In this document: positions 1 to 64,000 of the stretch, piece after piece
How positions within the stretch are numbered: position 1 is the first letter of the stretch
Layout of the letters: every line of letters starts with the position of its first letter
NCBI RefSeq assembly: GCF_963921235.1
Contig: NC_086109.1
Coordinates: forward strand, 2,418,001 to 2,482,000
DNA: 64,000 nt
Source: Mobula hypostoma
Lineage: Eukaryota
Direction of reading: 5' to 3'
The notes under the pieces: model-generated
What the model was told of the DNA's origin: nothing
The model's input: only the letters and a program-made list of their open reading frames with translations
Database searches by the model: none
Translations under genes and position numbers: made by a program

Positions 1-84
1 GGACATGGGAAAACAGGGAATCAATGGTCCGGATCGTAACATAAACAAGGTAAATTTAAAGGGGCCCCGATCCGGACCATGACA
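1..84 (-). mobile_element. Terminus of an LTR (cut off by the window edge), same family as the element at 18679-21417
   Basis: Matches 21320-21417 and 19850-19935 (..GATCGTAACATAAACAA.GTAAATTTAAAGGG.CCCCGATCCGGACCATGACA). Ends in TGACA and is not followed by the internal PPT, so it is an outer boundary. Confidence 0.85.
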
Positions 85-105
85 GAGGGAGATTTTGGAA
101 TGGAA

Positions 106-861
106 TGTAACCCTGACCGGGCTCGTATGGAGACGGCTCAGTAGCCGGCTCTGCGAGCAGCCTCGAGACTCCGTGCTGAGAAGCCCACCTCTCATGATCA
201 AAATACCTCTCGGGTCGGTATGTTCTGGGGTTCAACCAAACAGGAATGCCGTGATGTTCCGAGTAATGAAACCTCGATTTGGGTGAATGCTGTGTAAATA
301 CTGCCCATACACCATTGTCGATCGGCAGGAATTAACAGTCTACATCGCATACAGTAACAAAGAAAGTATATTTACAAACATTCAGCTTTATTGTACAGTT
401 AGGAGGAAAAATAAAAGGAAAAAAGGACCGATTACAGTTAACTCAATCTAAATGTGAAGCTCATCTTGAAGTTATCCTTTTTTATTCACGCGCTGGACCC
501 ACCGTCTGCGTGAACGCAAACACCGCCTTCCGAACATTGCTCAAAACCCATCTCGAATAAACGGGCGCTCCCTTGCGAGGTGTGGCCTCCATTCTTGCAG
601 CCATTCATCTGACTTCGTGCAAGGGGGTTGCTCCTTCTCACGGCACCCACAGCCACCTCCCATCCTCCCCCCATCCCCCCCCACCCCCTCCCTCCGTCCT
701 CTCCGCAGCTCCCACCAAAAAATCCTGCGAAAATCCTGTCCGTCACAAATCTCACCCCGTCCAGGTCTCTCCAGATCTTTCTCCCAGTTCCATCATCCTG
801 ACTGGCTGACACAGTATTCCTAAATTGAACGTCACAGCTCCTTATCTTCCAGCTGGTTACG
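106..861. mobile_element. Possible solo LTR or LTR-like insert
   Basis: Starts TGTAACC and ends GGTTACG (imperfect inverted termini). Non-coding. No matching TSD found. Confidence 0.3.
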
Positions 862-896
862 AAGCTGTATGTTGTTTTGACCTTCGTTAGTCGGGA

Positions 897-1040
897 GACT
901 GAACTCAGGACCAACGAGGGGAATGCTGCAGCGTTATAAAATCATGGTTAGGCCACTCTTGGAGTATTGTGTTCAGATCTGGTCGTCTCATTATAAGACC
1001 GGCGTCGAAGGTTTATAAAGGGTGCAGTGGAGGTATACGT
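897..1040 (+). mobile_element. CR1 LINE RT C-terminal fragment
   Basis: ..GTTAGGCCACTCTTGGAGTATTGTGTTCAG.. encodes the degenerate VRPHLEYCVQFW motif seen in the intact CR1 copies in this window. Confidence 0.75.
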
Positions 1041-1184
1041 TAGTGGGAGGGGAGATAATGAAAAGTTCTGAGGGGCAGGAAAAGCGTGCACTGATCAGAA
1101 ATAACCAATAGACTTTGTCAGATTTAAGATTTTCCCTGCACAATCAAATAGATCATTTGCAGAAGGCAATAAAGTATTGATCGG

Positions 1185-2310
1185 CGCAACACTCACAACA
1201 CGCTGGAGGAACTCAGCAGATCGGGCAGCATCCGTGGAAACGATCAGTCGACGTTTCGGGCCGGAACCCTTTGTCAGAAATGAAGAGGGAAGGGGCAGAG
1301 GCCCTATAAAGAAGGTGGGGGAGGGTGGGAAGGAGAAGGCTGGTAGGTTCCAGGTGAAAAACCAGTAAGGGGACAGATAAAGGGGTGGGGGAGGGGAAGC
1401 AGGGAGATGATAGGCAGTAAAGGTGAAGAAGGAATAGGGGAAATCACAATGGGTAGTAGAAGGAGGTAGAACCATGAGGGAGATAATAGGCAGCTGGGGG
1501 ATCGGGTAGAGTGAAATAGGGATAGGGGAAGGGAGGAGGAGGTAATTACCGGAAGTTGGAGAATTCTATGTTCATACCAAGGGGCTGGAGACTACCTGGA
1601 CGGTATTTGAGGTGTTGCTCCTCCAACCTGAGTTTGGCCTCATCATGGCAGTAGAGGAGGCCATGTATGGACATATCCGAATGGGAATGTGAAGCAGAGT
1701 TGAAGTGGGTGGCAACCGGGAGATCCTGTCCGTTGTGGCGAACGGAGCAGAGGTGCTCGACAAAGTGGTCCCCCAATCTGCGTCGGGTTTCACCGATGTA
1801 GAGGAGGCCGCACCGGGAGCACCGGATGGAATAGATGACCCCAACAGACTCACGAGTGAAGTGTTGCCTCACCTGGAAGGACTGTTTGGGGCCCTGAATG
1901 GTGGCAAGAGAGGTGTAGGGACAGGTGTAGCACTTACGCTTACAGGGATAAGTGCCGGATGGGAGATCCGTGGGGAGGGACGTGTGGACCAGGGAGTTGC
2001 TGAGGGACCAATCCCTGCGGAAAGCGGAGAGGGGTGGAGATGGAAAGACGTGTTTAGTTATGGGGTCCTGTTGAAGGTGGCGGAAGTTGTGGTGGATAAT
2101 GTGCTGGATCCGGAGGCTGGTGGGGTGGTAGGTGAGGACAAGGGAACTCTGTTCCTTTTGTGGTGGCGGAAGGATGGGGTGAGGACCGAAGTGTGGGAAA
2201 TGGAGGAGATGCGTGTGAGGGCATCATTGATGACGGCAGAAGGAAACCACTATCCTTAAAGAAAGAGGACATTTTAGATGTCCTGGAACGGAAATCCTCA
2301 TGCTGGGAGC
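1185..2310 (-). mobile_element. 5'-truncated Penelope-like element (RT thumb remnant, GIY-YIG endonuclease, 3' pLTR)
   Basis: ORF 1546-1872 (VIYSIRCSRCGLLYIGETRRRLGDHFVEH..ATHFN) is a GIY-YIG domain. The tail at 1185-1280 carries a degenerate hammerhead motif. Confidence 0.85.
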
Positions 2311-2539
2311 ACTACATTCTGCACCAAAGCAGTGTGATCCATCTTGACAAGGACAACTTGCATGTTGTCTGAAATCATTGCTTCGAAATAAGAGGAGGTG
2401 GATCCAGGTTTTCGTGATTGGATACCGGTAATCGATGATACTACATGGACACTTTATCGTTTGAAATGATTTGGATGTGGATGTAGGGGATCACATCAGT
2501 AAATTCGGAGATATCGTGAAGGATGTTGGATGTCTGTAA

Positions 2540-2720
2540 GGTGGTGATCCCGATCATAGACGCTGTTTCCCTGTGACAACGCTCTGTGTAGATGGGTTCA
2601 ATGGTGGGGAGGGCTTTACCCGTGATGGACTGGGTCGTATCCGCTACATTTTGTCGTATTGTCCTTTCCAGCGCATTGGTGTTTCTGTACCGGTCTGTGA
2701 CAGGGAAACCGTGAGCTCCA
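2540..2720 (-). mobile_element. Degenerate Rex1/Babar-type LINE 3' coding fragment
   Basis: Minus-frame peptide PSPTIEPIYTERCHRETASMI resembles the Rex1/Babar C-terminal LPSIEDIYxxRC motif (also seen at 49953-50228). Confidence 0.45.
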
Positions 2721-2749
2721 ACCTGTGCTCGTTAGATTCGCTCATTAAA

Positions 2750-3664
2750 AAGGGCCCTTCTCTTTTTGTTTTCTTTACTAACCCTTCAGTCAAATTCAGA
2801 ATTATAAAGCTAGATCACTTAATTGTATATGGTACATGGCCTGTTATTTCACGGTACTGATTTAGAACAGGGGAACAAATCACGCAGCATCCACAGAAAC
2901 AGAAGGTTTTGCACCTGAAATTTCACACGATTGGCGGGGCCAGAAATGGTCTTCTCTCAACTAATGCCGCGGACCGATCCGAGGGGTTACAGGGGCATAC
3001 AGAGAGAGGGGTGAAGGGGAATGGAAAGACAGGGAGGGGAGTTTAGTGAGAGAGGGGCGTAGGAGATGGAAGGGTTTACAGATACTGGGGCGTGTGAGGG
3101 AGGTGGGTGTCACAGAGACGGGGAAATGTAGCAATAAATTGAGTCCATAAAGATGGAGAGGATTAAAGGGGAAGGAGGAAATCACAGAGATTGTGAAAGA
3201 GAGGATTACAGAGATTGGAATGGTCGGGTGGAGGTCATTTAGACCAGGTGCTGTGAGTCTGCTAACGGGGTCGAATCCCAAGCGGGGCATTCGGCGAGGA
3301 GGGGAGATGGAGAAGGACTCGTTGTTGGTCCCAGGCGGCCGGTGGAGGTGGTCCGAGGGGTCGCAGGGTGAAGAAGAAGGGTCCTGAGCTCCAACTTTTT
3401 TTGTGCACGAAGAGATTGAACGTTAATAAGTGTGGCGCCTTTTATTTTCCTTTTATATTTTATTCACTATTAATTATATAGTTCCAGTAATATCTATAAA
3501 CTGTAAATCATTTAATCGTATCTGGTGTATTGTCTGTTATTTGGGCGGGGTGGGGTACATCACACAGCATCCACACAAACTAATTACCCAGTTTGCCGGG
3601 CCGAGGGCTGTTTCCCTCGATGACAGCGAGCCGAGCGACCCTGAGGCTGGCCGGGGGGTCTACA
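2750..3664 (+). mobile_element. LTR-like sequence with two apparent LTR 3' termini (GGGGTTACA at 2991, GGGGTCTACA at 3664)
   Basis: Both candidate ends follow a similar CAC.CAGCATCCACA motif and end in ..TACA. The 5' ends and TSDs were not resolved. Confidence 0.3.
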
Positions 3665-3959
3665 GGTTGTTGATTGGTCGTGGCACCAAAGCTTATGGGA
3701 AGAAGGTCGGGAAGTGGGGCTGAGGAAGGGAAAAAGGATCAGCCATGATTGAAAGGTGGATCTAATGGCCTAATTCTGCTACCATGTTTATGGTTGAGGC
3801 CAATGTATTCCAGAGGCGTCTCTGGGTTCCACAAAGATTCGTAAGGGTGACCACAACATCTGGGACAGGGGGACGTGGTGGGAACAGTGGATGGATCAGC
3901 GGGGAAGAAGGAGTCTGAGATCCAGTTAGTCTACCTTCAACACAAATCCCCCATCCATT

Positions 3960-4650
3960 CTTCCCATGTTGTCCTTCTCTCCATCCCCACTCCTCCCTCC
4001 TATTCCCTCTACCGTCTGCCTCCTATGGACAAGGCAGTTCTGAATCCAAATGGCCTATTCGCCATGGACCCCAGACATCTTAATCTTCTGGATGAGCCGC
4101 CCCTGATTGACCCTGTCAATTGCCACATATCCACAGTTCTTCCTTCACCAATCACCCTCGTCACCTCCTTAGAAAACACAATCAGATTAGAGAGACATGA
4201 TTTGTCCCGTACAGAGACATACCGGCTACATCTCATCAGTCTATGGTTATCCGAATTGTCATAAATCCTATCTATAAAAACCTTCTCCAGCAAGTTTCCT
4301 ACCAGTATCATGAGAGTCGAGGATCTATCCTTTCCACGTTCAGCTAATGTTTATCCATGGTTCCATTATTGAATAATGGAGCAACATTAGCTACTCACTA
4401 GTCCTCTGATTCTTCCACCACCTTGTACATGTTGATTTGTCATCTCCTATGGTGTCACCAAATCCACGTGTCAACTGTGTGATTTGCTGAGAAGGCAACG
4501 TGGTAGACAGAATTTAGTTGCCATAAAAGGGGTTCAATTTGTATCTGCCTTGATATGCTGAAATTCAGCCCAACTCTCTTGGTTGGGATGTGCCCCTTCC
4601 TTGAACCATTTATCAATCTTTTCCTGTTCAGGCAGTTGATGAAAAGAAAA
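3960..4650 (-). mobile_element. Degenerate CR1 RT fragment
   Basis: ORF 4009-4311 (VGNLLEK..KSCLSNLIVFSKEVTRVIGEGRTVD) aligns to CR1 RT (GKSCLTNLIEFFEEVT). Confidence 0.75.
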
Positions 4651-4848
4651 TCTGTATCCTTTAATACTCACTAACTTTATTACCTCACTACTGTTTATGT
4701 ATATTTATTTTACAATACTTATTTAATTTATTGTATATAGTTATTGTAATTGACAGTTTTTTCTTTATTATTATGTATTACATTGTACTGCTGCTGCAAA
4801 GACAACCAATTTCATGACATATGCTGTTGCTATTAAACCTGATGCTGA

Positions 4849-5010
4849 ACAACAGGAATTCTGCAGATGCTGGAATTTCAAGCAACACACAAAGGTACAG
4901 CAAACATCGACTGTATCTCTTCCTAGAGATGCCCGGCCTGAAACGTGGACTGTACCTCTTCCTACAGATGCTGCCTGGCCTGCTGCGTTCACCAGCAACT
5001 TTGATGTGTG
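4849..5010. mobile_element. 162-bp fold-back mini-element made of Penelope 3' terminus sequence, with ~14-bp TSD
   Basis: The left arm is the inverted extreme 3' end and the right arm is the forward pLTR tail. Flanks AAACCTGATGCTGA (4835-4848) and AAACCTGATTCTGA (5011-5024). Confidence 0.7.
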
Positions 5011-5360
5011 AAACCTGATTCTGATTCAGATTCATAGCTCCAATCTCCACATCCCTGGTCTTTATTGGGACAATTGGTGACATGGCAGTTAAACCTATAT
5101 GATTCGTCGTTGTCACCCTCACCTGAGTCGCCAGGGCTCGCTGAGAGAATGTTGTGTCCATCCAGTAATTGCACGGAGTTTGGATGGTGGCGCCGTCTTG
5201 GAGGACTGTCCCATAGAGGGGTGTTTCCCAAGGAGCAGCATCACTGGCAGCACCGCCACTAGAGGGCGCTGTTCAGTTTTCTGCTACTGCTTCACTCTAT
5301 CTTGAATCGCCATCAAACGTACTTTTATTCAATTAAACTTATTACATCGTTGTTTTAAAT

Positions 5361-5760
5361 GAGCCTTTATACTTCTGCGTCAACACGTCGCCGCAAACCC
5401 TACGCGAAAGCCTGCGTTGATGGGACGCGCACCCAAAATGTAACCGCGCGTCGCGGCAACACAGACGGCAGCTGCTGTCTTTGGTCCGCTTGGTAGCATC
5501 GCACGTCATCCTACGCTGCAATAGCTTCCCATTGTGCGACTGAAGGGCAGCGAAGGAACTCCGGCTGCAATGTTTTCCATAAAGCTTTACAGAGCTCCGA
5601 AATTATGGAGGACACATTTCGCACGAAAAATCACCCTCGCGTCTTGTTTAGCTGAGACTACCATGACCATGAAGCCTTGCGTGGGCAGCTGAGTGCGCAT
5701 GCGTGACGCGCGCGAATTTCCGAGCGACGCAGACACACCACCGCAGAAGTATAAATGCTC
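5361..5760. mobile_element. MITE (non-autonomous DNA transposon) with terminal inverted repeats
   Basis: GAGCCTTTATACTTCTGCG (5361) vs CGCAGAAGTATAAATGCTC (to 5760): 18/19 inverted match. CpG-rich non-coding interior. TSD unclear. Confidence 0.6.
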
Positions 5761-5859
5761 GCAGAGTGCGTAAGCACTTGCGTAGGTTACGGCGTCCATC
5801 AACGCAGTTCACATCAGCGAACCAATCCGGCGGCTCTTTATACTCTGTGGCCCCTACGC

Positions 5860-7220
5860 CCGTCCTGTCTCCGTGAAACCCCTTCTGGCCGCTATACCTA
5901 TCCATCTCTCTGTAACCCCCTCCAGACCCTACATCCACTCATCTCTCCGCGACCTCTTCCAGACCCTACACCCATCCATCTCCCTGCACTGCCCTCCAGC
6001 CCCTACACCCATTCATCTTTCTGTAACACCTTCTGGCCCCTATACCTATTGTTACGTACCCCGTAACTGGGTTGCCAAACCAGCAGAAATGGATCACTCA
6101 GTTGGAGTCTGGAGTACTAGAACTAAGAAAGTTTTATTAAAGAAACAAGCAACACATTAATCGAAAGGATAATAAATGCAACAGTTCAGCGATGATAAAC
6201 GCACATGTGCACAGAATTAAGATAACAGCATCAATCAAGCTCTATCGTTGTCTAGGGGTAAATGACCAATTTCAAAATGACTCAAAGTTCAGTCCAGTTT
6301 AGTAGTTCAGTTCGCAGTAATCGTTGCCATGGCGGTGGACAACGTGGGGGAAGAGAGAGATAGAATAGGAACAACTGATCATTCAGAACACTGCTTCACT
6401 CACAGACCAGCGAGATGGCTCACAGACCAGCGAGATGGCTCACAAACAGCTTTTGGGCGGGTCCTTGGTGATGTCACCTGAGGTCACCGACTGTGACCCC
6501 TCCTCCAGATGCGGTCGATCCTCTGCAGTGAACCCGGCACCCAGGCAAGGGCGGACACACACCGGGTTCCCGCTGATCGTACCTTTCCACCCTGTGCGTT
6601 GTCCGGTACTTCTCACCACTCGTGAGAGGCGCACCGCTTCCAGGGTCTCGTTACCTCGGGTGGCGTGTGTGTCTGTCTTAGCGAACCTGTCCCTTTTTAT
6701 CCCCCTGCTGGGGTATCGCCTGTCCATCACTTCAAACAGTTCAGGGTTCAAAGGGGGGAGCCGCTCCAGACAGCTCTTCCTCCCACATCCCTTCATTACA
6801 CATCTCCAGACGCTGCTCCATTGTTCCTTATCTCTCCTTCCCCTGAGGGCAGGTGGCAGACCAACTGCTGATGCCACTGATGCTAGCCCAGGCCAGCAAA
6901 CATCTTAATTTTATGTGTATTCTCGTAACACTATCCATGTCTCTGTAACCCCCTACAGACCCTACACTCTCCCGTTTCTCTGCCACCTCTCACAACACAC
7001 TGGAGGAATCTTCTCCTCAACCTCTTTCTGCCCCTACACTCATCCATCTCCCTGTAATCCCCTCCGGCCCTGTACCCATCTTATCTCTCGGTCATACCCA
7101 TCACGTCTCTGCGAAACCCCTTTTGGCTCCGATACCTATCCATCTCTCTGTAAAAACCCCCACAGGCCTTCCACCCATCCATCTCTCTGTAACACCCTCT
7201 GGCCCTGCACCCATCCATAT
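5860..7220. repeat. Degenerate ~40-bp C/T-rich tandem repeat, interrupted by a solo LTR
   Basis: Recurrent CTCTGTAAC.CCCTC.GGCCCT.CACCCATCCATCT units on both sides of 6050-6930. Confidence 0.75.
6050..6930 (-). mobile_element. Solo LTR (881 bp), Gypsy/ERV type
   Basis: Perfect 7-bp inverted termini TGTTACG...CGTAACA. 4-bp TSD CTAT (6046-6049, 6931-6934). Minus-strand AATAAA near 6135. Internal 20-bp direct repeat at 6401-6440. Confidence 0.85.
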
Positions 7221-7699
7221 CTGAGTAAACCTGCTGCAGCCCAACAAACTCCAACAACAGAATGGTCTGGGAAAATATTGTATAAGAATTTATTATAGAC
7301 AATCTCAATTAGTAAATATAAAGCAATTATACAAGTTGGAAATCCCTAGGAAAATCAGGAACTGCTGGAAGCCTGAGGCAAGTCAGGCAGCACCTGTGGA
7401 GAGAGACGTGTGTGACCTGAAACATTAACTCTCCACAGATGCTGGCCAAGCTATTAAATTTGACAGTGCACAGATAAAAAATGTGCCCTCTGCCCAATAT
7501 CTGATCACCAGGCTCTTAGGCTGAAAGACTGAGCGTGATTTCACTGGTGAAAACTTCACTGGTTCATGTTGGCAGGGAGTGCACAATATTAACAATAAAC
7601 CACTTGCGGTGTGTGGCCGTCCACAGCCCCAGAATTGTGGGAGAGGCTTCACAGGATCGTTCACGACATCCGACATCCTGGGTTTTGCCCAGGCTCCAC

Positions 7700-9290
7700 C
7701 CTCGGCTCCAACCTCTGGGACTGTCCTTCAGGATGTCAATGGTTAATCAGACAATGAGAATTGGAAGGGATGTCCCGGGAGGGGTTGTGGGATGAGGAAC
7801 AGGAAGTTACAGTGTGGGGGCCGCAGTACATTGTGAAGCTCAGTGCGATTGATCAGCTGGGGATGACAAGTTTATCAAAGGGAAAACAGCTAACTGAAGG
7901 TGTTATATTTGAATGCACGCTGCATGCAAAATAAGATAGACGGTCTTGTAGCACAGGTAGAGATTGACAGGTATGATGTTGTGGGCATCACTGAGTCATA
8001 ACTGAAAGAAAGTTATTGTTAGGAGCTTAACATCCATGGATACACATTGTATTGAAATGACAGGCAGGTAGGCAGAGGGTGAAGCATGGCCCTGTTGATA
8101 AAAAATAAATCATATCCTTGGAAAGAGGTGACATAGGATTAGAAGATCATTGGATAATTAGGAGACAAAATGTAGGAATACAGTGAACATTTTTGATTGG
8201 CTGCTGCTGGCAAATTGTGTTCCACAAGTAGCGATGTTGGGACTTACTCTTTTCACGTTGCGTATCAATGATTTGGATGATGGAACTGATGGCTTTGTGG
8301 GCAAGTTTGTGGATGATATGAAGGTAGTTAGAGGGGCAGATAGTGTTGCAGAGGCAGAGGGGCTGCAGAAAGATGGACAGATGAGGAGACCGGGCAAAGA
8401 AGTGCCAGATGGAACATCGTGTCGGGAACTAAATGGTCATGCACTTTGGGAGGATGAATAAAATGGTAGACTATTTTCTAAACGGGGAGAAAATTCATAA
8501 ATGCAAAGTGTAAAGGGAATACAACCACAAACAAGAGTAACTCTGCAGATGCTGGAGATCCAAGCAACTCATCTATGGAAATGAGTACAATTGATGTTTC
8601 AGGCCAAAACCCTGGAGACATGTGATTCCTTGTGCAGGATTCTCTAAAGGTTAACTTGCAGTTTAAGTTTGTGGTGAGGAAGGCATCTGCAATGTTAACA
8701 TTGATTTTAAGAGAACTAGAATATAAAAACAAGGATGTAAAGCTGAGGCTGGTTTGCCTCATTTCCAGTATCGTCAACAGTTGGAGGCACTTTTCTATAA
8801 AAAGATGTGCTGACATTGGAGAGGGTTCAGAGGAGGTTCAGAAAATGTTTCTGGACTTGAGAGTCTTATCATATGAACAGCATTCGATAGCTGTGGACTA
8901 GTACTGAAATTTAGAAGAATGAGGGAGGACCTCATTCTAACCTATTGAATGTTGAAAGTACTAGATAGACTGGATGTGGAGAGGATGTTTCTGATTGTGG
9001 GAGAGTACAGGGCTAGAGGTCACAATGTCAGAATAGAGAGATATCTATTTGAAAAGGAGATGAGGAGGAATTTCTTTAGCCAGAGGGTGTTGCATCTGTG
9101 GAATTTGTTACCACTGGTGGCTTTGGAGGCCAGATCATTGAGTGTATTTAAGGCTGAGGAAGCTAATGGAAGATTATGTGGAGAAGGCAGAAGAATGGAA
9201 TTGAGAGGGAAATGGACCGAACTTGATCAAATAATGGAGCTGACTCGATGGGCTGAAAGACTCAATTCTGCACCAATGTCTTGTGGACTT
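7700..9290 (+). mobile_element. Old fragmented CR1 (ORF1 tail, APE start, RT pieces, 3' UTR)
   Basis: Peptides INDLDDGTDGFVGKFVDD, RNFFSQRVLHLWNLLP. Many stops and frameshifts. Contains a PLE-tail insert near 8520-8620. Confidence 0.75.
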
Positions 9291-9639
9291 ATTGATTTTA
9301 CCCAGGTGTGTTAGAGGAAGAGAAAAAAATGTGAGAACATGAACAGAGCATTCTGTGATGACAGAGTGTGGGGACTACCTGGAGATGTGTGGGGATGCTG
9401 GGGAATGATGTTGACACAGGGCTTTGGGTGGGGACACAGGAGAGGATACTGAGAGAGGGCAAGAAAGTTGTAAATTCTGAGGATAAGAGTCAGAAGGAAA
9501 GGTGGGCAGTGCTAGATCTGAGCAGCAGGGAGGAAAACGAGGGAGAGGTAGACAGACAAGTTATGGACACAAGTCTGTGTGCAGTAGAGTGGATGCCAGA
9601 TCCGGGAGTGGGGATACCACCAGTCACTGCAAAACCCAC

Positions 9640-9960
9640 AGTATATAAGGCAATTTGGAATTGTTGAACAAAGGCAGGGGTTCCAGTAGAGGGGAGGACC
9701 ACCCCCTACACACACCCTCTGTGCTTGCGGGGCCAGGAGGGGCTGGCCCTCATTTCCCAGTGATTGGGTTTGGAGAGGTGCTCGCTGTCCCGATGGAGGG
9801 GGTATCTGTGAGCTGGGTTCTATTCCAAGGCATTGCTTGCAGGCTCCTTCGTTTGATCTTCCAAAGGCTGGGTCTCCACTGGCCTGTGGGATCGAGAGCA
9901 GAGTTGAGGGCTTCCAGTCGTGATACTGATACCTGGCCTTCCCTCCACAGAATCTCCCAG
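9640..9960 (+). mobile_element. Degenerate Tx1/L1-clade LINE 3' fragment
   Basis: Peptide GRGSSRGEDH..AVPMEGVSVSWVLFQG resembles the Tx1 ORF2 C-terminus (compare 23493-23729). A similar remnant lies near 12600-12960. Confidence 0.4.
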
Positions 9961-10109
9961 TGACCATCAATCTAAGATATGTTCATCTGGTCCCTACTCA
10001 TCCTCTGCAATGTCACCTCCACTGTCACAAATCACAGCACCCCGACTCCCTTCCTCATTCTCCTCTGCACTGACCAGTAACCAGTCATGAGGGGTACAGA
10101 GTACTCCAG

Positions 10110-10330
10110 TAACCATATGTGTGGGGACAGTGTAACCCAATGACTGGGTGTGTGGGGACAGTGTACCCCAGTGACTGGGTGTGTGTGGGGACAGTGTGCC
10201 ACAGTGACAGGGTGTGTGGGTGGGATAGTGTACCCCAGTGACTGGGTGGGTGGGAGAGAGTGTACCCCGGTGAATGGGTGTGTGGGGGACTGTGTATTCC
10301 AGTGACTGGGTGTGTGGGGAATATTTACCA
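10110..10330. repeat. ~31-bp tandem repeat (GGGACAGTGTACCCCAGTGACTGGGTGTGTG)n
   Basis: About seven imperfect copies visible. Confidence 0.85.
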
Positions 10331-10399
10331 CATTGACTGTGTGCGTGATGGGTTTAGCAACAGTTATAAACCCAAATCTGGGTGATAAGAACAGGAAAT

Positions 10400-11720
10400 C
10401 AAGTGTCCAAGATCGAGGAGTGTGGTCAGCACAATGTATTGCAGATCCATAAGACCATAAAATATAGGAGGAAATTTAAGACATTTAGCCCTTTGAGCCT
10501 GTTCCATCATTTAATTGTGGTTGGTTCCTTGTGCAGCCACATTCTCCTGCCTTTTCTCTGTAACCCTGAACCACTCTACCAATTGAAAACCTTTTAATCT
10601 CATCCTTAAATTCCAGATTCCTGGCCTCTGGCTGAAAAAATTCCTTCTCACCTCAGTTCCAAAAGCACATCTCTTTATTCTGAGTCTGTGCCCTTGTGTC
10701 CTGGACTCTCCCACTGACATAAACATCCTCTGCACCTTCATGTCATCCAGGCGTTTCAGTATCTGGTATGATTTAGTGAATCCTTTCCATCACCCTTCTG
10801 AAGTCCATCCTTTTCAGGCCCAAAGCTGCCAAACACTCCTCATACCTGAAGACTTCCACTCCCGTAATTATTCTTGTGAACATTATCTGGACCCTCTCCA
10901 GAGGCAGCACATATTTCCTTAGATACAGTACACAAATTGTTCACAATATTCCATATGGGGTCTAAGCAACTCCTTATAAAGCCTCAGCAGTTCGTTCTTG
11001 CTATTATATACACACCCTTTCCAAACTAAATACTAACAATGTAGTTCCCTTCTTTAATACTGACTCAACGCGAATTGTCGGTCCATTTCATTCTAGGCTA
11101 CAACTTTATTCTTCCTCTCAGAGTGCATAAACCCTCATTTCCTAAAAAATTGTCTTCCATCTGCCATTTCTTTGCCCATTCTCCCAGTCTCTCCAAGTCC
11201 TGCAGCAGACTCGACTCTGTGCCTCTCTGACACCAACTGTACGTCCGGCTATCTTGATCCTGATATATCCACAATGCCATCTGCTCCTTCATCGAGACCA
11301 TTCATGTGTAATGTGAAAAGGTGCCGTCCCAGCCCAGAACCCTTTGATACTCCATTGGTCTGTGGCAGGTGTTCAAAAAAGAGCATTTTATCCCCACTCT
11401 CTCAAACTTCTGCCAGTCAGACAATCTTCTATCCATGCTGTACCTTACCAACGATGCCATGGGCTCTTATCTTGTTTAATAGTCTCGTGAGTGGAACCTT
11501 GTCAAATACCTTGTGAAAGTACTTGTAAATTGCTGGAGCTTACTCTCCTTTCTCTAGCCGTCCTTTTACCTTCTCAAAGAATTAGAACAAAATTGTACAA
11601 ACTTCACCCGATTTTATCACCTACTTCCAAGTATCCTGAAATTTCATCTTTTATAAAAGATTTTAAAACCTTACCAATTGCCAGGGTCAAGCGAACCAGC
11701 CTACTCGAGTCCAGGTGTAA
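10400..11720 (-). mobile_element. Degenerate CR1 RT and 3' UTR
   Basis: Peptides VRLTLAIGKVLKSFIKDEISGYLE, LERLGEWAKKWQME, RRNFFSQR. Confidence 0.75.
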
Positions 11721-11759
11721 TTCACCCCTTTGCACAGGACATCCTTCCCCAGAGCAGAT

Positions 11760-12400
11760 CCCAATTATCCAGAAATCAGAAGAGGTGATGATAGGAGCTA
11801 CAGTGAGGTAGTAACCCCCAAGTTGCAGGAGGCAGGTCACTGGGTGACTGTCAGAAGACAGGGAAATGGGCAACCAGTACAAAGTACCCCTGTGGCCATT
11901 CCCCTCAATAATGATGATACCTTGTTGGATGCTGCTGAGGGGGATGACCTACCGGAGTGGGGGGGGGGGGAAGGGGTGGCAGGGGAGGTGCCACCATTAC
12001 CAGGTCTCCAGACTCTGGAGCTATGGCCCAGAAGGGAATGGAGGAGAAGAGGACTTCAGTAACAGTAGTGATAGGGGGTTCCATACTTAAAGAAGTACAC
12101 AAGGTTTTCTGTGGACATAAATAGACACCAGGATGATATGTTGATTCCCAGGTGCCATGGTCAGTGACATCTCAGATTGAGTCCATGGCATTCTAAAGGG
12201 AGAGGGTCAGCATCCAGAAGTCTTGGTACAAAATAGGATCATTGGGCAGAGAACTGTGCACCTGAGAACTGGTGCAGGGGGCAGGGGTTCAGATTTCTGG
12301 ATCAAAGGGATCTCTGCTGGGGAATCTATGACCTGTTCAAAAGGGATGGGTTGCACCCGAATCCAAGGGGAACCAATATCCTTGCAGGCAGTTCGCTAGA
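11760..12400 (+). mobile_element. CR1 ORF1 fragment (coiled-coil to SGNH esterase region)
   Basis: DRSYSEVVTPKLQEAGHWVTVRR..PVAIPLNN, followed by esterase remnants. Same motif at 17050-17350 and 61003-61428. Confidence 0.65.
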
Positions 12401-13199
12401 TATGTTGAAATTTTCTTTTACATTATTGGATAATTTACCCTTGTATTTCATCTTTTTTTCCTTATTGGTTTTACAATTGTTCTCCACTCGGTCTTAAAAG
12501 CTTCCTGCTAAAATTCACCATATTGTATGCCTCCTTTGCTTTGCTTCTATGCTGCACCTGAATCCTTGTCCTCTCCATAGAGTGAGGTTCCAACCCCACT
12601 GGGACTGTGGAACAAGACCAGAAGTTCCACTGGGATGGAAACCCACTCCCAACCTCCTCACTCTGCATTGGGTCTGGGCTCCATTACCCAATAACTGGGT
12701 CTGTGGAGAGGTACTAGCTGTCCAGGTGAAGGGGGTGGCTTGTGTTGCAGTCTTCCTCAGTGGTTACATGTGAGCCGGGGACTCCCTCCTGGGATGCTAG
12801 CATCTATGTCTCTTTCAAGAGAGTCTGGGCTTGGTGTTCCCTCGGGGGGGATACCAGAACCCAGACTGATCCACTGCTCAGCCCTGATGTCCCCACCGAG
12901 TCGATGGGACAGAGTGCAGTTAGACCACTGTGGGCCTGGGGGACAGATCATTCTTTCTGGTGGTGGGACATTCCCACAGTTACACCACTGTGGACACAAT
13001 GGAGACCTCGCTTTCTCCAGTGAGTGATTATCAGACACCCAGTAACCTTGCAGCTTCATTCATTTTGCACAGACACTGTTCAATCTATTATGAAAGAGTG
13101 TGGAGACAAACTATGGTCACACCAACATGAACCTCAAAGTCTGTTTAAAGGGAATGGTTGAGGTTGTTGTCTCTTTTGCAACTGTCACAGCATTGGAAA

Positions 13200-16100
13200 T
13201 GTAGGGTTAGACCGAGCTCAACCTGACAATCAAGTGGATTATGTTGCTTGACCTCAGGGGAACACCTGTAATTAGGACATTGTAGCCATTAGGAAGACAT
13301 GATTGCAGGAGGGGCAAGACTGGCAGCTCAATATTACGGGGTTCCGTTGTTTTAGATGTGACAGAGTGGGAGGGATTAAAGGAGGAGGGCTGGCGTTACT
13401 AGTCAGAGAGAATATCACCACAGAGCTCCATCAGGATTGACTGGAGAACTCGACTAGTGAGGCCTTATGGGTGGAACTGAGAAATCAAAAAGGAATGACG
13501 GCGTTAGTGGGGCTAAATTACAAACAACCCAACAGTCCGTGGGATTCAGAGGAATAAATTTATAGAGAGCTCGCAGACTGTTGCCAGAAACACAAGGTTG
13601 TTGTAGTAGGTGATCTTAACTTTCCACATAATGGCTGGGAATCCCATACTGTAAAAGGACGAGATGGGATAGAGTTGGTTAAATGTATTCAGGAAAGTTT
13701 CCTTCGTCAGTGTGTAGAAGTCCCAACGAGAGTTGCTGATACTTAGTCTGCTATTAGGAAATGAGACAGGGCAGATGACAGAAGTTGGTGCAGAGGAACA
13801 CTTTGCATCTATTGAAGACAATGCCATTAGTTTCAAAGTAAATATACAAAGAGGTAGTCCAATTCACAAACAAGAGAAAATCTGCAGATGCTGGAAATCC
13901 AAACAACACCCACAAAATGCTAGAGGAATTTAGCTGGCCAGGCAGCATCTATGGAAAAGAGTACAGCTGACATTTCAGGCCGAGACCCTCAGGGTCGATG
14001 GTACTGTTTTCTTTAGGTGCTGCCTGTTCCTCCAGCATTTTGTGTATGATACAAAGAGATAGATCTGGTCTGTGAGTTGAGATCCTAAATTAGAGACAGG
14101 CCAATTTTGATGGTATCAGAAATGATCTGGCAAGTGTGGTTTGGGACAGGCTGTTTCTGACAAAGGTGTACTTGGAAAGTAGAAGGCCTTCAAAAATGAA
14201 GTTCTGAGAATACGAGTATGGTATGTGCCTGTCAGAATAAAAGGTAAAGATAGCATGCTACGGAACTTTGGTTTACAAGAGATCTTGAGCCCCTGTTTCA
14301 GAGATAAAAGGGGGTGTACAGCAGGCATAGGTAAGTATGAACAAATGAGGTGCTCATGAAACACAAGAAATGCAAGGGAAGGCTTTAGAAAGAAATTAGA
14401 AAGACTAAAGTAAGGTTTGAAGTTGCTCTTGCAGACAAGGTGAAGGAGAATCCTAAAGGATTCTACAGGTATGTTAAGAGCAAAAGGATTGCTAGGGACA
14501 ACATTGGTTTGCTGGAAGACATGAATGGTAGTCCATGTGTGGAGCCAGAACAGATGGGGAGATGGGAAATGCATTCTTTGCATCTGTATTTACTCAGGGG
14601 GTGGATACAGAGTCTACAGAAGTGAGCCATAGTGGCAACTTCATGGATCCTCCACAGATTACAGAGCAGGAGGTGTTTGCCACCCTGAGACAAATCAGCG
14701 TGGATAAATCCACAGCACCTGACAAGGTGTTCCCTCGGATCCTGTGGAAGCCAAGTGCAGAAATTTCCAGGGGCCTAGCAGAGATATTTAAATCACCCTT
14801 AACTATAGGAGTGGTACCAAAGGATTGGAGGATAGCCAATGGAGTTTCACTGTTTAAAAAAGGCTCTGAGGGACCAGATATATCAGTAATTGGATCGATA
14901 TGGACTGATTAAGGATAGTCAGCATGGCTTTGTACGTGGTATGTCGTGTCTAATTAATCTTGTAAGTTTTTATCGAGGATGTTACCGGGAAAGTGGATGA
15001 AGGCAAGGTAGCAGATGTTGTCTGCATAGATTTTAGAAAGGCATTTGACAAGATCCGACATGGGTGTCTGGTCAAGAAGGATCTGTTGCTTGGCATTCAG
15101 GATGAGAGAGTAAATTGGATTAGACATTGGATTTGTGGAAGAAGCCAGAAGTGGTAGTAGAAGGTTGCCTCTCGGACTGGAGGCCTGTAACTAGTGGTGT
15201 ACTAGTGGTGTCAATGCTGGGTCCTTCGTTGTTTGCCATCTGTAGCAATGATCTAAATAATCATGTGGATAACTAGACCAGCAAATTTGTGGATGACACA
15301 GTTTTGGGGTGTAGTGGACAGTGAGTAAAGATATCATGGATTGCAAAGTGATCAGTATCAGCTGGAAAAATGGACCGAGAAATGTCAGATGGAATCTAAG
15401 ACAGACAAGTACGAGGTTTGGCATTTCAGTAGGACCAACAGCAGGTCTTACGCAGTGAATGGCAGGGCACTGAGGACTGTGGTAGAACAAAGGGATCTGG
15501 GAATACAGATTCATAATTCATTGAAAATGCCATCATAGATGGGGTCATAAAGAAAGCTTTTGGCACATTGGCCTTCAGAAGATGAGATGTTATGACGAAG
15601 TTGTATAAGACATCGGTGAGGCCTAATTTGGAGCATTGTATGGAGTTTTGGTCACCTACCTCCAGGAAGGATGTAAACAGGTTTGAAAGAGTGAAGAGAA
15701 AATTTACAAGCCTGTTGCCGGGTCGGGAGGACCTGGGTTATAAGGAAAGATTGAATAGATCACAACTGTTTTCTTTAGAATGTAGACAATTGGGAGGAGA
15801 TTTATAAAGGTATACAAAATTATGAGGGTATAATAGGGGCAATACAAAGGCTTTTTCCACTGACGTTGGGTAGGACTCCCACCAGAGATCATTGGTTAAG
15901 GTTGAAAGGTTAGAAGTTTAAGGCAAAAATGAAGGGAAACTTCTTCACTCAGAGGGTCACGAGATTGCGGAATGAGCTGCCAGTGCAAGTGGTCCATGCA
16001 AGCTCGATTTCAATGTTTAAGAGAAAATTGGATAGGTAGGTATATGGATAGCCGGGATATGGAGGGCAATGATGTCGGTGCAGGTCATTGCGAGTAGGCA

Positions 16101-16390
16101 GTTTCAATGGTTTCAGCATGGATTAGATGGACCGAAGGGCCGGTTTCTGTGCTGTATTTCTCTTCGACAATGACTCTAAAGGACTCACTGTGGATGAGAT
16201 ATTTCTGTTGGTGGACACACTTGAGGTCTCCAGCAGCTTTCTAATCTGCCATCTGACATGGTAAATGCAGGCTCAGTCTTAAATTTTAAGAATAAGTTGG
16301 ACAGGTACATGAATGGGAGAGTCTGGAGGGTTATGGACTGGATGCAGGTCAATGGGACTAACGGAATAATGTTTCAGCACAGACTAGAAG
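13200..16390 (+). mobile_element. Degenerate CR1 ORF2 (APE and RT) with 3' UTRs, interrupted by a PLE fold-back insert at ~13860-14050
   Basis: Peptides KENPKGFYRYVKSKR, STAPDKVFPRIL, TSVRPNLEHCMEFWSP. Numerous stops. Confidence 0.8.
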
Positions 16391-17049
16391 GGCCGAATGG
16401 CCTGTTTTCTGTGCTGTGGTTCTAAGGTTCTATTCCCCATGAGCTCCTCTACCATCTGCATCTTCAGGGAGGTGCTGCTGGAGATCACCCCATTCCCACT
16501 CAATCGTCAGCACAGCAGCCACGTCTCCTCTTTCTACCGCAAGCTGATGTGGAAGGAGGTTACTGACGGGCAGTTCATTGTTTGCTTCCCAGTGACAGAT
16601 AGCTGTGTGTCCCAGCCCTCAGGCTGCGCTTGGTGCCACTGGGATAGTACTGTTATGCCTGGCCTCTAACCCACTCCCGAGGCAGTAGGTGCGGATCAGC
16701 AGCGGGTAAGGAGGGAGGGGAATTTTTGGGTGGAAGGAAGGTGCAGAGGGTAACTGAACACTTCCATTCACATTACCTGGCCACCATCTCCAGTACTGCC
16801 CTTTCCCTGGGCCTGACCCTGGGAAGTCCACCTGTTCCAAGGCTGGGGGAGTCAGGCAGGAGGATGGAGTGTTGGAGGTGGTGACTTCCTGTTTGATAGA
16901 GTGTCTGAGCCTCTGTAACCCTCAGGGAAGGAGGAAATACTCTCACTAAGTTGAAGGGTGGTCTTGAGGTGCAGAGACCATTTAGGATTGGGGGATGAAG
17001 TCGGCTGCTGGGTCCACAGACATGATAGCCAATCCCTTGAACTATGCAG

Positions 17050-17350
17050 CTCCTGACTGACCATGCTAAGTTGCTGGAACTGAAGGAGGATATATTCAGG
17101 GCCATCCAGGATACTGAGAGCATCATCGATAACAGTTTCTGTACAGTAGTCACAGGTACACTGCAGATGAGTTGGTGAACACCAGGAAAGGTAGAGGGAG
17201 CAGCAACAAGTACTTCCCTTTGGACGCTGCTGCTGGGGGTAGGTGGGGAAATGAACTTTCAGGCCACAGCAGCAGCAGCCAAGCGGGTGGCACTGTGACC
17301 ACTGTGAGGCTCCGTGGGGAAGGGTAAAGTCACACTGAGCAATAGTGACA
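17050..17350 (+). mobile_element. CR1 ORF1 fragment
   Basis: LLTDHAKLLELKEDIFRAIQDTESIIDNSFCTVVT matches the CR1 ORF1 coiled-coil region. Confidence 0.6.
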
Positions 17351-17551
17351 GCTTATTGTCACCTCAGCTCTGTTCCCTCTAAAACTGCACAGGTGCATGG
17401 CTGCGCAACAACTGAAATGCCCTCATGCACATAGCCTTTGTTGCCATGCAGCAGGAATTGGATGCAGCTAGAAAAAGTTTTGAAACATGAAAGATTTACT
17501 TGTTGTACTGTATTTCATTTTACCCTTCAATTAATAAACAAAAATCCAAAG

Positions 17552-17735
17552 TATGGAAAAGAGTAAACAGTCGACGTTATAGGTCATGACCCTTCAAAGG
17601 ACTGCCAAAGGGTTTTGGCCTGAAATGTCAACTGTACTTTTTTCCCCTCGGTGCTGCCTAGCCTGCTGAGTTCCTCCAGCATTTTGTGTGTGTTGCTCGG
17701 ATGTCCAGCATCTGCAGATTTTCTCTTGCTTGTGA
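17552..17735. mobile_element. Fold-back PLE mini-element with back-to-back degenerate hammerhead motifs
   Basis: The minus arm ends at AGTCC.TTGAAGGG..AACGTCGACTG and the plus arm begins CTGCCAAAGGG..GCCTGAAATGTCAACTG, joined at 17600-17603. Confidence 0.65.
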
Positions 17736-18261
17736 TTCTGTTATGCTGGGTGTTGGTGTACTCTTGTATTTGTGTACTTTGCTGAGCTCAGACCGCAGTC
17801 TGGGCCATTAGCAAGCAGTGCTCTGAGAAATAGACAGAACTGGGATCCCTGAACATGACAGACCACACCTTTGACCTGGAGATGCTGTGGGATCTGTTTA
17901 ACTGTGACCCACAGATATAGACCATTTGGCCCTTCCATTACAGTCCCTCCCACCCCATTGGCTATTGCTCTGTTTTCCACTCCATATGTACTCAGTTCCT
18001 CCAGCCTCAGAGTCACGAGGTTCCCCATTGGCAGTTTGATGCTTCACAGCCTCTGGTCCAGTCTCTGGGGATGTGGTGAGTGTGTCCTCAAGCCTCACAC
18101 TGGCTCAATCCCACTACACTGGGACCATGAGCCCAGCTGTGGACACGGGCAGACAGTGGGGCTCAGAAAACAGGGGAACACACAGGATCTGCCCTCACCC
18201 ATTAATTAGGGGTATTTCAGGAACTGGTGAAACCTGGACCCCTTCATGGTATCTCACTTAC

Positions 18262-18570
18262 CAGCTACCTTCAGTTGCACTTTCCTCTTAGTCCGTGTTC
18301 CTGAACTTGTTGTAACAATCACCTCATAAACGTCAGTGTCCTCTTTCTGTAGATCATGGATTGTTAAACTACAGTCTGCTGGATGACAGCCAATCCGTTG
18401 CTTGTACTTTTTAGTATCGAGATATGTCAATTTCCCATTCATGCATTCTGCTATCTTGGTTGAGTCTGATAATATTCTCCACACAACATTGGTAATTTTT
18501 GGTAGTTTTAGGATCTCAGAAGTTAACAAAACCACTTCTCCGAGGGCACCTTCCACGACGGGAATCTCAT
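18262..18570 (-). CDS. Internal exon encoding a CD2/SLAM-type IgV domain (V2, 103 codons)
   Basis: Acceptor TTGTCTCCTCAG|AT and donor G|GTAAGT, phase 1/1, 309 nt, no stops. DEIPVVEGALGEVVLL..VVWR..YKQRI..SLTIHDLQKEDTDVYEV..LKV. Lacks the canonical B-F disulfide, as in CD2/SLAM/CEACAM N-domains. Confidence 0.9.
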
Positions 18571-18678
18571 CTGAGGAGACAAGTGAAAACAGTTATCAGG
18601 AGGAGGAATTAGTGCTGAGGAATCACAGACACAGGAGCAGCCATTTCAAGTTTCAGGATTCAAATCCAAGGTTGTTTA

Positions 18679-21417
18679 TGTCACAATGGTGGGGCATTGG
18701 GAGCAAGGGTGGACCCAAATGCAAGACACATCTTGTGAGGTTAATTAAATTGAGTTTATTGTTTGATACCAGCAGAGCAAAGCAGAAGCAGGAGTAGCAA
18801 ACTGGACAAGGACTCAGGATTACGACTAGGCTGGGACTAGGGGTCTGGGCTTGGACTCGGAATTGGATCCCAGAACTAGCAGCGACATGAAGAGGCTAGG
18901 GTATGGACTCCGAGACAGAGACTGGGCAAGGACCCAGTACCTGGGTCTTGCCTCGGGCTCGGACCCCAGAACCAGGCAAGGACATGACAGGGGCTAGGGA
19001 GAGGAGGAACATGGGAACACAGAGCCTCGGTCTTGGGAGAGCAGGCACATGGAACCATGGACACATACACAGAACACAGAGTCGGGACCCCTCCTTGGGT
19101 ACAGGACATAGGGCCGGGTCTCATGACACCCCCACGGGGCAACGGCAAGACGGCCTGACTTATCCCACGCAGATGAGGACAGGATATGACAAGACATGAC
19201 CCCCTGTGGGGCAACGGCAAGGTGGTCATACTTACCCCATGGAGGCGAGGACAAGACAAGACCAACACGAAAGAACACCAGACAGTACCTATCTTGCTCC
19301 GGCGATAGAACTAGACTGAAGTGCAGGCGAGTGCTGCAGACGAGGGCGAGAGGCGAGAGGGACAGAGAAGGGATTCAGACAGTGGGGTAGGACAGGAATC
19401 ACAGACCGCCAGGGCCAGGACTCGACTCGGAACTTGGATGCCGCCAGGGCCAGGAATCGACTCGGTACTTGGATGCCGCTAGGGACGGGACTTGACTTGG
19501 AGCCTCTGGGTAGTGGCGAGCTCTTGACTCGGCCCGGAAACAGTGGACAGCGGTTCTTGATTCCCTCTGGCGGGTTAACTGACGGACCCACCTCGGTGAG
19601 GAAACTTTGCAGGCTCGGTTTGGCAAGGTAACTTGACAGGGTTGCTCCGGTGAGGAAAGGTGAATTACTGGCACTTGCTTCGGGCGGAGACTAGGCTTGC
19701 TGCGGCCAGGTGACATTGGCACGCCGTACCTTTGGCGACTTTGCAAACGCTCTTGCACCGAACGGCTGAAAGCCGGAGACCATAAACTACCGGTTCAGTC
19801 GAGAGTAAATTGCCTCCAATCACCAAAGCCGAGAGACATGGGAAAACAGGGAACCAAAGGGCAACAGGGAGTCAACGGTCCGGATCGTAACATAAACAAA
19901 GTAAATTTAAAGGGACCCTGATTCAGACCATGACAGTATCCCCCCTCCCTCCCCAATAGGAGCCTCCAGGCAACCAACAGATTTGCCTGTATTATCGATG
20001 ACCTGGGTGGGTGGAGGGGGTTTTGGCCAGCGGGCAAAACAGAACAACAACACCTTGACTTTCAGGCTGACAAGAGTTTGGAAAAACAGTGTTTGTGTCT
20101 GCTGGGTCCATGTTTGGCGAGAGCGTTCTGTCACAATGGTGGGGCATTGGGAGCAAGGGTGGACCCAAATGCAAGGCACATCTTGTGAGGTTAATTAAAT
20201 TGAGTTTATTGTTTGATACCAGGAGAGCAAAGCAGAAGCAGGAGTAGCGAACCGGACAAGGACTCAGGATTATGACTAGGCTGGGACTAGGGCTCTGGGC
20301 TTGGACTCGGAATTGGATCCCAGAACAAGCGGCAACATGCAGAGGCTAGGGTATGGACTCCGAGCCAGAGACTGGGCAAGGACCCAGTATCTGGGTCTTG
20401 CCTCGGGCTCGGACCCCAGAACCAGGCAAGGACATGAGATGGGCTAGGGAGAGGAGGATCATGGAAAAACAGAGCCTCAGTCTCAGGAGAGCAGGTACAT
20501 GGAACCATGGACACATACACAGAATGCAGAGTCAGGACCCCTCCTTGGGTACAGGACATAGGGCCAGGACTCATGAACCCCCATGGGGCAACGCAAGACG
20601 GCCTGACTTACCCCACAGAGGCAAGGACAAGACACAACAAGACATGACCCCCCTCCCCCCCCCACGGGGGAATGGCAAGATGGCCTGACTTACCCCACAG
20701 AGGCGAGGACAAGACATGACCCCCCGTGGAGCAATGGCAACTCGGCCAGACTTACCCCACGGAGGCGAGGACAAGACAAGACCAACACGAAAGAACACCA
20801 GACAGTACCTATTTAGCTCCCGCGATAGAACTAGACTGAAGTGCAGGCGAGGGCTGCAGACGAGGGCTAGAGGTGAGAGGGGCAGAGAGGGGATTCAGAC
20901 AGTGGGGTAGGGTAGGAATCACGGACCGCCAGGGCCGGGACTTGACTCAGAACTTGGATGTACCCAGAGCCAGGACTTGACTTGGAGCCTCTGGGTAGTG
21001 GTGAGCTCTTGACTCGGCCCGGAACAGTGGACAGCGGTTCTTGATTCCCTCCAGCGAGTTAACTGACAGACCCACCTCGGTGAGGAAACTTTGCAGACTC
21101 GCTTTGGCGAGCTAACTTGACAGGGTTGCGCTGGTGAGGAAAGGCGAATTACCAGCACTCGCTTCGGGCGGAGACTAGGTTTGCTCCAGCCAGATGACAT
21201 TGGCACGCTGTACCTTGGTGACTTTGCAAACGCTCCCGGACTGAACGGCTGAAAGCGGAGACTATAAACTACTGGTTCAGTCGAGAGTAAATTGTCTCCA
21301 ATCACCAAAGCCGAGGGACACGGGAAAACAGGGAACCAAAGGGAAACAGGGAGTCAATAGTCCAGATCGTAACATAAACAAAGTAAATTTAAAGGGACCC
21401 CGATCCGGACCATGACA
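18679..21417 (-). mobile_element. Non-autonomous Gypsy (chromovirus/sushi-like) LTR retroelement: two long LTRs and a 193-bp internal region
   Basis: LTRs at 18679-19935 and 20129-21417 with TGTCA..TGACA termini. 5-bp TSD GTTTA (18674-18678, 21418-21422). PPT GGGGAGGGAGGGGGATAC on minus next to 19935. Gag-start remnant ATG GAC CCA GCA GAC (MDPAD) at 20111. Confidence 0.92.
20117..20128 (-). promoter_or_regulatory. Self-priming (Tf1-type) primer-binding site of the LTR element
   Basis: Minus-strand GAACGCTCTCGC directly follows the 5' LTR and lacks the TGG of tRNA PBSs. It is complementary to LTR sequence at 19746-19756 and 21229-21239, which begins 27 nt downstream of a TATA-like motif (21263-21266). 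Confidence 0.7.
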
Positions 21418-22522
21418 GTTTATTGTCACACTTCAGTACACAAGTGTAACGGAGAACAAAATAATTGTTACTGGATCCGAGGTAGCATAAAAAAAACATG
21501 AAGCATAAACAAAACAGTAAATATAGACACGAGACAGGCAGCGGATGCTGGAAATCCAAAGCAAAACACAAAATGCTGGAGGAACTCAGCAGGTCAGGCA
21601 GCATCAATGGAAATGAATAAACGGTAGACATTTTGGGCCGAAATCCTACATAAGAGTAGCTGATGTACATAAACTGATTGCATGTTCATAAAGTGACAAT
21701 AGGTAGTGGAATATCTGTACATTATGTTACTCTGACAGGAAGTTACAACATAATGGTGGTGGGTTTATCGGTGGACGTGTAGATTAGCCTGATGGCTTGA
21801 GGGGAGTCTGCTGGCACATTCTCTGGGTCCCAGCCCAGTGAGAGAGCTGGGCCACAGTGAGCCCACACAGGGAAGAGTGAAGACTTCTTGCACCCGGTCC
21901 TGAGGAAGGAAGTTGCAACTTGCAGCCAGATATCAATAGAGGGGGCAGAGCTGGGGGTGGTGGGGCACAGACACGACAAATTGGACCCCGTCCAGGGATG
22001 CGGTAGGGGTACTGTTTGGGGAAGGTGGGATGAATGGGAGAGTGTAAGTGGTGTGGAGGGACAAAGGGAACTTGCCCACAGATCTTTGAATGAGGAATGA
22101 CAAGAGGGTGAGGCAGTCTGTATCCCTGCATTTGTTGATCAGGATCCCAGATCTGTGAACGGGGATAATGAATGTCTGGGTGGGGATGGTCAGAGCTGAG
22201 GCAGGACAAGAGAGCTCTGTGGATGGAACAGGGCTGGGGAAGGTTAATGGAGGGGTCATGGCAGAATGAGGGAACAGAGGCTGGGGACAGATTTAATAGG
22301 GTGGTGAAACGATGAGGGTCCCTGACTAAACAGAAAGGATCTCTGTCTCTGGGCAGAGAAGACGATACCAAGAGCCGCAGAAAGTACTAGACCGAACGGT
22401 GAGAGGGAAGTGGGGAGTGTACTCCAGGGAAAACATTGTCATGTGTTGGGAGGGGTGGTGGAGGCCATGATGGTCCTCACACAGATCAAACCCTGCATGA
22501 ATAGGACCAGTCACTCTCTCAC

Positions 22523-22619
22523 TGAACGAGAGAGAGAGAGAGAGAGGTGTGAATATGTGAAATGAGCTGGACTGATACAGCATGAAGCTAGCAGGAAGCG
22601 ACAGGCTGAAGAGCCACAT
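22523..22619 (-). CDS. Candidate leader (signal peptide) exon for the V2 unit
   Basis: ATG at 22619, MWLFSLSLPASFMLYQSSSFHIFTPLSLSLSF, phase-1 donor A|GTGAGA. Homologous to 30232-30322, but a 7-nt indel breaks frame conservation between them. Confidence 0.3.
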
Positions 22620-22899
22620 TTGCTGAAATCTTCTGGTCATTCAGTAATTTCAGAGCTGGTTCACAATGGGCCACATGACCTTCCTCAGTTTCATGAGTTC
22701 CCAACATCTGTGGGCCCATCATTATGGGTGCCCACGCCAGGGAGACCTGGGTTTATAGACAGTCAAACCCTCTACAATGTCCCAACACACACCTCTAGGA
22801 CAGGGAAGACTAGGGTTACATTCAGAGTCAAACCCATCTACAATGTCTCAACAGAGACCTCTAGGACAGGGCAGGCTGAAACACTCCACTTTCAGACCC

Positions 22900-23880
22900 T
22901 GCAGGGTTATCTTCACACTGGGCATCCTCCCAGACTGGTGGTGTGGTGCATCTACCAGAGACACTGTCCCTCGGGAAGACTCCCAGCAATAAATATCAGC
23001 TGTCCTGCTCTGTTGTACTGAACTGGGACGGTCACCTTCATTCAGAGTGTTCCTCCACCAGCAGTGAGAGACTTTCTGGCTCCATGGATGGGTGGATGGA
23101 TGAAGCAGTGGATTGGATGAGACTCATAGCTGAAGCCTCTGGCTGTTCTGTCACAACGGGTGTTGAGGGGGCTCATCAATGAGGGTCATTCAGACCAGAT
23201 TGCCACCCATGGCCAGAACTATTCATCAGACCAAGGCTCAGAAGTTGTTCTTGAGATCTGGCCTCTCTGTGACATTTCTCCAGGAGCAGAGGTATTTCTT
23301 TTGCAGGCTGCTCCTGCAAACTCTTCAGTTTTTCACACTGGACATGTTGTGCCAGTCCGTTCTGGTGTCTGGAGTGGAGGTGTTTATGTAGGAGTCCTCC
23401 CCCTTTCCACTGGGGCCTGGAGAAGAGAATGTTGTGAGACAGGTTCCCAAGTCAATTAATGGGCTCCCCAGCCACCTCTCATTTCTGCAGCCTTGAGGAG
23501 AGAGTGTATCATGTATATATGGAGTGTGAGAGGCTGTAGGACTACTGAACCATCTGAAGGCGCTGTACCTCAAGTTCAGCTGCACCTCAGCCCTACCCTT
23601 GTGACCTTTGGTCACCCAATGCGAAGGCAGGTGAGTCACTTGGGAATTCTCCAGATCAATCTGCTCTTGGGCCTGGCCAAGGTGACCATTTTCGGATCCA
23701 AGTGGTGGCCACTTGAGGGTTTTCCCTGAGCCAAATGCCCTTCTTCTGGAGTTGTGTCCATACCCGCGTGTCCCAGGAGAAGGAGCACATGGGCTCTCTA
23801 GAGGGCAATGTGTTAACTTCAATTATGTACATATTGCAATGCGAGTGTGTATGTTAATATGAAAATCATATTTATAAAGA
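22900..23880 (+). mobile_element. Tx1/L1-clade LINE 3' fragment
   Basis: ORF 23493-23729 LHLSPTLVTFGHPMRR..INLLLGLAKVTI matches the Tx1-type ORF2 C-terminus. The upstream part is more degraded and its boundary is approximate. Confidence 0.6.
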
Positions 23881-24017
23881 AATACTCAGCTGAATTTACA
23901 ATTGGAAAGATGTGGGCTGCCGCCAGTCAGTGTGTGGGACAATGGAAAAGAGGGGGAGGTGGGGAGGGCCCAGACTGTCATCAGCCTCAGTGGAGGGAGT
24001 GAGCACACAGAGAGCAG

Positions 24018-24441
24018 TTTATTCTTGCACAAAAGGAAAAGCTTTCCTTCTGTTATATAATGTCAGTCTGGCAGAGCAATGTTGAGGGAGTTTGGAGAGG
24101 ATGACAAATCCGTGGGGTGGGGTTATAAATGCACTGATTTTGTTTAACCCCAGTGAACTTCCTCCACGCCCCCAGGTGAATGGCCCACATCTCCCAGGGC
24201 TGTGTGGGAAGAAAGGTTGATTACAGTCTTGTGTGGACAGCTCCCAGATGACTGGGGTGAAGAAACCTCCCCCAGACCAAGAGCCAGCAAAGGACAGCAA
24301 GAGTCAACCCAGTGAGGAGGAAAATTTGTTGTCTGTCTACCTCAGCCTGGAATTCCTAGTTCCTGAAAAAGAACTATCGAGGTTTCTGACTGAACCAAAT
24401 GCCTGTGCCTCTTCTGAGGAAATGTCCATGCTCAGGTGTCC
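24018..24441 (-). other. Candidate terminal exon of the V1-C2 unit (short tail, in-frame hydrophobic segment after stops, AATAAA)
   Basis: Acceptor GCTTCCTTCCCCAG|GG at 24442/24441. Phase 1 gives GTPEHGHFLRRGTGIWFSQKPR* (stop at 24374). The same frame later reads IFLLTGLTLAVLCWLLVW (24325-24272). AATAAA at 24023-24018. Confidence 0.35.
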
Positions 24442-24684
24442 CTGGGGAAGGAAGCATACCATGTCTCCTTGGATCAGTGGATATTCCGGGACTGGAGTGT
24501 GTCCTGGACAGGGATATCCATGTTTTAAAATGAGAACCATTCTCATGAAAGTCAGTGAACATATGTAAACTTTTTTTTTTGTAAAAGGGCGCAGATTACA
24601 CACAAAATAAAACTCCATCAGCACTATCTTATTGAACAGTCTGGGCAGCCTCTCTAAATTCCAATTGCTCCCTCTGACATTCAC

Positions 24685-24951
24685 CAGATTTGTTCTTTCC
24701 ACAGATGTCTCCCAGCCAGACCTCTGCCATTTCGTTACTGACGGGGTTCCGTGCCTCACACTCATACAGGACTTCTTTATCCCCTTTCGCCTCTCCATGC
24801 CGCTGGAGGTGATAGTGGCTGCCAGTTCCCACAACTTCTCCTCCCCTCCACCACCTGAAGGTGGAGTTGCCTGAATCTTCAGAGCAGATCAAGGTGATAT
24901 TGCAAGTCTTGGCGATGTACTGAACCATGATGACTGTACCTGACACAGGAC
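24685..24951 (-). CDS. Internal exon encoding a CD2/SLAM-type IgC2 domain (89 codons)
   Basis: Acceptor TTTTTCTGTCTCGACCTCAG|GT and donor G|GTGAAT, phase 1/1. PVSGTVI..TCNITLICS..FRWWR..YECEARNPVS..DIC has the four-Cys pattern and NPVS motif typical of CD2/SLAM C2 domains. Sequons NIT, NST, NKS. Confidence 0.9.
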
Positions 24952-25689
24952 CTGAGGTCGAGACAGAAAAAGAAAGGTGAATTAAGAAGATCCTTATCGA
25001 CACCTTAATCCCCAACTCCCGCATTCCATCCCAACAGAAACACATGAAATTTAAACCAGTCCCAACTCATTTCCAACCCAACAGTTTAACTCTTCTCTCA
25101 CCCTTCAGTTCAGCCAGTTACTGCTGCAGGAAGTTCCCACAAGTGCTGCACCCTCTTTCACAAGAGTTACTCATAAAGCTGCGTCATGTCTTGCTGATGT
25201 CTGTGTGTTCCAGGAATTCATTCCAGCTCCATTTCTTTGTTCAGTAGAAACTTTATGTTTGACCATTCAGCCCCTTCCTGTCTGCTGCCCCATTCATGGC
25301 TGATTGCCCTCCACCTCGTTTTCCTGCACCAAACTCACATCCTTTAATTCCCTTGACATCCAAAAACCATCCACATCTACGTTGAATACCCCATGTGACT
25401 GAACTTCTGTAGTGCTGTTTAGTAAAGAGCTGTGAAAATTCACTAGCCTCTGGGTGTGATTTCTCCCGTGTATTACATCCTCTCTTAGTCTGGAGCAGCT
25501 GAGCTCATATTCTATCACTCCAGCCAGGGCTCCATCCTGCAGAACCCGATGAGGTGTTTGGATGTTTCAGTGTGATCACCTCTCATCCCCTCATTTGGCA
25601 GTAGGCACCACCATAGTCGGCCAAATCTCAAATAATGATGAGTCAGAGCCGAGGAGTGAGGTAAAGAGCCTAGTGATGTGTTGCCATGA

Positions 25690-26400
25690 CAGCCATCTTT
25701 CTCAATGTCAGTAAAACAAGAGTTGGTCATTGACTTCAAAATGTTGGGAGTGGGTGGTGTGGAGAGTGAGGGTAGACAATCCTTAACCACAACACTGTCG
25801 AAGCTGAGAAGGCTGCAGTTCGCAGGACTGAACATCACTGATAGACAGTCTTGGTCAAACTCAATAAAGGTTCAAAGCTTCATAAGTATGTGTGTACAAT
25901 ACAACTCTGATATGTCTCTACTTCAGATAGCCACTAAACACAGAAAGAAATGGTGTTGCTGAATGAAAAGCCATTAACTCTTCCCCGACACAAAAAAAGA
26001 GAAGAAACAGAAGTCACAGTCCCCAAAATCCCCCCTTTCCCACAGCAAAAAAAAAGTGACAATAACCACCCCCAACACCCCTCACTCACAGAAAAGACCA
26101 GCCACAATAACAGTCCCCGACCCTCTCACTCGCAAAAATTAACTTCCACAATAACAGTCCCTGGCCCCCTCACTCGCAGAAAAGAACAGCACTTCAACAC
26201 ACTAAAAACCATTGGCATGTCCCCTTTAACCCTCACCAGCTTTTGTAGATGCACCATAGAAAGCATCATGGGTGCATCACACTTGTTATGGCAACTGTTT
26301 TGTATGTGACTGTAAGAAACTGCAGAGAGTTGTGAACACAACTAAGTATATCATGGAAACCAGCCTCCTATCCATGTACACTTGTCCGCAATTCACTTAC
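25690..26400 (+). mobile_element. Rex1/Babar-type LINE fragments with an inserted short tandem repeat (26040-26190)
   Basis: NVSKTRVGH.LQ and LTSFCRCTIESI..KKLQRVVNTTKYIMETSL motifs. Confidence 0.55.
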
Positions 26401-26439
26401 AACATAGAAAAGACACCATCCCAGAGTTCAGAACAGTCA

Positions 26440-27480
26440 TCAAGTCATAGAAAATTACAGCACAGTAACAGATCTTTGGTCCTTCTGCTCCATGCCAAAA
26501 TCATTTAAACTGTCTGCTCCAATCGACCAGCGCCAGGAGCATAGCTCTCCATACAGTACCATCCATGTACCTGTCCAAACTTCTCTTAACTGTTGAAATT
26601 GAGCTTGCACTTCTGGTGACAGCTCATTTCATATTCTCATGACACTCTGTGAAGAATTTTTCCCTCATGTTCCCCCTAAACTTTTCACCTTTCACCCTTA
26701 ACCTATGACCTCTGTTTGTAGTCCTACGCAACTGCAGTGAAAAAACACCTGTTTGCATTTACTCTATTTATACCCTCATAATTTTGTATACCTCAATCAA
26801 GTGTCCCCTCAGTCTTTTACATTCCAAGGAATAATGTCCTAACCTATTCAATCTTTCCTTATAACTCATGTCTTCCAGACCCGGCAACAACCTTGTAAAT
26901 TTTCTCTGCACTCTTTCAACCTTATTTACATCTTTCCTGTAGGCAGCTGACCAACACCGCACATAATATTCCAAAGTAGGTCTCATCAACATTTTATGCA
27001 ACTTCAACTAACATGCCAACTCCTGTACTCAATACTTTGATTTATGAAGGCTATTGTTCCAAAATTCTTCTTTACGACCCTATCTACCTCTGACACCACT
27101 TCCGATGAGTTATAGACCTGTGTTACTATATCCCTTCGTTCTACCACAGTCCTCAGTGGCATACCATTCACAGTGTAAGATCTATCTTGGTTGGTCCTAT
27201 CAAAGTAAAACATGTCACACTTATTGGCATTAAATTCCATGTGCCATTTTTCAGTCCATTTTCAGCTGGTCCAGACCCTGCTGCAAGATCTGATGGTCTT
27301 CCTTGCTGTCTACTATATCCCTAATCTTGATGTCATCTGCAAATTTGCTGACCCAGTTAACCACATTATCGTCCGGGTCGTTGATATAGATGACAAACAA
27401 CAATGGACCAAGCACAAATCCCTGCAGCATTTGCCTTGTCACAGACATCCAGTCAGAGAGGCAGCAATAGCTGAATAATT
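26440..27480 (-). mobile_element. 5'-truncated degenerate CR1
   Basis: QGFVLGPLLFVIYIND..VSKFADD, EFNANKC, RPTLEYYVRCWS..RKDVNKVERVQR. Confidence 0.85.
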
Positions 27481-29412
27481 CAGCCAAAACAATCTATGAC
27501 CTCTGACATCCTCTGGGAGAACAGGGAAAGGCAGAGCTACGGAATATCAGCAGCCGTCTGGATGATGTAGATGGAGCAGCCAGCAGGATCTATGAATGGA
27601 GCTGATCAAGCCATTGAAAACATTGGAGTCTCACTGTCAGTAATTGTATTGTTAAGTGTCGACTCTGTTTCTCCATGATACTAAATAAACTCCCTGTCTT
27701 CATTACAGAGCTTGGGTCCATGCTCTTCAGGTCAGAATTAATTGGGAGTTCTTGGTGAGACTATTTTGGTGTCCTGTGTCTCACTGAAGTTGTTACAGAT
27801 GAAGAGGGCTGAATGCCCTTAGTTGGTAAAGTTACCAAGTGACAGCAATGATCATGGAGACTGGGAGCAGGTGTGAAATAGTCAAGGACAGGACCTGCCT
27901 GGAGTGAATCAACAGTCGGGGGGGCTACAAGGATGCGCCACCTCGTGGGGTAGAGGGTGGAATCTAGAGTGAGGACACAGCATCAGAATAAGTGTCTGCC
28001 CATTTCACACAGAGACGAGGAGTTGGGGGTGTGGGGAACAGGCAGGAAAGTGGACCCAAGGCTGCCAAACCAACCCTGACAGTACTAGGCTTGGGGGCGG
28101 ATTGGTCTACTCCCCCTATTTCTCATTTTCTAATGTTATCCCTCCAATGGGAACCATTTAACCCTGGGATGGAAGAGAGAACATTTCTCAGCCAAACTTC
28201 AGACGGATGTTGCTGGGTGAGATTATTTTCAATGGTTCATTGGTTCAATTTAATATCAGAGAATGTATACAGTATCCAACCTGAAATTCTCACACTTCAC
28301 AGACATCCACGAAACAGAGGAAAACCCCAAAGAATGACTGACAGAAAAATGTTGGAACCACAAAGTCCCCCCACGCCCCTCTCACGCACAAGTGGCAGCA
28401 AAGCATGATCCTTCCCCACTTCCCGTTTCACCCACATTCCAGCAGGAAGCATCAGCCCCACACCACCTTCAGGCAAGCGATAGCAAACCCCCAAAGAGAC
28501 CATGATCGAGGTCCATCAAAAACTATAGTCCACAAACCAGCACTTCAACATGCCACAGGGAGAGAGAGATGTCGTCCCTTCCACAGCGAGAGAGGAGACC
28601 AACAAACAGATCACTGTTTTGATATTGCAGTCTGTAGTCTACTTTGAATGTAATGTTATTGCTAGAGTGAGTCAGGAACCATATTGATGTGTGTGAGTGT
28701 GCTGTTGTGTCCGTGTACCGTGTCACTCACTAGGACACTATATTCAGTGTAATGAGTACACAAGGTATCACTCAGCACAGCACAGCATGAAGGCTGAGGA
28801 ATAAACACTTTGCTGAGCTCAGTCTGGGCAATTAACAAGCAATGCCCTGGGAAACTGATGGGATAACTTGAATCCCTGAACATGACAGACCAGATCTTTA
28901 ACTGGGGATACAGTGACCCACAGACCACTCACCCCCTTTACAGACCCTCCCACCTTATGGGTCCATTGTTCAGCTCAGGTTCCCATGGGTCAAGCAGAGA
29001 AACATCAATGGAAAGAGGCCATTCAGCCCAACTCAACAATCTCTGTGCTGTTCTAAGCTAGTCCCATTTGCCTCCAGACCTTTCATCCATGAACCTGGCC
29101 AAATGCTGTTTAAACACTCACCCTGTAACCACATCTTCCATAGTCCACCCGAGTGCTGATCTCCTCTGGACTCAGAGTAATGAGAGTCATCATTACTTCT
29201 TCTCGGGCTCTGACTCAGTCTCAGGGGATGTGGTAAATGTGTTCCCCAGACTGTCTCAATCCCACTACACTGGGACCATGAGCCCAGCTCTGGACACGGG
29301 CAGTCACTGGGGTTCAGTAAACAGGGAAGCACACAGGATCTGCCCTCACCCATTAATTGGGGGTGTTTCAGGAACCGAAGAAACCCGAGCCCCTCCGCGG
29401 TGTCTCACTCAC

Positions 29413-29733
29413 CGTACACCTCCAGTCGCATTTTGTTCTGAGTCTGTGCTCCTGTACTTGCTGTAACAGACACCTCATAAACATCAGAGTCACTTTTCTG
29501 TAGATCACGGATTTCCAGACCGAAGTTCCTGGGATGAAGAGTTATCCGTCGCTTGTACTCCTCAGATCCGTAATAGTCACTGATCTTGTTTGAATATGAC
29601 ACAATCTTCGCTCTGGGTGAGAACCGTCTCCACACAAGCTGAGCAATGTCTTCTCCGACTGGGATCCCAGGAAGTAAGGAGACCGAGCGTCCCAGAGCTC
29701 CGTTCACAGTGGTAGAGGAATCCCCAGTCCCAG
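29413..29733 (-). CDS. Internal exon encoding a CD2/SLAM-type IgV domain (V1, 107 codons)
   Basis: Acceptor CTCTTGTCTCCTCAG|CT and donor G|GTGAGT, phase 1/1, 321 nt. GTGDSSTTVNGALGRSVSL..LVWR..YKRRITLHPRNFGLEIRDLQKSDSDVYEV..LEVY. No Cys (CD2/SLAM/CEACAM-type V). Confidence 0.9.
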
Positions 29734-30231
29734 CTGAGGAGACAAGAGGAGACAGTCAGCAGATGAGCTCAGTGACTGGAGGATGAATCAGACTGGGAGA
29801 ATCAGAGTTACAAGAGCGGGTGATGGGTCTCATTGTTTGTCTCCCGGCCCTGTGAGAGAAGCAGCCCACCATTCCAACAGTACACGGTAAGCTCAAGAGA
29901 GGAACAGAGTGAAGACTCTTTGCACCCGGTCCAGAGGATGGAAGTTGCAGCCTGCAGCCAGATATCAAAGGCAGGTCAGAGGGGCACAGGTATGAAAAAT
30001 GAGACCCATTCGGGAGAAGGGTTGGGTGAGGTGCTTGGGGAGGTGAACGTGTTGAGGGAACATGTGATAAATGGAAGTTCGTGAGTGCTGTGAGGGACAG
30101 AGGGAGCTCGGAGTGGGGCCTTGCCGGGCACATCCACAGATCCCTGAAGGAGGAGTGAGGGAGAAGATGAGGCCGTTTGTTGCTCCTGGCCGAGGTTTTG
30201 TGAACAGGTTGCGGGGGGAGCTGATAATCAC

Positions 30232-30322
30232 TGCAGTGCGGGTGGAGAGAAAGCAGGAGAATTCGGCAGTATGATGAGTTGAGAAATATTTCCTCTGATA
30301 CAGAAGCAGGAGGCAACCTCAT
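30232..30322 (-). CDS. Candidate leader exon for the V1 unit
   Basis: ATG at 30322, MRLPPASVSEEIFLNSSYCRILLLSLHPHC, phase-1 but weak donor A|GTGATT. Positionally homologous to 22523-22619. Confidence 0.25.
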
Positions 30323-30422
30323 GTAACCACCGTTCAATATCACAGCTCATTGACCTGTTGCTAAACTGGAACTCAGGCTGAGCCGTTTCTCACTCCACTT
30401 ACTGTGTGTACTGGAGACTAAA

Positions 30423-33400
30423 GTCAATCTCTGCCTTCCCCACCGCTGTGCTGGTATCCAGTGTCACCCTCTGCTTCCCCACTGCTGTGCTGGTATCCAG
30501 TGTCACCCTCTGCTTCCCCACTGCTGTGCTGGTATCCAGTGTCACCCTCTGCTTCCCCACTGCTGTGCTGGTATCCAGTGTCACCCTCTGCTTCCCCACT
30601 GCTGTGCTGGTATCCAGTGTCACCCTCTGCTTCCCCACTGCTGTGCTGGTATCCAGTGTCAATCTCTGCTTCCCCACTGCTGTGCTGGTATCCAGTGTCA
30701 ATCTCTGCTTCCCCACCGCTGTGCTGGTATCCAGTGTCACCCTCTGCTTCCCCACTGCTGTGCTGGTATCCAGCGTCACCCTCTGCTTCCCCACTGCTGT
30801 GCTGGTATCCAGTGTCACCCTCTGCTTCCCCACCGCTGTGCTGGTATCCAGTGTCAATCTCTGCTTCCCCACTGCTGTGCTGGTATCCAGTGTCACCCTC
30901 TGCTTCCCCACTGCTGTGCTGGTATCCAGTGTCACCCTCTGCTTCCCCACCGCTGTGCTGGTATCCAGTGTCACCCTCTGCTTCCCCACCGCTGTGCTGG
31001 TATCCAGTGTCACCCTCTGCTTCCCCACTGCTGTGCTGGTATCCAGTGTCAATCTCTGCTTCCCCACTGCTGTGCTGGTATCCAGTGTCAATCTCTGCTT
31101 CCCCACTGCTGTGCTGGTATCCAGTGTCAATCTCTGCTTCCCCACTGCTGTGCTGGTATCCAGCGTCACCCTCTGCTTCCCCACTGCTGTGCTGGTATCC
31201 AGTGTCACCCTCTGCTTCCCCACTGCTGTGCTGGTATCCAGTGTCACCCTCTGCTTCCCCACCGCTGTGCTGGTATCCAGTGTCACCCTCTGCTTCCCCA
31301 CCGCTGTGCTGGTATCCAGCGTCACCCTCTGCTTCCCCACTGCTGTGCTGGTATCCAGTGTCACCCTCTGCTTCCCCACTGCTGTGCTGGTATCCAGTGT
31401 CAATCTCTGCTTCCCCACTGCTGTGCTGGTATCCAGTGTCAATCTCTGCTTCCCCACTGCTGTGCTGGTATCCAGTGTCAATCTCTGCTTCCCCACTGCT
31501 GTGCTGGTATCCAGTGTCAATCTCTGCTTCCCCACCGCTGTGATGGTATCCAGTGTCAATCTCTGCCTTCCCCACCGCTGTGCTGGTATCCAGTGTCAAT
31601 CTCTGCTTCCCCACTGCTGTGCTGGTATCCAGTGTCAATCTCTGCTTCCCCACTGCTGTGCTGGTATCCAGTGTCAATCTCTGCTTCCCCACTGCTGTGC
31701 TGGTATCCAGCGTCACCCTCTGCTTCCCCACTGCTGTGCTGGTATCCAGTGTCACCCTCTGCTTCCCCACTGCTGTGCTGGTATCCAGTGTCACCCTCTG
31801 CTTCCCCACTGCTGTGCTGGTATCCAGTGTCAATCTCTGCTTCCCCACTGCTGTGCTGGTATCCAGTGTCAATCTCTGCCTTCCCCACTGCTGTGCTGGT
31901 ATCCAGTGTCACCCTCTGCTTCCCCACTGCTGTGCTGGTATCCAGCGTCACCCTCTGCTTCCCCACTGCTGTGCTGGTATCCAGTGTCAATCTCTGCCTT
32001 CCCCACTGCTGTGCTGGTATCCAGTGTCAATCTCTGCCTTCCCCACCGCTGTGCTGGTATCCAGTGTCACCCTCTGCTTCCCCACTGCTGTGCTGGTATC
32101 CAGCGTCACCCTCTGCTTCCCCACTGCTGTGCTGGTATCCAGCGTCACCCTCTGCTTCCCCACTGCTGTGCTGGTATCCAGTGTCACCCTCTGCTTCCCC
32201 ACTGCTGTGCTGGTATCCAGTGTCAATCTCTGCTTCCCCACCGCTGTGCTGGTATCCAGTGTCAATCTCTGCCTTCCCCACCGCTGTGCTGGTATCCAGT
32301 GTCAATCTCTGCTTCCCCACCGCTGTGCTGGTATCCAGTGTCACCCTCTGCTTCCCCACCGCTGTGCTGGTATCCAGTGTCAATCTCTGCCTTCCCCACC
32401 GCTGTGCTGGTATCCAGTGTCACCCTCTGCTTCCCCACTGCTGTGCTGGTATCCAGTGTCACCCTCTGCTTCCCCACTGCTGTGCTGGTATCCAGTGTCA
32501 ATCTCTGCTTCCCCACTGCTGTGCTGGTATCCAGCGTCACCCTCTGCTTCCCCACCGCTGTGCTGGTATCCAGCGTCACCCTCTGCTTCCCCACTGCTGT
32601 GCTGGTATCCAGTGTCACCCTCTGCTTCCCCACCGCTGTGCTGGTATCCAGTGTCACCCTCTGCTTCCCCACTGCTGTGCTGGTATCCAGTGTCACCCTC
32701 TGCTTCCCCACCGCTGTGCTGGTATCCAGCGTCACCCTCTGCTTCCCCACTGCTGTGCTGGTATCCAGCGTCACCCTCTGCTTCCCCACTGCTGTGCTGG
32801 TATCCAGTGTCACCCTCTGCTTCCCCACTGCTGTGCTGGTATCCAGTGTCAATCTCTGCCTTCCCCACTGCTGTGCTGGTATCCAGTGTCAATCTCTGCC
32901 TTCCCCACCGCTGTGCTGGTATCCAGTGTCAATCTCTGCCTTCCCCACTGCTGTGCTGGTATCCAGTGTCAATCTCTGCCTTCCCCACCGCTGTGCTGGT
33001 ATCCAGTGTCAATCTCTGCTTCCCCACCGCTGTGCTGGTATCCAGTGTCACCCTCTGCTTCCCCACTGCTGTGCTGGTATCCAGTGTCACCCTCTGCTTC
33101 CCCACTGCTGTGCTGGTATCCAGTGTCAATCTCTGCCTTCCCCACTGCTGTGCTGGTATCCAGTGTCACCCTCTGCTTCCCCACCGCTGTGCTGGTATCC
33201 AGTGTCACCCTCTGCTTCCCCACTGCTGTGCTGGTATCCAGTGTCAATCTCTGCCTTCCCCACTGCTGTGCTGGTATCCAGTGTCAATCTCTGCCTTCCC
33301 CACTGCTGTGCTGGTATCCAGTGTCAATCTCTGCCTTCCCCACCGCTGTGCTGGTATCCAGTGTCACCCTCTGCTTCCCCACTGCTGTGCTGGTATCCAG

Positions 33401-34670
33401 TGTCACCCTCTGCTTCCCCACTGCTGTGCTGGTATCCAGTGTCAATCTCTGCTTCCCCACCGCTGTGCTGGTATCCAGTGTCACCCTCTGCTTCCCCACT
33501 GCTGTGCTGGTATCCAGTGTCACCCTCTGCTTCCCCACTGCTGTGCTGGTATCCAGTGTCAATCTCTGCCTTCCCCACTGCTGTGCTGGTATCCAGTGTC
33601 ACCCTCTGCTTCCCCACCGCTGTGCTGGTATCCAGTGTCACCCTCTGCTTCCCCACTGCTGTGCTGGTATCCAGTGTCAATCTCTGCTTCCCCACTGCTG
33701 TGCTGGTATCCAGTGTCACCCTCTGCTTCCCCACTGCTGTGCTGGTATCCAGCGTCACCCTCTGCTTCCCCACTGCTGTGCTGGTATCCAGCGTCACCCT
33801 CTGCTTCCCCACTGCTGTGCTGGTATCCAGTGTCACCCTCTGCTTCCCCACTGCTGTGCTGGTATCCAGTGTCAATCTCTGCTTCCCCACCGCTGTGCTG
33901 GTATCCAGTGTCACCCTCTGCTTCCCCACTGCTGTGCTGGTATCCAGTGTCACCCTCTGCTTCCCCACTGCTGTGCTGGTATCCAGTGTCAATCTCTGCC
34001 TTCCCCACTGCTGTGCTGGTATCCAGTGTCACCCTCTGCTTCCCCACCGCTGTGCTGGTATCCAGTGTCACCCTCTGCTTCCCCACTGCTGTGCTGGTAT
34101 CCAGTGTCAATCTCTGCTTCCCCACTGCTGTGCTGGTATCCAGTGTCACCCTCTGCTTCCCCACTGCTGTGCTGGTATCCAGCGTCACCCTCTGCTTCCC
34201 CACCGCTGTGCTGGTATCCAGTGTCACCCTCTGCTTCCCCACTGCTGTGCTGGTATCCAGTGTCACCCTCTGCTTCCCCACTGCTGTGCTGGTATCCAGT
34301 GTCACCCTCTGCTTCCCCACTGCTGTGCTGGTATCCAGTGTCAATCTCTGCTTCCCCACTGCTGTGCTGGTATCCAGTGTCAATCTCTGCTTCCCCACCG
34401 CTGTGCTGGTATCCAGTGTCAATCTCTGCTTCCCCACTGCTGTGCTGGTATCCAGTGTCAATCTCTGCTTCCCCACTGCTGTGCTGGTATCCAGTGTCAC
34501 CCTCTGCTTCCCCACTGCTGTGCTGGTATCCAGTGTCACCCTCTGCTTCCCCACTGCTGTGCTGGTATCCAGTGTCAATCTCTGCTTCCCCACTGCTGTG
34601 CTGGTATCCAGTGTCAATCTCTGCTTCCCCACTGCTGTGCTGGAATCCAAGGTCAATCTCTGCCTTTCTC
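30423..34670. repeat. 39/40-bp minisatellite (VNTR), about 108 units by length
   Basis: Unit CACTGCTGTGCTGGTATCCAGTGTCACCCTCTGCTTCCC. Variants CACC/CAAT, ACT/ACC, AGT/AGC, and a 40-bp form (CTGCCTT). No spacers. Confidence 0.98.
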
Positions 34671-34679
34671 ACTGTTCTG

Positions 34680-34821
34680 TTGGAATGATGTAAACAAGCT
34701 TGAAGGGGTACAAAGAAAACTGCTGGGTCCAGTGGACCTGAATTATCAGGAAACATTGAACAAGTTATGACTGTGTTCCTGAGAATGTAGAAGATTTAGA
34801 GCAGATTTGATGGAGGTATAA
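34680..34821 (+). mobile_element. CR1 RT C-terminal fragment abutting the minisatellite (resumes at ~35530-35880)
   Basis: NDVNKLEGVQRK..LNYQETLNKL, then EVYKIVRGIDRVNASRLFP..FTQRTVRVWNKL. Confidence 0.75.
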
Positions 34822-35497
34822 TGCTATGCCGTAGGTGTTTCATTTTAGCAATTCTGTAAGAGCAGTCTGTTGTGTTTGGGTTTGAACTAAATTAAAAGGT
34901 TTTCTATTCAACTTAGGAATGTGCTGTCAGCCAATCAGAATGGTTGGAATGGGAGAAGGTCTTTGTTGGTGGGAGCTGGGAGAAGACAGGGGGAAAAGAT
35001 GGCTGAGGATACCATTCCTATTGCAGAAGGTGCTTTGTGCAGATAAACGGCATCAAGAGGAAAACCCAATACTCCCTTGGGAGAGCCATTTGTTTCAGAT
35101 GGATTTTGAGTGACGTTCAGAAGGTGCTTTGTGCTTTTACTCAGACCGAGGGACCAGCATGTCAGTGAGAGAAGAGTTCAAGATGATCTCCAACTTAAGT
35201 GCACATTTGAATATTTAAGAGTAATGGCCTTTTTTTGTTTGTTTCTTTCATTTAATAACTGTTTGTTTAAATTAACATTCTTAAATATACTTATTTTTAA
35301 TAGTATGCACTGTACGATCTGTTATCCCTTGCCGGGGGCAGTAAATCACACAGCATTCACCCAAGCCAGGTTTCGGGTGGGCGAGACATCCTAAGCTCAC
35401 AGATTTGGCAGGACACAAGTTGTGTGCACCCTAAATGTACGAAGCCAGAGAAAGGTGGGTTTATCAGAATTTAGTGGCTGTTAGTGAGGGGCTAACA
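34822..35497 (+). mobile_element. Possible solo LTR inserted in the CR1
   Basis: Interrupts the CR1 at GAGGTATA. Ends GGGGCTAACA and has a CCAAT motif. TSD not resolved. Confidence 0.35.
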
Positions 35498-36389
35498 AGC
35501 CAGCTTTCCAGAGACACCCAGTATAAGGGGGTTTCAGAGGTATACAAAATTGTAAGAGGTATAGATAGAGTAAATGCAAGCAGGCTTTTTCCACTGAGGT
35601 TGGGTGGGACTACAAATGGAGGTCATGAGTTAAGGGTGAAAGGTGAAAAGTTTAAGGGGAGCTTGAGGGAAACCTCCTTCACTCAGAGGACTGTGAGAGT
35701 GTGGAATAAGCTGGCAGCACAGGTGGTTCATGCAAACTCAATTTCAACGTTTAAGAAAAGTTTGGATTGGTACATGGATGGTAGGGGAATTGAGTTGTTT
35801 GGTCCCAGTGCAGGTCGATGGGAATAGGCAGTTTAAATGGTTTCAGCATGGCCTCAGGCCTGTTTCTGTGCTCTGTGACAATATGACCCTTTTTCTCTCC
35901 ATCTGGCCCATATCCTTTTGAACATTTCCTATCAAGCAGACTGAGGAGACTGCAGACGCTGGACTCTGGAGCAACACAAAATGCTGGAGGAACTCCGCAT
36001 GTCAGACAGCATCTGTGGGGAGAAATGGACAGATGATGTCTCCTCTCTCACGGTGAAATGGAGACACATCTTTTTCCCTTATTAGGGAGAGAGAGAGCCT
36101 ATGGAATGTTGATTTATCGGGTGAACGAGTGGTCTTTGAGGTACTGCAAGTCTGTGTCTTTATTGATGCTGAGTGCTCGGTAGAGGATGCTGATGCAGTA
36201 TTTTTGTTAGTGGGGGAGGGAGGTGTTGTTGCCTTGCTGCTGCTTGTGTGTGGGAGGGGGAGATGGGGGTGCTGTGGGGTACTAACGTTTAACTGTCATT
36301 CATCCTTTGGGGCACTCCTCTGTTTGCCTGGATGGTTGCGTAGAAAAAGAATTTCAAGATGTATATTGTATACATTTCTCTGAAATGAA

Positions 36390-37015
36390 ATGTAACGACT
36401 GAAACTGTTGATGTTTCAGGTTGAGACTCTCCATCTGGATTGAGGGAAAGTGAAAATGGCCAGCGTAGAGAGATGCGGCAGGGGTGGGGGTGGGGGGTGA
36501 AGGGAGTGGCACGAATGGGCAGGTGATGGGCGGATCCAGCTGTTGTGGGGGAGGTGATAGGCCGATGGGGAAAGGAGTGACACCAGCATCTGGCAGATGA
36601 TTGGTGAAAGTGAAGGTGATGGGATCTGATTGGAAAGGAAGCAGCACGCGGATTAAAGAGAGGGAACTGTGGAGGGCAGAGGGGGCATTAGGGGGAAAGG
36701 TAATGTGTAGGTGATAGGCAGATGGTGGAGTTAGAGGAGGGGAAAGAGATATAGCGATGGGATCAAGGTAGATCAAGATGTGAAGACAGTACACAAAGGA
36801 GGACCAGCTTACCTGAAACTGAAGAATTCACTGTTAATGCTGACAGTCTGTGATCTACACAGGCATAATATTAGCTGCTGTTTCTCTCGTCTGCCTTCTT
36901 ATCAGGAACCTTCACAGCTTCCCTCCACCAATCATGATTTTATAAATGTCACAAGATCACCTTCAGGTTTCCAAGCCCCAGAAGAAAAATGTCAAGTCTA
37001 TCCAGTCTTTCCGTA
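36390..37015 (-). mobile_element. Degenerate Penelope 3' fragment
   Basis: Purine-rich 3' UTR and GIY-YIG-end remnants similar to 54640-55030. Degenerate hammerhead near 36400-36445. Confidence 0.55.
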
Positions 37016-37019
37016 TAAT

Positions 37020-38885
37020 TCAAGAGCCAGAGCCAGAAGGGGCCATGGCAGACAAGATGAAGGAAACCCCCAAGGCATTCTACAAGTTTGCGAAGAGCAG
37101 GAGTATAAGACATGAGAGAATAGGGTAAATCAAGTGTGACAGTGGAAAAGTGTGTCTGGGACCCGAGGAGATAGCAGAGGTACTTAATGAATACTTTGCT
37201 TCAGTATTCAGTATGGAAAAGAAACTTGATGATTTTAGGGATGACTTACAATGGACTGAAAAGCTTGAGCTTGTAGATATTAAGGAATAGGAGGTGTTGG
37301 AGCTTTTGGAAAGCATCAAGTTGGATAAATGACCAGGACCGGATGAGATATACCCCAGGCTACTCTGGGAAGTGAGGGATGAGTTTGCTGAGCTTCTGGC
37401 AATAATCTTTGCATCATTAATGAGTACGGGAGAGATTCTGGAGAATTGGAGGGTTACAGATGTTGTTCCTTTATTCACGAAAGGGAGAAGAGATAGCCCA
37501 GGAAATTATAGACCAGTGAGTCTTACTTCAGTGGTTGGTAAGTTGACAGAGAAGATCCTGAGAAGCAGGATTTATGAACATTTGGAGAGGCATAATATGA
37601 TTAGGAATAGTCAGTATGGCTTTGTCAAAGGCAGGTCGTACCTTATGAGCCTGATTGAATTTTTTGAGGATGTGACTAAACACATTGATGAAGGTTGAGC
37701 ATTAGATCCAGAGTAATGGATTTCAGCAAGGCATTTGATAAGGTACCCCATGCAAGGCTTATTGAGAAAGTAAGGAGGCATGAGTTCCAAGGGGACGTTG
37801 CTTTGTGGATCCAGAATTGGTTTGCCCACAGAAGGCAAAGAGTGGCTGTAGACGGGTCATATTCTGCATGGAGATCGGTGACCAGTGGTGTGCCTCAGGG
37901 ATCTGTTCTGGGACCCCTACTCTTCCTGATTTTTGTAAATGACCTGGATGAGGAAGGGGAGGGACGTGTTAGTAAATTTGCTGATGACACAAAGATTGAG
38001 AGTATTGTGGATAGTGTGGAGGGCTGTCAGAGGTTACAGCAGGACATCGATGGGATGGAAAACTAGGCTGAGAAGTGGCAGATGGAGTTCGACCCAGATA
38101 AGTGTGAGGTGGTTCATTTTGGTAGGTCAAATATGATGACAGAATATAGTATTAATGGTAAGACTTTTGGCAGTGTGGAGGATCAGAGGGATCTTGGGGT
38201 CCGGATCCATTGGACACTCAAAGCTGCTACACAGGTTGACTCTGTGGTTAAAAAGGCATACGATGCATTGGCCTTCATCAATCGTATGATTGACTTTAAG
38301 AGCTGAGAGGTAATGTTGCAACTATCTAGGACCCTGGTCAGACCCCACTTGGAGTACTGTGTTCAGTTCTGGTCATCTCACTACAAGAAGGATGTGGAAA
38401 CTATAGAAATGGTGCAGAGGAGATTTATAAGGATGTTGATGGACTGGGGGGCATGCCTTATGAGAATAGGTTGAGTGGACTTCGCCTTTTCTCCTTGGAG
38501 CATAGGAGGATGAGGGGTGAACTGATAGAGGTGTACAAGATGATGAGAGACATTAATCGTGTGGATAGTTAGAGGCTTCTTCCCAGGGCTGAAATGTTTA
38601 AAACGAGAGGTCATAGTTTTAAGGTGCTTGGAAGCTGGTACAAGAGGAGATGTCAGGGGTAAGTTTTTTACGCAGAGAGTGGTGATTGTGTGGAATGAGT
38701 AGCCGGCGACGGTGGTGGAGACAGATACGATTGGGTCTTTTAAGAGACTCCTGGACAGGTACGTGGAGCTGCAAAAAATAGAGGGCTATGAGCAACTCTG
38801 AGGTAAGGACAGATGTTCGGCACAGCTTTGTGGGCTGAAGTGCCTGTGTTGTGCGATAGGTTTTCTATGTTTCTATGTCTATGTA
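37020..38885 (+). mobile_element. 5'-truncated CR1 (RT) with several stops, ending in a (TTTCTATG)n tail
   Basis: ORFs 37372-37698, 37695-38066 and 38082-38306 are consecutive RT pieces (NYRPVSLTSVVGK, DFSKAFDKVPH, SKFADDTK). Confidence 0.92.
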
Positions 38886-40049
38886 AATATGTGATTTCGA
38901 ATCCAATAGGGAATGTTGTATTAGGGTGTAGAATTGTAAACATTCTTGTGGTTTAACTTAATCGCATACTTGCTTATATTTATAGATAATCACATGCATC
39001 CATAAAATAGATCTGTGAATTTTCCAGTAAATATGGCACAGTTGCTTCATAGGTATTGGTTTTCAGTAGCAATTGTGACGCTACATAACTGTTGCTGTTT
39101 TATAGGTTAATTGTTATGAATTGTTTTACTCTAGTCTGAGTATAAGACCACAACTTTTTTTTGATTGGTCTTTTCTTTATTCTTTTAATTATTATTTTGC
39201 TTTTGTAACACTTAACAATTCGATCAAAACCAATGTTTTATGCCTTATTCTTCATTTCCAAAGAACCTTCGATTTGCAAATGAATCATGATCCAGCAATA
39301 GGGTGACCCCGAGCTCATCTTTTAGGTATCATTGTAAGAGTCTGATAACTCTTGTAATAAACACACACAAAATGCTGGAGGAACTCAGTGCAGAGTTCCT
39401 CTAGTATTTTGTGTAGATCCTGCCTGGCCTGCTGAGCTCTTCCAACATTTTCTGTGTGTTGCTTGGATTTCCAGCATCGGCAGATTTCATCTTGATTGTA
39501 ACTCTTGTGATAACCGTCTTTGAGCCTGCTTGGGTGTGTCTGTTATGTCTGCTGTCATATAGGAGAGGGGAATCACACACTCAGCGATTCAGGAACAGCT
39601 TCTTCCCCTCTTCCATTCGAGTCCTAAATCGACATTGAATCTTTGGACACTACCTCACTTTTTGAATATACAGTATTTCTGTTTTGGCACTTTTTAAAAT
39701 TCGATTCAATATATGTATACAATAATTGATTTACTTGTTTAGTTATTACTATTTTTATTATTTGTATTTTATTTTATATTTTTTCTCTGCTAGATTATGT
39801 ATTGCATTGAACTGTCACTGCTAAGTTAACAAATTTCACATCACATGCCGGTGATAATGAACTTGTTTCTGTGAAGAGAGAATATCCAGTGTAATGGTGT
39901 GCGCTGACAAACCACTGAACCCAGATACGAAGAAACAACAAAATCCCTTTTGTGCTCTAGGATTTTCTATGCTTCTATGTTTCCAACCCTTCCGTCCGAA
40001 TAAGAGCTGCATAAATGCATTCTGCACCTTTTTCAATTTAATGACATCC

Positions 40050-40830
40050 TTCCATATACCTAGGTGATCAGGACTACACACTATATGACTATAACACCAC
40101 AGATACAGGAGCAGAGTTACGTTATTTGTCCCGCTGAGTCTGCTTCGCCATTTCATTATGGCTAATTGATTTCCCTCCACCCCAGTCTCCTGCCTTCTCT
40201 CTATATCCTTTCATACCCTGGCTAATCAAGACTTTATCAACCTCCACTTTAAATTTATCCCATGACTTGGCCTCCACAGCTACCTGTGGCAATTAAATTC
40301 CACAAATTCACCACTCTCTGACTAAAGAAATTGCTCATCATCTCCGTTCTAAATGGATTGGTCTTAATTGCCAGGCTGTATCCTTTGGTCTCAGACTCCC
40401 TCACCATCGTAAACATCCTCTCCGCATCCATGTTATCGAGGCCTTTCAACATTAGATAGGTTGCAATGAGTTTCTCTTCATTCTTCTGAACTCCAGTGAG
40501 TACAGGCCCAGAGCCTTCACATGCTTCTCAGATGAAAAACCTTTCAATCCCGAAATCATTTTCGTGAGCCTCCTTTAAACCTTCACCAACGTTAGGACAT
40601 GCTTTCTTAGGAAAGGAGCCCAAAACTTCTCACAATACTCCATGTGAGGCCTCTCCAGTTCTTTATAAAGCCTTAACAACACCTAGGTGGTTCACATCTA
40701 CATCAGTTTTAACATGATACCCCAACTCCTGCCGCAGTGATCCAACTGATGAAGGCAAGTGTGCCAAATGCTTTCTTCGTTATCCTGTACTGCTGCCACT
40801 TTCAGGGAGCTATATCTTTGTACCCCTAGC
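40050..40830 (-). mobile_element. Degenerate CR1 3' fragment
   Basis: LKGLDNMDAERMF..NFFSQRVVNLWN motif. Confidence 0.75.
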
Positions 40831-40839
40831 TCTCTCTGT

Positions 40840-42417
40840 CCCCAGGGGCAGATGGTCTGCACCCCAGAGTGCTTAAGGAAATAGCCCAAGAAATAGTGGA
40901 TGCATTAGTGATAATTTTTCAAAACTCATTAGATTCTGGACTAGTTCCCGAGGATTGAAGGGTAGCTAATGTAACCCCGCTTTTTAAAAAAGGAGGGAGA
41001 GAGAAACCGGGGAATTATAGACTGGTTAGCCTAACATCGGTGGTGGGGAAAATTCTAGAGTCAGTTATCAAAGATATGATAACAGCACATTTGGAAAGCG
41101 GTGAAATCATCGGACAAAGTCAGCATGGATTTGTGAAAGGAAAATCATGTCTGACGAATCTCATAGAATTTTTTGTGGATGTCACTAGCGGAGTGGATAG
41201 GGGAGAACCAGTGGATTTGGTATATTTGGATTTTCAAAAGGCTTTTGACAGGGTCCCACACAGGAGATTAGTGTGCAAACTTAAAGTACACGGTATTGTG
41301 GATAAGGTATTGATGTGGATAGAGAATTGGTTGGCAGACAGGAAGGAGAGAGTGGGAATAAACGGGACCCTTTCCAGAATGGCAGGCAGTGACTAGTGGG
41401 GTACCGCAAGGCTCAGTGCTGGGACCCCAGATGTTTACAATATATATTAATGACTTGGATGAGGGAATTAAATGCAGCATCTCCAAGTTTGCGGATGACA
41501 CAAAGTTGGGCGGCTGTGTTAGCTGTGAGGAGGATGCTAAGAGGATGCAGGGTGACTTGGATCGGTTTGGTGAGTGGGCAAATTCATGGCAGATGCAATT
41601 TAATGTAGATAAATGTGATGTTATCCACTTTGGTGGCAAATACAGGAAAACAGATTATTATCTGAATGGTGGCCGATTAGGAAAAGGGGAGGTGCAATGA
41701 GACCTGCGTGTCATTATACACCAGTCATTGAAAGTGGGCATGCAGGTACAGCAGGCGGTGAAAAAGGCGAATGTTATGCTGGCATTCATAGCAAGAGGAT
41801 TCGAGTGCAGGAGCAGGGAGGTACTACTGCGGTTGTACGGCCTTGGTGAGACCACACCTGGAGTATTGTGTGCAGTTTTGGTCCCCTAATCTGAGGAAAG
41901 ACATTCTTGCCATAGAGGGAATACAAAGAAGGTTCACCAGATTGATTCCTGGGATGGCAGGACTTTCATATGATGAAAGACTGGATCGACTAGGCTTATA
42001 CTCATTGGAATTTAGAAGATTGAGGGAGGAACTTATCGAAATGTATAAATTCCGAAAGGGATTGGACAGGCTAGATGCAGGAAGATTGTTCCCAATGTTG
42101 GGGAAGTCCAGAACGAGGGGTCACAGTTTGAGGATAAAGGGGAAGCCTTTTAGGACCGAGATTAGGAAAAACTGCTTCACACAGAGAGTGGTGAATCTGT
42201 GGAATTCTCTGCCACAGGAAATAGTTGAGGCCAGTTCATTGGCTATATTTAAGAGGGAGTTAGATATGGCCCTTGTGGCTAAAGGGATCAGGGGGTATGG
42301 AGGGAAGGCTGGTGCAGGGTTCTGAGTTGGATGATCAGCCATGATCATACTGAATGGCTTTGCAGGCTCGAAGGGCTGAATGGTCTACTCCTGCACCTAT
42401 TTTCTATGTTTCTATGT
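40840..42417 (+). mobile_element. Young 5'-truncated CR1, family B (8-bp TTTCTATG tail)
   Basis: ORFs 41040-41396, 41389-41700 and 41843-42325 are RT pieces nearly identical to the minus-strand copy at 46320-47880. Confidence 0.95.
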
Positions 42418-42479
42418 CCAAGGCTTGCCTTTTGCTGTATATATTATTGTCTGGTTTAACTTCCCAAACTACAACACTT

Positions 42480-43070
42480 TGCACTTATCTAAGTACAGGA
42501 AGTAGACAGAGCACCAAGTGAAATGGGGTCATAACAACAACCTATCCCTCAATGCCATCAAAGCAAAAGAGTTGTTCATTGATTTCAGGATGAAGCAGTG
42601 CACAGACTGCATCAATGTTGTAGAGGTTGTGAAGGTTGAGACCTTCATGTTCTTAGGAGTGAACATCAACATCCTATCCTGCTCTAACCATGTGGACACA
42701 ATGGCCAAGAAACCTCACCAACTCCTCTACTTCCGTAACAGACTGAAAATCTTCGGCATTTTCCCCTTGCCGAGTTTTATTAATGAGCTATAGAAAGTAT
42801 ATTATCTGGATGCACCACTTCTTGGTCTGGGAACTGCTCTGCGTATGACTGAAAGAAACTGCAGATAATCGTGGACATGTCTCAGTTTACGATGGAAACC
42901 CCACCCCTCCATAAACTCTGTTTACATTTCTTGCTGCTTTTGTAATGCAGCCAACTCACCTCAGATATGCTCTCTTCACCACAATGCCCCTCCCAAATCA
43001 GGCAGATAATAAAAGCCCAAAAAAGCATACCACCAGGCTGAAGGATAACTTCTGTCAACGATATCATTAT
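42480..43070 (+). mobile_element. Rex1/Babar-type LINE fragment
   Basis: NNLSLNAIKAKELFIDFR..FLGVNI..SNHVDTMAKKPHQLLYF. Confidence 0.75.
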
Positions 43071-43195
43071 CATCATCACTGTGTGCCGTGTTGTATGATG
43101 TGGGCGATCATGGTTTTTGACCATGATTGTTCTTGGCAATATTTTCTACAGAAGTGGCTTGTCATTGCCTTCTTCTGGACAGTATTTTTAGAAGA

Positions 43196-46100
43196 GCAGG
43201 AACAGGGTTTTAGATTTTTAGATCATTGGGATCTCTTCTGGGGAATGTGGGACCTGTACAGATTGGATGGGTTGCACCTGAACTCAAGGGGGAGCAATAT
43301 CCTTGCAGGTAGGTTTGCTAACATGGTTCGGGAGGGTTTAAACTAATTTGCGAGGGGCATGGGACCCAGAGCGATAGAGCAGTGAAACAAGTGCATGAAG
43401 TGAAGCCAGATCTAACATACAGAGAGGCTTTGAGGAAAGAGAAGCAGAATAAACGGTGTAAAGACTGTAAGGTAGAAGGGCTGAAATGTGTGTATCTCAA
43501 TGCTAGAAGCATCAGGAACAAAGGTGATGAACTGAGAGCTTGGATATATACATGGAATTATGATGTAGTGGCCATTACAGAGACTTGGCCGGCACCAGGG
43601 CAGGAATGGATTCTCAATATTCCTGGATTTCAGTGCTTTAAAAGGGACAGAGAGGGCGGAAAAAGGGGAGGAGGGGTAGCATTACTGGTCAGGGATACTA
43701 TTACAGCTACAGAAAGGCTGGGTAATGTAGCAGGATCTTCTTTTGAGTCAATATGGGTGGAATTCAGGAACAGGAAGGGAGCAGTTACTCTACTGGGGGT
43801 ATTCTATAGGTCCCCTGGTAGCAGCAGAGATACAGAGGAGCAGATTGGGAGGCAGATTTTGGAAAGGTGCAAAAATAACAGGTTTGTTGTCATGGGTGAC
43901 TTTAACTTCCCAAATATTGATTGGCACCTGATTAGTTCCAAGGGTTTAGATGGGGCAGAATTTGTTAAGTGTGTCCAGGATGGATTCCTGTCACAGTATG
44001 TGGACAGGCTGACCAGGGGGAATGCCATACTAGATCTAGTACCAGGTAATGAACCGGGTCAGGTCACAGATCTCTCAGTGGGTGAGCATCTGGGGGACAG
44101 TGACCACCGCTCCCTGGCCTTTATAATTATCATGGAAAAGGATAGGATCAGAGAGGACAGGAAAATTTTTAATTGGGGAAAGGCAAATTATGAGGCTATA
44201 AGGCTAGAACTTGCGGGTGTGAATTGGGATGATGTTTTTGCAGGGAAATGTACCATGGACATGCGGTCGATATTTAGAGATCTCTTGCGGGATGTTAGGG
44301 ATAAATTTGTCCCGGTGAGGAAGATAAAGAATAGTAGGGTGAAGGAACCATGGGTGACAAGTGAGGTGGAAAATCTAGTTAGGAGAAAAAAGGCAGCATA
44401 CATGAGGTTTAGGAAGCAAGGATCAGATGGGTCTATTGAGGAATATAGGGAAGCAAGACAGGAGCTTAAGAAGGGGCTGAGAAGAGCAAGAAGGGGGCAT
44501 GAGAAGGCCTTGGCAAGTAGGGTAAAGGAAAACACCAAGGCATTCTTCAATTATGTGAAGAAAAAAAGGATGACAGGAGTGAAGGTAGGACCAATTAGAG
44601 ATAAAGGTGGGAAGATGTGCCTGGAGACTGTGGAAGTGAGCGAGGTCCTCAATGAATATTTCTCTTCAGTATTCATCAATGAGAGGGAACTTGATGATGG
44701 TGAGGACAATATGAGTGAGGTTGATGTTCTGGAGCATGTTGATATTAAGGGAGAGGAGGTGTTGGAGTTGTTAAAATACATTAGGACAGATAAGTCCCCG
44801 GGGCCTGACGGAATATTCCCCAGGCTGCTCCACGAGGCGAGAGAAGAGATTGCTGAGCCTCTCGCTAGGATCTTTATGTCCATGTTGTCCACGGGAATGG
44901 TACTGGAGGATTGGACGGAGGCGAATGTTGTCCCCTTGTTCAAAAAGGTAGTAGAGATAGTCCGGGTAATTTGGACCCGTGAGCCTTACGTCTGTGGTGG
45001 GAAAGCTGTCGAAAAAGATTCTTAGACATAGAATCTATAGGCATTTAGAGAATCATGGTCTGATCAGGGACAGTCAGCATGGCTTTGTGGAGGGCAGATC
45101 CTGTCTAACCAGTCTGATAGAGTTCTTTGAGGAGGTGACCAGGCATATAGATGTGGGTAGTGCAGTGGATGTGATCTATATGGATTTTAGTAAGGCATTT
45201 GACAAGGTTCCACATGGTAGGCTTATTCAGAAAGTTAGAAGGCATGGGATCCAGGGAAGTTTGGCCAGGTGGATTCAGAATTGGCTTCCCTGCAGAAGGC
45301 AGAGGGTCGTGGTGGAGGGAGTACATTCAGATTGGAGGATTGTGACTAGTGGTGTCCCACAAGGATCTGTTCTGGGACCTCTACTTTTCGTGATTTTTAT
45401 TAACGACCTGGATGTTGGGGTAGAAGGGTGGGTTGGCAAGTTTGCAGATGACACAAAGGTTGGTGGTGTTGTAGATAGTGTAGAGGATTGTCGAAAATTG
45501 CAGAGAGACATTGATAGGATACAGAAGTGGGCTGAGAAGTGGCAGATGGAGTTCAACCCGGAGAAGTGTGAGGTGGTACACTTTGGAAGGACAAACTCCA
45601 AGGCAGAGTACAAAGTAAATGGCAGGATACTTGGTAGTGTGGAGGAGCAGAGGGATCTCGGGGTACATGTCCACAGATCCCTGAAAGTTGCCTTACAGGT
45701 GGATAGGGTAGTTAAGAAAGCTTATGGGGTGTTAGCTTTCATAAGTCGAGGGATAGAGTTTAAGAGTCGCGATGTAATGATGCAGCTCTATAAAACTCTG
45801 GTTAGGCCACACTTGGAGTATTGTGTCCAGTTCTGGTTACCTCACTATAGGAAGGATGTGGAAGCATTGGAAAGGGTACAGAGGAGGTTTACCAGGATGC
45901 TGCCTGGTTTAGAAAGTATGCATTATGATCAGAGATTAAGGGAGCTCGGGCTTTACTCTTTGGAAAGAAGGAGGATGAGAGGAGATGTGATAGAGGTGTC
46001 CAAGATAATAAGAGGAATAGATAGAGTGGATAGACAGCGCCTCTTCCCCAGGGCACCACTGCTCAATACAAGAGGACATGGCTTTAAGGTAAGGGGTGGG

Positions 46101-48420
46101 AAGTTCAAGGGGGATATTAGAGGAAGGTTTTTTACTCAGAGAGTGGTTGGTGCGTGCAATGCACTGCCTGAGTCAGTGGTGGAGGCAGATACACTAGTGA
46201 AGTTTAAGAGACTACTAGACAGGTATATGGAGGAATCTAAGGTGGGGGCTTATATGGGAGGCAGGCTTTGAGGGTCGGCACAACATTGTGGGCCGAATGA
46301 CCTGTACTGTGCTGTACTAGAAACATAGAAACATAGAAAATAGGTGCAGGGGTAGGCCATTCGGCCCTTCGAGCCTGCACTGCCATTTATTATGATCATG
46401 GCTGATCATCCAACTCAGAACCCCGCCCCAGCCTTCCATCCATACCCGCTGATCCCCGTAGCCACAAACGCCATATCTAACTCCCTCTTAAATATAGCCA
46501 ATGAACTGGCCTCAACTGTTTCCTGTGGCAGAGAATTCCACAGATTCACCACTCTCTGTGTGAAGAAGTTTTTCCTAATCTCGGTCCTAAAAGGCTTCCC
46601 CTCTATCCTCAAACTGCGACCCCCTGTTCTGGACTTCCCCAACATCGGGAACAATCTTCCTGCATCTAAACTGTCCAATCCCTTTAGGATTTTATACGTT
46701 TCAATCAGATCCCCCCTCAATCTTCTAAATTCCAACAAGTACAAGCCCAGTTCATCCAGTCGTTCTTCATATGAAAGTCCTGCCATCCCAGGAATCAATC
46801 TGGTGAACCTTCTTTGTACTCCCTCTATGGCAAGGATGTCTTTCCTCAGATTAGGGGACCAAAACTGCACACAATACTCCAGGTGTGGTCTCACCAAGTC
46901 TTTGTACAACTGCAGTAGTACCTCCCTGCTCCTGTACTCGAATCCTCTCGCTATAAATGCCAGCATACCATTCGCCTTTTTCACCGCCTGCTGTACCTGC
47001 ATGCCCACTTTCAATGACTGGTGTATAATGACACCCAGGTCTTGTTGCACCTCCCCTTTTCCTAATCGGCCACCATTCAGATAATAATCTGTTTTCCTAT
47101 TTTTGCCACCAAAGTGGATAACACATTTATCCACATTAAATTGCATCTGCCATGAATTTGCCCACTTACCCAACCTATCCAAGTCACTCTGCATCCTCTT
47201 AGCATACTCCTCAGAGCTAACACTGCCACCCAGCTTCGTGTCATCCGCAAACTTGGAGATGCTGCATTTAATTCCCTCATCCAAGTCATTAATATATATT
47301 GTAAACAACTGGGGTCCCAGCACTGAGCCTTGCGGTACCCCACTAGTCACCGCCTGCCATTCTGAAAAGGTCCCATTTATTCCCACTCTTTGCTTCCTGT
47401 CTGCTAACCAATTCTCCATCCACATCAATACCTTACCCCCAATACCGCGTGCTTTAAGTTTGCACACTAATCTCCTGTGTGGGACCTTGTCAAAAGCCTT
47501 TTGAAAATCCAAATATACCACATCCACTGGGCGTCCCCTATCCACTCTACTGGTTACATCCTCAAAAAATTCTATGAGATTCGTCAGACATGATTTTCCT
47601 TTCACAAATCCATGCTGACTTTGTCCGATGATTTCACCGCTTTCCAAATGTGCTGTTATCACATCTTTGATAACTGACTCCAGCCGTTTCCCCACCACCG
47701 ACGTTAGGCTAACCGGTCTATAATTCCCCAGTTTCTCTCTCTCTCCTTTTTTAAAAAGTGGGGTAAAATTAGCCACCCTCCAATCCTCAGGAACTAGTCC
47801 AGAATCTAACGAGTTTTGAAAAATTATCACTAATGCATCCACTATTTCTTGGGCTACTTCTTTAAGCACTCTAGGATGCAGACCATCTGGCCCTGTGGAT
47901 TTATCTGCCTTCAATCCCTTCAATTTACCTAACACCACTTCCCTACTAACAAGTATTTCGCTCAGTTCCTCCATCTCACTGGACCCTCTGTCCCCTACTA
48001 TATCTGGAAGATTATTTATGTCCTCTTTAGTGAAGATAGAACCAAAGTAATTATTCAATTGGTCTGCCATGTCCTTGCTCCCCATAATCAATTCACCTGT
48101 TTCTGTCTGTAGGGGACCTACATTTGTCTTTACCAGTCTTTTCCTTTTTACATATCTACAAAAGCTTTTACAGTCAGTTTTTATGTTCCCTGCCAGTTTT
48201 CTCTCATAATCTTTTTTCCCCTTCCTAATTAAGCCCTTTGTCCTCCTCTGCTGAACTCTGAATTTCTCCCAGTCCTCAGGTGAGCCACTTTCTCTGGCTA
48301 ATTTGTATGCTTCTTCTTTGGAATTGATACTCTCCCTGATTTCTCTTGTCAGTCACGGGTGCACTACCTTCCTTGATTTATTCTTTTGCCAAAAGAATAC
48401 TATTCTATGTTCTATGTTCT
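43196..48420 (+). mobile_element. CR1 family A: ORF1 tail plus near-complete ORF2 (APE endonuclease and RT), interrupted in its 3' tail by a family B CR1
   Basis: ORFs 43382-45025 (APE: NARSIRNK, GDFNFP, SDH) and 44979-46271 (RT: FADD) are separated by small deletions near 44945-44975. 4-bp TSD AAGA (43192-43195, 48421-48424). Tail (TTCTATG)n. Confidence 0.95.
46320..48397 (-). mobile_element. Young 5'-truncated CR1, family B, with an intact RT ORF
   Basis: ORF 46415-48091 (558 aa RT). 5-bp TSD TACTA (46315-46319, 48398-48402). Tail (TTTCTATG)n. Confidence 0.95.
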
Positions 48421-49929
48421 AAGATGTGTGACGCCATCCATTATCAATATTCTTCAGAGATTCTCTGCCTGGAGTTAGTGGTCACATAACCAGGACTTGT
48501 GATAAGCTCCAGCTGCTCATCTGACCAACCATCGCCTGATCCCATGGCTTCACGTGAGCCTGATCAGGGCCGGAGGCCGGGGGGATGTCGCTAAGTAGAT
48601 GCTACAGCTTATCCAATGTTCACCTGCTGGCTAGTGGAGGGAAGGAGCGCCTTACACCTCCTTTGTTAGAGATTTGTTAGACCTCACCATTCACCAGCTT
48701 CTATAATACTGTTATAAGACCTCAGAACAGTTCCCATTTATAATAAGATTACAGCTTGATCTCACAATTCACCTCGCTTTGACACTGGCCACTATTGTCC
48801 ACCTGCACTGCTCTTCTCTGTAGGAGCAACACTCAATTCTGCATTCTGTTATATTTTACCCTTTACAATCTCAATGCACTTGTAATGAACTGATCTGTAT
48901 GAAGAGTATCCAGACAAGTTTTCACATTTGTACGTGAAACAATAATAAACCAATTTACCACTTTCACCACAATGAATACAAGTGAGCAGTATTCATTTCA
49001 GACCTCACCCATCTCCTGTGGCTCCACACACAGATAGTCACATTATTCCTTATTCTCCCGAGTTATTCTTGCTCTTAATTTAATTGGGGAATATTTTAGG
49101 ATTCTCTCATCTGCCAATGCTGTCCTTTTGCTCTCCTGATTCCTTCTTGTGTTCTCCTACATCCCTTTTACTCCTCAAGCGATTCACCTGATCCCAACCT
49201 ATACCTCCATGTTTTACCTTACCAGAGCCTCAAAACCCCTCTTCAACGAGAATTCCTTAACCTTACAATGTTTTTCCCTTCACTCTAACGGGAGTATACT
49301 CTCTCTGAACTCTCATTAACTTTTTTTCTACAAAGCTCTCACTTGTCAGAGTTCTTTTTACTGACAAACAGCCTCTCCTGGTCAATCACAGCCAGTTCTT
49401 GTATACCGCCGTCAGAATTAGTCTTGTCCCAATGTAGGAATGTACTGGGAAGCTGGCTGGATAAAACCCGCATGGATAACTTCACTCACCTCACCACTGA
49501 AGAGGAGAAGATATTCTTATTACTGAGAATTCAGAAATAAGAAGGGGGTGACAACATTGGATGGAATCGTACTACTGGCCTCAAGTAGTCTGTGGGAATT
49601 ACAGGACCAAATATGTAGGGAGATCACAGATAAGAGTGAAGGAACAACTGGATTTCAATAGTCGGCATTCTTAACTTCCGGAATATTGACTGGGAATACC
49701 ATAGTGCTAAGGGTTTGGATGAGGTGGAATTGGTTGTATCCAGAAAAGTTTTCTCAAACAATATGCAGATGGTGCTACAAACTAAGGGACTATAATGGAT
49801 CTCACATGAGAAGTGAGCCTGGGCAAGAGACTGAACGGTCAGTGGGGAAACACTTTGGAACAGACAGTGTAATTCTATGTTTTAAATTGTTGCAGAGAAG
49901 AGTTAGGATTGGTCCACAAGCTGGTTTGA

Positions 49930-50480
49930 AATTAAAGTAAAACCAATTTGCTTTGGTATGGAATGGAACAGGCTTTGAATGGAAAATCCTACAAAAGGTA
50001 ATGGACTCAAACCAGTACATCGTGAGTAAAGCCCTCCCAGATATTGAGTACACCTACATGAAACACTGTCGTAGGAAAGCAGCATCCATCCTCAGAGATC
50101 CCCACCACCCAGATCATGCTCTCCTGTTGCTGCTGTCATCAGGCAGAATGGCATACGAGCCTCAGAACCCAGATCACTCGGAACAGTTACTACCCTCAAC
50201 CATCAGGCTGTTGAGTAAAAGGGGATAACTACACTCACGCCCCATCATTGAAATGTTCCTACAACCAATAATCTAACTTCAATGACTCTTTATCTCATTA
50301 CCACATGCTCTCGTTAATAATTGCTATTTATTTATATTTGCATTTGCACAGTCAGTTGCCTTCTGCACTCTGGTTGATCTTCCACTGAGCCTGTTATATT
50401 TACTATTCTACAGATTTGCTGAGAAGATGAATTTCAAGTCTGTGTATGGTGACATACATGTACTTTGATAATAAAATTTA
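49930..50480 (+). mobile_element. Rex1/Babar-type LINE 3' end
   Basis: LPDIEYTYMKHCRRKAASILRDPHHPDHALL..LSSGR. Related 3' fragments at ~51800-52325, 57330-57560 and 59960-60270 (minus). Confidence 0.7.
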
Positions 50481-52329
50481 CTTTAAACTGTTAAACAGAG
50501 TCTCCAAAGTTTGACTGTGAGAAGCTGCTTGAAGGTAAAGAGACATCAGACGTGTGAGAGGTACTTAAAATTCAGGTGGCCAGCATGTTCCTATTAGATT
50601 GAAAGGCAAGGTGGCAGGGGGGTCAGGGAAAACTGGTCCATGAGGGATATTAAGGTCAAGTACAAGAATATAACTGGGATCAAAGGAATTACTTGAGTAT
50701 AATAGATGCAGGGATACACAAGAGAGAAATCAAAAGAGCAAAACAATACAGCATGTCTGAAAAGGTAAAGGAGAACTTTCAAGAGAATCTGTAAGTATAT
50801 TCAGAGTAAAGAGGTAACTAGGGAGATAACAGAGCACCTTAAGGTTCAATACATGAACCTTGGGAAATGGGTGGTGTCTTAAATTAATATTTCCTTTGAA
50901 CTTTACCATGGTGAAGGTCATGGAAAGTAGGGAATACGGGAAAAAAATTGTGATGTTTAGGAACATTGTCACATGACAAAATAGGTGGTGCTGGCAGTCT
51001 TAAATTTCATGAAATTCCTGAAGGCAATCAAGTGCATCGTCAGATACTGTTGGGAAGTTTGAAAAAATTACTGGAGTGCTGGAAGTGATATTTATACCAT
51101 CGGTAGCCGTAGATGAGATACTGAAAGACTGGAGAGTGTTATTGCCTTTATTTAAGAAAGGCTACAAGGAAAAGCCAGGGACTGAGGTGGTGAGCCGAAC
51201 ATTGGTGGGAAAATTATTGGAGAGGACTCTGAGACATAGGGATCTACCTACATTTGGAAAGGCAAATACTGATGAGGGATGATTTAGTATAGTTACGTGC
51301 ATGCAATATTGTGTCTCACAGATGTGATTGAGCTTTTTGAAGAGGCGACTGAGAGGCAGAATGGAAGGCATTGTTGACATGGATATTAGGAAGACATTTG
51401 ACAAAGTCCTGTGTGGTAAATTAATCTGGAACCTTGCAACACATTGGCTCAAGAGATTCTGCAGATGCTGGCATTCTTGAATGAAGAACACGTACAAAAT
51501 ACTGGCAGAACTCAGCAGGTCAGGCAGCATCCATGGAGGGGAATAAACAGTCAAAATTTCAGACCGAGAACCTTCAGCAAGGCTGGAAAGGAAGGAGCTA
51601 GAAGCCACAATAAGAAGGTGGGGGAGGTGAAGGATCACAAGCTGGTAGCTGATGGAGAAGTCTCGGTGAGAGGGAAGGTGGGTGGGTGGGGGAGGAGAGA
51701 TGAAGTTAGAAGCTGCGAGATGTTAGGTCAGAAGAAGGAATTTAAGAAGAGAGATCTCAGAAGATCTATCCTGGTCCCAACATATTGATACAATTACAAA
51801 GAGGGCACACCAGTGCATATATTTCATTAGGAGTTTGATACATCACCAAAGACCCTAGCAAGTGTTTACAGATGTGCCATGGTGAGCATTCTAACTGGCT
51901 GCATCACTGTCTGATATGGAAGGGCCACAGTACAGGATTGGAGAAGCTGCTGAAAGTTGCAAACTTAGCCAGCTCCAGCATGGACACTAGCCTAAGCACT
52001 ACTGAGGACACCTTCCAAAAGCAATGCCCAAGACATGACCTCTTCTCATTGCCTCCGGCAGAGAGAAGGTACAGGATTCTGAAGACACACACTTAACATT
52101 TTACGAATAGCTTCTTCCCCTCTGTCATCAGTTTTCTGAACAGAAAGTGAAGGCACAAACACAATTCACTATTATACTCTCCTTTTTGTACAATTTATTT
52201 CATTTTTACACATATTTCTTCTGAAAATTCACTGTATATTTTATGTATTGCACTGTACTGCTGCCACAAAACAACAAATTACATTATTTATGTCTGTGAT
52301 AATAAACCTAATGCTGATTCTGAGAATAC

Positions 52330-53300
52330 CAGCCACAGAAGAATGGAGAGATGTCTGGGAACCAATGGGAGATGATGGGCAGGAGAGGAGAAGAGACGGG
52401 GTGCGAGGGTAACCGGAATGGGGAATGGAAAAAGAAAAGGGGATGAAGAGTTTAATTATGGACAGTTAGAGAAAGCGATGTTCATGCCATCAGGTTGAAA
52501 GCTATCCAACCTGAGTTTGGCCTCATTGTGGAGTACAGGAAGCTACAGACAGAATGAGAACGGGAAGTCAAATTGTAATGGGTGATCTTGCATCTTGCAG
52601 CAAACAGAGAAAATCTGCTTGATGAAGCAGTCCCCCAGTCAGCGTGGGATCTTACTGATGTAGAGGAGACCGTAATGGGAGAACCACACACAATAGGTGA
52701 CCGCAAACTATTTGCAGATGAACCGTTGTCCCATCAGGAAGGACTATTTAGGGCCCTGAAATGTGGTGAGGGAGGAGATGTAGAGGCAAGTGTACACTTG
52801 TCCCACTGACAGGATTAAGTGCCAGGAGGGGAATCATTGGAGAGAGACAAGTGGACAAGGAAGTCAGGCAGAGAGTGATCCTTAAGGAAAGTGAAGAGTG
52901 GGGGTGAAGGAAAGATTTGCTGCATGGTATGATCCTGTTGTAGATGGGAGAAGTTCTGGAGAATAATGTGCTGGATACAGAGGATTGTGCATGATAGGTA
53001 AGGACAAGAGGAACACTATCCCTGTTATGACAATGGGATGATCATGTGAGAAACTGAGGAGATGCAGGTGCAAGCAGCGTCAATGACTGTGGAAGGGAAA
53101 CACAATTCTTTGTAGGACATCTCAGCTGTTCCAGAATGCAAAGCCTCCTCCTGAGAACAGGTGCAGTGGCGGCAGAGGAACTGAGAGAAGGAAATTGTGT
53201 TTTTATAAGGTAGGTCTGGGAAGAGGAATAGTCAAGACAACTGAAAGTTAGTAGGCTTGTAAAAGATACCTATCTCGAGAGATGGAACAGAGCGATTGAG
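52330..53300 (-). mobile_element. Old Penelope fragment (RT thumb and endonuclease remnants)
   Basis: Colinear similarity to 54860-55290 and 1480-2310, heavily mutated. A plus-strand pLTR tail with a degenerate hammerhead follows at 53450-53540. Confidence 0.6.
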
Positions 53301-54604
53301 AAAGGGGACTGAGATGTCAGAGGTGGGTCAGCTTCTTTTTTCATCCCCCCTCCATCCTCCCCCTCACCTGTTCTCACCGATTACCTGCCAGGTTATGTTC
53401 CTTCTCCTCTGCCGCAACCTTGTTATTCTGGCTCTTCCCACTTCCTTTCCAGTCCTGATGAATGGTTTCCGTTTGAAACACCAACTGTTTATTCCCCTCA
53501 TTTGCTGCTGCCTGCCTTGCTGAGTTTCTCCAGCATTTTATATGGTTTGTCATTAGATCATATGAGATCCAGCGTGAGCTCGCCACTTCGTTACGAAGTT
53601 AGCACATTGGAAGGAGTCAGTGGGTGTTCGTGGGGGGTTGTTATTTAGACTGGAGGCCAGTTACCTCTGGTGTGTTGCAGGGATCAGTACTGGATCTTTT
53701 ATTGTTCATCACATATATCAATTACTTATGGAGTTTGGAAAGTTTGTGGATGACATTAAAATTGGTCGGATAGTGGACAGTGAAGAAGATTACCAGATCG
53801 AAATCAACTGAGTGAGTGGACCAAATCTGAACAAATGCAAAGGGTTGCAGTTTGGTAACTTCAGCCAGGGCAGGAATTAAAGAGTAAATGAGACGGCCCG
53901 AGGGATTGTTCTAGAACAGACAGATCTAGGGATACCAGTACACAGTTCGCTGAAAGTGATGACACACATAGACAGGATGACAAAGAATGTGTTTGGCAAA
54001 CCTCTGAGCTGCGTACGCAGGGCCATTAATATTATGAAATATCCCACCCGTACATCCAGCATCCTCTTTGACTTTACACCATTAGGCAGGAACCTCTGGT
54101 GCATAAAGACAAGAACAGTCAGAATGGGGATACAGCTTCTGAACTTCCTGCCACATCACATCTGAAGTTTCACTAGTTAATTTGTTCTGTACCTTACAAT
54201 ACTTAATGTATGCCCTTACTTTGTTTATTTATGCTTAATTCATTTGTAGATTCAATTCTTATTTTCCAAGGTTATTGTGTATTATATGCGTGTTATTTGT
54301 ACTTTTATGCTCCAGAGAAACATTGTCTTGTTTGACGGTATCCATGTATAAAGTTAAATGACAATAAACTCAACTTGACTCGACACTTGCTTTCATTAGT
54401 AAAAAACTTGGGACAAACGAGTGCTACAAAGCTGGCCAACTTTCCAGTTTAATGACATTTCTGACATTACTCAAAGTATTGTGCCACAAGCTAAATATCA
54501 TTAAACAGACAACAGGAATTCTGCAGATGCTGGAAATTCAAGCAACACACATCAAAGTTGCTGGTGAACGCAGCAGGCCAGGCAGCATCTCTAGGAAGAG
54601 GTAT

Positions 54605-54640
54605 AGTCGACGTTTCAGGCCGAGACCCTTCGTCAGGACT
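54605..54640 (-). ncRNA. Minimal type I hammerhead ribozyme motif in the PLE pLTR
   Basis: AGTC CTGACGA A GGGT-CTCG-GCCT GAAAC GTC^GACT. Conserved core, stem I AGTC/GACT, stem II hairpin, and a palindromic ACGT in place of stem III. Confidence 0.75.
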
Positions 54641-56622
54641 AACTGAAGGAAGAGTTAGTAAGAGATTTGAAAGTGGAATGTGGAGGGGGAGATCCAAAAT
54701 GATAGGAGAAGACAGGAGGGGGAGGGATGGAGCCAAGAGCCGGACAGGTCATTGGCAAAGGGGATATGAGAGGATCATGGGACAGGAGGTCCAGGGACAA
54801 AGACAAGCGGGGGGGGGTGAACCCAGAGGATGGGCAAGAGGTATAGTCAGAGGGACAGAGGGAGAAAAAGGAGAGTGAGAGAAAGAATGTGTGTATATAA
54901 ATAAATAACGGATGGGGTACGAGGGGGAGGTGGGGCATTAGCGGAAGTTAGAGAAGTCGATGTTCATGCCATCAGGTTGGAGGCTACCCAGATGGAATAT
55001 AAGGTGTTGTTCCTCCAACCTGAGTGTGGCTTCATCTTTACAGTAGAGGAGGCCGTGGATAGACATGTCAGAATGGGAATGGGATGTGGAATTAAAATGT
55101 GTGGCCACTGGGAGATCCTGCTTTCTCTGGCGGACAGAGCGTAGGTGTTCAGCAAAACGGTCTCCCAGTCTGCATCGCATCTTGCCAATATATAGAAGGC
55201 CACATTGAGAGCAGCAGATGCAGTATATCACCCCAGCCGACTCACAGGTGAAGTGTGACCTCACCTAGAAGGACTGTCTGGGGCCCTGAAAAAAAAACCC
55301 TTGTCCCACACCCCTCCCACAGCTCTCGTTGACTTTATTAACTTTGCCTCCAACTTTCACCCTGCCCTCAAGTTTACCTGGTCCATTTCCGACACCTCCC
55401 TCCCCTTTCTAGATCTTTCTGTCTCTATCTCTGGAGACAGCTTATCCACTGATGTCTACTATAAGCCTACTGACCCTCACAGCTATCTGGACTATTCCTC
55501 TTCTCACCCTGTCACTTGCAAAAATGCCATCCCCTTCTCGCAATTCCTCCGTCTCCGCCGCATCTGCTCTCAGGATGAGGCTTTTCATTCCAGGACGAGG
55601 GAGATGTCCTCCATTTTTAAAGAAAGGGGCTTCCCTTCCTCCACTATCAACTCTGCTTTCAAACACATCTCCCCTATTTCACACACATCTGCTCTCACTC
55701 CATCCTCCCGCCACCCCACTAGGAATAGGGTTCCCCTGGTCCTCACCTACCACCCCACCAGCCTCCGGGTCCAACATATTATTCTCCGTAACTTCCGCCA
55801 CCTCCAGCGGGATCCCACCACTAAGCACATCTTTCCCTCCCCTCCCTCTCTGCTTTCCGCAGGGATCGCACCCTACGCGACTTCCTTGTCCATTCATCCC
55901 CCTCATCTCTCCCCACTGATCTCCCTCCTGGCACTTATCCTTGGAAGTGGAACAAGTGCTACACAGGCCCTTACACTTCTTCCCTCACCACCATTCAGGG
56001 CCCCAGACAGTCCTTCCAGCTGAGGTGACACTTCACCTGTGAGTCGGCTGGGGTGATATACTGCGTCCAGTGCTCCTGATGTGGCCTTCTATATATTGGC
56101 GAGACCGGACGCAGACTGGGAGATCGTTTTGCAGAACACCTACGCTCTGTCCGCCAGAGAAAGCAGGATCTCCCAATGGCCACACATTTTAATTCCACAT
56201 CCCATTCCCATTCTGATATGTCTATCCACGGCCTCCTCTACCGTAAAGATGAAGCCACACTCAGGTTGGAGGAACAACACCTTATATTCCATCTGGGTAG
56301 CCTCCAACATGATGGCATGAACATTGGCTTCTCTAACTTCCGCTAATGCCCCTCCTCCCCCTCGTACCCCATCCGTTATTTATATATATACACACATTCT
56401 TTCTCTCTCTGTCCCTCTGACTATACCCCTTGCCCATCCTCTGGGTTCCCCCCCGCCCGTCTTTCTCTCCGGACCTCCTGTCCCATGATCCTCTCATATC
56501 CCCTTTGCCAATCACCTGTCCAGCTCTTGGCTCCATCCCTCCCCCTCCTGTCTTCTCCTATCATTTTGGATCTCCCCCTCCCCCTCCCACTTTCAAATCT
56601 CTTACTAACTCTTCCTTCAGTT

Positions 56623-56658
56623 AGTCCTGATGATGGGTCTCGGCCTGAAACGTCGACT
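56623..56658 (+). ncRNA. Minimal type I hammerhead ribozyme motif in the PLE pLTR
   Basis: AGTC CTGATGA T GGGT-CTCG-GCCT GAAAC GTC^GACT. Same architecture as 54605-54640. Confidence 0.72.
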
Positions 56659-58359
56659 GTACCTCTTCCTAGAGATGCTGCCTGGCCTGCTGCGTTCACC
56701 AGCAACTTTGATGTGTGTTGCTATCATTAAACCAGAAAGGTTTCAGAAAAATATCCACAAGGATATTACCGGGACTGGAGGCTTTGAGTTTGAAGGAAAA
56801 ACTGAATAGGTGAGAGCTTTTTTTCCTTGATTGATCTGAGCAAATTGGGACAAAGGACCTATTTCTCTGTTGTAAACCTTTGACTGTAATCATGCTGCAG
56901 CTGTATTTCTCTCTGATTCTGGGTCAGATGTCCTGGGCAAGAAGGAGAATATGGCCTGTAAATGTCAGTTTCGCCATTATAAAGTCAGCAGGGCTGTAAA
57001 CTGCCCAGTGCAGGAGCAACAGATGTTATTTTCCCTTGAGACATGTCTCTAAGGTTAGGTGTGTGGGTGATATGTGAGCACTAGGGAAAGTCATTCCTCT
57101 CTGCCAATCAACCTGATTCTAGCTGGACTTTCAGACCCAGGATCCTGTGGCCACCTATTGACCTGACTCCAGAGACAGGGGGATCTGGTCTTGTTGCCAC
57201 TGGTGGGACTTGATTCTCTAGAGAATCTCAGAAGGAATTCCTCCACCACTTATCCTCCTGATGGGACTGTGATGGATCTGGGTCAGTTGGAGCATCTGAT
57301 CTGCCACACAGTGTGTGACGTGATCAGAAGGAGAATGCACCAGTGTGTTTACTTTCATAGACACTGTCACCAAATTCTCAAGCAAACTTCTTCCCACTAT
57401 TGGTAGTATTGACATGAGGCACTGCATCAAGAAAGCAACATCCTTCATCAGAGATTCTCACCATCCGGGCAATGCCATCTTATCACCATTACAGGAGCCT
57501 GATGTCCCACTCCACCAGGTTCCAAAACAGCTACTTCCCTTCAGTCATTCAGTTCTTGAACCAACCATCACAATGCTAATGACTACTATTTGGAAACACT
57601 AGAGTCATAGTCATAGAGAAGTACAGCACAGAGTCCCTTTGGCCCATCTAATCCATGCCGAAACTGTTTAAACTGCCTTCTCCCATAAATCTCCACCAGG
57701 ATCAAAGCTTTCCATACCCCAAACATCCATGTACATATCCAGACTTCTCTTGAATGTTGAAATCCAGCTTGCATGCACCATTTTTGCTGGCAGCTCATCC
57801 CCCTCTCACGACCATCTGAATGAAGAAGATTCCCCTTATGTTCCTCTTAAACTTTTCACCTTTCCCCCTTAACCCATGACCTCTGGGTGTAGTCCCACCC
57901 AACCTCAGCAGACAAAGCCTGCTTGCATTTACCCTATTTATTCCCCTCATAATTTTGAATACCTCTATCAGATCTCCTCTTAATTTTCTAAGTGACCAGA
58001 TTGATCACTTTCCACGAAAATACACTTTGATATTTTTTGTCCTAATTGTATTCCTTTTGGTAAAAATTGTGCTGACATTTTTCCTGTGAATGCTGCTTAT
58101 ATGATTTGACATGCCTGTGGCTGATCATTGCCCTTGTGCACATGACAATGAACTCATCCTGGACTTTGACAGATCAGCTGTCAATGGTGTTAGACTAGAA
58201 GAAAATGGGGAATCAGTCTGGAGCGAGAGGAAGACTGTGGAGTCCAACACCAGTCACGAAGGGGGTGCCTTCCTATTACACAATTTCTCAGGCGAGAGAG
58301 AGAGGACCTGAGCTTCCTGAATGGCCAGCGCCTCTGTGCGAGTTTAAGGGCTTGCTGCT

Positions 58360-58743
58360 CGCTCGTGATAAGCTAACGCTCAGAGGGACGGTGTTTACTC
58401 GTACACTGCATCAAATGGTGACAGGAAGTGCAATGAGGCAAAAAAAACACATGCAATGCAGAAAATAGCTTTGACTTCTGGATTTCCTGAGAGAGAGAGG
58501 GGTGGGGCGAGAAAAGAAACTGATCTGAGGAGAGACAGACAGCAATAATTGAAACAAACAAGTTAAGAGGGGACTGAAATAGGAAGAGAGAGGAAGGAAA
58601 AGAGAAATCTAACCAGCTCCCTGGGAGTGTGCATTGAGACAGCGTATAGAGAACTTCACTTTCTGTTCAGTTCCTACTGTCCCTCCTCTGGGAGCCTCGG
58701 ATGAGAACTGTGGAAATAACAGAGGCCTTGGACAGAAGTAAGT
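58360..58743 (+). promoter_or_regulatory. Candidate promoter and first exon of an unidentified plus-strand gene
   Basis: Non-repetitive island with TGATAAG (58366), ACAGGAAGTG (58421), GGGGCG (58504) and IRF/ETS-like motifs (58653-58674). ATG at 58701 and a consensus donor AA|GTAAGT at 58737/58738. Confidence 0.3.
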
Positions 58744-60959
58744 GAAAAACACAAGTCTTTTTGATTAAACTCACGCTCTGAGATGGACAGTGTCAGCCCG
58801 AGGGAGATGAGAAACCACCCGAAGGCCATATCTCTCCAGCAACTGCCGTGTTCGATAGGACTGGCTTCTGCTTGCAGCCGGTTGTTGGTTGTGACCCGTC
58901 TGAGAACGTGTGTAGGCGTTGTGAGCACATTCAGGAAGCCACAACTTCACGTCAGCATGGAGGCTGTGACAGTGGGTGCATGTCAGTGACTGATCACTTC
59001 CGCAAGACATGGAGATTTACAGCGATTATGTTTGATATCATTAATAGTAACCCCTCATTTCAAATAGATGACAGAAAGCCACGGAGCGACATGCCAGATA
59101 ATATGGCAAAGATATTTTTAATGACGTCCTATGAAGGAAGCTTGAAGGCAATTGGGCAAAGTCAAAAGGAAATCGGGTTTGACCAACTTACTGAAGTTCT
59201 TGAAAGAAGTGACATGCGTTTTGGATAAAGGGGAATGGGAAAGACTATAACTTTGATTTCTGGAAGCCAAGTGATAAAGTGCTGAAATGAAAGTGTTTGC
59301 AGAAACTATAGGCCTGTGGTATTGGAAACAACGAGTTGGTGTGAGTAGAAGATAGGCTGGATAATAGGGAACAATATGGCCATAAAGTTCAAAGTCCAAA
59401 GATGAGTTTATTGTCATGTGTGCAAGTACATGTTTGCAAATTAAAACTTACTTTCAGCGTAATCTCAGACACGAAGCACCCTATAAGCAGCATTTACAAA
59501 ACAAAGCATAATTATCCATAAACATGAGAAAATCTGCAGATGCTGGAAATCCAAAGCAACGCACACAAAATGCAGCAGGAACTGGCAGGTCAGGCAGCAG
59601 CCATGGGAAAGAGTAAACAGTCGTGTTTTTGGGCAAAGACCGAATGGAGAGTCTCAGACTGAAATGTCAAATGTTGTGGAGATTAAGGTGTTTTCCAACT
59701 GCTTCAAGAACCAAATGTTTGAGGAAAAGTAGCTGTTCTTGTTCACCTATATACTTACTGTAATACTGTTTTTTTTCTCTATATTTATTTATCATGTATT
59801 TCATTGTATTGCTGGCATAAAGTTAACAAATTTCATGACATATCCGGTGATATTAAACCTGATTCTGATTGAACTTGACCATGTAGGACTCTAAAGTTCT
59901 GTACCAACTGCCCAAAGATAGCTGCAAAAAGCTGGCTTGGCTGAGATATTGGGGATCTTTGATGACGGACGCTGCCTTCTTGAGGCAATCTTGCCTTCTT
60001 GGCAGGGAGGGATGTGCCTTTGCTGTGTTAGACAGATCCCATTACTTTATGCACCTTCTTACAAGACAATTATGTAATCAGGATACTTTCAACTGTAATT
60101 GCTTGTCAGAGTGTTCAGTGACAAGCCAAACTTTATGTAGGTGGCACACTTTCCTTCTACAGTGTTTGCATCCATGCACGGGGCCCGAAACAGATCATCC
60201 AGCATATTTATGCACAGGAATTAATAAAACTGCTGATTCTCTCCAACGCCATTCATCAATGTAGACTGATGAATGTTCATCCTCCTTCTCTTCCTGAGTC
60301 AGGTCTGCAGATTTGCTGGTGAGCCATAAGACATACAGGAGCGGAGTTATACCATTCAGCCAATCGAGTCTGCTATGCCATTCAGTCATGGCTGATTCAC
60401 CTTTCCTCTCACTGCCTTTCTTCTGCCTTCTCCCCGTTACCTTTGGAGTCCTGACTAATCAAGAACCTATGAACCTCCATTTTAAATACACAGTGACATT
60501 GCCTCTGCAGATCATTGTGGCAATGAGTTCTGCAGATTCACACCCTAAGGCAAAATAAATCCTCCCTCATCTCTGTTACACAGGGATGTTCTTGTATTCT
60601 AAGTTAGTACCCCACTGGTCCTGTACTACCCCACTACTGGAAACATCCTTTCCATGTCCGATCTATATTCAATATTTTCATTATTCAATAATTTTCAATG
60701 AGATGCCCCAATATTCTTCTTCAACTCCACTGAGTATAAGCCCAAGCTATTAAAAGCTCCTCATACATTAACCCTTTCATTTTCAGCATCATTCTCATGA
60801 AAGTCTTGCTGGACCGTCTCTAATGCCAAAACATCTGTCCTGAGATAAGGAACATAAACTGCTCACAATACTCTGTGCATTCTGACCAACGATGATAAAG
60901 CCTTGGCATTATATCCTTGTTTTCATATTCTAGTCCTCTGAAAAAGGTTGCAAACATTG

Positions 60960-62364
60960 CATTTGACATCTGTGGACACAGGAAAGAAACAAGGTTGGTC
61001 GTTTGCCTCCTAGCTGCCAAGGTCCGGGAGTTTCTGATTGTGACCACCATATCCTGAAGTGGGAGGGAGAACAGACAGAGATCGTGGTACATATTGGTAC
61101 CAATAACATAGGCAGGAAGAGGGAGGAGGTCCTGAAAACAGACTACAGGGAGTTAGGAAGGAAGTTGAGAAGCAGGACCTCAAAGGTAGTAATCTCAGGA
61201 TTACCGCCTTTGCTGTGTGACAGTGAGGATAGGAATAGAATGAGGTGGAGGATAAATGCGTGGCTGAGGGATTGGAGCAGGGGACAGGGAGTCAGATTTC
61301 TGGATCACTGTGACCTCTTTTGGGGCAGGTGTGACCTGTACAAAAAGGACAGGTTGCACTTGATTCCAATGGGGACCAATATCCTGGCAGGGAGGTTTGC
61401 TAAGGCAGTTGGGGAGAGTTTAAACTAGAATTGCTGGTGGGTGGGAACTGAACTGAATAGACAGGGGAAGGGGCCGTTGGCTCACAAATAGAGAAAGCTT
61501 GTAGGCGGTGTAAGAGGGAGGATAGGCAGGTGATAGAGAAGGTATGCGCACAGACCGATGGTTTGAGATGTGTCTATTTTCATGCAAGGAGTATTATGAA
61601 CAAAGCGGATGAGCTGAAAGAGTGGATCAGTACTTGGATCTATGATGCTGTGGCCATTACAGAGACTTGGATGGCTTAGTCAGGAATGGTTCCTCAGAGT
61701 GCCAGGCTTCAGATGATTCAGAAAGGTGAAGGAGGGAGGCAAAAGAGGTGAGGACAGGGCACTGCTGATGAGAGATCGTGTCACGGCTGCAGAAAAGGAG
61801 GAAGACATGGAGAGATTGTCTACTGAGTCTCTGTGGGTGAGGTTAGGAACAGGAAGGGGTCAATAACTCTACTGGGTGTTTTTTATCAACCACTTATTCG
61901 TAACAGGGCATCCAGGCGCAGATAGGGAGACAGATTCTGGAAAGGTGTAATAATAACAGGGTTGTAATGGTGAGAGATTTTAATTTCCCAACTATTGATT
62001 TGCATATCCCTTGAGCAAGGGGTTCAGATGGGGTGGAGTTTGTTAGGTATGTTCTGGAAGGTTTCTTGACACAATATGTAGATAAGCCCACAAGAAGAGA
62101 GGCTGTACTTGATCTCATATTGGGAAATGAACCAGGTCAGGTGTCAGATCTCTCAGTGGGAGAGCATTTTGGAGATAGTGATCACAATTCTATCTAATTT
62201 ATGATAGCATTGGAGAAGGATAGGAACAGACGAGTTAGGAAAGCGTTGAATTGCAGTAAGGGAAAATATGAGGCTATCAGGCAGGAACTTGGAAGCGTAA
62301 ATAGGGAACAGATGTTCTCAGGGAAATGTACGGTAGAAATGTGGCAAATGTTCAGGAGATATTT
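60960..62364 (+). mobile_element. CR1 fragment: ORF1 SGNH esterase domain and degraded APE region
   Basis: ORF 61003-61428 (VVHIGTNNIG..DRLHL..GTNILAGRF), then YFHARSIMNK, ILGNEPGQVSDLSVGEHFGDSDH. Confidence 0.88.
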
Positions 62365-64000
62365 GAACATAGAACATAGAATAGTACAGTGCATTACAGG
62401 CCCTTCGGCCCACAATGTAGCGCCAACCCTCAAACCCTGCCTCCCATATAACCCCCCCCACCTTAAATTCCTCCATATTCCTGACTGGTAGTTGCTTAAA
62501 TTTCACTAGTGTATCTGCCTCCTCCACTGACTAAGGCAGTGTATTCCACGCACCAACCACTCTCTGAGTAAAAACCCTTACTCTAAAATCCCCCTTGAAC
62601 TGCTCACTTCTTACATTAAAGCCATGTCCCCTTGTGTTGAGCAGTGGTGCCCTGGGGAAGAGACGCTGGCTATCCACTCTATCTATTCCTCTTATTATCT
62701 TGTACACCTCTATCACATCTCCTCTCATCCTCCTTCTCTCAAAAGAGTAATCCCCGAGCTCCCTTAATCTCTGATCATAATCCATACTCTCTAAACCAGG
62801 CAGCATCCTGGTAAATCTCCTCTGTACCCTTTCCAATGCTTCCACATCCTTCCTATAGTGAGGCGACCAGAACTGGACACAGTACTCCAAGTGTGGCCTA
62901 ACCAGAGTTTTAAAGAGCTGCATCATTACATCGCGATTCTTAAACTCTATCCCTCAATTTATGGAAGCTAACACCCCATAAGCTTTCTTAACTACCCTAT
63001 CCACCTGTGGGGCAACTTTCAGGGATCTGTGGACATGTACCCCCAGATCCCTCTGCTCCTCCACACTACCAAGCATCTTGCCATTTACTTTGTACTCTGC
63101 CTTGGAGTTTGTCCTTCCAAAGTGTACCACCTCACACTTCTCTGGGTTGAACTCCATCTGCCACTTCTCAGCCCACTTCTGCATCCTATCAATGTCTCTC
63201 TGCAATTTTCGACTATCCTCTACAGTATCTACAACACCATCAACCTTTGTTTCGTCTGCAAACTTGCCAACCCACCCTTCTACCCCCACATCCAGGTCAT
63301 TAATAAAAATCACGAAAAGTAGAGGTCCCAGAACAGATCCTTGTGGGACACCACTAGTCACAATCCTCCAGTCTGAATGTACTCCCTCCACCACGACCCT
63401 CTTCCTTCTGCAGGCAAGCCAATTCTGAATCCACTTGGCCAAACTTGCCTGGATCCCATGCCTTCTGACTTTCTGAATAAGCCTACCGTATGGAACCTTG
63501 TCAAATGCCTTACTGAAATCCACAAAAATCACATCCACTGCACTACACTCATCTATATGTCTGGTCACCTCCTCAAAGAACTCTATCAGGCTTGTTAGAC
63601 ATGGTCTGCCCTTCACAAAGCCATGCTGACTGTCCCTGATCAGACTATGATTCTCTAAATGCCCACAGATCCTATCTCTAAGAGTCTTTTCCAACAGCTT
63701 TCCCACCACAGATGTAAGGCTCACTGGTCTATAATTATCCGGACTATCCCTACTACCTTTTTTGAACAAGGGGACAACATTCACCTCTCTCCAATCCCTG
63801 AGTACCATTCCCCTGGACAACGAGGACATAAAGATCCTAGCCAGAGGCTCAGCAATCTCTTCCCTCACCTCGTGGAGCAGCCTGGGGAATATTCCATCAG
63901 GTCCCAGGGACTTAGCTGTCCTAATATATTTTAACAACTCCAACACCTCCTCTCCCTTAATATCAACATGCTCCAGAACATCAACCTCATTCATATTGTC
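62365..64000 (-). mobile_element. Young CR1 family A copy (RT), running off the window edge and inserted into the older CR1
   Basis: ORFs 62954-63994 and 62531-62926 closely match 44700-46270. Tail (TTCTATG)n at 62365. Confidence 0.95.

Follow-up and report, generated by a model that had tools for sequence, protein, structure and literature searches.

Known systems

Ly9 (SLAMF3, CD229) is a mammalian SLAM-family receptor whose Ig domains are internally duplicated in the order V-C2-V-C2. CD48, SLAMF8, and SLAMF9 are members of the CD2 family that lack signaling tails with an ITSM, and CD48 is held at the membrane by a GPI anchor. At the MHC loci, homogenization of introns accompanies diversification of exons. 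A 'peak of divergence' has been described in duplicates that are subject to gene conversion, with exon 5 of the red/green opsins, RHCE/RHD, and colobine RNASE1 as examples (PMC3924837).

The gene LOC134355366 of the devil ray Mobula hypostoma resembles each of these systems in some respects and departs from it in others. As in Ly9, its CD2/SLAM-type V domains lack the canonical disulfide, and a V-C2 unit is followed by a second V that would have arisen by duplication within the gene; in contrast to Ly9, the ray gene and its orthologues are V-C2-V with no second C2 (so that the two complete V-C2 units of the Ly9 type are not found), their tails have no ITSM, and the copy in the DNA analyzed here has no TM exon. 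The SLAM receptors proper (SLAMF1, 3-7) bear an ITSM, unlike the ray gene and its orthologues. The likeness to the CD48 group lies in the best matches, which are CD48, CD2, and CD84, and in the tails of the orthologues, which are short and free of tyrosine motifs; however, the ray gene has three Ig domains rather than two, and its orthologues are TM-anchored rather than attached by the GPI of CD48.

As at the MHC, an immune recognition exon diverges faster than its flanking introns, but the MHC pattern concerns alleles or recent paralogues and a known, selected peptide-binding surface, whereas the changes in the inner V domain of the ray protein avoid the usual binding face of the CD2 family. 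As in the peak-of-divergence cases, divergence is greater in the exon than in the intron beside it, the exon tree is ordered by orthology, the gene belongs to a tandem family that bears marks of concerted evolution, and there is a local tract with 110/120 identity against a background of 72%. Here, however, the copies belong to one and the same gene, as two of its exons, and the likeness is limited to intron blocks of ~70-320 nt instead of extending over whole introns. The peak-of-divergence pattern is defined by introns that are more alike within a species than between species; the island identity given here is one within M. hypostoma. The contrast between exon and intron is an ordinary example of a kind of pattern known in immune gene families, seen in a little-studied lineage; a literature search for SLAM/CD2 genes of cartilaginous fish found no paper.

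Two V exons within one gene

The window is a 64,000-nt stretch of M. hypostoma DNA (NC_086109.1), and all coordinates are positions within it; the gene lies on the minus strand (Table 1). The exon at 18 kb, called V1 in the original prediction, is designated Vp (proximal V) and the exon at 29 kb, called V2, is designated Vd (distal V). Both encode domains of a single expressed SLAM/CD2-family gene, LOC134355366. When five exons are joined at canonical splice sites, their translation is exactly that of XP_062921216.1 (P0001), in the order leader, Vd, C2, Vp, and tail, the leader being ~29 kb upstream of Vd. In an RNA run, a 693-nt contig coincides with the Vp exon over its exact extent at 0 differences, and at either end it goes on into other sequence; Vp is spliced on both sides in RNA. 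The proposal that the two exons represent a receptor pair is contradicted by this arrangement, since both are contained in one annotated, spliced V-C2-V gene.

The V-C2-V layout is common to LOC134355366, the neighboring gene, and the orthologues, and in the orthologues the second V is followed directly by the TM, with no second C2. Within the window, tblastn with relatives located the single C2 exon and no second one, and tblastn with the tails of relatives, together with hydrophobicity scans, located no TM exon. Because a TM exon is absent between Vp and the last exon, the annotated last exon is read out of the ancestral frame; in the ancestral frame, its C-terminus still resembles that of the orthologues. 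A motif scan found no ITSM (TxYxxV/I) in any plausible exon of the window, and the tails of P0151, P0160, P0161, and P0162 likewise contain none. The intron upstream of Vp has received an LTR-type element with direct repeats (18676-19263 versus 20126-20721, 89.6%; 19129-19937 versus 20659-21419). This insertion masks the upstream homology of the Vp and Vd units, and collinear homology restarts at 21853.

Table 1. Positions of exons and intron features in the 64,000-nt window
Feature	Position	Strand	Evidence or comment
Leader (signal peptide) exon	58775..58829	-	tblastn; GTGAGT donor; within exact joined translation
Vd, N-terminal (distal) V-set exon, 321 nt, phase 1-1	29413..29733	-	splice sites; Pfam V-set 33.5 bits
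C2-type Ig exon between Vd and Vp	24685..24951	-	tblastn with P0001 and relatives; splice sites; exact joined translation
Vp, membrane-proximal V-set exon, 309 nt, phase 1-1	18262..18570	-	AG acceptor, GTAAGT donor; Pfam V-set 31.7 bits
Last coding exon	9750..9883	-	within exact joined translation
Intron island D, Vp-side copy, starting 37 nt after the donor	18106..18225		110/120 identical to 29257-29376
Intron island D, Vd-side copy	29257..29376		110/120 identical to 18106-18225
Wider tract of raised similarity (last third of exon and first ~220 intron nt)	18042..18365		260/318 = 82%, matching 29199-29516
Upstream block U, Vd unit, 165-233 nt upstream of the exon	29898..29966		87% identical to 21868-21934
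Upstream block U, Vp unit, parted from the exon by the inserted LTR element	21868..21934		match to 29898-29966
Inserted LTR-type element in the intron upstream of Vp	18679..21417		direct repeats

Family assignment and domain features

Both V domains score above the Pfam V-set cut-off of 26 bits (Table 1). An AlphaFold model of Vp (pLDDT 90) has the A-G strands, and a Foldseek search with this model gives CD84, CD48, 2B4, CD2, and NTB-A as the nearest structures, with TM scores of 0.80-0.85. A phmmer search against solved structures returns CD48 (6.5e-7), CD2 (4e-6), SLAMF6, and SLAMF5; for Vd, the best solved-structure matches are CD48, CD2, and SLAMF6. The canonical B-F intersheet disulfide is missing from both V domains: Vd has no cysteine, and the cysteines of Vp, at domain positions 45, 62, and 67, lie on neither the B nor the F strand. 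The C2 exon has a C...C / Y.C pattern and is 70-73% identical to C2 in 'SLAM family' proteins of rays; its match to Pfam Ig_2 is weak (19.7 bits versus a cut-off of 27, E 1e-3). NCBI names for the ray relatives include 'Ly-9-like' (several), 'CD48 antigen-like', and 'SLAM family member 8-like', and two relatives, P0004 and P0009, are V-C2-V-C2-TM.

Divergence of the V exons and their flanks

V1 and V2 can be aligned gap-free, with 45/105 identical residues (43%) and 193/315 identical nt, close to the 43/100 residues of the original prediction. Over the last 35 codons, the 15 amino-acid changes and 20 conserved residues that it reported are found again, with 23 rather than 26 nt differences and a different synonymous codon at 2/20 rather than three of the conserved residues. 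The whole-exon dN/dS is 1.1. Values of dS for successive thirds of the exon are 0.43, 1.77, and 0.14, and dS in the last third (0.14, a value that represents only about 3 synonymous differences) is lower than that in the first two-thirds (0.78, p = 0.002). Because dS is uneven and partly saturated, a dN/dS of V1 versus V2 decides nothing, and it was rejected as a test for selection.

The intron match is as it was described, 110/120 identical and gap-free. The best 120-nt window has 111 identical positions, a value reached in 0/20,000 permutations and far beyond chance. Along the alignment, identity is 73% in the upstream intron, 54% in the first two-thirds of the exon, 76% in its last third, 71% in the first 35 intron nt, 92% in the island, and 78% in the next 64 nt, and it then falls to 65% and 61% (with many gaps). 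By blastn, there is collinear homology over about 1.3 kb at 68-70%, and 18042-18408 matches 29199-29559 at 78.8%. The 92% island is the peak of a tract of raised similarity of roughly 320 nt. The claim that the exons have diverged more than their flanking introns holds to the extent that the exon is 192/311 (62%) identical and the alignable flanks are 389/541 (72%) identical (Fisher p = 0.003), a comparison that takes in only alignable flank and favors the flank; the high identity, however, is confined to the island, and the flanking introns in general are not that similar, since the alignable flanks beyond it are 61-78% identical. Part of what the original prediction had named as telling against itself is seen here, in that the high intron identity belongs to a short local tract, alongside the whole-exon ratio of 1.1 and the dS values of the three thirds.

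A second block, U, lies on the other side of the exon. Its copy in the Vd unit is 84% identical to L001:1035-1103, and the V exons of the block-U-bearing units compared are only 61-70% identical. Read depth over the island block is 5-12x single-copy versus 1.3-2.5x over the exon (M. hypostoma DNA, at least 80% likeness), and it is 6-8x single-copy in M. birostris. A coding role for the island was rejected, as the open plus-strand frame has 8 residue changes for 10 nt differences; searches for relatives of this spurious ORF, and for relatives of Vp as an exon-sized ORF, were blank. An Rfam scan of 17-31 kb, with E up to 1, matched no family, and the two island copies, each folded on either strand, gave z of -1.0 to -2.4, with no convincing structure.

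Age of the split

Vp-type domains are present in other rays (M. birostris 85%, Hypanus 68%, Hemitrygon 65%). Vp groups with the proximal V domains of M. birostris, Hypanus sabinus, and Hemitrygon akajei with a support of 100/100, and Vd groups with the distal V domains of the same species. The exon tree follows orthology, with the proximal-V clade extending across three genera, and the stem of this clade has a length of 1.02 changes per site. These groupings show that the V1/V2 split predates the divergence of devil rays and stingrays; the description of the exons as recently duplicated is contradicted by the proximal-V clade and by a background non-coding identity of only ~70% between the units. 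We propose that what was duplicated within the gene, ahead of this divergence, was a V-exon unit, consisting of the exon plus a few hundred intron bases to either side, and that Vp went on to change very quickly along its stem. Such change on the stem would make the 57% protein divergence of V1 and V2 mostly old and would, for this reason too, leave their dN/dS uninformative.

Protein evolution between Mobula species

Between M. hypostoma and M. birostris, no fewer than 20 nonsynonymous changes fall in the 240 sites of Vp (8.3%), and the intron has 52/1448 (3.6%). The ratio is 2.3 (p = 0.003), where the exon count is of minimum changes inferred from the proteins. (Four adjacent changed bases at 18389-18392 may be a single event; counted by events, the Vp ratio is 1.9, p = 0.03.) On the same basis, the minimum nonsynonymous divergence of Vd is 6.4% versus 3.6% for the intron, a ratio of 1.8 (p = 0.048), and the ratio for C2 is 1.1. 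These values argue that the ectodomain, and Vp most of all, still outpaces intron DNA between the Mobula species, and the idea of a rapidly diversifying receptor thereby gains independent support. The GFCC'C'' face, on which the selected sites were to be mapped, is avoided by the Vp changes (3/16 sites; face and loops make up 49/105 residues). A 13-versus-1 contrast between the two M. hypostoma genes was not accepted as proof of selection: residues 238-239 suggest a mosaic history, and beyond ~1.1 kb the flank of the neighboring gene finds no place on the window at 80% likeness.

Origin of the exon/intron contrast

A tandem gene pair occurs in each of the two Mobula species. Its Vd and C2 show 0-2 differences within a species and differ at 8-15 residues between species, and Vp residues 238-239 have a mosaic history. 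This pattern points to gene conversion being active at the locus. As a whole explanation, an old split within one gene, an island maintained by conversion, and a fast-evolving ectodomain together have about an even chance of being correct. Non-allelic gene conversion between the V-exon flanks, in a tandem family prone to conversion, would keep the intron blocks alike, and we propose that selection against converted exons is what keeps the exon cores distinct; selection would then be the probable cause of the exon divergence. That conversion in particular is what has kept island D and block U alike is a little more doubtful, although it is the likeliest cause; purely intronic constraint does not predict the drop in dS beside the island. 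The last third of Mobula Vp contains Vp-specific residues that are common to stingrays, which argues that conversion has not replaced the last third of the exon wholesale since that split; a wholesale recent conversion of this third was accordingly rejected. The occurrence of the island at 5-12 copy-equivalents and of block U in an unrelated contig would also suit a conserved element.

Such an element is an explanation only a little less probable than conversion. Island D and block U would be functional non-coding sequences (e.g. an enhancer, or control of V-exon inclusion through splicing) held by purifying selection in every V-exon unit since the duplication, making conversion needless. The exon is indeed bracketed by two distinct blocks whose conservation surpasses that of the exons; a third V unit (L001, from another data set) has block U at 78-84% identity and its exon at only 60-70%; the depth of the island in both M. 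hypostoma (5-12x) and M. birostris (6-8x) is more than the tandem pair, with its four V units, can account for; and a slowdown of only 4-5-fold relative to the flanks would be needed. The third unit, however, counts as between-unit likeness rather than cross-species conservation, and the extra depth may come from many recently duplicated Vd-like units. Constraint of this kind also fits poorly with the blank Rfam scan, the folding scores, and the many residue changes in the open frame across the island, and it leaves the low dS of the adjoining exon third unpredicted.

A decaying copy is an unlikely explanation. The window gene, having lost its TM exon, would be a transcribed pseudogene under relaxed constraint, and its exon excess would reflect neutral drift. 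The missing TM exon between Vp and the last exon, the out-of-frame tail, and a derived state of the window copy at residues 228, 229, 237, and 284 are as this reading expects, but drift predicts a ratio of 1 rather than 2.3, and the four ectodomain exons, which are spliced in RNA, have kept their frames open and their splice sites canonical. Moreover, the TM-bearing neighbor has at least as many derived Vp changes (about 6 versus 3-4), and the Vp/Vd divergence predates the TM loss and is seen in orthologues that have a TM. The original proposal, in which diversifying selection has pushed apart the V exons of a young receptor pair and the introns still reveal how recent the duplication was, is very improbable. 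It accommodates the greater divergence of the exon relative to the alignable flanks, the lead of the ectodomain over the intron between species, and, in the last 35 codons, a dN of 0.30 versus a dS of 0.14 and an island divergence of 0.09 (p = 0.002 versus the island). Against this, orthologues of the 18-kb exon occur in two stingray genera within the 100/100 clade, the flanks beyond the island are only 61-78% identical, the exons encode two domains of one protein, and the whole-exon dN/dS is 1.1 with dS as high as 1.77. Recent diversifying selection cannot be demonstrated by setting two old paralogous exons against a single stretch of intron picked by hand.

Implications for the receptor family

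The gene represents a CD2/SLAM branch with three domains, in the order V-C2-V, that has been kept across devil rays and stingrays. Its inner V appears to evolve at ~2x the intron rate between two Mobula species, on a non-canonical face, and short intron blocks beside the V exons, 84-92% alike, outlast the coding sequence. It is conceivable, but improbable, that blocks U and D are functional 'cassette borders' of V exons in the ray SLAM/CD2-like cluster; with equally slender prospects, these borders may serve as homology anchors that promote exon-sized conversion and unequal exchange, and perhaps control exon inclusion. If this were true, the borders would allow entire V domains to be exchanged, to multiply, or to remain separate, and they would explain the V-V-V, V-V-C2-V, and V-C2-V-C2 layouts in the family. 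Were the blocks to act as conversion anchors or as splicing elements, they would help to explain the varied multi-V receptors of cartilaginous fish.

Gene structure and family assignment

The two V exons had originally been predicted to encode a receptor pair. An exhaustive profile search retrieved XP_062921216.1, an uncharacterised M. hypostoma protein (LOC134355366), and the joined leader, distal V (Vd), C2, membrane-proximal V (Vp) and last exons of the window translate into exactly its 361 residues. In addition, a 693-nt contig from a run that behaves as RNA covers exactly the Vp exon with 0 differences and extends past it by 296 nt on one side and 86 nt on the other; the 296-nt extension is consistent with the 267-nt C2 exon followed by the beginning of Vd. 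Consequently, V1 and V2 of the original prediction are, respectively, the Vp and Vd domains of a single V-C2-V protein, and not a receptor pair.

Coordinates of the exons and associated elements (window numbering, except for contig L001)
Feature	Position	Length	Strand	Remarks
Last exon	9750-9883			joined from 9883; read out of frame in the window copy
Vp, V-set exon	18262-18570	309 nt	minus	phase 1-1; passes Pfam V-set cut-off
LTR-type insertion	18679-21417			interrupts the Vp unit
C2 exon	24685-24951	267 nt		part of the exact joined translation
Vd, V-set exon	29413-29733	321 nt	minus	phase 1-1; passes Pfam V-set cut-off
Leader exon	58775-58829			part of the exact joined translation
Block U	29898-29966 (Vd unit); 21868-21934 (Vp unit); L001:1035-1103	69 nt		conserved; upstream of V exons

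Both V exons have an AG acceptor with a pyrimidine tract and a GTAAGT or GTGAGT donor. Their assignment to the CD2/SLAM family is sound, because they pass the Pfam cut-off and their closest structural relatives are CD2/SLAM members: by sequence, the nearest solved structures for both domains are CD48, CD2, SLAMF6, SLAMF5 and CD58, and the AlphaFold model of the Vp domain (pLDDT 90) is closest in fold to CD84, CD48, 2B4, CD2 and NTB-A. Vp has Cys at domain positions 45 and 67 (residues 259 and 281 of the protein) in all orthologues, and distal V domains have neither; this pair is possibly a non-canonical disulfide. In the protein of the neighbouring M. hypostoma gene (P0151, LOC134355367), Tyr replaces Cys at 281.

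P0151 and the M. birostris, Hypanus sabinus and Hemitrygon akajei orthologues consist of V-C2-V, a transmembrane segment (TM) and a short tail, in which no SLAM-type motif (ITSM) was found. No TM exon was found in the window copy, including the interval 9884-18261 between the last exon and Vp; rather, Vp splices directly to the last exon, whose out-of-frame reading yields a 42-residue tail. The ancestral frame of this exon is still open and encodes an orthologue-like C-terminus. The window copy could encode a secreted V-C2-V protein, or it could be a recently disabled copy that is still transcribed.

Two near-identical M. birostris genes, P0160 and P0163, have different leaders (MWMVSPLL... 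and MAFGWFL...), which implies that first exons in this family are alternative or have been exchanged. A third, more distant Vp exon copy is present in same-species DNA on a 377-nt contig (34 differences in 296 nt over 18296-18591) that diverges completely beyond 18296; it may be a further paralogue or an exon relic elsewhere in the genome.

The gene's 29-kb first intron contains a 4.2-kb tandem satellite (30423-34686; period ~78 nt, copies ~95% identical). An extremely high-copy repeat lies at ~17400-17790 (summed contig depth of up to 8 million in DNA of the same species and 4.8 million in M. birostris); the RNA run contains it in abundance as well, with many inverted joints, and 13864-13989 is a small inverted copy. 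Inverted transposon pairs are found at 15166-16186 and 26424-27463 (71% identity; ORFs resembling reverse transcriptase occur at 26768-27487), at 40839-42417 and 46323-47899, and at 44705-46319 and 62382-64000 (the latter two pairs 93% identical each).

Age of the V duplication

The duplication was also predicted to be recent. However, a maximum-likelihood analysis of 31 V domains unites the proximal Vs of Mobula, Hypanus and Hemitrygon with 100/100 support; their clade has a stem length of 1.02 changes per site, and the window's Vd falls in a Mobula clade (100/98) within a group that includes stingray distal Vs (92/97). The V duplication is therefore older than the devil-ray/stingray divergence, and most of the Vp-Vd difference dates from the old Vp stem. 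By the Nei-Gojobori method Vp and Vd differ with dS 0.51, dN 0.56 and omega 1.1; this ratio was ruled out as proof of selection because dS by thirds is 0.43, 1.77 and 0.14, so that the middle third is saturated.

Evolution between and within Mobula species

Although the comparison of Vp with Vd is uninformative about rapid diversification, comparison of M. hypostoma with M. birostris does support fast evolution. Second-species DNA contigs aligned across 16420-18678 are the M. birostris orthologue, since their base differences reproduce P0160 residues (G275K at 18389-18391, A279G, T284I and V220L). They differ from the window at 38/1024 and 14/424 intron positions (3.6%) and, for the exon contig, at 26/498. 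Relative to this intron rate, minimum nonsynonymous changes derived from the proteins are 2.3-fold in Vp (20/240 sites, 8.3%, p = 0.003), 1.8-fold in Vd (15/235, p = 0.048) and 1.1-fold in C2 (8/206); when clustered changes are scored as single events, the Vp excess is 1.9-fold (p = 0.03). The changed Vp sites mostly lie off the GFCC'C'' face: on the model, this sheet and its loops account for 49 of 105 positions but for just 3 of the 16 changed ones, and the remainder are in strands A, B, D and E and in the BC loop. Any selection on Vp would thus act elsewhere than on the surface classically used for binding in the CD2 family.

V-C2-V genes occur as a tandem pair in each of the two Mobula species. 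Between species, Vd differs at 13-15, C2 at 8 and Vp at 16-19 residues; the M. birostris pair differs at 2, 0 and 0, and the M. hypostoma pair at 1, 0 and 13, respectively. That paralogues are alike within and unlike between species suggests gene conversion (or duplications that took place independently). Among the 13 Vp differences of the M. hypostoma pair (p = 7e-6 versus Vd plus C2), five are consecutive, at residues 235-239. The history of Vp in this pair appears to be mosaic, because residues 238-239 are still in the stingray state in the neighbour and in the M. birostris state in the window copy; given this history, the contrast was rejected as proof of selection. With ~6 derived Vp changes, the TM-bearing neighbour has no fewer than the TM-less window copy (3-4), which speaks against simple pseudogene decay as the cause. 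P0151 Vp has two N-x-T sequons, N239-I-T, common to stingrays, and a new N250-S-T; both are missing from the window copy and M. birostris.

Divergence of the V exons and similarity of their flanks

Vp and Vd align without gaps with 45/105 residues and 193/315 nt identical. Their last 35 codons contain the 15 amino-acid changes originally counted, with 23 rather than 26 nt differences and another codon at 2 rather than 3 of the 20 conserved residues. The units are collinear over ~1.3 kb at 68-70% identity when the LTR-type insertion is allowed for. Identity is 73% in the upstream intron, 54% in the first two-thirds of the exon, 76% in its last third, 71% in the first 35 nt of intron (where ~1/3 of the differences, as read off the alignment, are CpG versus TpG/CpA), 92% in an island (18106-18225 versus 29257-29376, 110/120 identical), 78% in the next 64 nt, and 65%, then 61%, in the gap-rich sequence farther out. 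The island is real but exceptional (matched in 0 of 20,000 permutations) and does not represent the introns; even so, the exon exceeds the alignable part of the flank in divergence (62% versus 72% identical, p = 0.003). The claim that these exons have outpaced their introns was therefore overstated, but its core holds in a weaker form.

No known RNA family and no clear RNA structure was found for the island, and it was rejected as coding sequence. Read depth over 17864-18243 is 4-12x single-copy in M. hypostoma DNA and 2-8x in M. birostris, with a peak at the island, compared with 1.3-2.5x at the Vp exon; thus, the island block accompanies more V exons than those resembling Vp. Block U is 87% identical between the Vd and Vp units and 78-84% identical to that of a third V unit (Logan contig L001), in units whose V exons are just 60-70% identical. 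The presence of two blocks, their occurrence in the third unit and the copy number all speak for purifying selection on intronic elements, which is a plausible reason for the retention of the island and U. The island would also be kept alike if the V-exon flanks undergo gene conversion while selection protects the exon cores. This second explanation is only slightly the likelier of the two, and we favour it tentatively, given the tract-like peak, the significantly reduced synonymous divergence of the adjoining third of the exon (p = 0.002) and the concerted evolution at the locus. Conversion with protected exon cores has been reviewed for opsins, RHCE/RHD and RNASE1 (PMC3924837), and the pattern proposed here would be of the same kind; the phenomenon in these ray V exons belongs to a known kind.

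What the first reader, a model, noticed from the sequence alone, without database searches (positions are those of the whole stretch)
18262..30322. CD2/SLAM-like locus: two tandem paralogues or one Ly9-like V-C2-V gene
Seen: three phase-1/1 exons in the order V1 (29413-29733), C2 (24685-24951), V2 (18262-18570), which can splice in frame. The sequence upstream of V2 (21850-22150, 22520-22620) is homologous to that upstream of V1 (29880-30200, 30230-30325). An AATAAA lies at 24018. I found no second C2, TM or ITSM exon between 1 and 18260. Known: CD2/SLAM genes have V-C2 ectodomains, and Ly9/SLAMF3 has V-C2-V-C2. Inference: most likely two head-to-tail paralogues, the second either truncated or completed beyond the window. 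A V-C2-V read-through isoform is also possible.
Basis: partly seen in the sequence, partly recalled or inferred. Interest (0 to 1): 0.7.

Follow-up and report, generated by a model that had tools for sequence, protein, structure and literature searches.

The report
Devil-ray SLAM-like V-C2-V gene, anchorless
The three exons are real but belong to one already annotated devil-ray immune-receptor gene (SLAM/CD2 family) that carries three Ig domains in a row and, unlike its near-identical neighbour, has lost its membrane anchor, so it is probably secreted.

Summary
All three phase-1 Ig exons (V1, C2, V2) are confirmed on the minus strand. They are not two tandem genes. Joined to a leader exon 29 kb upstream (58829-58775) and a last exon 8.4 kb downstream (9883-9750), they translate exactly to the public RefSeq model XP_062921216.1 (LOC134355366, Mobula hypostoma, 361 aa).

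RNA contigs from four runs cover V2 at exactly its exon borders. One contig carries the last 29 bases of C2 fused to V2.

The same V-C2-V order occurs in the neighbouring near-identical paralogue, the Mobula birostris orthologue, and sawfish and stingray models. Those of the paralogue, M. birostris and the sawfish have a transmembrane (TM) segment.

This copy has no TM exon. V2 (phase 1) is spliced onto the old last cytoplasmic exon (phase 2) in a shifted frame, which gives a 44-residue hydrophilic tail. The product is therefore predicted to be secreted; that and any decoy role are inferred.

V domains match CD48, CD2 and SLAMF5/6 best. The scan has already found other SLAM-like genes with serial V domains elsewhere in this genome.

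This is an ordinary gene-structure resolution with a modestly interesting anchor-loss twist.

The parts
58775..58829 (-). Leader (signal-peptide) coding part of exon 1: MAFGWFLISLGLTLSISE plus the first base of the next codon; donor gtgagt; ends in phase 1
   Evidence: tblastn of P0002 residues 1-18 is 100% identical; sequence read; the five-exon join translates exactly to P0002
29413..29733 (-). V1 exon: cysteine-free V-set Ig domain, phase 1/1
   Evidence: PF07686, E 5e-8; CD48 8e-7, CD2 4e-6, SLAMF6
24685..24951 (-). C2 exon: four-cysteine C2-type Ig domain, phase 1/1
   Evidence: (C22, C64 and C83 invariant, C16 in at least 90% of rows, across 18 relatives)
18262..18570 (-). V2 exon: second, strongly diverged V-set domain, phase 1/1, spliced directly to C2 in RNA
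   Evidence: In one search contigs cover exactly 18261-18571 with 0 mismatches. The loose end equals window 24686-24714
9750..9883 (-). Terminal coding exon (stop TGA at 9752-9750). It is read as GQWRPSLWKIKRR...ITGK in the gene model. In the +1 frame it reads PVETQPLEDQTKEPASNALE*, homologous to the C-terminal cytoplasmic exon of the TM-bearing relatives
   Evidence: (tblastn of the M. birostris tail, 74% over 19 aa, E 5e-5, ending at the stop)
28807..30108 (-). V1 copy of the duplicated segment (V exon plus flanking intron)
   Evidence: blastn blocks; graded identity (downstream intron 83-86%, exon 3' third 76%, exon middle 50%)
17776..22072 (-). V2 copy of the duplicated segment, split by later insertions
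18676..21419 (.). LTR-type insertion (direct repeats 18676-19937 and 20126-21419) inside the C2-V2 intron. It accounts for most of the extra distance between V2 and its upstream homology block
23036..24684 (-). Retained-intron stretch of a minor RNA form: C2 donor unused, cryptic donor after 23036 (GAAG|gtgacc) joined to the V2 acceptor. It runs through the AATAAA at 24023
   Evidence: X13 record 24 (1708 nt, depth 8.9 against 156 for the V2 exon contig) and the joint 18570/23036 with CT..AC ends
30429..34663 (.). 39-bp minisatellite, 108 copies, in intron 1 just upstream of V1

Best explanation
The three exons are the ectodomain of one five-exon gene of about 49 kb on the minus strand. It is RefSeq LOC134355366 of the devil ray Mobula hypostoma, a SLAM/CD2-family member with a leader-V1-C2-V2 layout.

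The V-C2-V order is the normal product, not a read-through. C2 is spliced straight to V2. The same order is found in the adjacent near-identical paralogue and in other rays, where the paralogue, M. birostris and sawfish models end in a transmembrane helix and a short tyrosine-free tail.

This copy has lost the TM exon. V2 ends in phase 1 and is joined to the old last cytoplasmic exon, which was built for phase 2. That exon is therefore read one base out of frame and adds a 44-residue hydrophilic, unconserved, disordered tail before a stop in the last exon.

The predicted product is a secreted three-Ig protein whose distal V1 differs by one residue from that of the membrane-bound twin. By analogy with CD2/SLAM receptors, which bind in trans through the N-terminal V domain, it would occupy the same partner as the twin and act as a soluble competitor or ligand.

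Shown here: the exons, the splice C2 to V2, the exact match to the public model, the absence of a TM exon, and the frame shift in the last exon. Inferred: secretion, binding and the decoy role.
For: - Exons and splice sites.
- The five-exon join translates exactly to P0002 = XP_062921216.1.
- RNA: V2 is covered exactly at 18261-18571 with 0 mismatches by contigs at depth 12-156 in runs X4, X11, X12 and X13, while unique intron bins sit at 0-9.
- An X13 loose end behind 18571 is identical to window 24686-24714, the last bases of C2, and is unique in the window.
- X4 record 25 and X12 record 9 carry 296 unplaced nt on the C2 side. That equals 267 nt of C2 plus 30 nt of V1 (k-1) once the shared junction base is counted. 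They also carry 28 and 86 nt on the 3' side.
- The one-base overhang at 18261 fits a next exon that starts with G, as 9883 does.
- Relatives with V-C2-V: P0135 (neighbour LOC134355367, 303/317 identical, with TM and tail), P0144 (M. birostris), P0007/P0136 (Pristis) and P0138/P0139 (Hypanus).
- TM loss: the P0135 tail has no tblastn match in the window. Smith-Waterman search of three TM/cytoplasmic queries against 9884-18261 scores at or below shuffled nulls. There is no hydrophobic ORF in that intron.
- Frame shift.
- Family: PDB profile hits are CD48 7e-15, SLAMF5 8e-12, CD2 and SLAMF6. V1-C2 of the model superposes on NTB-A, CD2 and CD48 at TM 0.77. ITSMs occur in many relatives.
- The tail is modelled as disordered, pLDDT about 30.
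Against: - The letters of the leader-to-V1 and V2-to-last-exon junctions were not seen.
- The runs are only guessed to be RNA, and they are contigs, not reads.
- Genomic DNA of the paralogue and of the M. birostris gene could not be fetched, so the TM-exon deletion has no mapped breakpoints.
- The new tail has no homologue, which also fits a decaying duplicate.
- Secretion and binding are untested.
- The two 'paralogues' might be two haplotypes kept side by side in the assembly.
Confidence: 0.85

Rival explanations
1. Two head-to-tail paralogous genes. Gene 1 would be leader-V1-C2 ending at the AATAAA near 24018. Gene 2 would have its own leader near 22520-22620, then V2, and be truncated or continue leftwards.
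For: V1 and V2 lie in a duplicated segment with homologous flanking intron. An AATAAA lies at 24023. A TM-like ORF (DRQQIFLLTGLTLAVLCWLLVWG...) lies at 24336-24223.
Against: - An RNA contig fuses C2 to V2.
- No joint leaves 22520-22620, and coverage there is only 2.6-3.7.
- The proposed leader homology is at chance.
- The duplicated segment contains no leader, and the true leader is at 58.8 kb.
- A contig reads through the AATAAA.
- The TM-like ORF has only a purine-rich acceptor, while the good acceptor at 24363 gives GTRNSRLR*. It has no family homologue.
- V-C2-V is conserved in five other gene models.
Confidence: 0.03
2. Same single-gene structure, but the copy is a transcribed dead-end duplicate. 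Loss of the TM exon made it functionless, and the shifted tail is noise on the way to pseudogenisation.
For: The TM exon is absent. The 44-residue tail is unconserved and disordered. The twin, which is a recent copy, keeps the full architecture.
Against: - The 361-codon frame is intact with clean splice sites.
- Expression is far above intron level in four runs.
- The stop lies in the last exon, so no nonsense-mediated decay is expected.
- At the 12 V2 sites where the twins differ, this copy keeps the M. birostris residue at 7 and the twin at 3, so this copy is not the one drifting (read by eye).
- TM-less V-C2-V models also exist in Hypanus and Hemitrygon.
Confidence: 0.3
3. The anchorless and anchored 'paralogues' are two haplotypes of one polymorphic locus retained in tandem by the assembler. 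The TM-less form would then be a structural allele rather than a separate gene.
For: The two models are 96% identical over 317 residues, have adjacent LOC numbers on one 98-Mb scaffold and are of similar size, 49 against 52 kb. Immune gene clusters are prone to such artefacts (general knowledge).
Against: Differences are sharply clustered: 12 of 14 lie in V2 (Fisher p 4e-5). That is more typical of paralogue divergence or conversion tracts than of uniform allelic difference. Nothing here tests read depth.
Confidence: 0.1

Closest known systems
Ly9 / SLAMF3 (CD229)
   Same: A SLAM-family member with more than two Ig domains and a second V domain after the first C2. Relatives of this gene in Hemitrygon and Heptranchias (P0004, P0009) are V-C2-V-C2-TM and are named Ly-9-like by NCBI.
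   Different: This gene has no second C2, no TM and no ITSM tail. Its V2 is a long-branch domain only 43% identical to V1.
SLAMF8 / SLAMF9 and CD48 (SLAMF2)
   Same: These are CD2/SLAM ectodomains without tyrosine switch motifs. The M. birostris orthologue is named SLAM family member 8-like. CD48 is the best PDB sequence match of V1 and V2.
   Different: Those proteins are V-C2 only and are membrane-attached by a TM helix or GPI anchor. This product has three Ig domains and no hydrophobic C-terminus.
Soluble SLAM (secreted SLAMF1 isoform lacking the TM exon; from my own knowledge, not checked here)
   Same: A SLAM-family ectodomain released because the TM-coding exon is left out of the mRNA.
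   Different: In mammals this is an alternative splice of a gene that still has the exon. Here the exon is gone from the DNA of this copy, and a separate twin gene supplies the membrane form.
LOC134355367 (XP_062921217.1, the neighbouring M. hypostoma gene) and M. birostris XP 'SLAM family member 8-like' (P0144)
   Same: Both have leader-V1-C2-V2 with 96% and about 79% identity. The last exon is homologous.
   Different: Both keep a TM helix and a cytoplasmic tail of about 40 residues. The twin has gained two N-glycosylation sequons in V2 (NIT, NST). M. birostris uses a different leader peptide.

Membership tests
CD2/SLAM family (Ig superfamily) | N-terminal V-set domain that lacks the canonical B-F intradomain disulfide | tested here: met
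   V1 has no cysteine. V2 has none at the B or F strand positions (YEV instead of YxC). Pfam V-set E 5e-8 and 2e-7.
CD2/SLAM family (Ig superfamily) | V domain closest in sequence to CD2, CD48, CD58 or SLAMF members rather than other IgSF groups | tested here: met
   Single sequences: CD48, CD2, SLAMF6, SLAMF5 and CD58 lead. Profile of 28 V domains: CD48 7e-15, SLAMF5 8e-12, CD2 2e-9, SLAMF6 2e-8, 2B4 6e-6; the CEA N-domain reaches only 5.5e-6.
CD2/SLAM family (Ig superfamily) | Membrane-proximal C2 domain with two disulfides (four conserved cysteines) | tested here: met
   The four cysteines C16, C22, C64 and C83 are present. C22, C64 and C83 are invariant and C16 is in at least 90% of 18 relatives. 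By sequence the C2 profile is generic: titin, CEACAM and NCAM rank ahead of SLAMF6 at 9e-4.
CD2/SLAM family (Ig superfamily) | V-C2 two-domain fold superposable on solved CD2/SLAM ectodomains | tested here: met
   AlphaFold model with mean pLDDT 74, Ig domains mostly 80-95. Foldseek: NTB-A 2if7 TMt 0.77 rmsd 3.3; CD2 1hng 0.77; CD48/CD2 chimera 2dru 0.77.
CD2/SLAM family (Ig superfamily) | One exon per Ig domain, all in phase 1, after a separate leader exon | tested here: met
SLAM subfamily (signalling members) | TM helix plus cytoplasmic ITSM TxYxx[V/I] | tested here: not met
   No TM and no ITSM in this gene. The twin and the M. birostris orthologue have a TM but tyrosine-poor tails without an ITSM. 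ITSMs are present in many more distant relatives.
Ly9/SLAMF3 type | Four Ig domains, V-C2-V-C2 | tested here: not met
   The window holds only one C2 exon (tblastn). The gene model and twin are V-C2-V.
CD2/SLAM family (Ig superfamily) | Location in a genomic cluster of family members | not tested
   Earlier notes of this scan place other SLAM-like genes from 1.08 Mb before to 0.32 Mb beyond the window. I did not check them.

The most novel reading that the evidence does not exclude
Rays have turned a young duplicate of a membrane SLAM-like receptor into a dedicated secreted decoy. The TM exon was deleted and the old cytoplasmic exon is reused out of frame. This would give a gene-encoded soluble/membrane receptor pair with near-identical binding domains, within a batoid-specific radiation in which SLAM Ig domains are shuffled (V-C2-V, V-V-V, V-V-C2-V).
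Probability: 0.3. Interest if true: 0.5.

Novelty: new variant of a known kind. Interest (0 to 1): 0.35.

Why it matters
This settles the gene structure. The locus is one annotated gene, not two, and its leader lies 29 kb away.

It also shows that in rays the SLAM/CD2 family is built with domain orders that mammals lack. Mammals have V-C2 and V-C2-V-C2.

If the anchorless copy is really secreted, it gives a simple natural pair, a membrane receptor and a soluble twin. That pair could be used to study how cartilaginous fishes tune SLAM-type cell-cell recognition, and how frame-shifted reuse of an exon can follow exon loss without killing a gene.

The gene model itself is already public, so the gain is interpretation, not discovery.

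Tried and rejected
- The search for homologous proteins with the C2 peptide alone found no candidate. Given the tool's length window, this blank says nothing.
- An ITSM pattern scan of all six frames found nothing credible.
- A strict AG...GT phase-1 exon scan between C2 and V2 found nothing. Below V2 it found only implausible ORFs.
- The TM-like ORF at 24336-24223 with the AATAAA at 24023 was considered as a terminal exon of a 'gene 1'. I rejected it for four reasons: the acceptor is weak, the strong acceptor at 24363 runs into a stop after 8 codons, it has no family homologue, and RNA contigs there are at intron level and read through the signal.
- The genomic DNA of the paralogue and of the M. 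birostris gene could not be fetched because the files are too large.
- Rfam on 17-31 kb gave no match.
- Two literature searches found nothing on SLAM-family architecture in cartilaginous fishes.
- The V1/V2 split into N- and C-terminal parts at protein level did not identify a conversion donor.
The two splice sites are 6,116 bases apart and the stretch limit is 6,000, so the junction was read from a loose end instead.
- No complex prediction was attempted.
Full report
**Observation**

Each is bounded by a pyrimidine-rich ...cag acceptor and a gtgagt, gtgaat or gtaagt donor.
- V1 is 106 aa with no cysteine.
- V2 is 102 aa.
- V1 and V2 are 43% identical, with tblastn E about 3e-20 inside the window.
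- C2 is 88 aa and has four cysteines.
- Pfam calls both V peptides V-set, above the gathering score. C2 is a weak Ig_2/Ig_3 match.
- An AATAAA lies at 24023-24018.
- No second C2 exists anywhere in the window.

**The flanking homology**

The V exons sit in a duplicated segment that also carries intron sequence:
- 29199-29559 ~ 18042-18408, 79%
- 28807-28915 ~ 17776-17889, 76%
- 29906-29968 ~ 21874-21936, 90%
- 30038-30108 ~ 22002-22072, 74%

**What the gene is**

An exhaustive HMMER search with V1 returned a 361-aa protein, P0002. Its sequence is leader + V1 + C2 + V2 + a 44-residue tail.
- It is XP_062921216.1, 'uncharacterized protein LOC134355366' of Mobula hypostoma.
- tblastn places its leader at 58829-58776 and its tail at 9896-9753.
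- Joining 58829-58775, V1, C2, V2 and 9883-9751 translates to P0002 exactly.

So the gene spans about 49 kb. Its first intron is 29 kb long and holds a 4.2-kb, 39-bp minisatellite.

**RNA**

Four runs of one 2024 study hold every sampled word of V2. Three others hold 0.43 of a 501-base stretch around V1.

I laid runs X4, X11, X12 and X13 on 18230-24229. The results were:
- Contigs cover 18261-18571 exactly, with no mismatch, at depth 12-156. Unique intron bins (21630-24229) sit at 0-9. This is the pattern of spliced RNA.
- A loose end behind 18571 reads AGATTTGTTCTTTCCACAGATGTCTCCCA. That is window 24686-24714, the last bases of C2, and it is unique in the window. This is the C2-to-V2 junction.
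- Two longer contigs (X4 record 25 and X12 record 9) carry 296 unplaced bases on that side. With the shared junction base, that is 267 of C2 plus 30 of V1 (k-1). They also carry 28 and 86 bases on the other side. One path therefore runs V1-C2-V2-next exon. I did not see those letters.
- The one-base overhang at 18261 fits a next exon that begins with G, as 9883 does. The twin's TM exon must instead begin with A.
- A minor form (X13 record 24, depth 8.9) leaves the C2 donor unused and runs through the intron and through the AATAAA. It then uses a cryptic donor after 23036 to reach the V2 acceptor. Its frame stops 19 codons past C2.
- Nothing joins 22520-22620 to V2.

**Relatives**
- The same 90% cluster holds P0135 (XP_062921217.1, the neighbouring LOC134355367). 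It is identical at 303 of the first 317 residues and continues with a TM helix and a 39-residue tail.
- M. birostris has P0144, also V-C2-V-TM-tail.
- Pristis pectinata P0007/P0136 are V-C2-V-TM.
- Hypanus sabinus P0138/P0139 are V-C2-V with short hydrophilic ends.
- Hemitrygon akajei has V-V-C2-V, V-V-V-TM and V-C2-V-C2-TM models.
- The shark Heptranchias has V-C2-V-C2-TM.

V-C2-V is therefore a recurrent architecture in rays, not an annotation accident of this locus. Some of these automatic models may still be imperfect.

**Loss of the anchor**

The twin's TM/cytoplasmic tail has no match in the window. Three further checks agree:
- Smith-Waterman searches of three TM-tail queries against all minus-strand frames of 9884-18261 score 27-35, against shuffled-query maxima averaging 33-34.
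- No hydrophobic ORF lies in that intron.
- The M. birostris C-terminus does match 9879-9823 at 74% over 19 residues (E 5e-5) and ends at a stop.

That match is in the +1 frame of the annotated last exon, PVETQPLEDQTKEPASNALE*. The gene model reads the +2 frame, QWRPSLWKIKRR....

The old last exon was entered in phase 2. V2 ends in phase 1. With the TM exon gone, the splice shifts the frame and creates a tail that:
- has no homologue;
- has no hydrophobic stretch;
- is modelled as disordered.

The stop is in the last exon, so the mRNA should be stable.

**Family**
- A profile of 28 V domains hits CD48 (7e-15), SLAMF5 (8e-12), CD2, SLAMF6, CD58 and 2B4 ahead of CEACAM N-domains.
- The C2 profile is generic.
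- The AlphaFold model has three beta-sandwich domains.
- Its V1-C2 unit superposes on NTB-A, CD2 and CD48 at TM 0.77.
- Many more distant relatives carry one or two TxYxx[V/I] motifs. This gene, its twin and the M. birostris orthologue carry none.

**History of V1 and V2**

DNA identity between the two copies is uneven:

| Segment | Identity |
|---|---|
| Downstream intron | 83-86% |
| 3' third of the exon | 76% |
| Middle of the exon | 50% |
| 5' third of the exon | 59% |

- Nei-Gojobori dS is 0.72 for the first two thirds of the exon and 0.24 for the last third. Intron K is 0.17.
- dN/dS is about 1 in the first two thirds and about 1.3 in the last third.
- In a V-domain tree, Mobula V2 sits on a very long branch outside the well-supported clade that holds Mobula V1 and Hemitrygon V1.

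I read this as an old V pair whose 3' part and flanks were later homogenised by gene conversion. Very fast evolution of the V2 body after a younger duplication is not excluded, because dS estimates are unreliable at this level of amino-acid divergence.

Between the twins, 12 of 14 differences fall in V2 (Fisher p 4e-5). At those sites this copy more often keeps the M. birostris residue (my reading).

**Verdict**

This is one annotated SLAM/CD2-family gene with a V-C2-V ectodomain. The two-gene reading is rejected.

The point worth keeping is that this copy is anchorless through TM-exon loss and frame-shifted reuse of the last exon, beside a membrane-bound twin. Secretion and a decoy or soluble-ligand role are inferences.

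The scan has already met SLAM-like genes with serial V domains elsewhere in this genome (s1-142039).

**Limits**
- The runs are only guessed to be RNA, and they are contigs rather than reads.
- The junction letters for leader-to-V1 and for V2-to-last exon were not seen.
- A retained haplotype is not excluded.

Noticed in passing
window 30429-34663: A 39-bp minisatellite of 108 copies, 96% matching, GC-rich with strong C/T skew. It lies in intron 1, 700 bp upstream of V1.
   Followed up: partly
window 21523-21650 (copies at 59518-59634, 13864-13989, 17609-17735, 51494-51576, 1180-1277): A short interspersed repeat containing ...AAATGCTGGAGGAACTCAGCAGGTCAGGCAGCATC.... Its summed contig depth in the RNA runs is 36,000-196,000, against 10-150 for the V2 exon, and it has hundreds of different loose ends. 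It is an extremely abundant transcribed repeat. No Rfam family matched.
   Followed up: partly
window 18676-21419: LTR-type element in the C2-V2 intron. RNA contigs show joints such as 18989/20342 and 19262/20677 that look like other copies or solo-LTR forms of the same family, expressed elsewhere.
   Followed up: no
window 58775-58829 versus P0144: Both M. hypostoma copies use the leader MAFGWFLISL(G/W)LTLSISE. It resembles the leaders of other family genes (P0011-P0013...LTLSVS/LTLSIS...). The M. birostris orthologue and Hemitrygon relatives use MW(M/V)VS.LLCV..WVA. No such leader was found in the window. The first exon seems to have been swapped in the M. hypostoma lineage.
   Followed up: partly
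P0002 versus P0135, residues 228-239 of V2 (window about 18490-18530): Eight of twelve consecutive residues differ between the twins (EVVLLTSEILKLPKIT against EVAWLTFEIPEAANIT). The membrane twin gains two N-glycosylation sequons (NIT, NST). C2 is identical and V1 differs at one site.
   Followed up: partly
window 26449-27463 and 15166-16163 (inverted), also 57600-57990 and 35537-35851: Copies of one interspersed repeat, 72-77% identical, in opposite orientation in the V1-C2 intron and in the V2-last-exon intron.
   Followed up: no
window 24223-24336, minus strand: An ORF with a TM-like stretch (IFLLTGLTLAVLCWLLVWG) lies 350 bp after C2 and 200 bp before an AATAAA. It has no family homology and no RNA support, so it is probably chance.
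   Followed up: yes
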